Part shown: positions 1 to 64,000 of the stretch, one piece after another
Numbering within the stretch: the stretch's first letter is position 1
Layout: each line of letters opens with the position of its first letter
From: an uncultured Phycisphaerales bacterium
Lineage (GTDB): Bacteria; Planctomycetota; Phycisphaerae; Tepidisphaerales; Tepidisphaeraceae
DNA length: 64,000 nucleotides
Reading direction: 5' to 3'
Assembly (NCBI GenBank): GCA_963758525.1
Contig: CAVWVQ010000003.1
Span: forward strand, 1,824,001 to 1,888,000
The notes under the pieces: generated by a model
What the model was told of the DNA's origin: nothing
What the model saw: only the letters and a program-made list of their open reading frames with translations
The model's database searches: none
Position numbers and translations under genes: made by a program

Positions 1-159
1 GACCCGTACTCCAACGGCTACGGTGCCTCCTCCCCGTATTGGATTCGCTACTAAATCGATCGCAGGCGCGTACACTTCCCAGCAGTCACGAGGATTTGCC
101 GGCCCGTTCCCGAAACGGACGGGCGGGCAAATGGTATTAACTTCAACTGTGGAGGTGTT

Positions 160-1266
160 ATGCCGCGACGTGGACCATCCGCCGATTCGTCATTTATTTC
201 CCGCAGAGGTTTTGTGAAACGCTCCGCAGCAGGGCTCGCGGCCGGCATGGTCTTACCGACCATTCTCCGCGCCCAGGACAAGGCCGGCGCAAAGCCGCTG
301 ATCGTCGGGCAGGAAGACCACACGTATGAAGTGCTCGACGGCTGGGCAAAGCTCCCGCCGAATATGTCGTTTGGCAACACGCACTCGGTCCTCGAAACCG
401 CCGACGGCAGGATCGTGATCCATCACACCGGCCACGACTCGACCTGCTTCTTCGATCCGGACGGCAAATTCATCGAAGCGTGGGGCGGCAAGACGTACAT
501 TGGCAACGCCCACGGGATGGACCTGCGCCAGGAGAACGGCGAGGAATTTCTCTACCTCGCGACCACCGGCATGCACAAGGAGATCAAGACCGATCTCAAG
601 GGCGAGGTGGTATTCTCCCTCGATTATCCGAAGGACGCCAAGGACGCGGAGGGGAAGCCGTGCTACCCCGATGCCAAGCCGTACAAGCCAACATTCACGG
701 CCTTTGCTCCCAACGGCGACTTCTACGTCACCGACGGTTACGGCTTAGGCTTCATTCATCACTACAGCATCAAGGGCGATTACATCAGCACCTTTGCCGG
801 CAAGGGCAACGCCCCGGATCAGACGCAATGCCCTCATGGCATCTTCTGTGACACGCGGACTCCCGATCGTCCGATGCTGCTCGTCGCCGACCGCGAGCAT
901 CATCGGCTCCAGTATTTCACGCTCGACGGCAAGCTCGATCATCTTGTCACCAATGAGAATCCCCAGCAGGACAAGGACGATTCCGGCAAGCTGCGCCGCC
1001 CCTGCCAGTTCAGCCAGCGCGGCTCCGAGATCCTGATCCCTGATTTGCGCGGACGCGTGACGATTCTCGACAAAGACAATAACGCTGTCGCACAACTCGG
1101 CGACAATCCCGATGTCAAACAACGCGCCAACAACGGGGTGAAGAAAGACAAGACCGTCCCCGGCGCATTCTGCTGTCCGCACGGAGCCACCTGGGACCGC
1201 GCCGGCAATATTTACGTCGTGGAATGGCTGCCGTATGGAAGGGTGACGAAACTTCGGAAGGTGTGA
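160..1266 (+). CDS. Tat-exported NHL-repeat beta-propeller protein
   Basis: SRRGFVK twin-arginine signal; repeated NHL-like motifs (FYVTDGYG, CPHGI, LLVADREHHRLQYF, CPHGATWDRAGNIYVVEW). Confidence 0.8.
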   Translation: MPRRGPSADSSFISRRGFVKRSAAGLAAGMVLPTILRAQDKAGAKPLIVGQEDHTYEVLDGWAKLPPNMSFGNTHSVLETADGRIVIHHTGHDSTCFFDPDGKFIEAWGGKTYIGNAHGMDLRQENGEEFLYLATTGMHKEIKTDLKGEVVFSLDYPKDAKDAEGKPCYPDAKPYKPTFTAFAPNGDFYVTDGYGLGFIHHYSIKGDYISTFAGKGNAPDQTQCPHGIFCDTRTPDRPMLLVADREHHRLQYFTLDGKLDHLVTNENPQQDKDDSGKLRRPCQFSQRGSEILIPDLRGRVTILDKDNNAVAQLGDNPDVKQRANNGVKKDKTVPGAFCCPHGATWDRAGNIYVVEWLPYGRVTKLRKV

Positions 1267-1273
1267 GTGAAAG

Positions 1274-2173
1274 ATGTTTCCATTCCCTTCGTATGAACAG
1301 CTGCGCGATCTGATTCAACTCGCCCGCCGCGAGGACCTCGGTGACGGCGACGTGACCAGCCGCCTTCTCGTGCCGGAGGAGACCATCGGCGTTGGCACGC
1401 TCATTCAGCAGGAAGTGGGGATCGCCTGCGGATTGCCAATCGTCGAGATGGTCTGCCGGACCTATGACGAACGCCTGCGCGTCGAGCAGATTCCCGGGTT
1501 TCACATGGAAATCATCGAGGGCCGCCTCAGCGATGCGCGGCGGACGCCGCTGCTGCGGATTCGCGGCCCGAAACGATCGCTCCTCTCGGCGGAGCGCGTC
1601 ATCCTGAACTTTCTGCAGCGCATGTCCGGGGTGGCGACGCAGACGCAGCGCTTCGTCCGCCGAGCCACCGGCACGCGCGCGAGAATTTACGACACGCGCA
1701 AAACCATTCCCGGATTCCGCCTGCTGGACAAATACGCGGTGCTCTGCGGCGGCGGACACAACCATCGGATGGGACTGTTCGACGGCCTGCTGATCAAAGA
1801 CAACCACGTGGCATCCATCCCCGTCAAGAACCTCACGACCGAACTGTCGCGCGTCGTCCGGCTGAGCCGCGCGGAAGACGCGAAACGGTTTGTCGAGATC
1901 GAAGTCGACACGCTGGAGCAATTCCGCGAAGTGATCAAAGTGGACGGCGTCGATGCGATCCTGCTGGACAACATGGATTGCCCCACGATGGAAACAGCCG
2001 TGCATCTGCGCGACGGCGCGGCCCGGCGCGGCACACTCGAGCTCGAAGCCTCGGGGGGCGTCACGCTTGAAACGATTCGCCCGATCGCTTCGACCGGCGT
2101 CGAACGCATCGCTGTCGGGGCGCTGACGCACTCGGCAATTTCCCTGAATATCGGCTTGGAAGTCGAGGAATGA
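1274..2173 (+). CDS. nadC: Nicotinate-nucleotide diphosphorylase (quinolinate phosphoribosyltransferase)
   Basis: Motifs EDLGDGDVTS, LSAERVILNFLQRMSG, DTRKTIPG, NHRMGLFD-LIKDNH, EIEVD, ILLDNM, EASGG, GALTHS. Confidence 0.96.
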   Translation: MFPFPSYEQLRDLIQLARREDLGDGDVTSRLLVPEETIGVGTLIQQEVGIACGLPIVEMVCRTYDERLRVEQIPGFHMEIIEGRLSDARRTPLLRIRGPKRSLLSAERVILNFLQRMSGVATQTQRFVRRATGTRARIYDTRKTIPGFRLLDKYAVLCGGGHNHRMGLFDGLLIKDNHVASIPVKNLTTELSRVVRLSRAEDAKRFVEIEVDTLEQFREVIKVDGVDAILLDNMDCPTMETAVHLRDGAARRGTLELEASGGVTLETIRPIASTGVERIAVGALTHSAISLNIGLEVEE

Positions 2174-2212
2174 GCTTGCACGAGATGCACGACCATCTCT
2201 GCGCGCTACTAG

Positions 2213-2252
2213 CCGCTCTCCCGGTATTCCGGGAGAGGGCAGGGGTGAGGGT
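2213..2252. repeat. CCCTCACCCCnGCCCTCTCCC-family dispersed palindromic repeat (half copy)
   Basis: ctctcccggtattccgggagagggcaggggtgagggt between nadC and the SGNH gene; related to the copy at 3511-3618. Confidence 0.6.
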
Positions 2253-2277
2253 GATTTCGAGCGTGAGAAATCATGGG

Positions 2278-3477
2278 ATGCTCGAAAGAGGTTCATGCGG
2301 AGCCGCTATCCTGCTTTTGTTCGCCGTGGCGGCGCCGGCAATCGCCGCTGCAGCCCAGCCCTTCGGCGATAACGTTGAAATGCGCGGAAGCCTCGACAAC
2401 TCCCGCCTTATGTTTCTGAAAGAGAAGAAAGGGACGGTGGCTTTCCTCGGCGGCTCGATCACGGAGATGAATGGGTATCGCCCGATGGTCTGCGACATCC
2501 TCCAGAAACGTTTTCCTGATACCAGCTTCAAATTCATCAACGCGGGCATCGCCTCGACCACTTCCGCAACCGGCGCATTCCGCCTCGCCAGCGACGTGTT
2601 CGGAGGCGGTCGTGTCGATCTGCTCTTCGTGGAGTTTGCCGTCAACGATGATCAGGACGGTCATTACACGCGGCAGGAATGCATTCGCGCAATGGAGGGA
2701 ATCATCCGCCAGGCGCGGAAAGAGAATCCGAACATCGACATCGTCATGACCTTCTTCGTCAACGAGGGAATGCTCACCACGTTGCAGGCAGGCAAGACGC
2801 CGCTCACGATCGAAGCACACGAAGCGGTCGCGCAGCATTACGGCATTCCGACGATCAACCTGGCAAGAGAAGCGGCGCAGGAAATCACCGCCGGGACGCT
2901 CACCTGGAAAAAGTATGGCGGCGTTCACCCCGCGCCGTTCGGAAACGCCATCTGCGCGAAAATGATCGACGAGCTGCTCAACCGCGCCTGGACGGCGCCG
3001 CTGGCGAACGATGCCGCATTCGTCGCACACGCGATGCCTCCCGCACCGCTCGATCCGCTCAACTATGAGCGCGGCCGGTTCGTCGAACTCGAAAGCGCGA
3101 AGATCGCCCATGGCTGGATGCTGGCCGTGCCGGACTGGGCAAACATTCCCGGCGGCAAGCGCGATCGCTTCCTGAAGATTCCGATGTTGTCAGCGACCGA
3201 TCCCGGCGCGGAGCTGTCTTTGGATTTCGAGGGAACAGCCGTCGGCGCTTACGTCGTCGCCGGCCCGGATGCGGGAATCATTGATTCCAGCGTCGACGGC
3301 GGCCCGTTCGCTCCCGTGAATCTATTTCACAACTACAGCAAGGGCCTTCATTACCCTCGCACCGTCATGTTCGCGACGGACCTCAAGCCGGGAAAACACT
3401 CCGTCGTGCTCCGCGTCGCGAGTGACACCAATAGCACTGGCCACGCAGCACGGATCATGCGCTTTGTCGCGAATTGA
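2278..3477 (+). CDS. Secreted SGNH/GDSL hydrolase (carbohydrate esterase-like)
   Basis: VAFLGGSIT, NAGIAST, LLFVEFAVND, GVHP blocks; signal peptide after ATG 2278 (the ORF track starts at 2170 through the repeat). Confidence 0.85.
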   Translation: MLERGSCGAAILLLFAVAAPAIAAAAQPFGDNVEMRGSLDNSRLMFLKEKKGTVAFLGGSITEMNGYRPMVCDILQKRFPDTSFKFINAGIASTTSATGAFRLASDVFGGGRVDLLFVEFAVNDDQDGHYTRQECIRAMEGIIRQARKENPNIDIVMTFFVNEGMLTTLQAGKTPLTIEAHEAVAQHYGIPTINLAREAAQEITAGTLTWKKYGGVHPAPFGNAICAKMIDELLNRAWTAPLANDAAFVAHAMPPAPLDPLNYERGRFVELESAKIAHGWMLAVPDWANIPGGKRDRFLKIPMLSATDPGAELSLDFEGTAVGAYVVAGPDAGIIDSSVDGGPFAPVNLFHNYSKGLHYPRTVMFATDLKPGKHSVVLRVASDTNSTGHAARIMRFVAN

Positions 3478-3510
3478 GGCAGGCGTGCGCGAATTTCCGG
3501 GCAATGACTT

Positions 3511-3618
3511 CTTGCCTCCTCCCCTCGTACCCGGGGGAATCGTTCATTTGACGCGGCCCGTCGGAACGGACGAACCCCCACCCCAGCCCTCCGCCAGAGT
3601 ACTAGGGGAGGAGGCAAG
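3511..3618. repeat. Palindromic intergenic repeat with 20-bp terminal inverted repeats
   Basis: cttgcctcctcccctcgtac (3511) ... gtactaggggaggaggcaag (3618), 19/20 inverted match, with internal cccccaccccagccctc; lies between convergent genes. Confidence 0.7.
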
Positions 3619-3690
3619 ATCGGGATATCGTCGCGAACAGGCTCCGGAAGTCCGCGCACGCTCGTTGGGCCGCACGAAGAAGCCCTCAAT

Positions 3691-4301
3691 TCAGCGCCGC
3701 CGCTTTGCGCCAGATAAATTCCGACAAACCCGCCGCTGGTGCTGGGGATATGTGCGAGCGCAACTTTTTTGAGACGATCCGCCTGGTCGGTGACCCAGGC
3801 GCTGGCGGTCTTGTACTCGGTGCTCGCCGCGGCGGTCAGATCGACGTTGGCGATGTGGAAATAGGAAAGCGCGCCCAGTGCCGTCGCGAAGAGAGCCGCG
3901 ATCAACGCCGTCAACTTTACAAACAGGCGGGTGATCCAGCCGAGGATGAAACCCAGGACGATGCTGATGCCGACGCGCCCGTACCAAGGCGCCGATTTGG
4001 CCGGGGCTGATGGCGGCGGTGCGATGTCAGGCTCGACTGGCGTGTTGGAATTCGTATCAAACGCGCCAGAGTGAGGCGCCGACCGGAGCGGAGCCGCGGA
4101 CGACGAAGGTGATGTCGTCACGGCGGGCTGGGGCGAGGTGGCCCGTACGACCAGACCAGCGCCGCCCGCGAATGCGGCCAGCGCAAGCAACGTCTTCTGC
4201 CAGCGTGGCAGCGACAATAGATGGCCGAAGAAGAGCGCGAGCAGATGCGCGAGGTGCGCCTTGGGAGCGGGTTGTTGCTCGTTGGGCAATGGCTGGTTCA
4301 C
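3691..4301 (-). CDS. FUN14-family membrane protein (C-terminal indel near 3712)
   Basis: GISIVLGFILGWITRLFVK-type helices and PSTSGGFVGIYL; an alternative frame gives the typical basic end GAKRRR* at 3691. Confidence 0.65.
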
Positions 4302-4414
4302 GGCTGACCGCAGTCCTTCTCTTCAGCGGACGTCCTGCCGCTCACCACCCACTCTGAGGCACAGGTTCGCTTCCTTTGACATCAACTTCCCGGCGTCCCA
4401 CTTGTCAGCGTTTC

Positions 4415-7400
4415 CTATCTGGCCGATGCGCTGGCGCTGGCCGGCGTCGCGTCAGCGCTCAGATCGCCCAGGGCGTACTGGATTCCCGCGAGATAGAACC
4501 TTAAGACAACAGAGTTGGCATAGATTTCCTCGCGGTGGCCCAGCGAGCAATAGAAGACACGGCCTTTGCCGGCCTTGCGAATCCAGGCTACGGCAAAGTC
4601 ATTGTCCGGGCTGCTGCCCTTCTGCTTTGTGCGGCCGGGCATGGTCCAATCCAGGCTCAGCAAGACGTGCTCGCGGGAGCGTGAATAGGGCTGATAGTTC
4701 TGATGTTGCCCGTTGAACATTGGCGTGAACTGGTAGATCTCGTCGGCAACGTCCAGGCCGTTCTTGTCGAACATTTGCGTGAGGGGGCTTGACGGATCGT
4801 CTAGCTTGATGCCGACCTTCTCGTTCCATGGATGGCCGTTGAAGTAGCCGCCGATCAGGTCGCCGTAGGCGGGAAGATTCTTGTATGCATCGGTGGCGGC
4901 GTGAATCCCCGCCAGGCCTTTTCCTTGCGTCTGCACAAATCCCAGGAGGTTTTGCATGCGCTGTGATTCGGCTTGCTTGAACGGCATCAGCCTCTCGTCT
5001 GATGCTGTTCGCTCATCGGGCGTCGCGTTTTTGGGGAGGTTGGCGTTCGGAATCAGGAATTGGCCGGTCGTGCTGACCAAGACGACGGCGTCATACTTCC
5101 CCAGTTCATCGAAGACCGCCGGATCATTGCTGATGGTCGCCGACCACGCACCCGTTTTGGCGCCCGGCGCTGCCACCGTCTGTTCCCCCAGTGGAATCGA
5201 GCTGTGTACAAAGCCGTTGGCGTTGCCATAAACGAGAACGTTGCGCGGGTGAGCGGGCTTCGCCAACGCCTCCTCGGGAAGCGCCGCGTTCATTTTCCGA
5301 AGGTCTTCCGGCTTGGCTTGCGAGACTGCGCTCAGGGCGGTGGTTTGTGCAAGAGCAGCCTGCGCTGGTGGGTGACTTGCCTGGCCCGGGCCGGCTGGCT
5401 GCAACAGTTCCAGTTCGTGAATGGACCAGTACACGCCCTTCTCCGGCGCAAGCGTGCCGGTCTGCGTCAGACGGACGAATCTCGCCTCCGACGGAGCGAA
5501 CATGATCTCCATTACCCCGGGCAGCCCTTTGCCCTGCGACACGGACTTCCATGACTCCTGATCATCCGACAGTTCTATTTTGTACGCGCGGGTGTAGTCG
5601 TTGGGAGATTTGGCCGAGTCGATCGAGACGCCGCCGATCCGCGTTTTCCTTGGCAGCTCGATTTGCACCCACATTCCCGCAGCGAGCTCGCTGCCCGAGG
5701 TCCAGCGCGAATCGCGGTCCCCGTCTGCGAGGAGCCGCGCCGACGAGGAATTGACGCTTGCCGCCACCTTCCAGTCCTTGTTGCCGCCGATCGGCTGGGG
5801 GAACGTGGCGCGGAGTTCGTCGATCGTCCAGGGTTTGCCGCGGGTCTTTGCCTGCGGGCGCAGGGCCGCGACATCGGCGGCGGAGATCATCGTTCCGTGA
5901 TTCCCGAAGCTGTTGCGCACGTAGGAGCTGACCTGGGCGATCCACTTGTCGGCGTTGGTATCCATGGGCACCATTTGCGCCGCGTACTGCGTGCCGCCCA
6001 CCGGACCGCTCAACCCATTGAGCAGGATTTTGACAATTGCATCGCGATGCTCGAGCACTTCGCGCGCCCCCGCCAGCGGCGGAGCCTGCGTTGCGCCGGG
6101 CGCGCCGCCACTCATCGGCATGCCCTTGCCGTCATACCCGTGGCAGGCATAGCAGAGTTCCTGATAGATTTTTTCGCCCTTTTGAAGCTCCACGACTTCG
6201 ACCTTGCTGAAGTGCTTTTCGTCGATGCCCTGCCCTGCGTTGAGTGCCATGGCGCCAATCTCCTTGACGCCGTCGAAGGAAGAACTCGCCAGAACCAGCG
6301 AGGCGAATTGACGGTAATCAGGCCAGTTCAGCAGTTTGCCGGTCATCAAGACCTGCAGGACGACGCCAGGGTCCTTGTCCTTTGCCATGGCCTTGAGATC
6401 GGCGTTGAGCGACGTGTCGCCCTTCTGGACCAGCGATTCGCTGGTGCGCATCGCCGCGATGCGGACCTGGGCCTCGGGGGCCTTGAGCACTGCGCGAACA
6501 AGTGTTGCGTCGAGCGCGCCGAGTCCTTCCAGCGTCCAGAGGGCATGAATGCGCCCAAGCGGGCTTTTGTCGGCACGTGCCATCTGCATGAGCGCGGGAA
6601 CCACGGACTTGTCCCCCTTGAGCACCAGGAGCATCTGCGCCTGATCGCGCCACCATCCATTGGGATGATCAAGATGCGTTACGAGCTGCGCCGCAGTTTC
6701 GTCGAGCATGTGCGGCATCGGGCCGGGTTTCATGCCGTCGTACACCAGCCGCCAGATGCGGCCATGATCCATCACGTTCTGGAAGCCGTATTTCTTCACG
6801 ACTTTCCGCAGGTAGCTTCCCTCATTCACCCAGGCGGCCTGTTGAATAATGCCGCGATACATGTCGGTGATGTAGAGGCAGCCATCGGGGCCGGTGGTGA
6901 TGTTGACGGGACGGAAGTAGGGATCGGTCGAGCGGAGGAACTCCGATTTGTCATAAGCGTTGCGGAGAAATGTCAAACCGTCTTTATTCTCCACCTTCGC
7001 GCGGCGGATGAGCCGGCCGACGGGTTCGTTGATGAAAACATCGCCCTCCATGTCGGCGGGCAGTCGGTCGCCGCGATAGACGGCGATGCCCGCGGTGGCG
7101 GTCAGATGATTCAATGTTTTGTCTTCGGGCCTGAATCGGCTGACGCCTCCCTGCACATCCGCCAGTCCAACGAGCGGCCAGACTTCCTGAAAATCCGCCG
7201 AGCGGTCGTTGGGCAGGTCGAATCCGCCGTAGATGATCGGCGTCTGGTACCGCAGCGGTCCATGTTCGCTGCCGGCGTTGGTAACCCACATCTTTCCGTA
7301 ATCATCCTGCGAGAGGCCCCACTGGCCGCCATTGCTGGGCGTGTGGCCTTCCTGAAGCACTCCTCCGATGTAGCGAAGACGCAGGTCGCTGACGGCCTGA

Positions 7401-7979
7401 TACATCCAATTGTCCAGCCCCCAAATGAGTCCGCTGGGCTGATGCTCGAGATTCCCGCCGCGCGGGCCGCCCTTGTAGAATAGCTCTTTCTTGTCCGCCA
7501 CACCCGCGTGCTTCGTATCGTAGTACGCAAAGATGTCGCTCGTGTTGGTCTCGTTGATCAACACGCGATCGGCAAGAGGCAGCACCTCCCGCGGAGGCAG
7601 GAGTCCCTCGGCGAAGACAGTGTGCTTGTCGTAGACGCCGTCCCCTTTGGTGCTTTCATGCAGCGACACCCGGTTGACGGGGTTCATTTCACCCGTGGCA
7701 TCAATGTCCTGCATGTAGGTGCGCATCTCGCCGACATACATCCTCCCGTTTCCGTCGAAGACGGTGACCACCGGCTCCTTAATCACCGGATCGCTGAGAA
7801 CCAGTTCCATGTGGTAGCCGAGGGGGAGCTGGAATGTTTTGGCTTCCTCAGCCGGAGAAAGAATCGGAGGGGGTTGGGCGGGCGCAGTCGGAATCCGGCG
7901 GATTCCGATCGGCCGCGAATAGCGATGCGCATGCCGTGAAAAGCCCGCCCCACACGGTACAAATGACAATCTTCCTCAT
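4415..7979 (-). CDS. Large secreted PVC-type dehydrogenase-like propeller/HEAT/cytochrome c/discoidin/ThuA fusion (indel near 7900)
   Basis: Signal peptide MRKIVICTVWGGLFTACASLFA from ATG 7979 in a neighbouring frame; LSPAEEAKTFQLP...EPV...FDGNGRMYV; HEAT repeats; CYACH heme motif; F5/8-like domain; ThuA-like C-terminus (GFVHSSI, GLAGIHAA, GRVFYCSLGH). Confidence 0.8.
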
Positions 7980-8154
7980 TAACCACCTCGAAAAGCCAAC
8001 CTGCGATTTTTTCCAAATTTCGCGAGCGACTCCGAACATTTCACCATTTCCCTGATTCGCGTTGCATGGAAACTGATCGCGCCGCGCGACGGTGTGATCC
8101 GCAGTTGATCGCATTGATGACCGCGCTCATCATCCATGCGATCACAGGCGGTCA

Positions 8155-9259
8155 TCAGCGGAAATCGATATCCATCGAGATACGCAGCAGATCGCCACTG
8201 GCTTAGAATTCAGCTGATTGTGAGCTCGCCGATCGCGCAACTGAGCCGTTGCTCAGAATCGGCTGAGTATCGACATGACCATCGACATACAGAATATTCA
8301 TCTTTCCGTGGTGTCGAGCGAGATCAAAGACACCGGTGCCGCCGTTCTTTCCAGCGGTCGGGTTGCTTGCGGATCCTTACCGTTGTACACGTCGCCCAGA
8401 TGGTTACCTGGGCCGGTCACCCAGAACGCCAGACTCAGCCGCTGCCGCCCGGCTCGGCGACCCACGTGTTTACGTTGCCGTCAGCCATCAGCATGGTGTC
8501 CGAAGGGTTAGGGATGATCGCAACATTGCCGCGGGCGCGGCTGTAGCCGGTAACACTGTTATATCCGTTATCGTTCCACCCCAGTATCTCGTCATTGAAG
8601 CCATAGCTGGAGTACCCGTTGGTGTAATTGCCGCCGAAGGTGCAGTTCCACCACCGCGCGCCGTTGCCATATGGATTATGCACCGTCGGATCCCCGTTAT
8701 CCGCAGCCATCACGGCATCCTCAGGTTCCCATTTGGCTGCAATAAGCTCCTCATTTGCAGGACAAGTGAAATAAGCCCGGAGCGGCAGCGTGTTGGCATA
8801 TGCATCTTCCCATTTATATCCCTGGCCCGGCATCGAGCTGCTGGGAAGCCCCAGGTAAACCGATAGCGCGCACGGAAGCGCGTCCAACACCAGAGTGGTG
8901 GGCGTGGTCGTGCTGTTATTAAAGTAATCGTATCGCTGCATCGTCCCGTCCCCCAAACCCTTGGGAGAGGCGGTATTCGTGGCTCCGTTATAGATCAAGC
9001 CCGAGAGCGGGAAAAAACCGCGGTGCTCATTGGAATGCATCATCATCGCCTGACCGAGTGTGCGAAGATTCGCCTGGCACTTGATCGTCTGAGCCGATCG
9101 CCTGGCGGCCGCGAGGGCCGGCATGAGAATTCCAATCAGCACGGCGATAATGCCGATGACGACCAGCAATTCCAAAAGGGTAAAACCATAACGAGGTGCA
9201 GGTTTGAAAAAGCAGCCGCGCGGAGCGGAGTCGAACCTGATTGGGCGTGCTGTGCTCAT
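8155..9259 (-). CDS. DUF1559-like prepilin-type N-terminal / H-X9-DG domain protein, paralog 1 (split by indels)
   Basis: GFTLLELLVVIGIIAVLIGILMPAL; the C-terminal RHHGKMNILYVDGHVD and ISMDIDFR* read in a shifted frame past 8435. Confidence 0.85.
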
Positions 9260-9333
9260 ATGACGTCACCCTTTCTCTAACCGCCGCCCAAGGGGCCGGC
9301 GACCGACCGATTAGGGGATTCACCGTATGATGT

Positions 9334-9361
9334 ATTTGCAGTTCGCCTGAAAAACATTACA
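9334..9361 (-). promoter_or_regulatory. Putative ECF-sigma promoter TGTAATGTT-N13-GCAAAT
   Basis: Exact bipartite motif about 75 bp upstream of DUF1559 paralog 1; same spacing at 3 other sites. Confidence 0.75.
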
Positions 9362-9479
9362 TCGTAAATGCTTTTTTTTCGTGCCAAAAGCCGCGTGGGC
9401 GAACGATTTGGCTGAGCCCAGTTTAGCGATCTCATCCTTTATCTGGTCCCAGGAGCAACTTCGCGGACCGCAGGCCGCG

Positions 9480-10079
9480 TCAGCGGCGTGCACCTGTTTC
9501 CTCATCGGTCGGCATGACATGGGTGATTCCACTGATTCCTTCCGGGCACACGGGGATCTGCGTTTTGAGGTAATTTTTCATCTCAGCTGAACCACCTGGT
9601 GCGTCCGGTAAGAGCCACGTCGAGTCGCCCGGCTTCTTGACCAGCATTGGCGCCTGCAGCAAACCAGCTAATTGTTCGGGATGCCTGGCTGCGGTCGACT
9701 CAATTTCGTTCCGCTGCTTGTCTGCGTATTTCTGAAGGTAAGCGACAAATATCTTCCCGGTTCCGCAGCGATACACTTCGGCCTCGCAGGCAGATTTTCC
9801 GTCGTGATCGAATGGCGGAATCTGAGTGCTGCTATCGATGAACCACGTGCGACCGTCGTCATCAGAATAAAATCGCGAGTTCTGCAGACGCCGGCTGGGT
9901 CCTCGCGGAATGACTTCGTTGAAAACTAGAAATACTGCCAGCCCCAGGATCAAAATCGCGGCCCACATAAAGACTGACTGCCTCTGGCGGATGCTCGAAT
10001 GCCCATGCGTTCTGCCGCGCACGATTACTGCGAATCGGTTAGAGAAGAAGCCGGTCCCCGACGGCAGCCCCCGGGTCAT
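9480..10079 (-). CDS. Membrane-anchored hypothetical protein
   Basis: One TM helix followed by FYSDDDGRTWF...PPFDHDGK...VYRC...FVAYL; ATG overlaps the upstream stop (TGATG). Confidence 0.65.
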   Translation of the reverse strand: MTRGLPSGTGFFSNRFAVIVRGRTHGHSSIRQRQSVFMWAAILILGLAVFLVFNEVIPRGPSRRLQNSRFYSDDDGRTWFIDSSTQIPPFDHDGKSACEAEVYRCGTGKIFVAYLQKYADKQRNEIESTAARHPEQLAGLLQAPMLVKKPGDSTWLLPDAPGGSAEMKNYLKTQIPVCPEGISGITHVMPTDEETGARR

Positions 10080-11186
10080 CAGCGAAAATCGATATCCATC
10101 GAAATATGCTGCAACTCACCACTGGGGGAATTTCCCGGAGTGAGAATAGCTCCCGAAGTCGTGAAACTGCCGTTGCTCAGAATCGTGACGGTCTCTACAT
10201 GACCATCAACAATAGAATATTCATCTTTCCGCGGTGACGCTGCAGGTCGAACAGTCCCGAACCGGCGGTCGTGTGGCTGCCGTCCGTGCCGACATACACT
10301 TGCCCCAGAGAATTATTCGGGCCGGTCACCCATGCACCCAACGTGTTCCCGCTGCCTCCGGGCTCCGCAGTCCAACCCTTGCAGTTGGCATCGCACATCA
10401 GCATGGTGTTATCAGCGTGAGGAATGCTGGCAAGGTTCCCGCGGGCGCGGGAGTGGCCGGTCACCGAATTGAAGCCAATCGTTCATCCAGCCAAAAATTT
10501 CCTCGTTAAAGCCGTAGTCCGACCAACCGTTGAGATAAGTCCCGCCTTGGTGGCAGTAGAGCCATTTTGGGCCGGCTCCATATGGATTCGAACTCAGGCC
10601 CGAGCTGGCGAATGTCGGCGTCGGCCTGGGTGAAATTGGTGAGGATTGTTTCGTCTGATGGGCAGATGAAGTGATCGCGCAATGGGGAGGAATTTGTGAG
10701 TTGATTCGCCGATTGGTACCCCATTGTTAAGGAGCTGGTGCTCGGCAGGCCCAGATACGTTGCGATCGATGCGGGCAATGCGTTAACGCAGAGATAACCT
10801 CCGCCCGCGGCATTGGCGTAGTAGTCATACCGTTGCATGCTCCCGTCTCCCAAGGGAGTTGGATTATCCGGGATCGTGCCGCTTCCGCTGACATCAATCA
10901 CGCCCGCGAGCGGCATATAACCTCTATGGTCGTTTGCGTGCATCATCAATGCCTGGCCGAGTGTTCGCAGGTTCGAGGCGCACTTGATCTGCTGGGCGCT
11001 GCGCCGGGCAGAAGCCAGGGCCGGCAGAAGAATTGATATGAGCAACGCGATGATACCAATGACAATTAATAGCTCGACAAGTGTAAATCCGCTGTTCCGG
11101 CCGCGAGCCGCAGAGAGATTAGCCGGCTCGGACGAGAAAGCCGCACCCGGCGGCGGTGATCGTCTCTCTGAAGGATTCATATCCAC
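10079..11186 (-). CDS. DUF1559-like prepilin-type / H-X9-DG protein, paralog 2 (split by indels)
   Basis: [25 protein letters not shown]; fragments 10506-11186 and 10195-10464 (RHRGKMNIL) and terminal ISMDIDFR* are collinear with paralog 1. Confidence 0.85.
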
Positions 11187-11259
11187 ACCTCCACCAGTTT
11201 AGTGCCGGCGTTTATTCACCAATTGAACCTCCCTCTCAGCGCCGGTAACGACTGTAATC

Positions 11260-14200
11260 TTATGCGACCGGTCGGCCTGGACCATCGTTAAAAGTCTCCT
11301 TCCAACGGTTTGTCGGTCGGGGGGTGGAACTGCGTCGCCGGCGCCTGGCTCCAAGCATAGGGACGGCCCCCCACAGAAGGAGCACCGCCGCGCCTGGTTC
11401 TGGAGTCGACGAATAATAGACAATGTCCAGCCCGCTGGGCGTGCCACCGGAACTGACGAGTTCCAAGGCGAACTCACCGGCCGAACTGCCGGTATTGGCC
11501 CCGGTAAAAGATGATGTATCCAGGACGAAATACTGCGAGTCGGTGGCGTTCGCGGCAGGGGCAAATGGGGCACTGCCCCTGGTAGCCAGCACCACCGTCG
11601 GAGTGCCCGCGCTCGTGGATACGAAGCCTGACGGTCCGGTAAAGCTGCTGAAAGTGGCGAGATGGAAGGTGTAGTAACTGGTTGCGGAAAAGCTGTTTGA
11701 CGCGGAACCGCCCGAAAGAACTTGCACATCCAATGGAAGGGCGCTGGTTAAAGCCGATGCCGTGACTGCGCCGGTGATCTGGAGTTGATCGTAATCGGTT
11801 CCCGCCGCTGGCGTCGCGTCGCCGTGGGAGTCGTTGATCTTCAACGCCAGGTTACTCGCTTGACTCCAGGTTTCGGCGCCGGTTGCGAGAACGCCGGTCG
11901 CGGTGGTTGATGCACCGGCGGTGATGGTGCCGCCGTCGGCGAGGGTGGTCCCTGCCACAGCCTTGATGGTGCCGGCAGTGAGCATCACCGTGCCGGTGAC
12001 GGCTCCATTGCCGCCGAAAATCGCCCCCTTGGCTACGGTAATGTTGCCGGATCCGGTCGCCGACCCATTGCTTGCGCCATTGTTGGCGCGGAGCGTTCCA
12101 GCAGTAATTGTTGTTGCGCCACCATACGTGCTTGAGCCGGCCAGAGTGACCGTGCCGCTTGTCGTCTTCGTAAGGCCCACGCTTCCCGCCAGAATCGCGG
12201 TGGATGAGCCGCTGCGGGCGCTGATGGTGCTGCTGCTGGTCAGGACGCCGGTGGTTCCGGTGATGCTGCCGTTGTTGGTTCCATCGCCGATCTGCAAGCC
12301 GCCAACGCTTTCCGACAGGGAGTTGACGTCGAACGTGCCGCCGATGGCAAGGATGCTGGCTCCGCTGAAGATTTGATCGCCCCCGGTGCCTCCAAGCTGC
12401 AGCGTGCCTCCATTGATCGTGGAGGTGCTGCCCAGCGCGTGAACGCTACCTGTGCTGGTCTTTCCAAGGATGACGGTGCCGGCGTTGACCGTGAGCGCTA
12501 AGTAGCCGTTGTCGCCGGTTCCGCCGAGAGTCAGCGTGTTGTTCCCGTTCTTGATGACACCAGTTCCGCTGGCGCCACCTACGCTCCCGTTCAATGTGAT
12601 GTTTCCGGTGCCATCCACGGTAAAGCTGCCGTTGTTGGAGATGCTGACGGGGACGTTGCCGCTGAGCGAGGCTGCCCCGCCTGTGTTGGTCAGCGTGCCC
12701 AGGGTTGCGTTTGACGTGAACGCGTTGGCAATCGAATTGCCATCCACATCCAGTGTGCCGCTCAGCAGACTCACGGCACCCGTTCCCAATGCAAACGCAT
12801 TGCCAAGTTGCAACGTCCCGGCACTGATCGTGCTGACCCCCGAATAAGTGCTCGATCCTGAGAATATCTGCGTGCCGCCGCCGATCTTCGTCACGCCTCC
12901 GCTGCCCGCAATTGCTCCCGCATAGGCTGCCGGGCTGGTGCCGTCGCCACCGACAGTCAGCGTGGCGGCGCCGAGAGTGACATTTCCGCCGGTGGTCCCG
13001 CCGCCGGTGATCGAGCCGATCTGTGTGCTGAACCCCGTGATGTTGATGCCGGTGGAGGCCGCGTTGGCGAGCGTCAGCGCGGAGTTATTGCCGAAGGCGC
13101 CGCTGGTGTTGGCTATTGATGCCACGCCCGCCGCCAGCGTTCCGCCGCTGACCGCTGTGGCGCCCGTATAAGTATTTGCGCCGGAGAGTGTCTGCGTGCC
13201 GGTTCCAATCTTGGTTATCCCGCCGGTGCCAGAGATCACCCCGGCATAGGCCGCGGGTGTCGTGTTATCCCCGCCGGTGGTGAGCGTGGCCGCGCCGAGC
13301 GTGACATTTCCGCCGGTGGTCCCGCCGCCGGTGATCGAACCGATCTGCGTGTTGAAACCGGTGATATTGATACCGGTCGAGGCCACGTTGGCGAGTGTCA
13401 GTGCCGAGTTGTTGCCGAAAGCGCCGCTGGTGCTCGCGACCGATGCGACGCCCGCCGTCAGCGTTCCGCCGCTGACCGTCGTGGCGCCTGTATAAACATT
13501 TGTGCCGGAAAACGTCTGCGTCCCGGTTCCAATCTTCGTTACCCCGCCGGTCCCCGAGATCACCCCTGCGTACGCCGCGGGACTGGTGTTATCCCCGCCG
13601 GTGGTGAGTTTGGCAGCACCGAGGGTCACATTCCCGCCGCTGATTCCCCCGCCGGTAATCGAACCAACCTGCGTGTTGAAGCCAGTGATATCGATGCCGC
13701 TCCCGGCGACATTGGCGAGCGTCAGCGCCGAGTTATTGCCGAACGCGCCGCTCACGCCCGCGACAGAGGCGACGCCCGCTTTGAGGATTCCGGCGCTGAC
13801 CGTTGTCCCGGAAGAATAGGTGTTACTGCCTGAGAGTGTCAGCGTCGAGGCAGCGCTGTTTTGAACCACGCCGATGACGCTGCCGCCGATATTCCCTGAA
13901 ATCGTATCAGCGCCGGGGTTATTGCCGGTATTGGTAATGGTGCCCGAATTGTTCACCGAATTGGTAATTTTGATGGACGCGTTGGTGGATCCATTCCCGG
14001 CTGTGATCTGCTCCAGAAGCGTCAGGTTCCCACTGCCGCCGATGGCGCCGGAAATCGTTAGATTCGAATACTGCCCGCCGCCCGGATTCCCATTTTGGCC
14101 GTAGGCATTGAGGACGAGGTCGGTGCCGAGAGTGATGGGGCCGGAAAAGGTCGGAGCGTTATTGGAGCCGTAGATTGTGTTCGTTCCGTTACCGGCCGTG

Positions 14201-16359
14201 GTGATCGGATTGCTCATCGTAACGCTCGTATTACTGGCCAACGTGGCGGCCAAGCCGGTATTCGCGCTGTCGCCGAGCGTAATGGTTCCACTGCCAAATG
14301 CATTGGCATTCGCAGAGGTTACGGTGCCCGCCTTGATGATGAGCCCGCCGCTGAACGAACTGCTGCCCGAAAGAGTTTGATTGGCGTTTCCGATCTTGAT
14401 CAGCCCGCCGTTTCCTGAAATTGATCCCGAATAGGCAGGCGATGTGTTGTTGGTCCCGATCGTGAGCGTATTGCTTCCAAGCGCGACGTTGCCGCCGGTG
14501 GTTCCGCCGCCTGCCAACGATCCGATGGTCGCATTAAAGCCATTCAGGCTGAGGGCGGCCGTCGCGTTATTCGCGAGAGTCACCGCCGAGTTCACGCCGA
14601 AGGCGCCGCTGGTCTGCGTTGAGCCGCTGAATGCCGCGGCAGCACCAGCGTTGACCGTGCCCTGCGTAATGACTGTTGCGCCAGTGTACGTATTTGCGCC
14701 GCTGAGGGTGGTGATGCCGGTGCCTGCGAGGGTCAGCGCGCTTGCGCTGGAGTTGTTCTGGATGGCCGATCCGATGTTCAACGCGCCGTTGTCGATGATG
14801 ACCAGTTCCTTGCCACCACCGGCCTGGAGGTTGCCGCCTGAGAGGGCGTCCGTTGTTCCCGCGCTGGTCACCAGGATCCCGCCGGTGCTGACCGTGTTGG
14901 TGCCAGACGCATTCAGCGTCAGATTAGCGGCGTTGAACCGAAGAGTATTGACCGTAAATCCGGACGACGGGGTATCGGTGGCGCTCGCCGTGCCGTTTCC
15001 TACATTAACGTTGCTGGTGCTGGCGTAGTTGGTCTGGTAGCTGCTCAACGCGGTAATTGCTCCGCTTGTGTTTGCAGCCCAATTCGCTCCGCCGACCGTG
15101 GCAAACGCGATTCCGTTGGAAGCCGCGCTCACCAGGACGCTGTTGCTCACAAACGTCGTCGAAGCGGTTGAGACATTCCCTGTCCCCGGCAATGTGAAGT
15201 CAACTGTACTGCCGCTATTGCGCGTCAGCGCGCCCAAGGCCAGCGAGACGCCGCTGGCATTGTTCTGATTGACGACGATTCCCGACGCGCCGTTCGACTG
15301 AAATGTGGTGCCGTTGAATGTCTGCGAGTTGCTCGAGCCGGTGCCGCCGCCGGTGATGGTGAGGCTCGGCAAACCTGCGCCGCCGCCCAACTTCAAGGCT
15401 GAACTGGTGCTGATGATGTTGGTCGCAGTCGTTGGCGTTGTCGCGGCCGAGAAATCGAGGGTCAGCCCGCCGCCATTGACCGTTGTAGCACCCGTATAGC
15501 TGTTACTTCCCGAAAGTGTGGCGGTGCCGCCATTGAGCGTGAACGCGCCGCTGGAGGTTCCAATGATTCCAGAGGCGCTCTCGGCGAAAGTGCCGCCGTT
15601 GACCGTAATGCTATTTCCAGAACCCGTAAATGAGCCGTTGAGCGTCAGAGTGCCGGAAGTCAGGGTTGTTCCGCCGGTTTCCGCATTCACACCGCCGAGC
15701 GTAACAGTGCCTGCGTCGCTGAAAGCCAGCGCGCCGGAGGTGGCGGCGATGCCGCCAGTGATCGTTGTCGCCCCCGCGCCTGTGAATGTCATGGTGACGC
15801 CAGTGCTGATACTGAGCGGCGCGGCGATATTCAGCGTGCCCGCGTCATCAATGTTACCGCTGTTTGTGGTAATGACTGTGAGGGTGCTGGCCCCGCTTTG
15901 GATGGTGAGATTCCCGCTGGCCGCAACAAAGAGATGATCGTTGGCAGCGCCGACGCCCGGGGACACGTTCGGCCCGGCCGCGCTGAGGCTGATGCTGCCC
16001 GATCCGGTGCTATTGCTGATGACGATCGATTGTGTACTGGAATCATCGAGCGTTCCGTAGATCAGGGCGGCGCCTTTGATGTCGAAGCCACCCGGTACCG
16101 TATAGGTGCCGCTGAGAGTCACATCGCTGCTCGACGTAGGCAGTGAGCCGCCATAGGTCGCCGCGGCAGCGAGATTTGTAGAATCGCCAACCGTCACCAA
16201 GGTATCGTTCGCTCTTGCCGACTGTCCGATAAAGGCTGAAAATGGGAGCAGCGCAACCGCTGATGCCAGAGCCAGTTGCCGCTTATGGCGTCGCGCAGCC
16301 TGCATTACAGGGGAGTGGGATTTGAAGCCTTGGGTCGCTAGTTCAAAAGGTTTCGTCAC
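11260..16359 (-). CDS. Autotransporter-associated beta-strand repeat protein with PEP-CTERM sorting signal
   Basis: Signal peptide; many KIGTGTQTLSGANTYTGATxVSGGTL repeats; C-terminal PEPGAAVLLLWGAVPMLGARRRRR. Confidence 0.92.
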   Translation of the reverse strand: MTKPFELATQGFKSHSPVMQAARRHKRQLALASAVALLPFSAFIGQSARANDTLVTVGDSTNLAAAATYGGSLPTSSSDVTLSGTYTVPGGFDIKGAALIYGTLDDSSTQSIVISNSTGSGSISLSAAGPNVSPGVGAANDHLFVAASGNLTIQSGASTLTVITTNSGNIDDAGTLNIAAPLSISTGVTMTFTGAGATTITGGIAATSGALAFSDAGTVTLGGVNAETGGTTLTSGTLTLNGSFTGSGNSITVNGGTFAESASGIIGTSSGAFTLNGGTATLSGSNSYTGATTVNGGGLTLDFSAATTPTTATNIISTSSALKLGGGAGLPSLTITGGGTGSSNSQTFNGTTFQSNGASGIVVNQNNASGVSLALGALTRNSGSTVDFTLPGTGNVSTASTTFVSNSVLVSAASNGIAFATVGGANWAANTSGAITALSSYQTNYASTSNVNVGNGTASATDTPSSGFTVNTLRFNAANLTLNASGTNTVSTGGILVTSAGTTDALSGGNLQAGGGKELVIIDNGALNIGSAIQNNSSASALTLAGTGITTLSGANTYTGATVITQGTVNAGAAAAFSGSTQTSGAFGVNSAVTLANNATAALSLNGFNATIGSLAGGGTTGGNVALGSNTLTIGTNNTSPAYSGSISGNGGLIKIGNANQTLSGSSSFSGGLIIKAGTVTSANANAFGSGTITLGDSANTGLAATLASNTSVTMSNPITTAGNGTNTIYGSNNAPTFSGPITLGTDLVLNAYGQNGNPGGGQYSNLTISGAIGGSGNLTLLEQITAGNGSTNASIKITNSVNNSGTITNTGNNPGADTISGNIGGSVIGVVQNSAASTLTLSGSNTYSSGTTVSAGILKAGVASVAGVSGAFGNNSALTLANVAGSGIDITGFNTQVGSITGGGISGGNVTLGAAKLTTGGDNTSPAAYAGVISGTGGVTKIGTGTQTFSGTNVYTGATTVSGGTLTAGVASVASTSGAFGNNSALTLANVASTGINITGFNTQIGSITGGGTTGGNVTLGAATLTTGGDNTTPAAYAGVISGTGGITKIGTGTQTLSGANTYTGATAVSGGTLAAGVASIANTSGAFGNNSALTLANAASTGINITGFSTQIGSITGGGTTGGNVTLGAATLTVGGDGTSPAAYAGAIAGSGGVTKIGGGTQIFSGSSTYSGVSTISAGTLQLGNAFALGTGAVSLLSGTLDVDGNSIANAFTSNATLGTLTNTGGAASLSGNVPVSISNNGSFTVDGTGNITLNGSVGGASGTGVIKNGNNTLTLGGTGDNGYLALTVNAGTVILGKTSTGSVHALGSTSTINGGTLQLGGTGGDQIFSGASILAIGGTFDVNSLSESVGGLQIGDGTNNGSITGTTGVLTSSSTISARSGSSTAILAGSVGLTKTTSGTVTLAGSSTYGGATTITAGTLRANNGASNGSATGSGNITVAKGAIFGGNGAVTGTVMLTAGTIKAVAGTTLADGGTITAGASTTATGVLATGAETWSQASNLALKINDSHGDATPAAGTDYDQLQITGAVTASALTSALPLDVQVLSGGSASNSFSATSYYTFHLATFSSFTGPSGFVSTSAGTPTVVLATRGSAPFAPAANATDSQYFVLDTSSFTGANTGSSAGEFALELVSSGGTPSGLDIVYYSSTPEPGAAVLLLWGAVPMLGARRRRRSSTPRPTNRWKETFNDGPGRPVA
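12850..13830 (-). repeat. Intragenic tandem repeat, ~324 bp (108 aa) x3
   Basis: The AGVASVA...GAFGNNSALTLANVA...GGNVTLGAA...PAAYAGVISG unit recurs; antisense ORFs at 12938 and 13262 are offset by 324. Confidence 0.85.
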
Positions 16360-16415
16360 TCTTCCGCCTCCAGATTGGGTCGAGAATTCGCCTGAGGAAG
16401 TCCACCCAACCCTTT

Positions 16416-16443
16416 ATTTGCGCGGGAAGCACAGAACATTACA
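16416..16443 (-). promoter_or_regulatory. Putative ECF-sigma promoter TGTAATGTT-N13-GCAAAT
   Basis: Upstream of the PEP-CTERM gene; back-to-back with the site at 16463. Confidence 0.75.
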
Positions 16444-16462
16444 TAATCTTCACTTTTTTTTG

Positions 16463-16490
16463 TGTAATGTTTCCGGCAAGTTGCGCAAAT
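16463..16490 (+). promoter_or_regulatory. Putative ECF-sigma promoter TGTAATGTT-N13-GCAAAT
   Basis: tgtaatgtt-tccggcaagttgc-gcaaat upstream of DUF1559 paralog 3. Confidence 0.75.
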
Positions 16491-16654
16491 TCAGTTTGAT
16501 TCATTGACCATGACGGGGCATGCCCTCCGCCCAGTCGGAAGGGCCCCATGTGCGCGAGGTGGAGCAGCAGCAACATCGGATGGCAGTAACAGATGGAAAC
16601 GAGACTTGCGCGATTGCCGGCGCGGCCTGATTTTCCAGTTCACTGGAGAGGATC

Positions 16655-17650
16655 ATGATCCGAAAGCGATCGCACCCACGTCGCGGCTCCGCGGTTCAAA
16701 TGCGCCACGGTTTTACGCTCGTTGAGCTTCTGGTGGTAATGGGGATTATCGCGGTGCTCATCGCCGTATTGTTGCCCGCGCTGGCCGGCGCTCGGCACTC
16801 CGCGCAGCAGATCAAATGTGGCGCCAATCTGCGAACGCTCGGGCAGGCAATGCTGATGAATGCCAATGAGCATCGGGGATACTTCCCGCTGGCGGGATAT
16901 ATCTATGTGAACGGGAATCCAGGGATTCCGCCAACTCCGAAGAATCTCGGCGATAGCTCCAGGCAGCGATATGCCTACTACTTCGACAATGGCGGAAACC
17001 CCGATCATGACTACTATCCGACCTCCGTTCCCGCTGCATTATCTCCTTACATTTCCACGCAAGTGCGCGGCGACAGTTGGCAGGATGTGGATGCCGACGT
17101 GACGGCGCCGGGTCCTCTTTCAGATGCTTTTGTCTGCCCCTCGGATCAACAGACAATTGAACGCTCGTATGCGCAGACAACATGGCTGCATAATGCGGCC
17201 GAAAACATCACCCGCCGTGGATACTCCAGCTACGGGTTTAACGCCGAAATCCTCGGCTGGTGCGACATGGGGGTTTCGAGCCTCAGCGGACACATGCGGC
17301 TCCGCGGCAACAGTGGGAGGATCCCGCACGTCAGCGACACCATGCTGTTCTGTGATTCTCCCCCCAACAGCCAAGGCTCGTATGAAATTTGGGTTCACGG
17401 TCCCCTGGCGTCGCTCGGGGACGCGTACATGGGCACTTCAGGCGGAGCCATCGGAACCAGCGCTTTCGATCTGGTCCGACATCACGGCAACCTGAATGTT
17501 CTGTACGCTGACGGCCATGTGGACAGCCAGCCGATTCTCAGCAATGGCGCCACAACGTCGTCGGGCACGGCGGCGCTTACCAACCCGTCCAATTGCCCCA
17601 GCGGAGCGTTGACGAAAGTTTCGATGGACGTGGATTTCCCAACCCACTGA
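16655..17650 (+). CDS. DUF1559-like prepilin-type / H-X9-DG protein, paralog 3 (intact)
   Basis: [54 protein letters not shown]; ends VSMDVDFPTH. Confidence 0.92.
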   Translation: MIRKRSHPRRGSAVQMRHGFTLVELLVVMGIIAVLIAVLLPALAGARHSAQQIKCGANLRTLGQAMLMNANEHRGYFPLAGYIYVNGNPGIPPTPKNLGDSSRQRYAYYFDNGGNPDHDYYPTSVPAALSPYISTQVRGDSWQDVDADVTAPGPLSDAFVCPSDQQTIERSYAQTTWLHNAAENITRRGYSSYGFNAEILGWCDMGVSSLSGHMRLRGNSGRIPHVSDTMLFCDSPPNSQGSYEIWVHGPLASLGDAYMGTSGGAIGTSAFDLVRHHGNLNVLYADGHVDSQPILSNGATTSSGTAALTNPSNCPSGALTKVSMDVDFPTH

Positions 17651-17815
17651 AGCGCCGTCTCATTCAATGGCGGGCTTGGAATGGGGCTTCGAGATCAGAT
17701 CAACAGAACCCCGCCGTTATCGCCAGCGCCGCGGTTGCCGCCCTGATCTGCGCGTCGATATTGATTTGCGCAGCGGTGCGAAACGTTACGGAACATTTCG
17801 CGAATCCCGTTTTCC

Positions 17816-17843
17816 TGTAATGTTTGTGGCGCAGTGCGCAAAT
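17816..17843 (+). promoter_or_regulatory. Putative ECF-sigma autoregulatory promoter TGTAATGTT-N13-GCAAAT
   Basis: tgtaatgtt-tgtggcgcagtgc-gcaaat about 85 bp upstream of the ECF sigma gene. Confidence 0.75.
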
Positions 17844-17926
17844 GAGATGTTGAAAACAGTCACGGAGCCCCTCGCGAGCGGCGGCAAGGCTTGGCGTCGG
17901 GCTGCTGATAGCGCTCAGAGTGCAGC

Positions 17927-18457
17927 TTGGACAACTTGCATCCCACCAAGGAGTTAACGAGATACTGGACGACGGCCATGCCGATCGTGGCAGCGTTCGT
18001 CCGCGCACGGACAAACCGCTTCCATGACGCGGAGGATCTGCTTCAGGAGGTCGCCTCAGACGTCGTAGCGCAATTTGAGCAGTATGATCCGGCCCGGTCC
18101 TTCACGGACTGGGCGCTGGGCATCGCGCGAAACAAGCTCAAGCTCTATTACCGGCAGACCGCTACCAGCAAACGCGTGATGGGCAACCTGGCGATGGCAA
18201 AGATCGCCGAGGCGATGGAGAAGGTCGGCGGTGATTCCAGCGAAATTGCCGAGGCCTTGGGAAGATGTCTCAAGGCCGTCGACTCGCGCTCCCGCGATCT
18301 GCTGAATCTGCGCTACGTTGACGACCTGAGCTGCTCGGAGATCGCGGCGCACAAATCCGCAACGACCAACGCGGTCAGGGTTGCGCTGCACCGGCTTCGC
18401 AGCGCCCTGCATCGCTGCATCGAAGAGCGCCTGGTCGCGGAACGGAGGATGGCATGA
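17927..18457 (+). CDS. ECF RNA polymerase sigma-70 factor (PVC-type)
   Basis: DAEDLLQEV, YDPARSFTDWALGIARN, LRYVDDLSCSEIA...VRVALHRLR. Confidence 0.93.
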   Translation: MDNLHPTKELTRYWTTAMPIVAAFVRARTNRFHDAEDLLQEVASDVVAQFEQYDPARSFTDWALGIARNKLKLYYRQTATSKRVMGNLAMAKIAEAMEKVGGDSSEIAEALGRCLKAVDSRSRDLLNLRYVDDLSCSEIAAHKSATTNAVRVALHRLRSALHRCIEERLVAERRMA

Positions 18458-19920
18458 GCGACCCACTTGAACTGGTCAGCGGATACCTTGACCACGATCT
18501 GAGCGACGCCGAGCTGGCGGAGCTTGAGGAATGGATATTAGCCGATCCGGAGCATGCCGCCATTTTTGCGCGACGGGCGACGATTCACAGCCAGATTCGC
18601 GATGCGCTGGCGGGCGAGGTGTCGCTGCGGCTCTCACAAATTCGCTCGCCGGAGCTTTTCGAGCCGATCGAGGGCTCGAACCTCGACGTCAATCCGCACG
18701 ACATGCTGAACGACGCGATCATCATGAAGGCGCTGATCGAATCGGATGAGAGCGACGAGCCAGCCCCGATCGAGCTTCAGCCCCTGCAGCCGCCCACGGA
18801 GCCGGCCGCTGCCCGACACCGGTTGTTCCCTCGCCGCCGCGCCCTGCTCGGCGGCGGGTCGCTGGCGGCGATGATCCTGCTGAGCCTGGGCATGTTCCTC
18901 TGGCATCTCTCCTCCCGCGATGCCGTGAAGCTGACTGCGCGAATCGACGCCGCCTGGGAAGACAGTGACGACGCGCCCGCTTTGGGAAAATCGGTGCCGA
19001 TGGGAAAGACGTTGGCACTCACTCATGGCTACACGGAACTCACCTCCGACAACGGCGCGAAGATTGTGATTCAAGCTCCGGCCAAGTTTATCGTGGACGC
19101 GCGCGATCACCTCACGCTCCTCCGCGGGAGATTGACCGCTCAGATTCCAGGCCCCGCGCACGGATTTACCGTGACGACGCCGGCGGGAGAAATAGTCGAC
19201 CTTGGCACGGAATTCGGCGTGAACGTCGGCCTGGATAATGTCGTCGAGACGCAAGTATTCGTTGGGCGAATACAGGTAACATCGACCGCAACGGCAACCG
19301 GAAGCACGGTGATGCTTTCTGCCGGACAGGCGGCGCAACTTGCCGATTCGGGGGTCTCGGTCAACTCGACTCCGGCGGAACCCGGACGCTATGTGCGCAA
19401 CATCGACCAGGTCGTGACACCGTTCCCAACCCACAGTACGGGCGAGGGCCTCAGCGAAGGGAGCCAGGATCCCAACTGGCGAATCACCAGCGTGCCAAAC
19501 CAACCGAAATGGCAGCCGAAGCGCGCGGCAGTGTCCGACGGCCTGAAGTTCTACGTTCCCAATGACGCGCGATCAGCCTGGATCTCGATCGCTCCCAGGC
19601 TGATTGACGTAGACGCAGGCCTTTACACCTTCGCAACAACGTTCGAGCTGACCGGGTTTGACCCGTCATCAGCTCACCTGCATCTGAAGATTGCTGCCGA
19701 TGACAATGTGGCTGAGGCTCGACTGAACGGACACGCGATCGACACGCGAAAAGTCGGACCGAGCCAATGGTATCGCGCGATGTATCCACTGGATTTCGAC
19801 AGCGGTTTTGTCGCGGGCGTCAACCGGCTGGAAATCGTTGTGAAAAATGCGACATTGTCCAAGGTCGCACTAAACGCTCAGTTGGAGGGATATGCCCTGC
19901 GCAACGCGGAGCATCGATAG
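18454..19920 (+). CDS. FecR-like transmembrane anti-sigma factor
   Basis: ATGA-coupled to the sigma gene; YLDHDLS...ELEEW N-terminus, TM helix, GFTVTTPAGEIVDLGTEFGV FecR motif, C-terminal beta-sandwich (ADDN...LNG...GVNRLEIVVKN). Confidence 0.88.
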   Translation: MSDPLELVSGYLDHDLSDAELAELEEWILADPEHAAIFARRATIHSQIRDALAGEVSLRLSQIRSPELFEPIEGSNLDVNPHDMLNDAIIMKALIESDESDEPAPIELQPLQPPTEPAAARHRLFPRRRALLGGGSLAAMILLSLGMFLWHLSSRDAVKLTARIDAAWEDSDDAPALGKSVPMGKTLALTHGYTELTSDNGAKIVIQAPAKFIVDARDHLTLLRGRLTAQIPGPAHGFTVTTPAGEIVDLGTEFGVNVGLDNVVETQVFVGRIQVTSTATATGSTVMLSAGQAAQLADSGVSVNSTPAEPGRYVRNIDQVVTPFPTHSTGEGLSEGSQDPNWRITSVPNQPKWQPKRAAVSDGLKFYVPNDARSAWISIAPRLIDVDAGLYTFATTFELTGFDPSSAHLHLKIAADDNVAEARLNGHAIDTRKVGPSQWYRAMYPLDFDSGFVAGVNRLEIVVKNATLSKVALNAQLEGYALRNAEHR

Positions 19921-19943
19921 CCCCAACACGAACGCGCCAGTTA

Positions 19944-20176
19944 TCAGGTCGAGCCCGGCCCCGCGCTGCTGCGCCGGATAACGCGAACGTCTGGATAGAT
20001 CGATCGCGCCTGCTCGGCGCAAGTTCAACCATCAACCGCTCGTCCACGCGAGCAAGCATCCCGCCGCTGAGTTGTCCCTGGATGTCATCGCAGGCGTACG
20101 TGCAGAGTTTGTGATGCACGTCCCGCCACGACTGCTCCATGTATGGATCCATTCCTGGAAAGGGGCTTGTGCTCAT
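19944..20176 (-). pseudogene. Truncated DUF4058-family N-terminal fragment
   Basis: MSTSPFPGMDPYME..WRDVHH...VDERL, then IYPDV after a shift, stopping after about 77 codons. Confidence 0.7.
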
Positions 20177-20421
20177 GATTCTCTCCACATCGATCGGCAA
20201 TATGATAACACAGGAGGCGCATAGCGCCCCTGCCCGACGTGTAGCTGCCGAACTCGCTCGTCGTTTCTGCAAAGGCGAACCGCGAGCAAGCTCGGCGGGT
20301 GTCCGGTGGAAATCTTCCCGGTGAATGACACATGAAATCGCGTTCGATCAATTGCTGCAACTGAGTCGCGCCTGTCGGCGCAGTCGATTTCGTGCGCCGA
20401 TGCTAAAATGCGTTCAGCGTC

Positions 20422-20730
20422 ATGGCGGTTCTGCAGCCCCTTGCCAATCTCGACAGCACCCAGTCGATCATCGTCTGGTCGCTGGTGCTCATCTGCCTGA
20501 TCATCGTGGGGATGGCGGTGACGCTGCAGGTGAAGAAAAAGGTCACGGAGACTGGATCGACCACCGGGTCCGGGGGCGGCTTCACGTTGTCGGACCTGCG
20601 GGAGATGGTCAGGCAGGGAACGCTGACGCAGGAGGAATTTGAAAAGGCCAGGGCGAAGATCGTGGAGGCGGCAAAACGGGCGTCGGAACGCCAGAACCGG
20701 CCTCAGGGGAAGGACTTGCCGCGTATTTAG
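20422..20730 (+). CDS. Small membrane protein with SHOCT-like C-terminus
   Basis: One TM helix, then FTLSDLREMVRQGTLTQEEFEKARAKI. Confidence 0.75.
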   Translation: MAVLQPLANLDSTQSIIVWSLVLICLIIVGMAVTLQVKKKVTETGSTTGSGGGFTLSDLREMVRQGTLTQEEFEKARAKIVEAAKRASERQNRPQGKDLPRI

Positions 20731-20965
20731 GGACGTTGATAAGCTGGGGTCCGGCTGTTTTACACTTGCGGTCGCGAGAAGACTAAGATAGGAACAAGAA
20801 GGCACGGAATCGCGTATCAAGTCTGTGCCCGTGGTTGTTCGATAACCTACGGTGCAGCAAGCGCTGCGCGACCGTGCGCAGAGCAGACTGCGGACCGTCG
20901 GCGGACGGGAAGTCTGTCACACCCAAGGATGGGGCGGTTCCACGCCCCTGCAGGAAGGCGAGTCG

Positions 20966-22321
20966 ATGGCGAACACTAATCGTCCGGGTAATGGCGCCGG
21001 CGGCGGGCAAAACCCGCCAACCGGGGGCGGCGGAAACAATCCGCCGGGTGGATTCCGAGGCCGAAGGGTCACCACTTGCAGCTTTTGCGGCAAGTCATCG
21101 CGTGACGTCGGGCCGATGGTGGAAGGACCCAGCGATGTTTACATTTGCGCGAATTGCGTCGACCTGGCTCATAACATTATCCGCCAGGAGAAACGCAAGC
21201 TCAGCGCGGGCCAGCCGCTGTTCACGTCAATCCCGACGCCGCGTCAGATCAAAGAATTCCTCGATCAGTACGTGGTCGGCCAGCAGTACGCGAAGAAAGG
21301 CCTGGCCGTCGCGGTTCACAATCACTACAAGCGATTGATGAGCAGCGAGAAGGAAGGCGAGGAAGCAAATCCCAACGACATCGAGATCGACAAGAGCAAC
21401 GTGCTGCTGATCGGTCCGACCGGCAGCGGCAAAACGCTGATGGCCAAGACGCTGGCGCACATTCTGAATGTGCCGTTCGCGATTGGCGACGCCACCACGC
21501 TCACCGAAGCCGGGTACGTGGGCGAGGACGTTGAAAACATTCTTCTCAAGCTGCTGCAGAACGCGGATTATGATCTCGAATCCGCCCAGCGCGGAATCGT
21601 CTATATCGACGAAATCGACAAGATCGGGAAAACGTCCGGCAACGTCAGCATCACGCGCGACGTCAGCGGCGAAGGCGTCCAGCAGGCGCTGCTGAAGATG
21701 CTCGAAGGCACGATCTCGAATATCCCCCCGCAAGGCGGCCGAAAGCATCCCGAGCAGCAGTACATTCAGATGGACACGAGCCAGATCCTGTTCATCTGCG
21801 GCGGGACGTTTGTCGGGCTGGAAGACATCATCCGCAAACGCCTCGGCAAGCGCCAGATCGGCTTCAACGCCGAGACCGGCGACGGCGAATCGGCGCGCGA
21901 TCGCGCGGCAGTGCTGGCGCAGGTGCAGCCGGAAGATCTCGTCGAATTTGGAATGATTCCCGAATTTGTCGGTCGTCTGCCGGCCGTGGCAACGCTCGAG
22001 CCGCTGGACGTGAAGACGCTGATCTCCATTCTGACCGAGCCCAAGAACGCCCTGGTCAAGCAATACCAGAAGTTCTTCCGGCTGGAGAACAGCGAAGTCG
22101 AGTTCACGCCCGGTGCGCTGGAATTGATTGCCGAGCGTGCCTTGAAGCGCGACACCGGCGCCCGCGCGTTGCGGGCAGTGTGCGAGGAAGTGATGCTCGA
22201 CCTCATGTACAAGCTCCCCGACGCGGGTCAGGGCGGCAAATACATCATCACCGAAGACATCGTCGAAGGCCGCGAGAATCTCTTCGAGCTCAAGCCGGAG
22301 CGACGGAAAGAGTCGGCGTAG
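20966..22321 (+). CDS. clpX: ATP-dependent Clp protease ATP-binding subunit ClpX
   Basis: C4 zinc finger CSFC...[54 protein letters not shown] loop, TGARALR. Confidence 0.98.
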
Positions 22322-22347
22322 TCTTTCGCGATCACGATGATTTTCCC

Positions 22348-22377
22348 AAGAGCGGCCGCGACGGCCGCTCTTTTTTT
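22348..22377 (+). terminator. Rho-independent terminator after clpX
   Basis: aagagcggccg-cga-cggccgctc followed by T7. Confidence 0.85.
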
Positions 22378-22744
22378 GCGCTGGCGCGGATCGTGAATGG
22401 GGTCGCGCGCCTCGACTTGAGAGTCGGTTTCAGAACTTGTTTAGTAGCCGCGCCGCGCAGCGAAGCGTGTCCGAGAGCGCGTTTCGACACATTGCGCCAA
22501 ACATGCGGAAAACGCCGCTGGACGCGCTTCGCTGCGCGGCGCGGCTAAAACAGGCAACGAAACACCTTAAGGTTCCCAAGCGGCTCTTACCGGCGATGCC
22601 AAGCGGCGGCCGCGGACTGCGCTCGATTGCGCCGCTCGCGGCTTCGCAACGTCATCCCTCAACACGCCCTGATGTCGCGAATAACTTCTGGTTCGATTCT
22701 CAGCGACTGGAATTCGCAGTCTTCAGCGATGAAAATTACCTTCC

Positions 22745-25326
22745 GTGAGATTCGCCGCCGCTTGCTCCTGGGGGATGATCGCCGTGCTGGCGGCGCTTCC
22801 GCATGTTTCCCTCGCGGACGATGCGCAGACAGCCGCCCTCATCGCGGCGCTGGGAGATCCGACGCCCGCGAAGCGGGAAGCGGCGTCGGACGCGCTGTTC
22901 GCGATGGGAAGAGCGGCCGAGTCGGCGTTGGAAGCGGCCGCCAACAGCGAGGATCCGGAGATCGCCGAGCGGGCGACGGCAATTCTGGAGCGACTGCGAT
23001 TTGGGATTTCAGCATCAAGTCCGCCGGAGCTGGCGAAAATGCTGGCGCAGTATCGCGGAGGCAGTGACGCCCAACGCCGCGCCGCACTGGGTGAACTTTC
23101 CAAGCAAGGCGTCCCGGGAATGCGCGTGCTGGCGGCACTGATCCGCGTCACACACGATGCCGCTTGGCGCGATCTGATTCTGGAGGTCATGGAAACCCTT
23201 CCCCGCCCTGCTGCCGCCCTGCTGATCGGGAACGGCGATTGCCGCACAGCGCGGAAACTTCTCACGGACGCCGCGGCGGCGGCAAGGGACGGCTCAACCC
23301 GGGATCTGGTCGCGATGGAAGCAAGCAGCGACGGTCTGGTCGCAACGATTGCCGAATGCAAAGGCCGCCTTGCGGTGAAAGAAGTGCCGGGCGACGAGGC
23401 GCTGCTGGCGCTGTTCGAGCGGGCGGCCGGAAACCTGCCGGCGGCGCGCGAGGCTGCGTACCGTTCCGGGGACGCCCGACTCATCAATGACGTTCTGATC
23501 GAACAACACGACTGGGCCACGGCGGCGCATGTCATGGAGGGAAAGAGCGATGCTGGCTCATCGATCGGGCCCCTCGGTTCCCTGGCATATTGCCAACATC
23601 TTTCCGGCAACGCGGAAGGGCTGGCTAAAACGCTTCAAGCGATTGTCGCATTTGCCGATGCGCATCCTGACAGCGGCTCGGTCAAAGCCGCCGCCCGCAT
23701 ATTGTGTCTCAACGACGCTCCGGACGCCGCGATCGATCTGCTGGCGCGGCATGACGAACTTGTTCTGGCGGCCACGTATCAGACGCGCCGCCTGAAGTTG
23801 CGCGAGGCGATGAAACTGATCGCACTGGACCCAGCGCCCGCGCTGGAGAAGCAGGTGGGCCTGCGGCTCTGCGAAATGGACATTCATGAGGACGAGGGAA
23901 ATAAAGACCTTGCGCGCGCGAGCTTCGCACAGGCTGTGAAGTCGGCTCAGGTGATCAATGACGCCGATTCATGGGGATCGATCGCCCGCGCTGCGCGGGC
24001 AGGGATGGATCTAGCGAACGCCGATGAATATCTCGCGCGGCGCTTGCGGTTGTTCCCCGCGGGCACGGCGCGGCGATGATCCTGGCGGGGGCGGGACGCG
24101 CCGCGCGTCGAGGATGCGGAAGAGTGGTGGTGGTTCCTGCGGCCGCGGGCCCAAGGGGATGATGTGTTGCCCGCGGCGCGACGTCTGGTGGGTCTGCTCC
24201 GCGAAACCGCGCCGTCGCCGGCGCTCAACGCGCTGGCACGCGAGATTCAACAGGCCGCCGAGCAGTTTCCCAACCGTGGGCCGCTGTCAGCATTAGGCGC
24301 GAAGACGCTCGTGGCGGCAGGGAGCATCGCCGATGCCGAGTCATATCTGTCGGTCAAAGCGGTGGAGCTTCAGACGCCGGAATTGTTGATGCAACTCGGC
24401 GAAGTGCAGGAGTTATTGAAGAAATGGCCCGCAGCCGCGACGAGCTACGATCGCGCCTGGGATCTCGACCGAACGCAGCCGGCGCCGTTGCTCCTGGAGG
24501 GGCTGGCGCTGCGTCAGGCTGGTGATCCGGCGGGCGGGCAGAGGCTGATCGATCTGGCGCATCAGTTGCCGCTGGGGAATGACGGCCTGCGTTTGCAGAT
24601 GCTTTTGCTGTGCGAGATCCGTCACGCGGATGCCGACGCGGCGATCGAGCGCGATCTGCTGATGAAGGTCGGCGATCCCCATGGGCCCGGCGCGTCGAAA
24701 TGCTGGGGGCCGAGGGCGCCGCCGCGGCCGGTAAAAATGACGATGCCGCGGTGGGTCTGCTGGAGTCGGCGATGATCGAGCACTCCAGCGGGCGATTTGC
24801 ATTCAGGGAAGAGCTGCAAACCCTTCACTTTGCCGCCGTGCTCGACGCCGTTCGCGCAAAGGCCGCGCTGCACGCCGGAGATGTGAAGTCGGCGGTGGCG
24901 TTGGCGCGGGACAGCGAGCGGCTGGAGCCGCCGGAAAGCGATGAGTTCTTCGATCTGGTCAACGCGTTTGGTCGCAGCGGCCATCCCGTGGAAGGAGATG
25001 CGATGCGCAGCGAAGCGACCGGCCGTTTCGAGGAATTGCTGAAGGAGTTTCCGCAAAGCGCACTGCTGGAAAATGATCTGGCGTGGCTGATGGCGCATAC
25101 CGGCGCCAACCTCGATCAAACGCTGGCGCACGCCAGTCGAGCCGCGCAACTGGATCCACAGAGCGCCGCGATCGCAGACACGCTGGCGGAGGTTTATTTC
25201 CGTCGCGGCGAGCTGCAAAAGGCGGTCGACGCAATGAAAAAATGCATCGCTTTGGCTCCGAATCTGGCGATGGAGCAGAAGAAACTGGAAGAGTATCAGG
25301 CCGCGCTGGCGCGACAGCCGCATTGA
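22745..25326 (+). CDS. Secreted HEAT/TPR-repeat protein (two indels, ~24060 and ~24700)
   Basis: Signal peptide and HEAT-like start; three overlapping ORFs; TPR end NDLAWLMA...DTLAEVYFRRG...AMKKCIALAP. Confidence 0.7.
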
Positions 25327-25343
25327 CATCGCGCGCATGAGAC

Positions 25344-26420
25344 ATGGGCGTGCTGAGAATCTACAATTCGCAACAGATGATCTCTGTCGGCATCATCGGC
25401 TTCGGCCGCATCGGCGCGGAACATTTCGGCTGGCTGAGCCGCACGAAGGCCATCCGCGCGGTTGCTGTTGCGGACGCCACATCTGCGCGGCGAACCATGG
25501 CCGAGCAGCGCGGGCTGCGTGCGTTCGAACAGATCGAGCCTTTGCTCGAAGACCGTCAGATCGATGCGGTTCTCGTGGCGACACCGACGGCGATGCATTT
25601 TGAACACGTTTCGATGGCGCTGTCGGCCGGCAAGCATGTGATGGTCGAGAAGCCGATGGCGATGGACTTCGCGCAGGCGCGCGAGCTTGCGGCACGCGCC
25701 GTCAGTACGCGCCGCGTGCTGAGCGTCTTTCACAATCGGCGATGGGACGCGGATTATCTTGCTGTCCGCGCGGCGGTCGCGTCGGGAGTGCTCGGCAAAC
25801 TCATTAACGTCGAAAGCCGGCTCGGTCAGTTCGCCAGTTGTGTCGGCCCAGCCGCGAAAGAATATCGCCCTGGCTGGCGCAACGAGGGCGCCTTCGGCGG
25901 CGGCGGACTGTACGACTGGGGCAGCCATTTCGTCGACCAGCTCTGGCGGCTGCTTTGGCCCGCCCGTCCCATGCGCGTTTTCGCCCAGCTCCGCGGGAAT
26001 GTCTGGTCGAGCGACTGCGACGACTTCGCGCGGGTGCTGATCGATTTCGATCATGGTGTCGCTGGTCTTGTCGAAATCAACACGACCACGGCCGCCCCCC
26101 TGCCGCGCTGGCACATCGACGCCGCCAACGGCTCGGCGACCAGCCCGCACAGTCCGGAGTTCGACACGAGAGTCTGGGCGGCATTGCAATTCGTGCCGGG
26201 GAACGGCGGCAAAAATGTCTCTCGTTCATTTCCCGCCGCCGAACCCGGATTGTCGGAGGAAGACATTTGGGAACAGTTCGCTTCCGCAGTTGCTGGAGAA
26301 GCGGCGCCGGCTGTCAGTGCGCTGAGCGTGCTGCCGACAATGCAACTGCTGGACGCGGCGCGGCGAAGCAGCCATGAAGGTGTCGCGGTCCTGGTCGATT
26401 CACGCGATTGGGAATATTAA
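25344..26420 (+). CDS. Gfo/Idh/MocA family oxidoreductase
   Basis: VGIIGFGRIG, ATPTAMH, GKHVMVEKP, FHNRRWD, GGGLYDWGSH. Confidence 0.93.
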   Translation: MGVLRIYNSQQMISVGIIGFGRIGAEHFGWLSRTKAIRAVAVADATSARRTMAEQRGLRAFEQIEPLLEDRQIDAVLVATPTAMHFEHVSMALSAGKHVMVEKPMAMDFAQARELAARAVSTRRVLSVFHNRRWDADYLAVRAAVASGVLGKLINVESRLGQFASCVGPAAKEYRPGWRNEGAFGGGGLYDWGSHFVDQLWRLLWPARPMRVFAQLRGNVWSSDCDDFARVLIDFDHGVAGLVEINTTTAAPLPRWHIDAANGSATSPHSPEFDTRVWAALQFVPGNGGKNVSRSFPAAEPGLSEEDIWEQFASAVAGEAAPAVSALSVLPTMQLLDAARRSSHEGVAVLVDSRDWEY

Positions 26421-26444
26421 AGACCGCGTGCGCAAAGCCAAGCC

Positions 26445-27567
26445 TCAACTCCGGGCCAGCGCGTCGCTCTGTTTGACGAACGCATCCCCCTGCCAATCGG
26501 CGTCCTTCGTCACCAGCCCGGCTTTCGCCGCGGCCAGGGCCTTGGATTCGGCCTGACGATGAACCAGATCGGCGTGGGTTGTGAAATACTGCAGGCTGCG
26601 GCCTTTGAAGTCGGCGATCGTTTCGAAGTTATGCTTTGCCATGAAGGAAAGCACTTCGTCTTTCATCCGCCCAACACAACCGTAGCCCATCTTCATGACG
26701 CCGGTGCAGACTTGCACGGTGTCGGCGCCGAGCAGAATGAACTGGGCGGCGTCTTTGCCGGACTCGATCCCGCCGATGCCGCTGAGGCTTCGGCCGGGGA
26801 ACTTGTCGCGGATCATTTCGGCGCATTCTTTGACCATCCGCAGCGCGATCGGTCGGACCGCGGTGCATGAGTAACCGCCGGGGACGGTGTATCCTTCGAC
26901 GGTCGGCTCCGGGCGAAGCGTCTCCAGGTCGACGCCCATCACGCACAGGATGGTGTTGATCGCGCTGACTCCCTGACAGCCGGCCGACAGCGCCGCTTCA
27001 GCGCCCGCGGCGATGCTCGTCACGTTCGGCGTGAGCTTCGCCCAGACGGGGACTTTGGCAGCGCTCATCACCCAGCCGCACACCTCGTGCATGATGCTCA
27101 CGTCCTGGCCCATCGCCGCGCCCATCTTGCGCTCGGGCAGGCCGTGCGGACAGGAAAAATTCAGCTCGAACCCGGCGACGCCGGTCTCCTGGACGCGCTC
27201 GATGATCTCGATCCACCGGTCCTTGTTGTACTCCTCCATCACTGAGGCGATCACCGCGCCGTTCGGATATTTGTCCTTGAGCATCTTCAGCTCGTCGAGC
27301 CAGACGGAGAAGGGCCGGTCGGAAATCAGTTCGATGTTCTGCCAGCCGATGATTTCCTTGCTCTTTTCCGTCCGGAGGCGCGGCGTAGCGCGGTGCGACG
27401 TTGACGACCTTCGACGCGTCGAGGCTGATCGTCTTGATGATGACCGCGCCCCACCCTTCGTCGAAAGCCTTGCCGCAGACGTTGGCATTGGTGCCGGGTG
27501 GGCCCGAGCCGATGACGAAGGGGTTTGGAAGTTTGATACCGTCGACGATGGTGGCGAGTGTGGGCAT
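26445..27567 (-). CDS. preA: Dihydropyrimidine dehydrogenase FMN subunit (plant PYD1-like; indel ~27380)
   Basis: LPNPFVIGSGPPGTN, WGAV.IKT.SLD, IGWQNIELISDR, ELNFSCPHG.PER.MGAA, AINTI, SGIGG, VQVCTGVM; no C-terminal ferredoxin cysteines. Confidence 0.9.
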
Positions 27568-27628
27568 ATCAGCACATCTCAAGTGAACAATTCCGCGGTT
27601 CGAGAGCGGTGCTCGCCGCCGTGAAGAA

Positions 27629-27745
27629 GAACACGAATGAGCACGAATTTACACGAATCCGCACGAATAAATGCATTTGACTTTTTTTATTCAGTATTGA
27701 ATTTCTTTCGTGTCCATTCGTGTTTATTCGTGCTCATTCGTGTTC
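27629..27745. repeat. CACGAAT-x4 / ATTCGTG-x4 10-bp-periodic inverted repeat element
   Basis: CACGAAT at 27632/42/52/62 facing (A/T)TTCGTG at 27706/16/26/36 across an AT-rich loop. Confidence 0.9.
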
Positions 27746-27802
27746 CGCATTTCAACGACCCGCTTATCGCGTGATTCTCAAACAGACGCCACGCGAGATC
27801 GC

Positions 27803-29311
27803 TCAGCCGCTTCGCAAATTCGGATGGCCGCGCATCAACAGCGCATAGAGGCCAAAGCCGATGCCGAAGGTAACGAACCAGGCATAGGTGTAAATTGTGT
27901 CAAACACATGCGGTGCGTTGAGCCGGCCGGCGGTGGCGACGTTGAGGAAGCCGGGCGCGCATGGCGCGATCGCGACGATTAGCGCGATCACCGCGCGCCA
28001 GTTGGTTCCATTGCCGTAGCGATATCGGCCGTCGGGATCGTACAGCTCGTCCAGCGCAAGTTGAGCGCGGCGAAGAAGCCAATAGTCGCAGACGAGAATT
28101 CCGCCAACTGCTCCGAGCAACGCCGAGTAGGCTACCAGCCAGGTAAAGATATAGCCGTGGCTGCTCTCGATCAGCTTCCAGGGCATGATCAACATGCCGA
28201 GGACGGCGGTCAGAAGTCCGCCGGCGCGGAAGCTGATTCGGCGCGGGGCGAGATGGCTGAAATCGTTGGCGGGGCTGACGACATTGGCGGCGATGTTCGT
28301 CGCCAGCGTTGCGATGCACAGCGCGACCATCGCGATCACCAGCGCCGTCTTGCTCTGGATTTTGGTCAGCACGTCAACAGGATCCCAGATCGCTTTGCCA
28401 TAGATCACGATCGTCGCCGAGGTGACAGCGACGCCGATGAATGAGTAGAGCGCCATCGTCGCCGGGAGTCCGATCGCCTGGCCGACGATCTGGTCGCGCT
28501 GGGTGCGGGCGTAGCGGGAAAAATCGGGGATGTTGAGCGAGAGGGTCGCCCAGAACCCGACCATGCCGGTCAGCGCTGGGACGAAGAATGCGAAGAATTG
28601 CCCTTCCTTCGGCCCGCCCGGCGCAAACGCGGAAGGCTGGCTGAGCATCGGGCCAAAGCCGTTGGCTTTCTGATATGCCCAGGCGAGCAGCAGCAAGCCG
28701 AGAGCGATCAGCAGGGGAGCTTTGATGTTCAGCAGGATGCGGATCGACTCGATCCCGCGCCAGATCACGACGACATTGAGAAGCCAGAAGAAAAGGAAGC
28801 AAATGAGCTGCGGCATGGTGATGCCGAGCAACTGCGCATGCGAGGCGTCCGCCAGGGACGGCCAGAACACAGCCGCGATTTTGTAGATCGCGGCGCCGCC
28901 GATCCACGCCTGGATTCCGAACCAGCCGCAGGCGACCAGGGCGCGGAGAAGGGCCGGGATATTGGCCCCCCATGTCCCAAAGCTGGCGCGACAATAGACG
29001 GGAAAGGGGATGCCGTATTTCGTCCCGGCGTGCGCGTTGAGGATCATCGGCACGAGCACGATGAGGTTGCCGAGGAAGACAGTGAGCACCGCGCGCCACC
29101 AGTTCATTCCGCCATCGATCAGGCTCGACGCGAGCATGTATGTCGGTATGCACGCCGACATGCTGATCCAGAGCGCGGCAATGGACCAGACGGACCATGT
29201 CCGCTGCGCGAGCGTCGTCGGCGCCAGATCGGCGTTGGAGAGCGCGGAATCGGCGGAGCGCGCGAAGCCGTCGCCAGGTCGATCGGAAGTTGAAAAGGCA
29301 GTTGCCGTCAA
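27803..29311 (-). CDS. NCS1 nucleobase:cation symporter (uracil/hydantoin permease)
   Basis: NADLAPT...RTW...ALWI.M, GTKYGIPFPV, ACGWFGIQ, WATLSLNIPDFSRY, NIAANVVSP, YTYAWFV. Confidence 0.95.
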   Translation of the reverse strand: MTATAFSTSDRPGDGFARSADSALSNADLAPTTLAQRTWSVWSIAALWISMSACIPTYMLASSLIDGGMNWWRAVLTVFLGNLIVLVPMILNAHAGTKYGIPFPVYCRASFGTWGANIPALLRALVACGWFGIQAWIGGAAIYKIAAVFWPSLADASHAQLLGITMPQLICFLFFWLLNVVVIWRGIESIRILLNIKAPLLIALGLLLLAWAYQKANGFGPMLSQPSAFAPGGPKEGQFFAFFVPALTGMVGFWATLSLNIPDFSRYARTQRDQIVGQAIGLPATMALYSFIGVAVTSATIVIYGKAIWDPVDVLTKIQSKTALVIAMVALCIATLATNIAANVVSPANDFSHLAPRRISFRAGGLLTAVLGMLIMPWKLIESSHGYIFTWLVAYSALLGAVGGILVCDYWLLRRAQLALDELYDPDGRYRYGNGTNWRAVIALIVAIAPCAPGFLNVATAGRLNAPHVFDTIYTYAWFVTFGIGFGLYALLMRGHPNLRSG

Positions 29312-29354
29312 TTTGTTTGGCCTCGCTCCAACCGCCGAGCCTCCGGGGGTCAGT

Positions 29355-29422
29355 GTAGGGCGGGATTCATCCCGCCGCTCTTTCGCATCATGGCAACCGC
29401 GGCGGGATGAATCCCGCCCTAC
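29355..29422. repeat. GTAG-type REP doublet (REPIN), 68 bp
   Basis: gtagggcgggattcatcccgccg ... cggcgggatgaatcccgccctac; identical arms and length at 60681-60748. Confidence 0.9.
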
Positions 29423-29428
29423 GGACCC

Positions 29429-30811
29429 TCACATCGCCGCGCATCGGCCTCTCTTGAGGAATTTCCCGTCGCCGCGTTGGCCCATGTATCGGTCATTCTC
29501 CACTACGACCTTTCCTCGCGACAGAACGGTCGTTGGTTTGCCCTTGATCTTCCAGCCTTCAAAAAGGCTGTAGTCGCAATTCATGTGGTGCGACTTCGCG
29601 CTGATTGTCCGTTCGATCGCCGGATCAAAAATCACGATGTCAGCATCGGAGCCGACGGCAATCGTTCCCTTCCTGGGAAACATGCCGAACATCTTCGCGC
29701 TGGCGGTGGAGCAAAGGTCGACCCACTTGTTCAGGCTGAACCCGCGCTGCATTACGCCGCCGTGGTAGACCATCGACAGGCGATCTTCCACGCCCGGGCC
29801 GCCGTTGGGAATCTTCGTGAAGTCCCCCCGCCCAAGCTCTTTCTGTCCCTTGAAAAAAAAGGGACAGTGATCCGTGCTCACCTCCTGCAGATAGCCCAGC
29901 TTCAGCCCCTTCCACAGCGGCTCGATGTTTTCCTTCCCCACCAGCGGCGGGGTGAAAACGTATTTGGCCCCTTCAAAGTCAGGCTTGTCGTAATAGCTGT
30001 CGTCGAGAAAGAGATACTGCGTGCAGGTCTCGCCGAACGCGGGGTTCCCGGCATCGCGGGAGCGCTGCAGTTCCATCATGGCCGCCTCACAGGAGACGTG
30101 AACGATGAAGACCGGCGCTCTGGCGACTTCCGCGACGCGCACAGCGCGGGCGACGCCGTCCGCCTGCATGACGGGCGGGCGCAACTGCGCGTGATACTTC
30201 GGCTCAACCTTCCCCTGCGCCAGCAAATTCTTCACCAGCTCGGAAATGGCGATGCCATTTTCGGCGTGCACCAGCGTGAGCCCGCCGGCCTCGCCGGCCG
30301 ACTGCATGACGCGGAACATGGTCTGATCGTCCACCATGAACACGTTCGGGTAGGCGAGAAACAGCTTGAAAGTGGGAACGCCGCTGTCGATCACCTGCGC
30401 AAACTCGCTGGCATGCCGCGCCTCGTATTCCGTCACCGCAAGGTGAAAGCCGTAATCGATCGCGCACTTCCCCTCAGCCTTGGCGTGCCAGTCGTCGAGC
30501 GTCTGTCTGAAGGTTTTGCCGTGGTATTGGATGGCGAAGTCAATGATGGAGGTCGTGCCTCCGAATGCCGCCGCGCGCGTGCCGGACTCGAAATCGTCGC
30601 TGCTCACGGTGCCGCCGAACGGCAGTTCCATATGGACATGCGGGTCGATCGCCCCGGGAATGACCAGCTTGCCGGCGGCGTCGATCACTTTGTCGGCTTT
30701 CATTGGCAGCGCGGCGCCGATCGTCTTGATTACTTCACCATCGATGAAAACATCGGCGACATAGTCGTCGCTGGCGGTGATGACTCGGCCGTTTTTGATC
30801 AGGGTCGTCAT
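29429..30811 (-). CDS. hydA: Dihydropyrimidinase
   Basis: MTTLIKNG, IPGAIDPHVH, GGTTSIIDF, FKLFLAY, VHAENG, IVHVS, STDHCPF, FTKIPNG, GSDADIVIFDP. Confidence 0.96.
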   Translation of the reverse strand: MTTLIKNGRVITASDDYVADVFIDGEVIKTIGAALPMKADKVIDAAGKLVIPGAIDPHVHMELPFGGTVSSDDFESGTRAAAFGGTTSIIDFAIQYHGKTFRQTLDDWHAKAEGKCAIDYGFHLAVTEYEARHASEFAQVIDSGVPTFKLFLAYPNVFMVDDQTMFRVMQSAGEAGGLTLVHAENGIAISELVKNLLAQGKVEPKYHAQLRPPVMQADGVARAVRVAEVARAPVFIVHVSCEAAMMELQRSRDAGNPAFGETCTQYLFLDDSYYDKPDFEGAKYVFTPPLVGKENIEPLWKGLKLGYLQEVSTDHCPFFFKGQKELGRGDFTKIPNGGPGVEDRLSMVYHGGVMQRGFSLNKWVDLCSTASAKMFGMFPRKGTIAVGSDADIVIFDPAIERTISAKSHHMNCDYSLFEGWKIKGKPTTVLSRGKVVVENDRYMGQRGDGKFLKRGRCAAM

Positions 30812-30851
30812 AAGTGTGTCTCTAGGGCGTTTTTGATCAGGGTCGTCATAA
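30790..30851 (-). repeat. 24-bp direct duplication of the hydA start, creating mini-ORF MTTLIKNALETHL*
   Basis: cgtttttgatcagggtcgtcataa at 30790-30813 and 30828-30851; ORF 30849-30808 whose TGA overlaps the hydA ATG. Confidence 0.85.
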
Positions 30852-30863
30852 ATAATGTCTCGG

Positions 30864-30977
30864 GAAGAGGAACACGAATGAGCACGAAATCGCACGAATC
30901 TTCACGAATGGATTAGTGACTGTTCTTTCTTCTTCGTGAAGATTCGTGCAAATTGGTGCTCATTCGTGTTCCTCTTC
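30864..30977. repeat. CACGAAT-family inverted repeat (full hairpin)
   Basis: gaagaggaacacgaatgagcacgaa ... gtgctcattcgtgttcctcttc. Confidence 0.9.
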
Positions 30978-31545
30978 ATTTGTCTTTGAAGACGCTCACC
31001 GATTGCTATCGAACATCTCCATCAGAGGACGAAGCGATGCCACTCCAGTCGGCCCGCGTCGCCAAAGTTAATCAAAACGCCGACCCGCAGGCCGGTCGCG
31101 CGAGCACGAATTCGCACGAATCTTCACGAATGGATTAGTGACTGTTCTTTCTTCTTCGTGAAGATTCGTGCAAATTGGTGCTCATTCGTGTTCCTCTTCA
31201 TTTGTCTTTGAAGACGCTCACCAATTGCTATCGAACATCTCCATCAGAGGACGAAGCGATGCCACTCCAGTCGGCCCGCGTCGCCAAAGTTAATCAAAAC
31301 GCCGACCCGCAGGCCGGTCGCGCGAGCACGAATTCGCACGAATCTTCACGAATGGATTAGTGACTGTTCTTTCTTCTTCGTGAAGATTCGTGCAAATTGG
31401 TGCTCATTCGTGTTCCTCTTCATTTGTCTTTGAAGACGCTCACCGATTGCTATCGAACATTTCCATCAGAGGACGAAGCGATGCCACTCCAGTCGGCCCG
31501 CGTCGCCAAAGCTAATCAAAACGCCGACCCGCAGGCCGGTCGCGC
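30880..31545. repeat. Tandem array, 3 x 222 bp (CACGAAT hairpin + GxxExxY 3' end)
   Basis: Units start at 30880, 31102 and 31324; four single-base differences seen among the copies. Confidence 0.95.
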
Positions 31546-31841
31546 AGGTAGTTAAGCACTTGGGCTTCGTCGGCATCCGTCGTTCGCTCCGCTGCTTTCA
31601 GCTCGACAAGCACCGCACTGCCACACACGAAATCAGCAACGAACATCTTCTTGAGAATTCGATCCTTATACTTGATCCGCAAGGGCACTTGCGGCAAGAA
31701 CGAAATGCCTCGGTCGGCCAACTCGTATTCCATCGCCTCTTGATACACGCTCTCCAGGAACCCGGCGCCGAGTTCGTTGTACACTTCCATCGCAGCACCG
31801 ACGATCTGATACACTTCTTCCTTTAAAAGCAGCTCGCTCAT
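31466..31841 (-). CDS. GxxExxY family protein (PD-(D/E)XK-like; 2-bp indel near 31545)
   Basis: YQIVGAAMEVYNELGAGFLESVYQEAM, ADFVC..VLVELKA, EAQVLNYL, then GLRVGVLISFG..LEWHRFVL* in the shifted frame. Confidence 0.9.
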
Positions 31842-31898
31842 AGAAATTGTCCTTTGCACAGCCAAGTCTTCATGTTTTGCACTGAACCCCGCTTTTTG

Positions 31899-31943
31899 TT
31901 CGTGAAGATTCGTGAAAATTCGTGCTCATTCGTGTTCCTCTTC
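31899..31943. repeat. CACGAAT-family single arm upstream of GxxExxY
   Basis: ttcgtgaagattcgtgaaaattcgtgctcattcgtgttcctcttc abutting the aminotransferase stop; inverted match to the arm starting at 30864. Confidence 0.88.
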
Positions 31944-33231
31944 ACGGAGCCAAGGCCACGGTTAATCCCGCATCGATCGCCTCGACCAGTTCATCCACCT
32001 GCGGTTTGCCTGCGTTGAGCATCAGGCCGGTGCGGATGACATTTCCGTAGACGCCGCCTTTGCCGAGCAGCACGCCGCGGCGCTTCGCTTCTTCGAACAC
32101 CGCGGTGACTGCCGCGGGAGCCGGCTCCTTGGTCCTGGGATTTTTCACCAGTTCGATCGCCTGCATCATTCCCATCCCGCGGGCGTCGCCGATCAGGGGA
32201 TGTTTTTCCTTCAACGCTTTGAACCGCTCGCCGAGATACGCGCCGGTGATCTTGCAGTTTTCGAGCAGGCTCTGTTCTTCGATCACTTCGATCGTCGATC
32301 GAGCGGCAGCCATCGAAACGGGATTTCCTCCGAAGGTCGCGAAGGTGATGCCGGGAAATTTGTCCGCGACGGCAGGTGTTGCGATCGTCATGGCGACCGG
32401 TGCGCCGTTCCCCATTCCCTTGGCCGACACCATGATGTCGGGATTGACGTCCCAGTGCTGAATTCCCCACCACTTTCCTCCCGTGCGACCCCAGGCGGTC
32501 TGCACTTCGTCGGCGATGTAGAGACCGCCATACTTGCGCGCGATGGCGACCGCACGCTCGAAATAGCCGGGCGGCGGAACGATAAATCCGCCCGAGCCGA
32601 TGATTGTCTCGGCCATGAACGCGGCGATCTCGCCGCCGGTCTCGGTCTGAATCAGCTCTTCGATGTCGTTGGCGCACTCGAGCCCGCATGCGTGCGGCCC
32701 GGGCGCGTTAAACGGACAACGATAACAATACGGTGCATGCGCGTGACGGATCCCCGAGACGGGCAGCGGAATTTTCTTCCATCCGCTCTGCCCGCACCCG
32801 GCCAGCGTCTGCAGGCTCCGGCCGGAATAGCTGTGACGCAGCGTGATGATGTCCATCCGCCCCGTCGCGACTCGGGCAGCGTTCATTGCCGTCTCGTTGG
32901 CTTCGGTCCCGCTGCTGGTGAAGAACGTCTTCTTCAAGTCGCCCGGGGAGATCGACGCGAGCTTCTCGGCCAGGTTCGATTGCTCCGCGTTGGCGTAGAG
33001 CGTTGAGGTGTGGCTGATTTTCTTCACTTGCGCGACGATCGCCTCGACTATTTTCGGATTGGCATGGCCGACGCTCACGGTCAGCACGCCGCCAAAGGCG
33101 TCGAGATATCGCTTCCCCGTGTCATCCCAGACGTAGTTGCCGTCCCCCTTCACCAGAGCGATGGGCTCCTGGTAGTACATTGCCACGGCGGGAAAGAGAT
33201 ATTCCTTGTGTTTGCGTACGGCTTCACTCAT
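31942..33231 (-). CDS. Class III PLP aminotransferase (AGXT2/PYD4-like, probable beta-alanine aminotransferase)
   Basis: YLDAFGGVLTVSVGH, FFTSSGTEANE, IADEVQTAWGRTG, PDIMVSAKGMGNG, TFGGNP; lies in the pyrimidine catabolic operon. Confidence 0.85.
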   Translation of the reverse strand: MSEAVRKHKEYLFPAVAMYYQEPIALVKGDGNYVWDDTGKRYLDAFGGVLTVSVGHANPKIVEAIVAQVKKISHTSTLYANAEQSNLAEKLASISPGDLKKTFFTSSGTEANETAMNAARVATGRMDIITLRHSYSGRSLQTLAGCGQSGWKKIPLPVSGIRHAHAPYCYRCPFNAPGPHACGLECANDIEELIQTETGGEIAAFMAETIIGSGGFIVPPPGYFERAVAIARKYGGLYIADEVQTAWGRTGGKWWGIQHWDVNPDIMVSAKGMGNGAPVAMTIATPAVADKFPGITFATFGGNPVSMAAARSTIEVIEEQSLLENCKITGAYLGERFKALKEKHPLIGDARGMGMMQAIELVKNPRTKEPAPAAVTAVFEEAKRRGVLLGKGGVYGNVIRTGLMLNAGKPQVDELVEAIDAGLTVALAP

Positions 33232-33536
33232 GTGCGGTCTTCCTGAATGTGCGATCCGTGTCACGGCCGAAGTGAGTTCGATCAACGTAATGTCTGAGGA
33301 GCGATAGCGGCCTCGCCAGCGCAAGAATCGAACATGAATTCGCCGGGATCAGACGTTGCAATGAATACCGGTGCTTGTGTGGTCCCGGAGGCGCAGGGCA
33401 GTTGGATTTCGATTCCGCTCAGCGCCATTGAGCGTGCGGGAAACTTGGCTAGCATAATGACGTTCGCTCGGATGTAAAGATTTTTCCGAGTTCTTCGGAG
33501 TTTTGGGGCGTCCTGATTACGCCGGAGCTATTTATC

Positions 33537-35087
33537 ATGCCGTCGCCCGCTTCGTCAGCCGTCTCGTCGGTTCCGACCGCAGACAATCCAACTCCTCCCC
33601 CCGCCGTCCCGATGCTGATTAACGGCAAGTGGATCACAAGCGGCAGCGCCCGATGTTCGGAGGTTTTCAACCCCTCCACCGGGCAGGTCATTGCCAAAGT
33701 TCCACTCGCTTCGAGCGCGGAGGTGGATGAGGTCGTTCGCGCGGCGGCCGCCGCGCTTCCTGCCTGGACGGGCACTCCGGTGGTCGAGCGCTGCCGAATC
33801 ATGTTCCGCTTCCGGGATCTGCTGAACCAGCGGTTTGATGAACTTGCCCGGCTGGTCACGCGCGAGCATGGTAAAACGCTGGTCGAGGCGCGTGCCTCAG
33901 TGCAACGGGGGCTGGAAGTGGTTGAGTTCGCTTGCGGCATGCCGTCGATGCTGATGGGGCAGTCGCTGCCTGATATCGCCCGTGGCGTTGATTGTGAAAC
34001 AGTGCGGCACCCAGTCGGCGTCTGCGTGGGAATTACTCCCTTCAACTTCCCCGCGATGGTTCCGATGTGGATGTTCCCAGTGGCCATTGCCTGCGGGAAT
34101 ACGTTCATTCTCAAGCCGAGCGAAAAGGTTCCGCTCTCGGCCAATCTGATCGGCCAGATCCTCACCGACGCCGGCTGCCCGGCGGGCGTGTTCAACATCG
34201 TGCATGGCGACAAGGAAGCGGTGGACGCGCTGCTGACACACGAGCATGTCGCGGCGATCTCCTTCGTCGGCTCCACTTCGATTGCCCGATACGTTCACGA
34301 AACCGGCACCCGCCACGGGAAGCGCGTGCAGGCGGCGGGCGGAGCGAAGAACCACCTGATCATCATGCCCGACGCGGATCTCGGCCAAGCCGTGGCCGCG
34401 CTGCAGGCGTCGGCTTTCGGATGCGCCGGCGAGCGCTGCATGGCCGGGTCTGTCGCGGTGCCGGTCGGCGATGTGAGCGACCATCTCGTCGATGCATTGT
34501 GCGAGACTGCCGGCCGAATGAGCGTGGGGCCCACCGACACCGGCGCCGCGGTCGACATGGGCCCGGTCATTACCGCGGCACATCGCGATCGCGTGGCGGG
34601 GTATCTCGACATCGCCAGCGGCGAAGGCGCGGCCGTCGTCCTCGACGGTCGGCAGAACCTCCCTGCCGGACCAGGCTTTTTCCTGCGTCCCACCGTAATC
34701 GACCGCGTCGAATCCGGGATGAAAGTCGCCACCGAAGAAATCTTCGGCCCCGTCCTCTCGGTCATCCGCGCGAACTCACTGGAACAAGCCCTGGAGGTCG
34801 GCCGGCGCAGCCCCTACGGCAACGGCGCGTCGATCTTCACGAGCAGCGGTCACTCCGCCCGGCAGTTCAAGCAGCATTTCAACGCGGGGATGATTGGCAT
34901 TAACGTCGGTGTTCCGGCACCAATGGCCTGGTTCCCGTTCACCGGATGGAACCAGTCCTTCTTCGGCGACCTCCACGTGCAGGGATCGGAATCGATCCAG
35001 TTCTACACGCGGCAAAAGACCATCACCACGCGATGGTTTGCCAGCGCCGACGAGAGCCATCAAGACCCGGTATGGCGGCAGAAGTGA
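33537..35087 (+). CDS. mmsA: CoA-acylating (methyl)malonate-semialdehyde dehydrogenase
   Basis: GITPFNFPAMVPMWM, LKPSEKVP, ISFVGST, GGAKNH, GCAGERCMA, EEIFGPV, GINVGVPAP. Confidence 0.93.
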   Translation: MPSPASSAVSSVPTADNPTPPPAVPMLINGKWITSGSARCSEVFNPSTGQVIAKVPLASSAEVDEVVRAAAAALPAWTGTPVVERCRIMFRFRDLLNQRFDELARLVTREHGKTLVEARASVQRGLEVVEFACGMPSMLMGQSLPDIARGVDCETVRHPVGVCVGITPFNFPAMVPMWMFPVAIACGNTFILKPSEKVPLSANLIGQILTDAGCPAGVFNIVHGDKEAVDALLTHEHVAAISFVGSTSIARYVHETGTRHGKRVQAAGGAKNHLIIMPDADLGQAVAALQASAFGCAGERCMAGSVAVPVGDVSDHLVDALCETAGRMSVGPTDTGAAVDMGPVITAAHRDRVAGYLDIASGEGAAVVLDGRQNLPAGPGFFLRPTVIDRVESGMKVATEEIFGPVLSVIRANSLEQALEVGRRSPYGNGASIFTSSGHSARQFKQHFNAGMIGINVGVPAPMAWFPFTGWNQSFFGDLHVQGSESIQFYTRQKTITTRWFASADESHQDPVWRQK

Positions 35088-35288
35088 AGCGCCGCTCCCT
35101 CCTCTCAGGAGGCCGCGGAGACTGCTCCCGCAATTACTGGTGAAGCCTTTTAGAGCGTCATTTGATTGGCGCACGGGAAACTACGAGTTGGCTTTATGGA
35201 GGCGCGCGAGGCGGTCGGTCAGATCGCGCACCTCGGCCGGATTTTCTTGTATTCGACGGCGGTCGGGATCATGGTTGGATCCGGCGTT

Positions 35289-35540
35289 TCAGGGCAGCGC
35301 CACCGCGTCGGCGTCGATCTCGATTTTGGCGGTCGCAAAGCCGGCGGCTTGGATTTGGCCGATGGCAGAACGGAACGCCTCTTCCAGTGAAACGGCCTTG
35401 CGGTCGAAGTGGACCCAGGCGGTGCCGTTAGACGATGCCGGCGTGCCGTCCTGGCAGCCCGCGTGGAACAGGGCATCGGCCTGGTCGTCTGTGACTTGCG
35501 TCGTATCTTTCAGCACTACGTTAAATTCATAAATCTTCAT
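35289..35540 (-). CDS. Small HicB-like (antitoxin-like) protein
   Basis: YEFNVVL...ADALFHAGCQD...VHFDRKA.SLEEAFRSAI..I..AG; GGAG RBS; downstream of the HicA-like gene. Confidence 0.55.
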   Translation of the reverse strand: MKIYEFNVVLKDTTQVTDDQADALFHAGCQDGTPASSNGTAWVHFDRKAVSLEEAFRSAIGQIQAAGFATAKIEIDADAVALP

Positions 35541-35788
35541 AGCGGCTCCATGGATACTGCCAGCGGACTCGTGCGGACAGGCATTCACCATCCGCCGAAG
35601 ATAGGCGACGTGGTGTTCGGGCACGCGGGGCGTGCCATACACACTGACGATGCAACCGCCGCGCACTGCGCGGGACAAAACAGCCGGCCCCACGCGTGGG
35701 CACGCGAACCCGATTTAATCAGCCGCCAGCCACTATCCAGCGCATAATCGATCGCTGCCCGGATGTGCTTGTTCGGGTGGTCGTTCAT
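35541..35788 (-). CDS. Small HicA-like (toxin-like) protein, indel near 35670
   Basis: HPNKHIRAAIDYA..GWR....AHAWGRLFCP / CIVSVYGTPRVPEHH...RRMVNAC; no stop seen before the next ATG. Confidence 0.55.
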
Positions 35789-35890
35789 GAATCGGGCCGT
35801 TGATATTACGGGGCGCGCCTTTTGGAAACAACTTGCGCACGCCGCACCGAGAAAACAACGGAACCCAACGCCGGCATTGTAAATTGGCAA

Positions 35891-37149
35891 TTAGTCATCA
35901 CCATCTCTGAGCATCCAATGGATCGTTCTCTCGGCTAGATGATCGAGCGCGCGAACGGATAGCTCGATGTGTTCTTCTTTCGTGTCTTCAATTTTGTTAT
36001 GGGAGATGCCGCGCAGGCTCTGCACGAAAAGCATGACCGTCGGCACGCCCGCGCGAGAGACTTCCGCGGCGTCGTGAAGCGGACCGCTCGGCAGCCGATG
36101 GGAGATGCCGCAAACTTCTGCAATCGACTGATCGGCCATCGCGATCAGGTCGGGGTGAAACGGAATTGGCGGAATATTCCAGGTCTTTTGCCAGGCAACG
36201 TCGATCTTTTCCTCGACTGCGATTCGCTCGCTTGCTTCGCGGGTCTCGCGGAACATCGCGGCTAGTTTCCCGGCGTCGAGGTGGCGGAGGTCGAGGGTCA
36301 TCTCCGCCTCTCCGGCGACAGCGGTGACGATGCCGGGGCGGGTGACGACCTTGCCGACGGTACCGACGCCGCCGCGCCTGATTGCGATTTCGCGGACGGC
36401 CAGGTGCAGTTTCGACACACCGCCCAGCGCATCGCGCCGATGCGACATCGGCGTCGAGCCGGAATGGGCGGCCTGGCCCGTGAACGTGATTGCGTGGCGC
36501 TCGACGCCAAAGGTTCCCAGGACAGCGCCCATCGGCAAGCCAAGGTGCTTGAGCACCGGGCCTTGCTCGATATGCAGTTCCAGATAGGCGGCGGCGTTGC
36601 GAAGTTCGGCGCTCGCTTGCGGCGCCAGATCGAGATCGACGCCGTGCTGCTTCACCGCTTCAACGAGCTGAACGCCGGCGCGGTCGGTCAAATGCCGCAC
36701 TTCATCCGGCACCAGCGTCCCCGCCGCCGCGCTGGATCCGAAAAGGCTTCGGCCGAAGCGTGCTCCCTCTTCGTCCGCCCAATCCACGAGCCGGACTGTC
36801 ACCCCCGGCGTGCCTTGAGCGGCAATCCTGCGCAACACCTCCAGCCCGCCAAGGACATTCAGGCATCCATCGAGCCATCCGCCGTTGGGAACAGAATCGA
36901 TGTGACCGCCGATCAACAGCGCGCGATCGCTTTTGCCCCGCAAGGTCGCCCACAGATTGCCGGCCGGGTCGTTGTGCACCTCCACCGGCAGCGCCGCCAG
37001 CTTTTCCCGAAGCCATTTGCGGGCAAGCACCACGTGGGGGTGAACGCGACACGCTGCGCGCCGTCGGCATCGCCGGTCAGTTCGCGCAGTTCCTTCAATT
37101 CCTCAACGGTGCGTGCTGGCGAGAGAATGCCGTCGAGTGGCGTTGTCAT
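35891..37149 (-). CDS. Hydantoinase/carbamoylase (M20) amidohydrolase, probable beta-ureidopropionase (indel ~37030)
   Basis: GAQRVAFT N-terminus in ORF 36913-37149; GHIDSVPNGGWLDG, DEEGARF, ELHIEQGP, GQAAHSG, SGPLHDA, GISHN. Confidence 0.88.
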
Positions 37150-37273
37150 TCAGTGGTACCGGATCGGTCGCGGTCAGCCGGTTTGTCAGGCAAGCAAGGG
37201 AGAATGGCCGACGAACAGAATAGTACCGGAACTCCGCGGGCGAGAGAAAGTGCTGTTTGCCTTGAAATCAACC

Positions 37274-40200
37274 TCACTTTGCCGCTCTTGCGGGGTTCTG
37301 GGTCGGGGGATAGAAGCTTCCTGCCTGCGACGCGGCGATCCGCTCGATCTGATCGCGCGGCACGGTGGACGGCTTCACCAGGCACATAAAGCTTTCCATT
37401 TCCTGCACATCATTCTCGACCCCCATCACGAAGTGGCCGCGTGATTTTCTCGCGAGCTTGTCGGCAGTGTCCCCGAATCTGGAACGGAGTTTGTCAATTG
37501 CGGTTTTTGTTGTGAGCTTCCCGGCGAAAGTGGTGGTGATGTTGTCGAGGGCTTTATAGTCGAAGTCGCCGACGTTCTGACTTGCGAGCATCACGCCGAC
37601 GCCCGCCGCGCGGCGCGGCGCAGCAGGTTTTCCATGCCGGGTTTGGTCACCGGCTTGCTCGTGGCGGGAATGTAGAGATCGGCTTCGTCGAACATCAGCA
37701 GCGCCTGCAGCCGGCCGTCGGGGGAGGGAAATTGCTGGATGAAGCTTCCGGCCGCGGCCAGAAACTGCGCGATCCAGGCGAGCGACGAGTCACCTTCGAG
37801 AAATTGGGTGCAGATGATGTTGAGCGGCACCTTTCCGAGTCGGGGCTGCAGAAGCATGCGGGGCAGATCCACTTTCTCGCCGTCGTCGCTGAAGAGGCGG
37901 CCGTGCGCAACGCGCCGCTCGTTGAGGCGCCTGCCGACCTCCTCGCAATGTTTGGCGCCGTGTGCCGGCAGGCGGCCCAGCAGTTCCTGCGGCGCGCTGA
38001 GCAGCAGATTTTCAAGGGCGTCGAGGTTGTGCGACATCGGAGCGGTGCAGAGCAACTCGATCGCCTTCGAGAGCACGGTGGCGAACATGTCGGTCTTGGA
38101 CGGCGTTGCGGCGCAGATGTGACAGAGAATCATTGCGGCCTGGCGGGCCTGCTCCTGCCGCTCGTGTTCGTCAACCTTGCTCAGATCGGCCGGCAACAAC
38201 GGAAGCACCAATGGTCGACCGGCAGCGGAGCCGGGCGTGTAGAGAGAGATATCGAGCCGGTCGCGGAGCGCGCGGCGGCGCTCTGTTTCATCGGGCGCTT
38301 CGGTGTCCTGCGTCCAGGCTTCCTCGACCGCATACGTCGCCAGATCACCTTTTCGATCGAAGAGAATGACGGCCACGCCCCGCTCCAACAACCTTTCCAC
38401 GATGTTCAGGGCCAGCACGGTCTTGCCGCTCCCATTGGCGCCGAAGATGGCGGTGTGACGGGTGAGTGACTGGGGATCGAGCGTCACCTCTGTCCGAAGG
38501 AAGCCATCCGATGTGCCGATTGCGAGCGGGCCGGTCGATTGCAGCGGAACAAATCGAGGCTCCGCGGAAGCGAAATGCAGCCGCTCGGCCGGCAGAAGCA
38601 GGCGCTCTGCTTCGGGCGATGCCTCTGGCACTGCCTGGGCGGTGACGGTCGCAGCGCCCGCTGGATCAGACGCCGTGTCGACTACTGTGGCGGACGCTTG
38701 GGTCGCGGGAACCTGCTGCAATCCGCGCCGCTGGATAATGGCGTGAAGCTCCGGAAGTCCGGCAAGCGGCATATCGCTCTTTCGCCATTCCGCGACGATG
38801 TCCGGCGCGAACTTCGCGGCGTGCGATCCCAGGAAGTCGCGCATCGCCTGCATGGTCTGCCAGCATGGCTCGTCTATGACCTGACAGACGCCGCCCGATT
38901 TGCGCAGCTCCGCGAGGTGTTGAGCAAGCTTTCCTTTGCCGGGGAAACGGGTGCTGCGGATGACGACCACGCCTTGCTGGGGCGAGGTGCGGAGAGCCTC
39001 CAGCGTGGTCACCTGCTTGTACAGGCCATTGCCGCGAGCGTCTTTTTCGCAGAGGCCGATCAGACGCCGCAGGGGCGGATCGCCTGTCCGATTGAGGGAA
39101 AACGAAATCGGCGAAATGCCGCCGGCGGTGGCGAGCGAGGCATCGATCATGATGGTCGAGCGTTCGGGCAACTCATTGGGCAATTCGCCCAATGTCCACC
39201 TCAGCAGATCGAGATGCGCAGCCTCATTCTCGGCGACTTTGTGCTCGCCGGCGGTGCGAAACTCATTCCACGCGAGCCGCAGGCGGTCAACGTCTTCCGG
39301 CTCGGGTGAGATCGGCCGGACGATGTCCTCCTGCTTCCATTCCACGATCGCCTTGGCGCGATGACACGCATGCCAGTATCGGTGAACCTGCTGAAGCACG
39401 TCGCGCAGGTGTTGTCCTCCCAATCGTTCGGGGAGATTCTCCGGCATGGGATAGACCGAATCGGGCGGGACGTGCTGCAGCCCCACCCCTTCGTACAGGC
39501 CTTTCAGCCGGCGGGAAACGATCTGGCGGATCTCCTGGGAGCTTCGCGCGGCGATGAGCACGACGGGGCTTGGCTCGTTCTCAATCCGATGACGGTACGA
39601 CGTGATCAGATGCGGCGCGTGGACTTCGTATGCCGAATCGAGGCAACTCAGCAGCACCATCATCTTCGGCACATTCTCGATCAGCTCGCAGGCGCTCCCC
39701 ATCGCTCGCGTGAACGGGTCGTGGTTTTTTCCCGTGATGTCGCTGGCTTCGATCTGATCCACGCAGATGACCAGGGGCGAGCCGAGCGCGGCGACGGTGA
39801 TGTGCGCTAATTGTCCCAGCAGGTGCATCGGCTCACGGTTGCAATCAGGCGGTAGCGCGGCAAGCGTCCGCCAGTCCATGCCGCTGAGCGGCTCCCCATT
39901 GAGGAAGCTGCTCACGCGGCGCTGAATCGCCTTGCGATTGCTTTGCCGATACAGGAACGCGCGCAGCGTGTCCAAGTCCACGTCGGCGTAACGCACGCGC
40001 CCGTTCTCGTCCTTGGCCTCACTGAGCACATCGGCACATTCGTTGACGAGCCGTGCGAGCGATTCTTCATCAGCGTCCCGGAGTTTCTCCGCCGCTTCGT
40101 GCTCCAGTCCGGAGGATTCGGCGAGCGCGTCGCTGATCAGGTCCAGCGCACTGAACTGTTCCACCTGATCGGAAGCATGGAGATAGGCATCCGACAGCGA

Positions 40201-40541
40201 TCTGACCACCTGCCGGAGCAGATATTTGCGGTAGTCGCCGTGCTCGCTGGTCATGTGAACGTACGCGATGACACCGCGATGCTGGCGGTGCGTCTGCGCC
40301 CGCAGCGCAGGATCAGGTGGGTCTTCCCGCAGCCCGCTTCTCCCTTGATCAGCAAGACCCTGCTGACGCTTCCTGCGCGGACGCCGTCGAGCGTGGCGTT
40401 GAATGCCTCGCGCGCGCCAAGGTGAAGTTCCTCGACGTCGAAGGGATCGGCAAACGCGATCTGCGTCCCCTGCACCACCGAACCCAGCACCTCATGGCCG
40501 CGCTCGCGAAACACCTCGTCGCGACAATCGACTTCATCCAT
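37274..40541 (-). CDS. ~1090-aa fused AAA-type ATPase + HerA/DUF87-type ATPase (indels ~40307 and ~37610)
   Basis: Walker A GEAGCGKT with Walker B LVICVDQIE; second module RHTAIFGANGSGKT, ILFDRKGD, LLMFDEAD, RRARAAGVGVMLASQ. Confidence 0.8.
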
Positions 40542-41625
40542 GGCTTCCCCCGGTATTGCTGACGCGGATGTAATGAAATCGCGATGCGCCGGTCCTGACC
40601 TCGGAATCGCTGAAATCCTGCGCGCGATCTTCCGGGATGAGATCCTCCCGCACGAGCACAAGCTGAGTGCCGTTGACTTCGGAGAGGTTCTGCTTGAACC
40701 GCTCCAGCGGAAGCGGCCCGTAGGTCCGCTCATATTGGCGCCAGGCATAATGCACGAGCACCTTGTCGCCGAGATTTGAAACACCGGCCCCGCCCACATG
40801 CGCGACCGCCTGGGCGGCGGCCAACGCCTGGCGGGAGAACGTGGCAGGATCGGCATACGAATCTGCGTGAGCGCCGAGCCCGGCCGGATCGAGTGGCGGC
40901 GCGGACGGCGTCGGAGCCCTGACGCCCAGCCATCGCTTTACGACGGCGAACTTGATTTGCTTCGCCTGGCAGTGATCCAGAATTTTGCAGACGACTGCAG
41001 CCAACAGCTGGTCGAGTTTTGCCGCCTTTGTTTCCGGTTCTCCCAACAGCGGACCGACTACAAGCGCTGGAAGCACGCCGTCCGTAAGCTTCTTCAAATA
41101 GATTCTATCCGTGGGCACGTGCGACATCCGCGACAGGGCAAGTTTCACCAGTTCAAGCTTTGCAACATCGAGTCCGCGATCGAGCGGAACCGGCAAATCA
41201 AGCTGTTGGATGCAAACGGCCAATGGGAGCAACGCGGTAAACGTCTTCTGAGATTTCTTGTCGGTCTGCGGAAGCGGCAAACCGCTGGCGATTGCCGGTA
41301 ATTCATAGGTGCTGATCGATCCGAACGGTCTGGTGCTCACCGGAAGACTCGTTCGTCCCAACCGCCGACTCACGTACGCCTGCCCCGATTCGGTGATTTT
41401 GAAACTGGCCTTGGCGGTTTTCCTCGCTGGCTGGATTCGCTCCGCGCGTGCCGATGTGACCAGTCGCTCGAGCGCCGTTGGCGCAAGGCTTTGGGCGGCG
41501 CCTTGCGGCACCATCGGCTTCATCGCGGTCGCCAGCGAAGCCGCAGTGGCCGGCTTGCCCGTCTGGCACCACAGCCATGCCAGTACCACAAGCTCCAATC
41601 GCTCTTCGTTGACTTCGCTCTGCAT
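40534..41625 (-). CDS. Uncharacterised 363-aa protein (wHTH-like N-terminus)
   Basis: Intact ORF 3 bp from the upstream stop and overlapping the downstream ATG; ALERLV...FKITESG wHTH-like end; C-terminal DKVLV...FKQNL...L.REDL...SEV...FHYIR. Confidence 0.7.
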   Translation of the reverse strand: MQSEVNEERLELVVLAWLWCQTGKPATAASLATAMKPMVPQGAAQSLAPTALERLVTSARAERIQPARKTAKASFKITESGQAYVSRRLGRTSLPVSTRPFGSISTYELPAIASGLPLPQTDKKSQKTFTALLPLAVCIQQLDLPVPLDRGLDVAKLELVKLALSRMSHVPTDRIYLKKLTDGVLPALVVGPLLGEPETKAAKLDQLLAAVVCKILDHCQAKQIKFAVVKRWLGVRAPTPSAPPLDPAGLGAHADSYADPATFSRQALAAAQAVAHVGGAGVSNLGDKVLVHYAWRQYERTYGPLPLERFKQNLSEVNGTQLVLVREDLIPEDRAQDFSDSEVRTGASRFHYIRVSNTGGSHG

Positions 41626-41628
41626 TAT

Positions 41629-42930
41629 TCACCTCCCCAAAATCTCATCTTCAATCGGCGCACCCGCGTCGCGCCGCGACCGCCGTGACTGCACGACTTC
41701 GATCACCCGGCCGACGATCATCTCCAGTCGGTCGGGCACATCCTCGGCAAGAAACCGCAAAACCGCCATCCCCTGCCGCTGCATCAGCCAATCTTTGGCG
41801 CGATCCCTGCGATATGCCTCTTTGTCCTGAAAATGGAAGTAGCCGTCCACTTCGATCGCAATCGATAATGCCGGGCAGAGCAGATCGATTTCCGCCTTCC
41901 GATTCCCGAACATGAAACCGCCGTCGGCATTGAGTACGAACAGTCCGGTAGTCGCGGCATCGGCTTGCAGCGCAGCGTACAGCAGCGCTTCGGCCAGACT
42001 GCGCACCGCAGCATACTCGGCGGGCGGCTCGGTTTGGACCGACGGCGCGGATGCGCCGACCTGCAACGCAACTCTCACTGCTCCGCGGGCGCGATCACGC
42101 AAATTCTCGATCGCGGCGCTCGTTGGCAATCCAGGATCGGAGCGTCCCGCTCGGGCGTCAGCCCGTGGTTCGCACGCGATTTCGACGGCGGCTTGCGAAG
42201 AGCGTTGCATAAGCCCCGGCGGGTCGCTGGCGCAGACGCTGAGCCCATCTCGCAGGATCGCCGGCGTGTGGGAGTCGAGTAATTCCTGCAATCGGCTCCA
42301 CGCGTCGGAGTCGGCGACGACAACCAGCCGCATCTCGCGAATTACTTCGACAGCACCGGCGATCCACCGAATCGTTTCGGCCATTTGATCTGCCTGGCTC
42401 GACGCCATGATGACGATGGGCCGAAGCCCGCCCCACAACTCCGCCACCATTTCCAAGCGCTCGACGTCGCCCAGTCCCCGCGCCCGCAAGTGATCCAGAG
42501 TTTCGCGGACCACCTGAGCGGGACTGCCGGCGGTGCTTACTGCGAGCAGCCGGGCAAACTCGTCTGCGCCGTGGCGGCCTTGCAACGTCCGCTCCGACTC
42601 GGCTTGCCACAGTCGCTCGGGGACCGACTTCGCGGGCTCCGCAATCTGCAGCACTTCCCGCGTGCGACCCAGGAGCATGTCGGCAACGTGCGCATCGAGC
42701 GGTTCATCTACTCCGCACCAACTCGACAGGAAACGCGTCACGTCGAGCGGCGACTGCACGAAGAACGGTAGTGATTGGCGGCCCGACGGATCAGACAATC
42801 GGTCCGATATTTTGATCGCCTTTGACTCGAGCAAGACCGCAATTCGACGATCGGCCGTTAAGAGTTCCCGGAGGATCTGCGGAGGTCCAGGAAGTCCGGG
42901 AGGAACCAGTTGTGGAGAGAGAATGCCCAT
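41629..42930 (-). CDS. DUF559/Vsr-like endonuclease-domain protein
   Basis: C-terminal RSLAEALL...EIDLLC...IAIEVDGYFH...YRRDRAKD..MQRQG..VLRF; long unassigned N-terminus. Confidence 0.85.
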   Translation of the reverse strand: MGILSPQLVPPGLPGPPQILRELLTADRRIAVLLESKAIKISDRLSDPSGRQSLPFFVQSPLDVTRFLSSWCGVDEPLDAHVADMLLGRTREVLQIAEPAKSVPERLWQAESERTLQGRHGADEFARLLAVSTAGSPAQVVRETLDHLRARGLGDVERLEMVAELWGGLRPIVIMASSQADQMAETIRWIAGAVEVIREMRLVVVADSDAWSRLQELLDSHTPAILRDGLSVCASDPPGLMQRSSQAAVEIACEPRADARAGRSDPGLPTSAAIENLRDRARGAVRVALQVGASAPSVQTEPPAEYAAVRSLAEALLYAALQADAATTGLFVLNADGGFMFGNRKAEIDLLCPALSIAIEVDGYFHFQDKEAYRRDRAKDWLMQRQGMAVLRFLAEDVPDRLEMIVGRVIEVVQSRRSRRDAGAPIEDEILGR

Positions 42931-43017
42931 CCCTTTTCGTATCGTCCGCGATTCGATGGAGCGAGGCAAGTTGCCGACGGCTGGACGAGTCTGCGAACCT
43001 TTTCCGAGATCATTAGA

Positions 43018-43377
43018 TTATTTGGCGAACATGAAGCGGCCTTCAACGCTCACCCGATCGTTCTTGCAACGCACGCCTTCGCTTTCGAGCATCTGGCGTT
43101 TTTTTTCCAGGCCTCCCGCATAGCCGGTTAATCGGCCGTCGCTGCCGACGACGCGATGGCAGGGGACGCCAGGGGCGTAGGGGTTGCGATTCATGGCGTT
43201 GCCGACGGCACGATATGCCTTGGTTCCCAAGGCGTGGGCGAGGTCGGCGTAGGTCGTCACCCTGCCGGGCGGAATCTGGCTCAGCAGCGCCCAGCACTTC
43301 TGGTTGAAGTTCATTCCTTCCACGATTTTCCCTTCCAAAATGCTCTGTTCGATGTCGGTCATGGCGGTGTTCTCCAT
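43018..43377 (-). CDS. Methylated-DNA--protein-cysteine methyltransferase (C-terminal domain only)
   Basis: IPPGRVTTYADLA, RAVGNAM..NP, PCHRVV active site, GYAGG..KK..LESEG. Confidence 0.92.
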   Translation of the reverse strand: MENTAMTDIEQSILEGKIVEGMNFNQKCWALLSQIPPGRVTTYADLAHALGTKAYRAVGNAMNRNPYAPGVPCHRVVGSDGRLTGYAGGLEKKRQMLESEGVRCKNDRVSVEGRFMFAK

Positions 43378-43523
43378 TATTTAAATTAGGGTAATGTTCA
43401 GCGCATTTGATTGCAAGAGAAAAGAGACGGCTGGAGGTGAATTTTAAACCTTTTGCGACTTCTTTCGGACTGAATTTGGAAACGGGTGAATGCGAAAACG
43501 GGGCTTTGGGGAGCCGGGGATCT

Positions 43524-45020
43524 TCAGACTGCCGCGTCGTTCACACGGGCGGGACGTCCGTGCCACGGGGGAGTGTGCCAGGCGCCGTCGCTGGAGCCGT
43601 TGAGAAGTTCGGGATGGCGGGAGGTTTGGCGCTCGTACTCGATGAGGATGTCGTTCAGAGCGGCGTCGGCTGACGGACTGACGTCAGCTAAGACCGCGAC
43701 GGTGCCTCCGCTGCCGCCGCCAGTGATTTTGGCGCCGTAGAGGCCGGCGCGCTCGCGCTTGCGGACCAGAGACACCAGGAGATCGCATTCCTGGGCGCCG
43801 AGCATGGCGTCCATGGTGTAGGACTGATGGGATGCGTACATCAGATGACCGGCGCGGTCGAGAAGACCGCCGCGGCGTTTGGCATCGGGGGCGAGCGCGG
43901 CCTGGGTCAGAAATTCCACGAACCGTTCGACTCGCCGTGCCTCCAAAACGTGATGATCTGTTGCATGACGCACGAGATAGTCGACGGCGGGATCGACACT
44001 GGTTGCGCGATCGATCGTGGGACCATAGCGATCGAGAAATTCCTGGCCGCGGATCGTTTCGGGCACGCGGGGACGGAAGATCGATTTGTAGTCGTCGCGT
44101 TCGACGTTGGCGAGGTAGCCGCGCATCGGATCGCCGATCAGCTCGCGTCCGGCGGCGGCGCCGATCTCGCGCATCGCCGCGAGAATGATCGTGTGCCCCA
44201 TGAACGCGGCGCATCGGGTTCGGCCGTAGGCGCCGCCGCCGACGCTGTGCTTCACGTTGCTGTTGATGCCGACGAAACGCGCGCCGGGCGGCAACGGAAG
44301 CGGGTCCTGCAGCTCGTGGGGTTGGCAGACCATGCGGAGCAACGATCCGCTTTTTCCCAGGCAGCAGGCAACCTGGTCCATGATCCCGCAGGGCGCGCCA
44401 ACGATCCGATTCTCGACTTCCTGCGAGAGCGCCGCGACGACAAGGCCATCGGCAATGTGCTTCCCACGGGAGGGATCGCGCAGGGAAAAATGATCGACGA
44501 AATTCAGCATGGTCGCGACTTCGATGGCGGCCGACGAGCTGACGCCGGCGCCGAGCGGAACGGTGCTGAGAATCGCCAGATTGAATCCACAAATCCCCGG
44601 ATCGTTCAAGTCGATGTAGCCGTGCTCGTGAAGAATGAAGAGGCACCCCGCGACATATGCCGCCCATTGCCGGCCGGGCTCGGCAAATTCGCGGCGCAAC
44701 GCTTCAGGGCTGCCGCCGGCGAGGGCGTCGAGAGAGATGCCGAACGTGAAGGGACGGTGTTCGTCGAGCAGGTTGAAGCTGAAAATGCGCAGCTCGCGAT
44801 CGGTCCGCTCCTGCGAGATGACCGCGGCGGCGCGATCGAGCGTCGCCTCGGCGACGAGCGAGCCGGTGTAATCGGCGATGCCGCCCATCACGTCGAGCCG
44901 CCCGGGGGCCCGGCTCACGCGCATTGCGCGGGTGAAGTCGAAGGATGCGGAGAGTTCGGCACGAGTGCGCTGCAGCAGCATCGGCACGGGATCGAGCTGC
45001 AGAATGTCGTTGGCGGGCAT
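43524..45020 (-). CDS. GHMP sugar kinase (L-arabinokinase/galactokinase-like)
   Basis: RAPGRLDVMGGIADY, VPLGAGVSSSAA, CGIMDQ, GAKITGGGSGG. Confidence 0.88.
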   Translation of the reverse strand: MPANDILQLDPVPMLLQRTRAELSASFDFTRAMRVSRAPGRLDVMGGIADYTGSLVAEATLDRAAAVISQERTDRELRIFSFNLLDEHRPFTFGISLDALAGGSPEALRREFAEPGRQWAAYVAGCLFILHEHGYIDLNDPGICGFNLAILSTVPLGAGVSSSAAIEVATMLNFVDHFSLRDPSRGKHIADGLVVAALSQEVENRIVGAPCGIMDQVACCLGKSGSLLRMVCQPHELQDPLPLPPGARFVGINSNVKHSVGGGAYGRTRCAAFMGHTIILAAMREIGAAAGRELIGDPMRGYLANVERDDYKSIFRPRVPETIRGQEFLDRYGPTIDRATSVDPAVDYLVRHATDHHVLEARRVERFVEFLTQAALAPDAKRRGGLLDRAGHLMYASHQSYTMDAMLGAQECDLLVSLVRKRERAGLYGAKITGGGSGGTVAVLADVSPSADAALNDILIEYERQTSRHPELLNGSSDGAWHTPPWHGRPARVNDAAV

Positions 45021-45029
45021 GACAGGAAC

Positions 45030-45569
45030 TTAATGCGACGGCGTCTGCTCGGGCGCGTGTACGTTGTGTCGGCCGAAGGATTTCTTTTCGGGGTCATTGC
45101 CCTCGATGACAACCTGGTCGAACAGCCGATGCCCCCCAAGATCGAACTCGGCTGTCAGCACATAGTTTCGTTCGCGGGACAGATTGGGCTGGGCCAGCTC
45201 GAAGCTGTAGCCGCGGATGGCGCTGTTCCAATTGGCGATCTGCTCGTCCCTGGTGAGAAGCGAACCGACCCACGGCCCGCCGACGCGTTCGCCTTTGGGA
45301 TCGGGGGCCGAGTACCGATAGGCGTAGAGCTCGAAGATCACTTTGCCCGTGGCGCGAGTGGTATCGCCGAACTGATCCTGCAATTCGATGACGGCCTCGA
45401 TCCCATCGGGTTTATTGTCGCCGGTCCAGTCTTTGATTTCGGTAAACGTGGGATGCAGGCGCATGGACTGCGGGCCGAACATCTCGTCATCGGAGGCGGA
45501 GCGACCGATCGAGTTCCCCTGGCATCCCCAAGCCGTCAGAGCGAGCACGAGCCAGATTCCTCGCCGCAT
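45030..45569 (-). CDS. Hypothetical lipoprotein
   Basis: MRRGIWLVLALTAWGC lipobox-like signal; 9 bp from the kinase start. Confidence 0.7.
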   Translation of the reverse strand: MRRGIWLVLALTAWGCQGNSIGRSASDDEMFGPQSMRLHPTFTEIKDWTGDNKPDGIEAVIELQDQFGDTTRATGKVIFELYAYRYSAPDPKGERVGGPWVGSLLTRDEQIANWNSAIRGYSFELAQPNLSRERNYVLTAEFDLGGHRLFDQVVIEGNDPEKKSFGRHNVHAPEQTPSH

Positions 45570-45671
45570 GAAGGGAAGGTAGGGGTGACGGGGAGGAGTG
45601 TCAAACTATGCCCGGTGAACAAAGCATTCAAAGGTGTCAAACGGCGGGCACTTGGCGATATACTAGCTGAT

Positions 45672-46236
45672 ATGACGCTCGCGGAAGTAGAAAAACGGGT
45701 GGCTGCACTCGAATCGGTCATCGGGAAGCTCGCCAACGGCAAAAAGAAGCCAAGTTTGCAAGGCTGGTGGCGTGAATCGGCTGGGAAGTTTGCCAACGAC
45801 CCAGTGTTCGATGAAATCGTTCGTCTCGGACGAGAGTATCGTCGGTCTCTTGGAAACAAGACGAAGGCGAAACGTGCTTTTGGAGAGGTTGGAGAGTTCG
45901 TCGGATCCAGACGTGCAAGTCACGATCGTGAGCTTCGAGGAACAGATGCGAGGCTGGCTTGCTTTCATATCAAATGCACGTAACCCCGAAGCTCAGGTGA
46001 ATGGCTATTACCGCCTTCACGCCCTGCTCGACGACTACACTCGTCGACCGCTTCTAGACTTCGATGATATGGCGGCTGCAATCTTTCAGCGGCTTCGCAA
46101 GCAAAGGGTTCGCATCGGAACCATGGATCTCCGGGTCGCCGCGATCGCTCTTGGGAACGATGCAACGTTGATTTCGCGAAACCTCGCGGATTTTCGCCGC
46201 GTACCCGGTCTCAGGGTGGTCGATTGGACGACTTAA
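45672..46236 (+). pseudogene. Degenerate vapBC toxin-antitoxin pair (antitoxin 3' end and PIN 5' end missing)
   Basis: Antitoxin MTLAEVEKRVAALE...WW...GKFANDPVFDEIVRLGREYR runs into PIN remnant VTIVSFEEQMRGW...GTMDLRVAAIAL...SRNLADF..VPGL..DWT, which lacks the N-terminal LDT motif. Confidence 0.75.
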
Positions 46237-46337
46237 CATTCTTCCGCGGACTTTTCGCGCCGTCCATGGGACTGCTCAGCGAATGACGCCACATCTGTCA
46301 CGGGGAAGCGATTGCGGTGATGCCTTCATCTCGCCAT

Positions 46338-49300
46338 TCAATCTTCAATCACCACTTTGTTCTCGTCTGAATTGCCCTTCAATTCCGGTGCGTACATTGC
46401 ACTGGCTCTGGTCGGCAACGCGCTGAACTTTCCGGGGATTTCGGCTCTGAGCCGGTATGAGACAGAGTGCTTGCCGCGGGCCAGTGCCCGCGCGAAGAAG
46501 CTGACGCGGTCGTCGCGCAGTTCCATATAGGCGTTAAGATCGTTGCCGTTGTAGCCGCTCTGCAGATCGACAGGCTCGAAGCCGGCGGCTTTCATGTCTT
46601 CGAACAGGACATACTCGTAGTCGTTCTTGCTGTCGATCTCAAGCTCGACTTCGATCAGATCTCCGCTTTTGAGCGCTTCGCCGTCGGCGATTTCCTTCCG
46701 CTCGTATTTTTCCACACTCTGGTCCAGCGCCTGTCCGCGCTGCCCGGAAACTTTGGCGGTCTCTTTCACTTCGATCAGCTTGTAGAACTTGCGTTGCACG
46801 CGGACTTCCAGCCCGGCTTTTTTGATCGGATCCTCCAGCGTGAAGTTGGTGACATAGGCGCTGAAATAGAGCGGGCCGGCGCCGGATTTGGCGAATTCGA
46901 TCTTGTGCTGGCCGGTGATGACGTCGTTGCCGCTCAGCACGACCTTGTTGTCAAACGAGAAGAGATTGGTCGCATCGATATGCACCTGCTTCATCTGCTT
47001 GCCGTCGATGCTGACCGTCACGGTTTCGTCCGGCTTGTCTTCGCCGCTGGCGCGGATGTAGTCGGCCAGGGCCTCGATGCAGATCGCGGTATCGCGGGTG
47101 CTGTTCCAGTACGACGCGTGCTTGCGATTGGTGATCAGATACTTCGCGAGGCGGGCGGTCACTTCGCCGTGCGGATCGGTCCGGCTCAGGAGCTTGAGAT
47201 AGTACCCCATCGCCTCGGTGTCAGAGCCGTACCAGCACCACCAGTAATTCTCAGCGGGGAGCTTCAGGTACGCGGTTTGGTCTTCGTTGTCCTCAACGAC
47301 GTATTGGGAAATGTTCTGCAGCAGCATGTCGAGCTTCTGCTTCTCCCCCTGTTTTTCAAGAGCGAGCGCGAACATCGCTTTGCCGTAGACGGCGATATCG
47401 TTTCGATCGCGATAGAGAAATGCGGTCATCTTCGGATCATGCACATCCGCATCGGCCAGCACCATATAGACAAACGCGTCGAGATCGTCTGCCGTCTCCT
47501 TCCACGGATCGATCTTGGCAGGGGCATTTTCGAGCATTTTCACCTGGCGGTTCTGATAATCGACGAGCCACTGCTGGCCGCGTTCGAGCAGGTTGCCGGG
47601 GAGGACGACGCCGTTGGATTTGGCGATCTGCAGGCCGTGCACGACCAGCGCGGTGGTGTGCGGCCAGGAGGATTCGCCGATGCCGCTGAACCATCCCCAG
47701 CCGCCGTCGGCAACCTGCATGTTGGCCAGCCGCTCGATTCCTTCGGCTGTCATGTCCGCGACCACTTTCTCGTCGAAGACGGGATTGCGCTGCCCGACGC
47801 CGGGGTTTGGCGGATTGTTGCGTTTCCAGTCCTTGCGCGCTGGGCATCGTCGCCGATTTCCTGCGCGTTGAGATTGGTGCGTTTCTGCTCGATCGCCTTG
47901 AGATCGAGGTGCATCCCCAGCAGCACCTTCTGGGTGATGACCGTCGGAAGAAATCGATTCAGCGTCTGCTCGGTGCAGCCATAGGGATAGTCAACCAGAT
48001 AGGGCAACGCATCGACCATGGCGGACGCGACGCTGGGAGAATAGCGGATCTCCACCCGGCTCTGCTCGGGCAATCGCTCGGCGGGAACGTTGAACGTCAG
48101 CGACGCGTGTTCATCTTTCGGCCGCATCGCGCCGGAGAACGAATCGGTTTTGAGCATCCCATGAATTTCCACGGGGAAGGTCATCTGCATGGCATCGGAT
48201 TCTTCGTCGGTCAGCGCGGCAACTTTAATGTCCGCCGTGCCGGGAGCGACAGCTTTGACGCGCCAATCGACGCGGGTTTCCCCATCGGCGGGGATTTCCA
48301 CGGTTTGCGCAAGATTGCTGCCGGTCGACGAATCGACCAACGGCGCGAGCGTATTTCCGCCCAGATCGAGCGTGACCTTCACACTCTTGGCACTCTTGAG
48401 ATAATTGTGAACATTGGCCGAGAGAACCACTTCGTCCTTCTGCACGAAGAATCGCGGAGCCTGGAGACGGACGATCACGTTCTTGAAAGTGACGACTTCG
48501 GCTTCGCCTTGTCCGACGCGCGTGCCTGACGACATCGACCAGACCTTGGTCTTCCAAGTCGTGAGACTTTCGGGCATGGTCAGCTCAACCTCGGCGGTTC
48601 CATCAGCGTTGGTGTCGATGCGCCCGACCCATAGAGCGGTGTCGGCGAAATTCTTGCGGACGGTCGGTTGCACGGTTGGAGCGCCGCTTCCGCCGGGTTC
48701 GCGGGCGGACCGCTTGTCGCCGTCGGACCGGAAGTTACCCCCGGCGCCGGCAGCGTCGGCCGCCATCGGCGCAGCGGGCGCGGCGGAATCTGCCGCCATC
48801 AGTTGATTCTGCTCCGCCATTCCGAAGAGATTTCCTCGCACTGACTTCAACGCCTTGACTCTGCCGCCCGGCACCATTCCATGGACACGGCCCTCGTCCA
48901 TACCCACCTCTCCAAACGCGCCCAGCACGGACATCGCGACTTCATCCGAGTGATATAGCGGCGTTCCCTCGCGGTCGAGGCTCGATTCTGTCTGCGGATA
49001 GTGATTCCGTCGCCATTTCCAGAAGAATGCCTTGATCTCCTCGACGTTGGATCCGCCGGAGATGTACTCGACGGCTTTGTCGTAGATGCTCACAACTTCC
49101 GAGCCAGCGACCGGCGCTCCGTTGGCATCGGTCACCTTGATCTGGACTTTCGCCTTCTCCCCGGGCCGATATTTCTCCGCCGAGGGAGTGACCGCCACAT
49201 TCACCACCCTGCTCTCCGGCGGCACCACGATCTCGCGGACGTCGTCAAATACTTTTGCGTCGCCCACCGTCAGCGCCTCGATGAAAAAGTTCGGCGTGTC

Positions 49301-52300
49301 CTTCTTCACCACCGCCACGTCCTCAATGGTGCTCTTTCCCTTGAGCCGCAGAACCTTCGGCGGCAGGTAGATGCCATTGCTCGGGCGAAGGAACAGGACG
49401 ACCGTTGAATCGGCACGATCGGTGTTGATCATCAGCCGGACGGTGTCGCCGGCCTGGTATTCCTTCTTGTCGGTTGTCAGTTCAATGTCATTGAAGCGGA
49501 ACTGCTGGCCGTTGAATCCCTCGCCGCGAACCACCAATACGTACCCGCCCTCGATGCTCCTGCCCCTGGCATCAGTCACGCGATAGCTGAGGCGGTATTG
49601 CCCGCTGGCGGCAGCCTTGATCTGCTGATGCGCCAGGCCCTGCGCGTCGGTGTCGAGCGCCCAATGCTCGACCTCGTTTTCGACGGGATTGCGATCTTTG
49701 TCGTAAGTAACACGCAGGAGCTTCAGCTCCCCCTTCGCGCCGGCGATGGGCTTGTTGTCGAGCGTCTGCGCGGAGAATGAAGCCTCGATCGCATCGCCCG
49801 TGTTGTAGTAGCCGCGATCGACCCAGGCGTAGACGCTGAATGGCTTGCGCGCGACGAGCACGTCGCCGGCGCCGACGATCGTCCGGCGCGATTGGTCGGT
49901 GACCTCTGCCGTGATCGAATAGCTCTGATCTTCGTCGCCGTGGACGGCCTTGGCGGGCGCGGTGTCGATCTCGACTTTTACCGTGCCGTCGGGACCGACC
50001 GGCACGTCGTTCTCCGCCACCACTTCCGGCGGGGCTGACTGGCGCGGCCACCAGAGGCGCAGCGGCGCCCGCATGCCCCAGTCGTTCCAGCCGCGATACC
50101 AGTTGTATTCCGCCGCAAACCACCAATAGCCCGGCTCATAGAACCAGTCCCACCGCGCGGCGGGAAACCAGCGGGCGTCGTGCGCCTGCCGCAGGATTTT
50201 GTAATGCACTTTCGCGTTGACGACGGGCGTCCCGAAATAGTATTTCGCCCGGATCGTGGCGGTGATCTTGTCGCCGAGCTGGATCGGCTCGGTCGGCGCG
50301 TCGACGGTCACTTCGTATTCCGGTTTCTTGTATTCCTCGACGCGGAAATTCCCGCCGCCGAAGTTGTCGACTCCCAAGGCGTAAACACCCAGCGTCGCGT
50401 CGGCGGGTATCGTATATTCCCCGTCAAACCCCCCGAATTCATCTGTCTGGTACGTCTTTTCAAGCACCTTTTCGCCGCGCGGATCCTGCATTCGCAGCAG
50501 CGCGCTGACGTTGGCGAATTCTGATTTGCTCTCAAGATCGTATTTGGCGGTTTCGAGCCAGAGCTTGAACTTTACGGTCTGGCCCGGCCGGTAGACGGGC
50601 CGGTCGGTGATGAGAAAGGCCTTTCGCTGGTTGTACTGGGCGTCGTAATATTGGCCGCCCCAAATTCCGGTGAAACCCAGGTACGCCAGGCGACCGTCCG
50701 GCGTGGTGGCGGTCGTGAGCCACTGGAAATTGGCGTCATTGCCTGTTGCGTCCAGCGAGCACTGCCCGTCGGCGTCGGTCGTGCCGGAGGCATTTTGCGT
50801 AATGATGCGGACGCGATTGTCGGCATACTCCTGGCGATAGCCGAAAAACTGCATCTTCGCGTTGGGAACCGGCGCACCGGTGACGGCATCCGCAACGAAA
50901 AAGTACGCTCCGTTCTCGCCGCGCTTCTGGACGATCGCCGTGTCGGCGATCCAGAGAATGATGCGCGTCGTGTTTCCATCCTCCATCCGCGCGGTGATCA
51001 GATAGGCGCCGGGTTGCTTGATCGGCACATCGACTTTCACGCGCCGATCGAAGTGTTTGGGCCGGGGCTGCAGGTCCATGTCCCATTTGGCCGTTTGCCT
51101 GATCAAGTATTGCTTCTGGTTTTTCTCGACCAGGCGATAGCCGAGATTGTTGACGTCGATGGATTGCCAATCGAGTTCACGCGGGTGCGCGGCGATGGCT
51201 CCCTGCACATCGTCGAGCAGCCTTTTGACATCGATCTCCTGCGCATCGAATGACACTTTCGTGCCGTTGCGGAAAACCAGGTAGGCCGACGCATTGGTCC
51301 CGGACGGCTCGGTTTCCGCTGCGTCGAACACGGCCCAATTCTTCAGGATCTGATCGAGCCGCGATTGCTTCGCATGGTCGGGGCCCGGCCCATAATCGGC
51401 GATGCTCTTCTTCCAATACTCCGCCGCCCGGTCGTACTGCTGGCGATTCTCGAAAAGTTCGGCAAGCTGCTCCAGCGCCTGCTCGCCCCAGTTCGATTTC
51501 TTCTCCGCAACCGACTGGAAGAGATGGATGAAATTGAACTCCTCGGGCAGCTTGAACCGCTTAATCCCACTGGCCAATCGCGCGATCGTTTCATCCTCGC
51601 CGAGCGTCTGGACGGCATAGGGGCCGCTCTCGTCCTTGCGCGTGGAATCGTCGTCCGCGGCGGGGCCAATATCGGCGCCGCGACCGAAGAATCGCGGGCC
51701 CATGTAAGCCATCGTCTGCACACCGAACTGAGTGTGCAGAAATTCAGCAAAGACGTATTTCGCGTGCAACGCCGCGTCATCTGACGTTTGGCCGGCTTGC
51801 TCAAGACACCATCGCCAGCGTTCGCCGTCGGTCTTGGCGTCGTTCCAGGATTTGGGGATCGCGTGATAAACAGGCGATCCGTCTTCATTCACGGGGGCGC
51901 CACGATCGTTGCTGTCTCCGTAATAGCGGAATCCCTCCTCGTAGTCGGGAAGCTTGGCGAAGTCGGAGAGGTACTGCAGTTTCCAGGCGCCGTCGCCGGG
52001 GCGGTTATCGAGGAGAACGCCGGCAAAATTGAAATAGAAAGCTCCCAAGGCGTTCTTATCCGGCTCATTTGCCGCGATCGGCATCGCCTGCACCATAAGT
52101 TGCAGGGCGCGGACGCGATCGCGCTCGAAAGTTGCCACCTGGCGGCCGTCGCCTTGCCGGCGTCCGCCGCGGTAGAACTTTCCGGCGACGATGGTCCCGT
52201 ACCCTTCCCCGTTCAGGTAGCTCTGGGCCGCCGCATCGAGCAGCCGCCAGTTGTTTGCGTGGGCGGCGATGGTCTTTTCGCGGAAGTCGTCAATCTCGTC

Positions 52301-52552
52301 GCTTCGGCCGAGCTGCTGCAGACATTGAATGCCGTTGACCAGGTCGTCTGATACGAGCATGGGATCATCCGTCGGATCCGTGGCGAGCATTGCGAACCCC
52401 GATTCGTAGGCGTCTTTCCAGTTTCCCTTTTGTTGCGCGGATTGCGCGGCTTCTCGCCGTTGCCCGGCGCCCGATTCGGCGGCGACTGCTCCAAGATAAA
52501 GGCCGCTCAGCGTGAGAAACAGAGCGTACAACCCCAGAACGCGTTTCGACAT
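46338..52552 (-). CDS. Bacterial alpha-2-macroglobulin (indel ~47835)
   Basis: TDRPVYRPG, FRVEEYKKPEY, VRKNFADTALW, LQAPRFF, YPYGCTEQT thioester motif, DGGWGWF, YRLRAEIPG...ASAMYAPE. Confidence 0.93.
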
Positions 52553-52739
52553 AGCAGTTTCCTCGAGTCCGCCCCCCGCCTTTGACGCAAGCGGCGCGCG
52601 GAAGTTCCCGCCGCTCGTACCACGGGTTCCCAACCCGTGCGAGAGATGCAGGATTCTAACGAGGATAGCTGAATGCTGCGGTTTTCTTACTACCGTGGCG
52701 CAGGGCGGGTTGGGAAAACCCGTGGTACGCCACGGCCGC

Positions 52740-52949
52740 TTACGCGTCGCGGCTGTTTTTCCCAATGAGGAAGTAAAGAATCATGCCGAGCACCGGCAGC
52801 AGCAAAATGACCAATGTCCAGAGAAGCTTATGCCCAGCCGTGCCGGCGCCGGCCAACACGCTGACGATCGCAATGATATCGAGTATCAGTACGATCAGTC
52901 CGAGCAAGCCGCCCCCTACCATCATGTCCGCGAGAATGAATTCAGCCAT
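52740..52949 (-). CDS. PLDc N-terminal-like small membrane protein
   Basis: LDIIAIVSV......KLLWTLVILLLPVLGMILYFLIG. Confidence 0.8.
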   Translation of the reverse strand: MAEFILADMMVGGGLLGLIVLILDIIAIVSVLAGAGTAGHKLLWTLVILLLPVLGMILYFLIGKNSRDA

Positions 52950-53070
52950 GTCAATAACTCCTGGTACAAAATGCATCGTACCCGGATCTGCGCCTGCGCG
53001 TCTGCGCCGAAAGTCATTTGCGAGAATACCATCATGCGTGCGCAGCACTTTAAATCCAAGGAGACGAAGT

Positions 53071-54147
53071 ATGCTTCAACTGATGAAGGCCCGCATTGGA
53101 ATCATTTCGTTGTGTTGCGTCGCGCCAATGATTTTGGCATCGCGTCCGCTGATGGCGGACAGCGTTCGTCCGCCCGCGCAGCCCGCGGACGGGCCTGGCG
53201 GAGCCCGGGCAGCTCATGCGTCGGTCATCTCTCACGTCTACGGCCAAGGGGGGACTCAGTACTGGGTCTACGAGCCGGACGCCCCCCGGCCGGACTTGGC
53301 GCCGGTGGTGATTTTCATTCACGGCTGGTCCGCGATGAACCCGGCCATCTACGGCGCGTGGATCGACCACATCGTCAAACGCGGCAACATTGTGATCTTC
53401 CCGAAATATCAGGCGACGATGCTCACTTCCCCCCGCGATTTCACGCCCAATGCAATCGCTGCAATCCAGGACGCGCTGAAGCGGCTGCAGAGCGAGCCGG
53501 GCCACGTGAAGCCGGACCTCGCCCGGATGGCGGCGGTCGGACACTCTGTCGGCGGCCTGCTCGTTGCGAACGTGGCGGCGCTGGCTTCCGAATCGGGGCT
53601 GCCGCAGATCAAGGCGGTGATGTCCACGGAACCGGGGAAAACCGTTACCGGCGACGGCCGAACGTTCGTGCCGCTGGCGGACATGTCGAAACTCCCGGCC
53701 TCGACGCTGCTCCTTGCCGTCGCCGGCGATCACGACACGCTGGTCGGCAAGAGCGACGCGCTGCGCATCTTTCACGAGTCGACGACGATCCCACCGGAAA
53801 ACAAAAATTTCGTGCTGGTGCAGTCTGACTCGCACGGCATGCCGGCGCTGGTGGCCAATCATCTCGCGCCGGTCGCCCCCGATCTTGCCTATAACACGTC
53901 GTCCGGCAACGGCCCGTCGTCACGGCCGGCCCTGCGTAACCCCGGCATGATGCTCGACGCGATCGATTATTACGCTTTCTGGAAGTTGTTCGACGGGCTT
54001 TGCGACGCCGCGTTCCATGGGACAGATCGCGAATTCGCACTGGGCGACACGCCACAGCAGCGGTACATGGGCAAATGGTCGGATGGAACGCCCGTGAAAG
54101 AACTGGTGGTGACTTTGGGCGGCACGCCTGCAGCGGAGAAGAAGTGA
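53071..54147 (+). CDS. Secreted alpha/beta hydrolase
   Basis: Signal peptide; VIFIHGW, GHSVGG nucleophile elbow, GDHD, ANH. Confidence 0.85.
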   Translation: MLQLMKARIGIISLCCVAPMILASRPLMADSVRPPAQPADGPGGARAAHASVISHVYGQGGTQYWVYEPDAPRPDLAPVVIFIHGWSAMNPAIYGAWIDHIVKRGNIVIFPKYQATMLTSPRDFTPNAIAAIQDALKRLQSEPGHVKPDLARMAAVGHSVGGLLVANVAALASESGLPQIKAVMSTEPGKTVTGDGRTFVPLADMSKLPASTLLLAVAGDHDTLVGKSDALRIFHESTTIPPENKNFVLVQSDSHGMPALVANHLAPVAPDLAYNTSSGNGPSSRPALRNPGMMLDAIDYYAFWKLFDGLCDAAFHGTDREFALGDTPQQRYMGKWSDGTPVKELVVTLGGTPAAEKK

Positions 54148-54185
54148 TTTGCTCCATTTGTGAAGAGGGAAAGAGGGAAAAGAGG

Positions 54186-54284
54186 GAACACGAATCGGCA
54201 CGAATGCTCACCAATCTTCACGAATAAATGCGAAGGAAAATCTGCTTCGTGCAGATTCGTGCGAATTCGTGACGATTCGTGTTC
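54186..54284. repeat. CACGAAT-family inverted repeat element
   Basis: gaacacgaatcggcacgaatgctcaccaatcttcacgaat ... ttcgtgcagattcgtgcgaattcgtgacgattcgtgttc. Confidence 0.88.
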
Positions 54285-54398
54285 TGCATTTTCCGGTCGC
54301 CATGGACCATACGGGATTTGCGCACGCCCATCCAATCGGCTCGAACGTGACCATTTTGCACGGAGCCTGCAACACGACGCAGTTGCCCGAACCCGCGA

Positions 54399-55295
54399 TT
54401 AAAACCGCCGATTGCACATGCGGCGAATCAGATGCACCGGGGCGAAGGGCAACGCGCCAAGACGGCCAAGCATCAGCACGGGGGCTGTCAGCTTCACGGC
54501 CAAGGCCCCGCGCTTGGGGTAAACGCAGCCGTTCTGATCAGGCTTCTGCAGCACGATCGGGCACCAGTCAAAACGGCCGTCCACCAGCCGCAGTCCGGCC
54601 TGCTCATAGAGCGTCAGGCTCCCGCTGAATTTACGGCTGACGCGCAGATGCGTGGGATACCACGGGAGCACCATGTAAAAAGGCGCGCTGACGAACAATC
54701 GCCCGCCTGGACGGAGGCACGACGCCAGCGTCTTCACCATCCCGGCAGGATCGGGAACGTGTTCGAGCACGTCGAAACACGTGATTGCGTCGTAGGAATC
54801 GCGGCTCAGTTCGGAAGGATCAGTCACGATCGGAATTTCCGCGGCGCTTCTGGCGAACAACTCCCGCGCAAAGCGCTCGCACAGACCCGGCAGTTCGAAG
54901 TACGCGACGCGATGTCCCTTGCGTGCAAAGTAGAGGCAATCAAATCCCAGACCGTCGCCGATGCTGAGGATGTCGAGGGAGGGACCCTGCTGACGATCCA
55001 TCAGGCGCGCCGTCCAGCGGCGCATTCGCGATTTAACGCTGTTGCGATTCCAGACCGCCAGCTCGTAGAGAAACGCGTTGGTCTGGCCGTAGAACGATTC
55101 GAGATGTGGCCCCCATACGTATCGCGGGCCGCCGTGCCGCGCGAAGTCTTCGGCGACGGAGCAGCCCGGGTGAAGGCGCTCCCATTCGAGCCGGCGTTTG
55201 GCGATATCGACGGACTCCCCGCTGATCTGAGCAATCAGTTCCGCCATTTGCTGCAAACTGTGCAGCGGATTGAACCGCGCCGCCAAACGGGTCAT
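54399..55295 (-). CDS. Class I SAM-dependent methyltransferase
   Basis: ILSIGDGLG, YDAITCFDVLEHVPDP, LRPGGRL. Confidence 0.88.
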   Translation of the reverse strand: MTRLAARFNPLHSLQQMAELIAQISGESVDIAKRRLEWERLHPGCSVAEDFARHGGPRYVWGPHLESFYGQTNAFLYELAVWNRNSVKSRMRRWTARLMDRQQGPSLDILSIGDGLGFDCLYFARKGHRVAYFELPGLCERFARELFARSAAEIPIVTDPSELSRDSYDAITCFDVLEHVPDPAGMVKTLASCLRPGGRLFVSAPFYMVLPWYPTHLRVSRKFSGSLTLYEQAGLRLVDGRFDWCPIVLQKPDQNGCVYPKRGALAVKLTAPVLMLGRLGALPFAPVHLIRRMCNRRF

Positions 55296-55432
55296 GGGGT
55301 ACAGAATGCCAGAAAAGTCGGAAAGAAAAAAGGCTTCGCCGGCGCTGTGCGCCGGAAACCCGAATGGCGAAGCCCGAAACCAGAATCTAATTCTGATTCG
55401 GGGATTCTGGTTTCGTCATTTTGGTCATGCGC

Positions 55433-57352
55433 TCACGACCCCACCGACGCCAGCGGGCGCTCGCCCGCAGGGTCGGGCGCCAGCACTTTCACGGTGGTCT
55501 CCGGCGGAAGCATTTCTTCCAGGCGTTTCTGGAACTCTCCCTTGACCAGTCGGTAGAACGCGCCGCGACGGCTCGTGCCAATCAGCACTTGATCCACGCC
55601 GTAGATGGCGGCGGACTCGGCGATCAGCTCGACGGCGTCGTAACCCGTGTCATACGACGGCAGCACGGCAACACCGATCTCATGCGCCAGGGCCAGAAAT
55701 CGGCTGAATGTCCGCAGGGCCGCCAGGTCGGTATCGATCGTCATGCGGCGGTCGTATTTGTAGGACAACGTCACCTCGCGAATGAAGCAGATGACCAGCG
55801 TCTTGCCCGAGCGCTTGGCTTCCTCCAATGCGCCTCTGGCCAGGTGATCGGAGCCGTACGTGCCCAGGAGAACCTTGGGGCGGGCCATGGCTTCGGGGGT
55901 GAGTTGTTCCATGATCGCCTGGCGCAGGAGCGTCGGGCGCACGCCATCGCGGTTGGCGAGCCACTTGGTGAAAGCCCGCGCCGTCAGCCCGATGGTCATC
56001 ACCACGGCGACGAAGACCAGCGCGTGCAGCTTCGTGAATGCGAGGGTGACCCAGATCGCCAGCAGCACGATTCCCAGCAGCATCATGGGAACCTTGCGCG
56101 ACAGGCGTCGCAGGCGGGGGTGGATGGCGCAGAGCGTGACGTTAATGGCGACCGCGCCGATCACGCCGATGGCATACAGCGCCGCGAGACTGTCGAGATC
56201 GTGGCTGACCAGCAGGACGAGGATGGGGACCGATGCCGCCAGCGCCGCGGGCATCCAAGGCACGCCGAAGCGGTTGAGGGCGGCCATTCCCTGCGGCAAT
56301 TCGCCGTCGCGGGCCATCAGGTATTGAACGGAGATCATGTCGGTGATAGCGGTGTTGGTGGCGGAGAGCAGCAGCACGCCGCCGATAATGCGAACCGCCC
56401 ACTCCCCCCACTGCCCGACGTACACCCCGCTGAGAAACGCGAGCATGTCGCTTTGATGCTTATCGCGGTCGAGGGGAAAGATCGCGAGCATGCAGGCGGC
56501 CAGGAGAACGTTGAAGATGGCAACTTCGGCGGAAACGACCCAGATCGCCTTACTGGCGGTTTTCAGGACCGGGCGGGTCATCACGCCGGTGAGGTTGGCG
56601 ATGGCTTCCACGCCGCTCAGCGCCAGCACGATCGAGACGAACGCGACCCACATCTCGCCGGGCTGATGATTGAGATGCCCGATACGCCCCGGCAAGTCAT
56701 GCCAGGAAACCTGCGGAATGGCGAATGCCGCGATGAGCAGGGTGATGAGCACCATCCCCACTGCCGCCAAGAGCGCGAACATTCCGGTGTGTTTTGGGCC
56801 CATCAGATTGAACATGCCGATGGCGGCGATCGCGACGATCGCCCACAGCGCCGGCGAGTCAAAGGCCAGGAGTTTGTCGGCCTCGGTCGCCTCGGAACTG
56901 CGCTTTACGTCGAGCTTGGCGCCGGCGTCAACTCGATCCGGCTCGGCCTGAACGTGACGCCCGACGGGGAGACCAAAATAGTGAAACGCGTCCAGCGAAC
57001 TGAGGCTTGCCGTCACCGTGTAGTCGGCGAAGAGCAACAACGCGCCGACGACGGCGAGCGTGCGGCTTTTGTGCTTTGCGGCGGTGTAGACGCCGCCACC
57101 GTCGGGATAGATCCGGCAGATTTGCGTGTAGGCCCAGCCCACCGCCAGGATCAACAGGCTCATGGCTACGATCAGCCAAAAGCTGGTGCGCCCGGCGAAG
57201 AAGAGGGCGATGCCCAGCACGTACAGTCGACTGGTGCCCCAATCGCCAAAGAGAAGTCCCGCGGCTTGCTTCCACCCGACGTTGCGGGGCCGCTCGCCCG
57301 CGAGGAGACTCAAGGCTGCCGGCTTTCGGGGGCCGCTTTCGATGGTGTGCAT
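55433..57352 (-). CDS. kimA: KimA-like APC/KUP potassium transporter with C-terminal USP-like domain
   Basis: GDWGTSRLY, YPDGGGVY, LLFADYTVT and ALSGVEAIAN parallel KimA ion-binding motifs; preceded by a c-di-AMP riboswitch. Confidence 0.7.
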   Translation of the reverse strand: MHTIESGPRKPAALSLLAGERPRNVGWKQAAGLLFGDWGTSRLYVLGIALFFAGRTSFWLIVAMSLLILAVGWAYTQICRIYPDGGGVYTAAKHKSRTLAVVGALLLFADYTVTASLSSLDAFHYFGLPVGRHVQAEPDRVDAGAKLDVKRSSEATEADKLLAFDSPALWAIVAIAAIGMFNLMGPKHTGMFALLAAVGMVLITLLIAAFAIPQVSWHDLPGRIGHLNHQPGEMWVAFVSIVLALSGVEAIANLTGVMTRPVLKTASKAIWVVSAEVAIFNVLLAACMLAIFPLDRDKHQSDMLAFLSGVYVGQWGEWAVRIIGGVLLLSATNTAITDMISVQYLMARDGELPQGMAALNRFGVPWMPAALAASVPILVLLVSHDLDSLAALYAIGVIGAVAINVTLCAIHPRLRRLSRKVPMMLLGIVLLAIWVTLAFTKLHALVFVAVVMTIGLTARAFTKWLANRDGVRPTLLRQAIMEQLTPEAMARPKVLLGTYGSDHLARGALEEAKRSGKTLVICFIREVTLSYKYDRRMTIDTDLAALRTFSRFLALAHEIGVAVLPSYDTGYDAVELIAESAAIYGVDQVLIGTSRRGAFYRLVKGEFQKRLEEMLPPETTVKVLAPDPAGERPLASVGS

Positions 57353-57521
57353 AGACGTGTCGCTGCCATCGGACTGCGCGGAAGCGCGCGGCGGTCCTGC
57401 CCGCCACGGGCCGGCATATCCTCATTCTGCGCAACGAGGGGCTCGGGAGCTTTTTGGAGACCGCTGCAAGCGATCACCGGGGCGAGTGCCCCGCTCAGGA
57501 GAGCGTCGTTGTGCCCTTTCA

Positions 57522-57668
57522 AGGGCCTACGGGGTTAGCTGACGGGCTAGGGCTTGAAAGTGCCCCGGAACGTTTGTTCGTCCCTAAGCCCCTGGTGCCG
57601 ACTACTTCCATCGACGACACCCTTGGGTTCCCCGCGCCCTGCGCCACACGCGAAGCCTCGGCGGTCAC
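57522..57668 (-). ncRNA. c-di-AMP (ydaO/yuaA) riboswitch
   Basis: Minus strand CCGCCGAG...GCGCGGGGAACCC...GGGGC...GGGGCACUUUC...CCCUAGCCCGUCAGCUAACCCCGUAGGC matches the ydaO pattern; upstream of a KimA-like gene. Confidence 0.88.
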
Positions 57669-57680
57669 ATAACACCGATA

Positions 57681-57710
57681 ACCTTACGATTTTCGATCTG
57701 GCATTGTCAA
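57681..57710 (-). promoter_or_regulatory. Sigma70-type promoter of the riboswitch/kimA transcript
   Basis: TTGACA-N18-TAAGGT immediately 5' of the riboswitch. Confidence 0.65.
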
Positions 57711-58099
57711 CAGGAAAGGGGGGAGGAAGGCACGAAGGCGCGAAGGCACAGAGCCACGGAGGGGAATGCCATGGCGGGTTTAAATGCGGTAAGCATATTA
57801 TCTACAGACATTTATGAATTTGGTCCGGAGCAGAATTCGTTAGTGCCAACGTCCGACGAGGGGCGCGGGCGACGCTCGTAGGCTGCGAATCGAATTTAGT
57901 TGTGGTTTTCACCGGTTTGGTGATTACTTCGATGGGTGATGTTAAAATGGGTAAAGAATTTCTCAGGCGTATCCGATAGTTTAAGCATCGCAAGTTATCC
58001 AGTTTAACATGCGAATCGATTTCAAGGCTGGCACGGATGCCGGTTTGTTAATTTGGAGAACTCGCGAAAAGGTTCGCGATACTCCCCGGAGAAACATCC

Positions 58100-58875
58100 A
58101 TGCATCATGTTAAGCCGACCATCACCGCCGTTGCCCGCGAATACCTCGAACCGCTTCTGAAGGGCGATCGTGCCGTTGCTCGCGAGGTCATCGCGGCTGC
58201 GATGGAACTTCAGGTGAGCGCGTATGACCTGCTCACCCAATTGATCTGGCCGACAATGGAAACCATCCAGGAAATGTACCGCGACGACCGTATCAACGTC
58301 AGCACGCTCAATCTAGCCACCCGGTTGAATCGCTCGATTGCCGACCAGCTTTGCTCGCGGCTTGAGCAGGCACCGTCCAACGGACGCAAAGTATTGATTT
58401 TCTGTGGCAACGATGAGCCCGAAGAACTCGGCGGCCAGATTTGCGCGACCTGTTTGAAGCCGATGGCTTCTCCGTCCGCTTCGCCGGCGGCGGCGTGCCG
58501 GAGGACGAAGTGCTGACTCTGATCGGCGAGATGCGACCCGACCTGCTGGTCATGTTCGGCACCCTTCCGGCAGGCATCCCGTCGGTCCGCAAATTGATCG
58601 ACTACCTCCGCGAGGTGAACAGTTGTCCGACCATGCAGGTTCTCTGCTGCGGGGGGATCTACAAGCGGGCCGAAGGCCTTGCCGAGGAAATCGGCGCGGA
58701 CCTTTACGCCCCCGACGCTGCCACCGCAGTCAAGACCGCCAATGCCCATCCGACTCGACGGGCGACGGTGGATCAGCAGACGGTTGGCCGAACGCGTCGC
58801 ATTCGCAAAGCCGCCGCCCGGCGTAGCGAGCAGGCGATGCGCGAACCAGCGTCGGTGGCCGTTGAAGCAATGTAA
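58100..58875 (+). CDS. Cobalamin-binding-domain-like protein (indel ~58445)
   Basis: Cap helices (GDR..AREVI...LIWP.ME.I...YR) plus Rossmann part (EPEELGG, DLFEADGF.V.F.GG.VP, IGADLYAPD). Confidence 0.75.
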
Positions 58876-58949
58876 AACTCATGCCCCATCCAGATTCGGC
58901 AACGTATGCCGAGCTCGGTTTAGAAAGACCCACAGCCGATCATGGATGC

Positions 58950-58988
58950 CGCCGCCGGCGCACGGAGTGCGCCGGCGGCGAGGTTTTT
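58950..58988 (+). terminator. Probable intrinsic terminator
   Basis: cgccgccggcgcac-gga-gtgcgccggcggcg followed by aggttttt. Confidence 0.65.
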
Positions 58989-59028
58989 AATAAGACGTCA
59001 GGAGTAAGGAGCCGGAAGTCAGAATGAA

Positions 59029-59598
59029 TTGCGGCGCGTGTACTATAGTCTCGTGGTGTTTCGCTCGAAGCCCGCATCACTGATCCGATTTCTCTCGCTG
59101 CTCGCGGGGCTGTTCTTCGTCGGGGTCTGGATTCGCAGCCATTACTCGAACGATCTGTTGTTTTTCACGACGCCGCATCGCGACTATGTTGAAGTTGCGA
59201 CGATTCCGGATCAATTCCGCATTACCGTCGTCGACCGATGGCCCTCGACCGTTCCGCCGAGATTTGTCGAATCGCGCTATCTGTCGCCGGGGTGGCCGGT
59301 CTTTGGCGAGGGGCCGATCTATCATCGCTGGTTTCCGCTCGGTTTTGCGATTACCCACGGCTCGCGACCGATCCCCTTGATGGCCGTTCTATTCCGGTGG
59401 TCTCTGCTTCGTTCTATCTCCGTTACCTTCTCGCAACTGGCCGTTCCGTTTCCGCTGCCGGTCTCGGTTTGCGCGGCAATCTGTTTCTGGCCATTGGTCC
59501 GACGACTTCGCCGCCGACGGAGCGAGGACAGCCGCGCGATCAAGGGCTTCTGTCGGCAATGCGGGTATGACTTGCGCGACTCCCGGGCGATGTCCTGA
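59029..59598 (+). CDS. Membrane protein with C-terminal zinc ribbon (CxxCGYDLR...CPECG)
   Basis: Two TM segments, CRQCGYDLR; CPECG follows in a shifted frame at 59591-59605. Confidence 0.7.
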   Translation: MRRVYYSLVVFRSKPASLIRFLSLLAGLFFVGVWIRSHYSNDLLFFTTPHRDYVEVATIPDQFRITVVDRWPSTVPPRFVESRYLSPGWPVFGEGPIYHRWFPLGFAITHGSRPIPLMAVLFRWSLLRSISVTFSQLAVPFPLPVSVCAAICFWPLVRRLRRRRSEDSRAIKGFCRQCGYDLRDSRAMS

Positions 59599-59631
59599 AT
59601 GCGGCACAGAGAGAGATGCGCGACTGATCGC

Positions 59632-60306
59632 ATGACCGAGCGTTCCTCAATGAATCTCACTTCATTTCACTGGTGGTTCAAGACGGACGCTGGTCTTGCC
59701 GCCAGGATTGCGATTGGCGCGAGCATCTTCGCGATGCTGGCCGCGACAGACCTGATGCGGCACGGGCGGGCGGCGCAGCGATGGCGCGAATATGCCTTTC
59801 TGCTGCTCGCGACGCTGGCCGGGATCGCCTATGGGGTCGTGAACGATGCCGTGACCAGCTCGATTTCGTGGGAGTACTATTTCTATGGGAAAGGCCTCGC
59901 CGACGTGATGCCCGCGAAGACTCCGCCGGACCCGCGGGCATTACGCAATCAAGCGATGGGGATCGGGATGAGAGCCGGCGGGTCAGCAGGGATTGTGATC
60001 GGAGCGATACTGCTCATCGCCAACAACCCGCGACCGAACCGGCGCCGGCTCACGTACAAACAGCTTGCTTCGCATCTGTCGATGATCTTCGCGGTGACAA
60101 TTGCTTGTTCTCTTCTTCTTGGCGCAGCCGGGGCGAGTGGCTGGCTCCTCTGGACCAGCAACGATCTGGCCGACCTGTGGCACACCGGAGACTTTCGGCC
60201 CATTCGCTTCCTCGGCGTCTACGGAATTCATCTCGGCGCATACATTGGCGGCGCGATCGGGATCACGATCGCGGTCGTGAGGATCGCTCAAGCCCGCTGG
60301 GACTAA
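59632..60306 (+). CDS. Hypothetical multi-pass membrane protein
   Basis: About 5 hydrophobic helices; YGVVND..TSSISWEYYFYGKG, GIHLGAYIGG. Confidence 0.7.
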   Translation: MTERSSMNLTSFHWWFKTDAGLAARIAIGASIFAMLAATDLMRHGRAAQRWREYAFLLLATLAGIAYGVVNDAVTSSISWEYYFYGKGLADVMPAKTPPDPRALRNQAMGIGMRAGGSAGIVIGAILLIANNPRPNRRRLTYKQLASHLSMIFAVTIACSLLLGAAGASGWLLWTSNDLADLWHTGDFRPIRFLGVYGIHLGAYIGGAIGITIAVVRIAQARWD

Positions 60307-60314
60307 ATCCGGCT

Positions 60315-60620
60315 TTATCCGCGCTTCTTTGGCCTCTTGCCCGAGACAGGTTCATCAATGTCACTGAACTGAACCATGTGCGCCAGAGCGACCGTGCGCA
60401 AGCGCTTCACGAGCGGATAGCCCTCGGAGTCGTGTCCCAGTTCTACGGGCAGGATCACCGAGGACTCGCCGACAAGCACCATGCCGGCGTTGGTGATGGG
60501 AATCGCTGACCCGTCAGTCAAATGAACTCGGAACGGGCGAAACGGGACATCATAGATGCGATGATTGAGATCAACCGCGTGCATTGGTTGATTGTAACGA
60601 TCGGTTGGCGCCGTCTCCAA
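60315..60620 (-). CDS. Small planctomycete hypothetical protein
   Basis: PFRPFRVHLTDG..IPI motif, basic C-terminus; true start may be ATG 60584. Confidence 0.6.
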   Translation of the reverse strand: METAPTDRYNQPMHAVDLNHRIYDVPFRPFRVHLTDGSAIPITNAGMVLVGESSVILPVELGHDSEGYPLVKRLRTVALAHMVQFSDIDEPVSGKRPKKRG

Positions 60621-60680
60621 TTTATTCGACGGAGAACGCCGGTGGGGAGTGTGGCGCTCGAAAGTGGCGACCGGCTCCGA

Positions 60681-60748
60681 GTAGGGCGGGATTCATCCCG
60701 CCGATTTATTGGCCGGCCGGGAAAACGGCGGGATGAATCCCGCCCTAC
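60681..60748. repeat. GTAG-type REP doublet (REPIN), 68 bp
   Basis: Same arms and length as 29355-29422 with a different spacer. Confidence 0.9.
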
Positions 60749-60835
60749 GATCGCAAGATCCGCAATCGCCACAATTAAAAAAAAGTTCACCCGCGCTGGA
60801 AGCTGGATGAGCCCGGTCGTCCTCAAGCCGATTTC

Positions 60836-62358
60836 CTACGCCGCCGTCGGCTTTGCTTCGGGTTTGGGAGCGGAGAAGACGCGGACACAGTTTCGGCCGG
60901 CGCGCTTCGCGGCATAGACAGCCAGGTCGGCGGCTTTCAGCAGGTGGGCGGCCTCTTTGAACGGGCCGCCTGGCTCGTAGCAGGCAACGCCGATGCTGGC
61001 GGTAACCGGAAGGGTGACGGCGATGCAGGCGACCGGGCGCGATGCGATGGCCCGGCGGATGCTCTCGGCGACCGCGGCAGCGGTCGATCGGCTGGTGCCG
61101 GGGAGCACCAGGACCATTTCTTCCCCGCCGTAGCGGGCGGCAAGGTCCTGGGTGCGGGTCGCGGTCGACAAGAGCTTGCCCAGAGCACGGAGCACTTCGT
61201 CGCCGGTCTGGTGGCCGTGCTGATCGTTGACGCTCTTGAACTTGTCCACGTCGAGCAGGAGCAGCGAAATTGGCTTGCGGGCGCGGACGGCGGCGGCAAA
61301 TTGCTCCGCGAGAAACTGATCGAACGACACACGGTTGGCCAGGCCCGTGAGCCCGTCGGTGGTCGCCTGGATCTTCAATTGCTGATTCTGCTCGGCCAGC
61401 GTGCTGGCTTTTTCCTGCAGCACCGTTGCATGCTGCTGGGACTGGAGCGTGATTTCGACGAGCGCTTCGTTGGCTTTTTTCAAGATGGCGTCGTACTCCA
61501 GCGACGAACCCATGTTGATCTCGAAGAGCGACGCGACTTCCTTGCTGCGCGTGCCGATCTCGTCGAGCAGCGCGTCGCATTCCGGCTGGCTCATCTTGTA
61601 CGACTGCATGCAGATCTGCCGGACGTCAGCGATCGCCGGCGCCGGCATCGCATCGACGAATACATCCGCGCAGCGACCGGCGAGACCGACCAGCTCGGTC
61701 AATTTGCGCAGGCTCGCGTCAGCGACCTTTTCCGGCACGGCGTGAAACGCGATCGGCATGATCAACAGCGGCGGGAGCTTCCACTGCGTGGCGAGAATGC
61801 CTCCGACGTCGGCGTGCGTCATTCCCAGCGCCTGCTGCTCGAGCGGCGCCAGCTCGCCATGCGAATGGACCTTGAGGTGCAGCTCGCCGTACTGCTCGGC
61901 GAGAACCTGGTCGAGCACCAGCATTCCGATATCCATGAGCAGCGCCGCAAGAAAAGCTTCTTCCTGCTGAACGATGCCGAGCTTTGCCGCGATCGTACGG
62001 GCGGCCGTCGCGGCATGAATGCTGCGCTTCCAATAATGCAGATGCTGAAAGCCCTTCCCTTTGGCCTTGGTGAGGTTGGTCACCAGCGAGAAGCCCAGCA
62101 CCAGCGTCTTGACCGACTGCAGTCCGAGAATCACCAGCGCATGGCTGATGGTGCCGACGTTCTGGCTCCGCGCATAGAAGCTGGAGTTCACCGTACGCAG
62201 GATCTTGGACGAGAGGGCCGGGTCGCGCGAAATGATGCGCACGATCTCCGCGATGTCCACGTCAGTTTTTTGCGCAAGTCGAGCACCTGCACGGCGATCG
62301 TTGGCAGGGAGGGTAAAGTGGCGCACTGGCGGATTCGTTGAATGAGCTGTTCGTTCAT
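60836..62358 (-). CDS. HDOD-GGDEF diguanylate cyclase (indel ~62275)
   Basis: MNEQLIQRIRQCATLPSLP start in a shifted frame; DPALSSKILRTVNS HDOD; DGLTGLAN, DKFKSVND..GH..GD, RxxD I-site, RYGGEEM. Confidence 0.9.
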
Positions 62359-62573
62359 AGACGCAGAAAGCGGTTTCGCGTGGGCGGACTGCGCACGGCG
62401 CGAAATATCTCTGCCGGGTTTCTATCGACCAGTTGAACCCGCTACGTTGCATCTTGTGCGGCTTTCAAAAAAGACGACAAGTTACCGTATCGCGAGCCGA
62501 GGTATTATCGCAACAGGCAGTTTTTGCGCGCGGCGCTGGCCCCAATGGTGCATTCAAATGGCATCCCGTTGTA

Positions 62574-63821
62574 CTACTGCGCCATCGCGTCCTTCACCGC
62601 GGCGACGATCTTCTCCTCGGTGTCGGGATCGAAGCCGATGAACACCTTGCGAATTTTTCCGTCTTTGCCGATGACGACCGTCTCGGGTATCGCGCCTTCT
62701 CCGTACTTGGGCAGCACTGAGCTGTCTGTATCGAGCAACACCGGCACGGCAAGTTTGGTCTGATCGACAAACGCCTGCACCACCTGCTTCTCCTCACCGA
62801 CGTTAATCGCATACACCTTCAACCCGTCGCCTTTCAACTTGGCGTAGGTCTCGTCCAGATGTGGGAGCGACGCGCGACAAGGGGGACACCAGGTCGCCCA
62901 GAAGTCGACGATCGCGACCGACCCCTTCAGATCCGCCAGGCTCACCTGCTTGTCGTCGAGGCCGGCGAGTTTGAAGTCGGGCGCGTCTTTCCCTTCCAGC
63001 GGGCTGGCATCCATCTCTGCGGCCGGCCCGCGATGCGCCGCGGCGTCGCGTGCACCTTGCGGCGGCGTCCAGGCGAACTGCTCGCTCTTCAAATCAGCCC
63101 CTGGCGTCACCGTTGCGTAGTTGATCGTGAGCAGCGCCGATTCGACATTCGCGTCGCCCTTCGCTTCCAACTGCCCGCGCGCGTCGGTCAGCGCGCGACG
63201 CAGCAGATGCGTTTTCGGATCGAAGAGGAGAGTCAGAACATCGCCGTTCTTTTCCCTGACGACCAGGGTTGGGAAAGCGACGCCTTCGATAGTCGCAGCG
63301 TCGCCCGTGGAAACATCCGTCGCACTGCGAGTCAACGCAGCCGACGGGACCTGCGCGATGGCGAGCATCAGCGACGGATCGATCAACGCATCGATCGGCG
63401 ATGGGAGTTTGTCGACCGTCGTGCGTTCTTTCGGTGCGTCGGTCAGCGTGTAGAGGCCCTGCCGTTCCAAATACGAAAAGACCTTTTCGCCCGTCGATCC
63501 GCACAGCATGTTTCCCTTGACCTCATGACGGAAAAAGTTGGGGGCCAGGAAGCTTGAGGTGAAGTCGGCGGAGCCTTCCCGCTTGCGCCCGTCAACGCGA
63601 ACGTCTTGCGAAATCGTGCCGGCAAGGTCGAGGGTCGTCAGTTTTCCGTAGGCGGCATCGACTTCATCGAGCAGCTTACGCGCATCGGCAGAAACCGCAG
63701 TGGGCGAAGCGGTGCTCGGCTGTGATGTTGGATCCCCGCCCGAAAGTGCCTGGGCTCTCGCGCCGGCAAGCGATAACCAGAGGACCGCGGCAGCAACTCT
63801 GAGCAGGGATTTGCGAAGCAT
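62574..63821 (-). CDS. LolA-like domain + TlpA/redoxin fusion
   Basis: Signal peptide; APDFKL, DFWATWCPPC, IPETVVIGKDG. Confidence 0.85.
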   Translation of the reverse strand: MLRKSLLRVAAAVLWLSLAGARAQALSGGDPTSQPSTASPTAVSADARKLLDEVDAAYGKLTTLDLAGTISQDVRVDGRKREGSADFTSSFLAPNFFRHEVKGNMLCGSTGEKVFSYLERQGLYTLTDAPKERTTVDKLPSPIDALIDPSLMLAIAQVPSAALTRSATDVSTGDAATIEGVAFPTLVVREKNGDVLTLLFDPKTHLLRRALTDARGQLEAKGDANVESALLTINYATVTPGADLKSEQFAWTPPQGARDAAAHRGPAAEMDASPLEGKDAPDFKLAGLDDKQVSLADLKGSVAIVDFWATWCPPCRASLPHLDETYAKLKGDGLKVYAINVGEEKQVVQAFVDQTKLAVPVLLDTDSSVLPKYGEGAIPETVVIGKDGKIRKVFIGFDPDTEEKIVAAVKDAMAQ

Positions 63822-63871
63822 ACATCACCTTTACGGAGCGGAAACGGACGAACACCTCTTCAAACGCGTGT

Positions 63872-64000
63872 TCAATCAAATTCATCGCCGCGGAACAAAT
63901 TCCCGAAGTACGCGGCACGCACGGCAGTGTTGTTCACCAACTGCCTGGGCGTTCCCTCGGCCATCACTTCGCCGTCGACAATAATCAGGGCGCGATCGCA
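63872..64000 (-). CDS. lptB: 3' end of ABC ATP-binding protein, probably LptB (partial)
   Basis: CDRALIIVDGEVMAEGTPRQLVNNTAVRAAYFG...* read from the window edge. Confidence 0.6.
   Translation of the reverse strand, partial: CDRALIIVDGEVMAEGTPRQLVNNTAVRAAYFGNLFRGDEFD

What the first reader, a model, noticed from the sequence alone, without database searches (positions are those of the whole stretch)
37274..42930. Uncharacterised three-gene DUF559 nuclease / unknown protein / double-ATPase (AAA + HerA) operon: candidate defence or DNA-processing system
Seen: three same-strand ORFs with a 3-bp gap and an 8-bp overlap, lying between unrelated metabolic/repair genes. Repairing two single-base indels gives one ~1090-aa protein with two P-loop modules: an N-terminal GEAGCGKT/hhhhDQIE module and a C-terminal HerA/FtsK-type module (GANGSGKT, DRKGD, DEAD, R..G..SQ). 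The first gene has a Vsr-like DUF559 nuclease behind a ~320-aa unassigned domain. The middle gene has a wHTH-like start. Known: HerA-type translocases partner with nucleases or effectors (HerA-NurA, Sir2-HerA, DUF4297-HerA). Inference: this AAA-HerA fusion plus DUF559 plus an adaptor is not a named system I recognise, and could be a new anti-phage or DNA-translocating nuclease complex.
Basis: partly seen in the sequence, partly recalled or inferred. Interest (0 to 1): 0.8.

Follow-up and report, generated by a model that had tools for sequence, protein, structure and literature searches.

The report
Nuclease, DNA-binder, double-motor capture operon
Three tightly linked genes (a predicted DNA-cutting enzyme, a predicted DNA-binding protein and a protein that fuses two ATP-driven motors) form an operon shared by several bacterial phyla that likely traps and cuts invading DNA, and two of the genes, apparently without the cutter, are kept like essential genes in nearly every genome searched from three alphaproteobacterial families, which hints at an unknown everyday job.

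Summary
Three minus-strand genes lie with a 3-bp gap and an 8-bp overlap. The third is cut by two one-base frameshifts, likely assembly errors; homologues are single 1030-1130-aa proteins. That protein is an Orc1/Cdc6-type AAA+ domain, a likely inactive restriction-fold domain, and a HerA/FtsK pump close to DndH. The middle gene starts with a winged helix and precedes the ATPase in 67 of 73 related loci (the other 6 are cut by contig ends). The first gene carries an intact DUF559/Vsr-type nuclease (26 of 73 loci). No PADLOC or NCBIfam system matches, but the anatomy fits the Orc/CDC6-coupled 'HerA/FtsK capture systems' predicted in 2024 (PMC10853773); I found no experimental test. With the nuclease the operon is patchy (own family 4/122, Myxococcaceae 35/101), as defence systems are. 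The two-gene core, without the nuclease, is in 149/151 Hyphomicrobiaceae genomes. It is also in 11/11 of a syntenic sister family and 54/56 of a third family whose HerA domain is swapped for a DndH-like one. Verdict: a variant of a predicted, untested class; the fixed nuclease-less form is the surprising part.

The parts
41629..42930 (-). ORF1, 433 aa: N-terminal ~290-aa domain, likely a degenerate (inactive) AAA+/STAND-like domain, plus a C-terminal DUF559/Vsr-like PD-(D/E)XK nuclease
   Evidence: Pfam DUF559 in 18 of 19 aligned members; PDB 3hrl endonuclease-like protein E 2.6e-4; N-domain profile aligns with the Walker B-to-arginine-finger region of the operon's own AAA+ domain at E 7e-4, probability 27% (weak)
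41833..41892 (-). Nuclease catalytic motif E-x-D ... E-x-D-G-x-x-H, intact
   Evidence: E347 and E360 invariant, D349, D362, G363, H366 at least 90% conserved in A3
40534..41625 (-). ORF2, 363 aa: N-terminal winged helix, helical middle, linker, and a conserved C-terminal alpha/beta domain (likely a second winged-helix-type domain); constant partner of the ATPase
   Evidence: AF2 pLDDT 91; residues 2-139 match MarR/PadR winged helices, best Z 9.3, rmsd 3.4 over 88; no Pfam family shared by more than 1 of 58 members; next to the ATPase in 67 of 73 loci
40311..40541 (-). ATPase piece 1 (residues 1-77), with AAA+ Walker A GEAGCGKT at 40320-40343
   Evidence: 82% identical to P0002 1-77
40309..40311 (-). 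Frameshift 1 (one base short); likely an assembly error
   Evidence: Frame change; translation; not covered by the one near-identical run
37613..40308 (-). ATPase piece 2: rest of the Orc1/Cdc6-type AAA+ domain (Walker B DQIE 39748-39759), likely inactive REase-fold domain, Pro/Ala linker, most of the HerA/FtsK domain (Walker A 38419-38442, DEAD 37678-37689)
   Evidence: 73-84% identical to P0002; AF2 model of homologue P0005 and fold search
37610..37614 (-). Frameshift 2 (one base short, in a GC-rich repeat-like run) at the HerA arginine-finger motif; likely an assembly error
   Evidence: Frame change between P0002 residues 1012-1014; not covered by reads
37274..37612 (-). ATPase piece 3: HerA sensor Gln (SQ) and C-terminus
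   Evidence: 88% identical to P0002 1013-1108

Best explanation
The three genes form one operon, and their proteins likely build an ATP-driven machine that would catch foreign double-stranded DNA and cut it. Shown: the gene order, the fusion, intact catalytic motifs in both ATPase domains and the nuclease, the folds, co-occurrence, patchy spread and exchange of parts. Inferred steps: (1) ORF2's winged-helix domains bind DNA and load the ATPase. (2) The Orc1/Cdc6-type AAA+ domain oligomerises around DNA as its structural relatives ORC, TnsC and BrxC do, with the inactive restriction-fold domain as an extra DNA or partner contact. (3) The HerA/FtsK ring pumps the DNA. (4) ORF1 docks through its degenerate AAA-like domain and its Vsr-type nuclease nicks or cuts. 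No methylase travels with the operon, so self and non-self are likely told apart by DNA state (free ends, or DNA being transferred, packaged or segregated) and not by a mark. The copy in this window is likely intact, its two frameshifts being assembly errors.
For: Folds: HerA 4d2i Z 31.4 (rmsd 3.7, 320 aligned) and DndH-C 7es4 Z 31.3 (rmsd 3.1, 326) for residues ~648-1040; ORC/Cdc6 Z 14.8 and 14.6, TnsC 13.9, BrxC 13.5 for residues 9-404. Walker A/B and arginine residues are conserved in 92 homologues. Co-occurrence: ORF2 in 67 of 73 loci and ORF1 in 26 of 73; all 35 Myxococcaceae genomes with the ATPase also have ORF1. Patchy spread: own family 4 of 122, own phylum 3 of 301, Myxococcaceae 35 of 101; neighbours differ from locus to locus. 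Defence neighbours in 2 of 9 non-alphaproteobacterial loci scanned (L030 BrxL and a PglW-like NERD kinase; L036 ThsB-like TIR, SIR2 and NERD). Likely effector swaps where ORF1 is missing: L019 has a Uzume-like GIY-YIG gene starting right after the ATPase stop; Polyangiaceae loci are followed by a STAND/WD40 gene and an EAD1-trypsin gene. HerA swap: one alphaproteobacterial family keeps the N-half and ORF2 but has a DndH-like HerA. The class was predicted in PMC10853773.
Against: No experiment exists that I could find. Five of the 9 scanned loci (L013, L049, L051, L052, L076) and this window have no clear defence neighbour, L022 has only Uma2 genes, and I ran no random-locus control. There is no hit on 72,556 plasmids or 50,697 phages. 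The nuclease-less pair is nearly universal, single-copy and highly conserved in Hyphomicrobiaceae (149 of 151 for each gene; 53-87% identity), which is not how defence systems usually behave. Eight non-alphaproteobacterial loci with enough upstream DNA also lack ORF1. The restriction fold of the middle domain and the AAA-like nature of ORF1's N-domain rest on topology and one weak profile match. The two breaks are not covered by reads.
Confidence: 0.55

Rival explanations
1. A cellular DNA-repair machine: a HerA-NurA-like end-processing or fork-rescue complex in which the Vsr-type nuclease replaces NurA.
For: The top fold matches include archaeal and Deinococcus repair HerA. The gene upstream in this window is an MGMT-type alkylation-repair protein. 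The operon is chromosomal only. The two-gene core is fixed in some families.
Against: No Mre11/Rad50/NurA or other repair gene recurs in the flanks scanned. Close relatives mostly lack it. Effector and HerA swaps are typical of conflict systems. A 'HerA-like DNA helicase' of M. xanthus (MXAN_4539) is listed among proteins with decreased values in the mitomycin C table of PMC12288472 (I could not show that it is this family).
Confidence: 0.15
2. The ORF2 plus double-ATPase pair is at heart a chromosome-handling motor (loader plus DNA pump for segregation or transfer into a bud). The nuclease is an optional add-on.
For: Both genes are in 149 of 151 Hyphomicrobiaceae genomes, ORF1 in 1 of 151, and that one sits beside a second copy of ORF2. 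A syntenic sister family has it in 11 of 11 and a third family in 54 of 56. Both active sites are intact. Transport of DNA through the stalk of a budding bacterium is active and its motor is unknown (PMC6650430).
Against: Only 43 of 301 genomes of the order have ORF2. Budding Planctomycetota mostly lack it (3 of 301). The cell shape of the two unnamed families is unknown to me, and Hyphomonas was not tested. For the window's own copy the nuclease is present and the spread is patchy.
Confidence: 0.15
3. Whatever the family does, this particular copy is a pseudogene: the two frameshifts are real.
For: There are two breaks in one gene, one just after the first Walker A and one at the HerA arginine finger, and no reads cover them. 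Split ATPases are also seen in L013, L031, L055, L063 and L085.
Against: Both breaks are one base short and there is no in-frame stop or decay (72% identity over the whole second piece). Near-identical contigs of run X1 differ from the window by single-base indels at 37029, 52704, 52715 and 52737. The 37029 change lies where the neighbouring hydrolase gene changes frame. A nearby GxxExxY gene matches its Pfam model only to position 94 of 117, and a large gene is split at 47750-47765. The assembly has 6 contigs, as long-read assemblies do (inference).
Confidence: 0.2
4. A selfish or domesticated mobile element whose TnsC/IstB-like AAA+ protein and winged-helix protein choose a target and whose pump moves the element's own DNA.
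For: TnsC and MuB are among the AAA+ fold matches, there are weak IstB hits, and insertion sites vary.
Against: No transposase, integrase or relaxase recurs beside it (one IS transposase in L101). G+C does not differ from the flanks. It is absent from the plasmid and phage collections.
Confidence: 0.07

Closest known systems
Orc/CDC6-coupled 'HerA/FtsK capture systems' (Rakesh, Aravind, Krishnan, NAR 2024, PMC10853773; comparative-genomic prediction)
   Same: Orc/CDC6 AAA+, a likely inactive REase after it, HerA/FtsK with a helical insert and no FtsK-alpha domain, an active REase, a separate fast-evolving winged-helix protein, no methylase, and exchange of the HerA domain between lineages.
   Different: Here the nuclease is a DUF559/Vsr domain behind a likely degenerate AAA-like domain (DUF559 and Vsr do not occur in the paper's main text). 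No winged helix with a wing is seen after the middle domain. A nuclease-less form is fixed in whole families, and Myxococcota and Planctomycetota are not named in the main text. Figure 7 and the supplement, which may list this family, could not be seen.
DndFGH (phosphorothioate-associated restriction module)
   Same: A DndH-like C-terminal HerA/FtsK fold (7es4, Z 31.3), a multi-wHTH partner (DndG), and three genes.
   Different: No DndF kinase, inactive methylase, TRD or SWI2/SNF2 part; there is an Orc/Cdc6 AAA+ instead, and the active nuclease is a separate gene.
BREX and BREX-related capture (BRC) systems (PMC12839542)
   Same: Orc/Cdc6-clade ATPase (BrxC Z 13.5; weak BrxD hit E 2.3e-5 in one homologue), a winged-helix partner, a likely inactive STAND-like domain (as BrxB), and HerA in BRC.
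   Different: No PglZ, methylase, DUF4007, GNAT or TGT; the ATPase and pump are fused.
Sir2-HerA (Nezha) and DUF4297-HerA anti-phage systems; HerA-NurA
   Same: A HerA motor coupled to an effector (PDB matches).
   Different: Similarity is limited to the HerA core and far below the NCBIfam cut-offs. The N-terminus is AAA+ plus a middle domain, and the partner genes are unrelated.

Membership tests
Orc/CDC6-coupled HerA/FtsK capture system (PMC10853773) | Orc/CDC6-family AAA+ ATPase | tested here: met
   Model residues 9-404 match ORC/Cdc6 at Z 14.8 and 14.6 (rmsd 3.9-4.0, 252-257 aligned); Walker A, DQxE Walker B and arginines are conserved
Orc/CDC6-coupled HerA/FtsK capture system (PMC10853773) | Inactive REase domain directly after the AAA+ core | tested here: inconclusive
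   AF2 gives helix-strand-strand-strand-helix-strand-helix-strand at 434-541, the REase-like order, with no conserved acidic or E-x-K motif; the domain was not folded alone, and profile searches gave no REase hit
Orc/CDC6-coupled HerA/FtsK capture system (PMC10853773) | C-terminal wHTH of the Orc/CDC6 unit after the iREase | tested here: inconclusive
   Three helices at 544-589 and no wing strands in the model; not searched alone
Orc/CDC6-coupled HerA/FtsK capture system (PMC10853773) | HerA/FtsK ATPase with Gln sensor, arginine finger and a 4-helix insert, without FtsK-alpha | tested here: met
   Z 31.4 to HerA and 31.3 to DndH-C; helices 771-858 inside the domain; R954/R956 and Q967 at least 90% conserved
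Orc/CDC6-coupled HerA/FtsK capture system (PMC10853773) | Active REase effector | tested here: met
   DUF559 with intact acidic and His motif; whether it is one of the paper's two REase families could not be checked
Orc/CDC6-coupled HerA/FtsK capture system (PMC10853773) | [quoted passage not shown] | tested here: inconclusive
   N-terminal wHTH shown; mean column identity 21%; the C-terminal domain was not searched alone, and no DndG or SspB row appeared
Orc/CDC6-coupled HerA/FtsK capture system (PMC10853773) | HerA/FtsK domains taken from different sources on the same scaffold | tested here: met
   L099 keeps the N-half (27% to P0013 over ~690 aa) and ORF2 (probability 99.6%), but its HerA aligns only at the Walker motifs and best matches DndH (E 5.7e-11)
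Orc/CDC6-coupled HerA/FtsK capture system (PMC10853773) | Anti-invader activity | not testable with these tools
   Needs a phage or plasmid challenge
BREX / BRC | PglZ and a DNA-modifying enzyme in the operon | tested here: not met
   No PADLOC or Pfam hit to PglZ, PglX, GNAT or TGT in the three genes or as recurring neighbours
DndFGH | DndF kinase, DndG, and DndH with inactive methylase, TRDs and REase | tested here: not met
   No Dnd model hit in PADLOC or NCBIfam for the three genes or their homologues; only the HerA fold is shared
Sir2-HerA / DUF4297-HerA / HerA-NurA | Stand-alone HerA of about 500-650 aa next to Sir2, DUF4297 or NurA | tested here: not met
   HerA_antiphage at most 31 bits against a cut-off of 800; the partners hit none of these families

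The most novel reading that the evidence does not exclude
A defence-type DNA-capture machine was domesticated twice in one alphaproteobacterial order: once in the ancestor of Hyphomicrobiaceae and a syntenic sister family, and once, with a different HerA domain, in a third family. Having lost its nuclease, it now serves as a chromosome motor, possibly the missing active pump that moves the chromosome through the hypha into the bud. The window's three-gene operon would be the armed ancestral form.
Probability: 0.12. Interest if true: 0.85.

Novelty: new variant of a known kind. Interest (0 to 1): 0.5.

Why it matters
A class predicted in one paragraph of a 2024 paper becomes directly testable. 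It has a compact three-gene form with named catalytic residues and intact copies in cultured Myxococcus, Archangium, Nodosilinea and Nitrosomonas relatives. If it defends without any methylase, it adds a way of telling foreign DNA by its state, using two motors in one chain. The nuclease-less form kept in about 99% of Hyphomicrobiaceae genomes points to a cellular job for the same motor. It is also a concrete candidate for the open question of how budding bacteria move DNA through a stalk or hypha.

Tried and rejected
Reads: the one run holding part of the stretch (X1, share 0.20) does not cover either ATPase break; no RNA holder was listed. Complex prediction of the ATPase N-half with ORF2 (Nodosilinea pair) gave no verdict (ipSAE 0.11, mark 0.32) and is used neither for nor against. 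ESM Atlas: ORF2 homologue P0018 finds only unnamed clusters and weak PadR/MarR rows; ORF1's N-domain gave no usable hit. Foldseek's top ORF2 row, MukF (E 0.04, TM 0.21), was considered as a kleisin likeness and rejected: weak, and no SMC gene recurs nearby. PADLOC mad8 hits (E 1e-18 to 1e-26) cover only the HerA core and no MADS gene set is present. Profile searches of the middle domain against PDB and against ORF1 found nothing meaningful. Eleven of the 60 relatives gave weak hits (E 1e-4 to 1e-8, other HerA proteins by inference) and were not counted. The one promoter-like and five terminator-like sites equal the shuffle expectation. G+C shows no island. Planned but not done because the script machine was lost: a genome-wide frameshift-rate control, and a systematic defence-neighbour count with random-locus control (replaced by hand-picked ORFs from 10, 4 and 4 loci). 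The ORF1 search was not run in the second and third alphaproteobacterial families; only flanks of two genomes each were read.
Full report
Observation. The window holds three minus-strand genes: ORF1 41629-42930, ORF2 40534-41625, and an ATPase spread over 37274-40541 in three frames, with a 3-bp gap and an 8-bp overlap as reported. They lie between an M20 amidohydrolase and an MGMT-type gene, with ordinary G+C. Homologue P0002 (1111 aa) covers the three pieces in order at 82%, 73-84% and 88% identity; each junction is one base short. The host is likely a Tepidisphaeraceae-type planctomycete, inferred from the names of the closest homologues.

Are the breaks real? Reads do not cover them. Indirect evidence favours assembly error. 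Near-identical contigs of run X1 show four single-base indels against the window (37029, 52704, 52715, 52737; each in one low-depth contig). The first falls where the neighbouring hydrolase changes frame, and other genes nearby are truncated or split. A genome-wide control could not be run. I put 0.8 on an intact gene.

The ATPase. Full-length 1030-1130-aa fusions are the rule. 14 proteins were found by word search, and a profile search listed 150 best hits, mostly end to end, of 1239 at E<=1e-30. One clade has about 200 extra N-terminal residues with no Pfam family. An AlphaFold2 model of homologue P0005 (pLDDT 91) has four parts. Residues 9-404 match ORC/Cdc6 (Z 14.8, 14.6), TnsC (13.9) and BrxC (13.5). 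Residues 434-541 form an alpha/beta domain in restriction-enzyme order without a catalytic motif (fold not confirmed by search). A disordered linker follows. Residues 648-1040 match HerA (Z 31.4) and DndH-C (Z 31.3). Both Walker sets, the arginines and the HerA Gln are conserved in 92 sequences.

The partners. ORF2 folds confidently (pLDDT 91). Its first 90-140 residues are a winged helix (Z 9.3); the conserved C-terminal domain was not searched alone. No Pfam family is shared by more than 1 of 58 members. ORF1 ends in a DUF559/Vsr-type nuclease with intact motif. Its N-domain has a P-loop-like start in most homologues and aligns weakly with the operon's own AAA+ domain (E 7e-4), so I read it as a likely inactive AAA/STAND-like docking domain. 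No PADLOC or NCBIfam model covers any of the three.

Synteny. ORF2 precedes the ATPase in 67 of 73; the other 6 begin inside or just before the ATPase. ORF1 is in 26 of 73: 26 of 40 non-alphaproteobacterial loci (6 of the rest are cut short, 8 truly lack it) and 0 of 33 alphaproteobacterial loci. Nothing else recurs across phyla.

Two regimes. With the nuclease the operon is patchy. ORF2 is in 4 of 122 genomes of the own family. The ATPase is in 3 of 301 of the own phylum, 32 of 121 of the order of Myxococcus and 35 of 101 of its family, where all 35 also carry ORF1 (36 of 101). Without the nuclease it can be fixed. In the family of Hyphomicrobium facile (G061; family name inferred from the record title) ORF2 and the ATPase are each in 149 of 151 genomes, almost always once, and ORF1 in 1 of 151, beside a second ORF2 copy. 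These ATPases form one short-branched clade (midpoint-rooted FastTree, 198 sequences of at least 950 aa) with both active sites intact. In the order, 43 of 301 genomes have ORF2. A second, unnamed family has the ATPase in 11 of 11; it is 54% identical and lies beside the same CAP and polysaccharide-flippase genes, so it is the same ancestral insertion by inference. A third has it in 54 of 56. In the one member I analysed, the N-half and ORF2 are homologous but the HerA domain is a different, DndH-like one. There is no copy on 72,556 plasmids or 50,697 phages.

Context. Of 9 non-alphaproteobacterial loci scanned, 2 sit among defence genes (L030: BrxL and a PglW-like kinase; L036: ThsB-like TIR, SIR2, NERD, antirestriction). 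One has a Uzume-like GIY-YIG gene right behind the ATPase in place of ORF1 (L019), one has only Uma2 genes (L022), and 5 have none. Sorangium, Chondromyces and Minicystis loci are followed by STAND/WD40 and EAD1-trypsin genes. L024 and L085 show no defence neighbour, and L063 has one AAA_21 ATPase. This is modest support, without a control.

Mechanism. Most likely (0.55): ORF2 grips DNA and loads the AAA+ ring, the HerA ring pumps, and ORF1 docks and cuts, with foreign DNA recognised by its state because no methylase is linked. Parts, motifs and linkage are shown; binding, order of events and target are inferred. Rivals are repair (0.15), a chromosome motor with an optional nuclease (0.15) and a mobile element (0.07); separately, this copy may be a pseudogene (0.2).

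What is known. PMC10853773 (I saw the abstract, search passages and two of twelve parts of the main text; not the figures or supplement) predicts mobile neighbourhoods of this kind. They combine Orc/CDC6, an inactive REase, a wHTH, HerA/FtsK (one version with a 4-helix insert) and an active REase, sometimes with a multi-wHTH protein, and are proposed to intercept invader DNA. The finding meets four of its features, three are inconclusive, and activity is untestable here. PMC12839542 (abstract, outline and passages) restates the class and adds BRC systems, whose PglZ and modification genes are absent here. PMC6650430 (passages) shows active DNA transport through the Hyphomonas stalk by an unknown motor. 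PMC12288472 (one table passage) lists a M. xanthus HerA-like helicase that I could not tie to this family. PMC7159879 (passages) describes iSTAND and EAD systems, not this one. Five searches found no test of this operon. The roles of TnsC, ORC, BrxB and NurA, and hyphal budding in Hyphomicrobium, are recalled knowledge. Earlier notes of this scan reached the same filing in other genomes, and one noted the conservation in Hyphomicrobiaceae. I had both results before reading them, and they are not independent evidence.

Verdict. A real, widespread operon; a variant of a predicted but untested class, not a new kind. Interest 0.5. The value lies in its testability and in the repeated fixation of the nuclease-less form, including a natural HerA swap.

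Noticed in passing
window 35891-37149 (-): The M20 amidohydrolase next to the operon changes frame near 37029; a near-identical contig of run X1 has one more base there, so the gene likely starts at 37149 and is intact.
   Followed up: yes
window 31512-31865 (-): GxxExxY-type PD-(D/E)XK gene (PDDEXK_3) matching only positions 2-94 of 117, then running out of frame; likely another assembly indel.
   Followed up: partly
window 46338-52765 (-): A large gene that looks like a bacterial alpha-2-macroglobulin (recalled likeness) is split into ORFs of 1671 and 475 aa; run X1 differs by three single-base indels at 52704-52737 near its start.
   Followed up: partly
window 35289-35890 (-) and 45536-46236: Two small gene pairs that look like HicAB-type and VapBC/PIN-type toxin-antitoxin modules (recalled likeness; no Pfam hit at 1e-5), about 1.4 kb and 2.6 kb from the operon.
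   Followed up: partly
window 43660-43677, 48746-48763, 60987-61087: Run X1 contigs join these places to each other with short inserts, suggesting a short dispersed repeat in intergenic DNA.
   Followed up: no
L099 262-4487 (G476) and the family of G529: A diverged ORF2-plus-ATPase pair with a DndH-like HerA domain; the ATPase N-half is found in 54 of 56 genomes of one alphaproteobacterial family.
   Followed up: yes
L019 11106-12053: In Planctopirus a Uzume-like GIY-YIG gene starts right after the ATPase stop and ORF1 is missing: a likely effector swap.
   Followed up: partly
L025, L040, L048, L070 downstream of the ATPase: Sorangium, Minicystis and Chondromyces loci (no ORF1 in L025, L040, L048; L070 is cut upstream) are followed by a STAND-NTPase/WD40 gene and an EAD1-trypsin gene.
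   Followed up: partly
L015, L023, L028, L029, L032, L044, L045; P0026, P0039 and kin: A Kofleriaceae-rich clade has about 200 extra N-terminal residues on the ATPase (no Pfam family) and, in several loci, a shortened ORF1 of 230-320 aa.
   Followed up: partly
L002-L005, L007-L009, L012: Relatives of the window's organism carry a different 810-880-aa HerA-type protein (about 26% identity to the C-terminal part), not examined.
   Followed up: no
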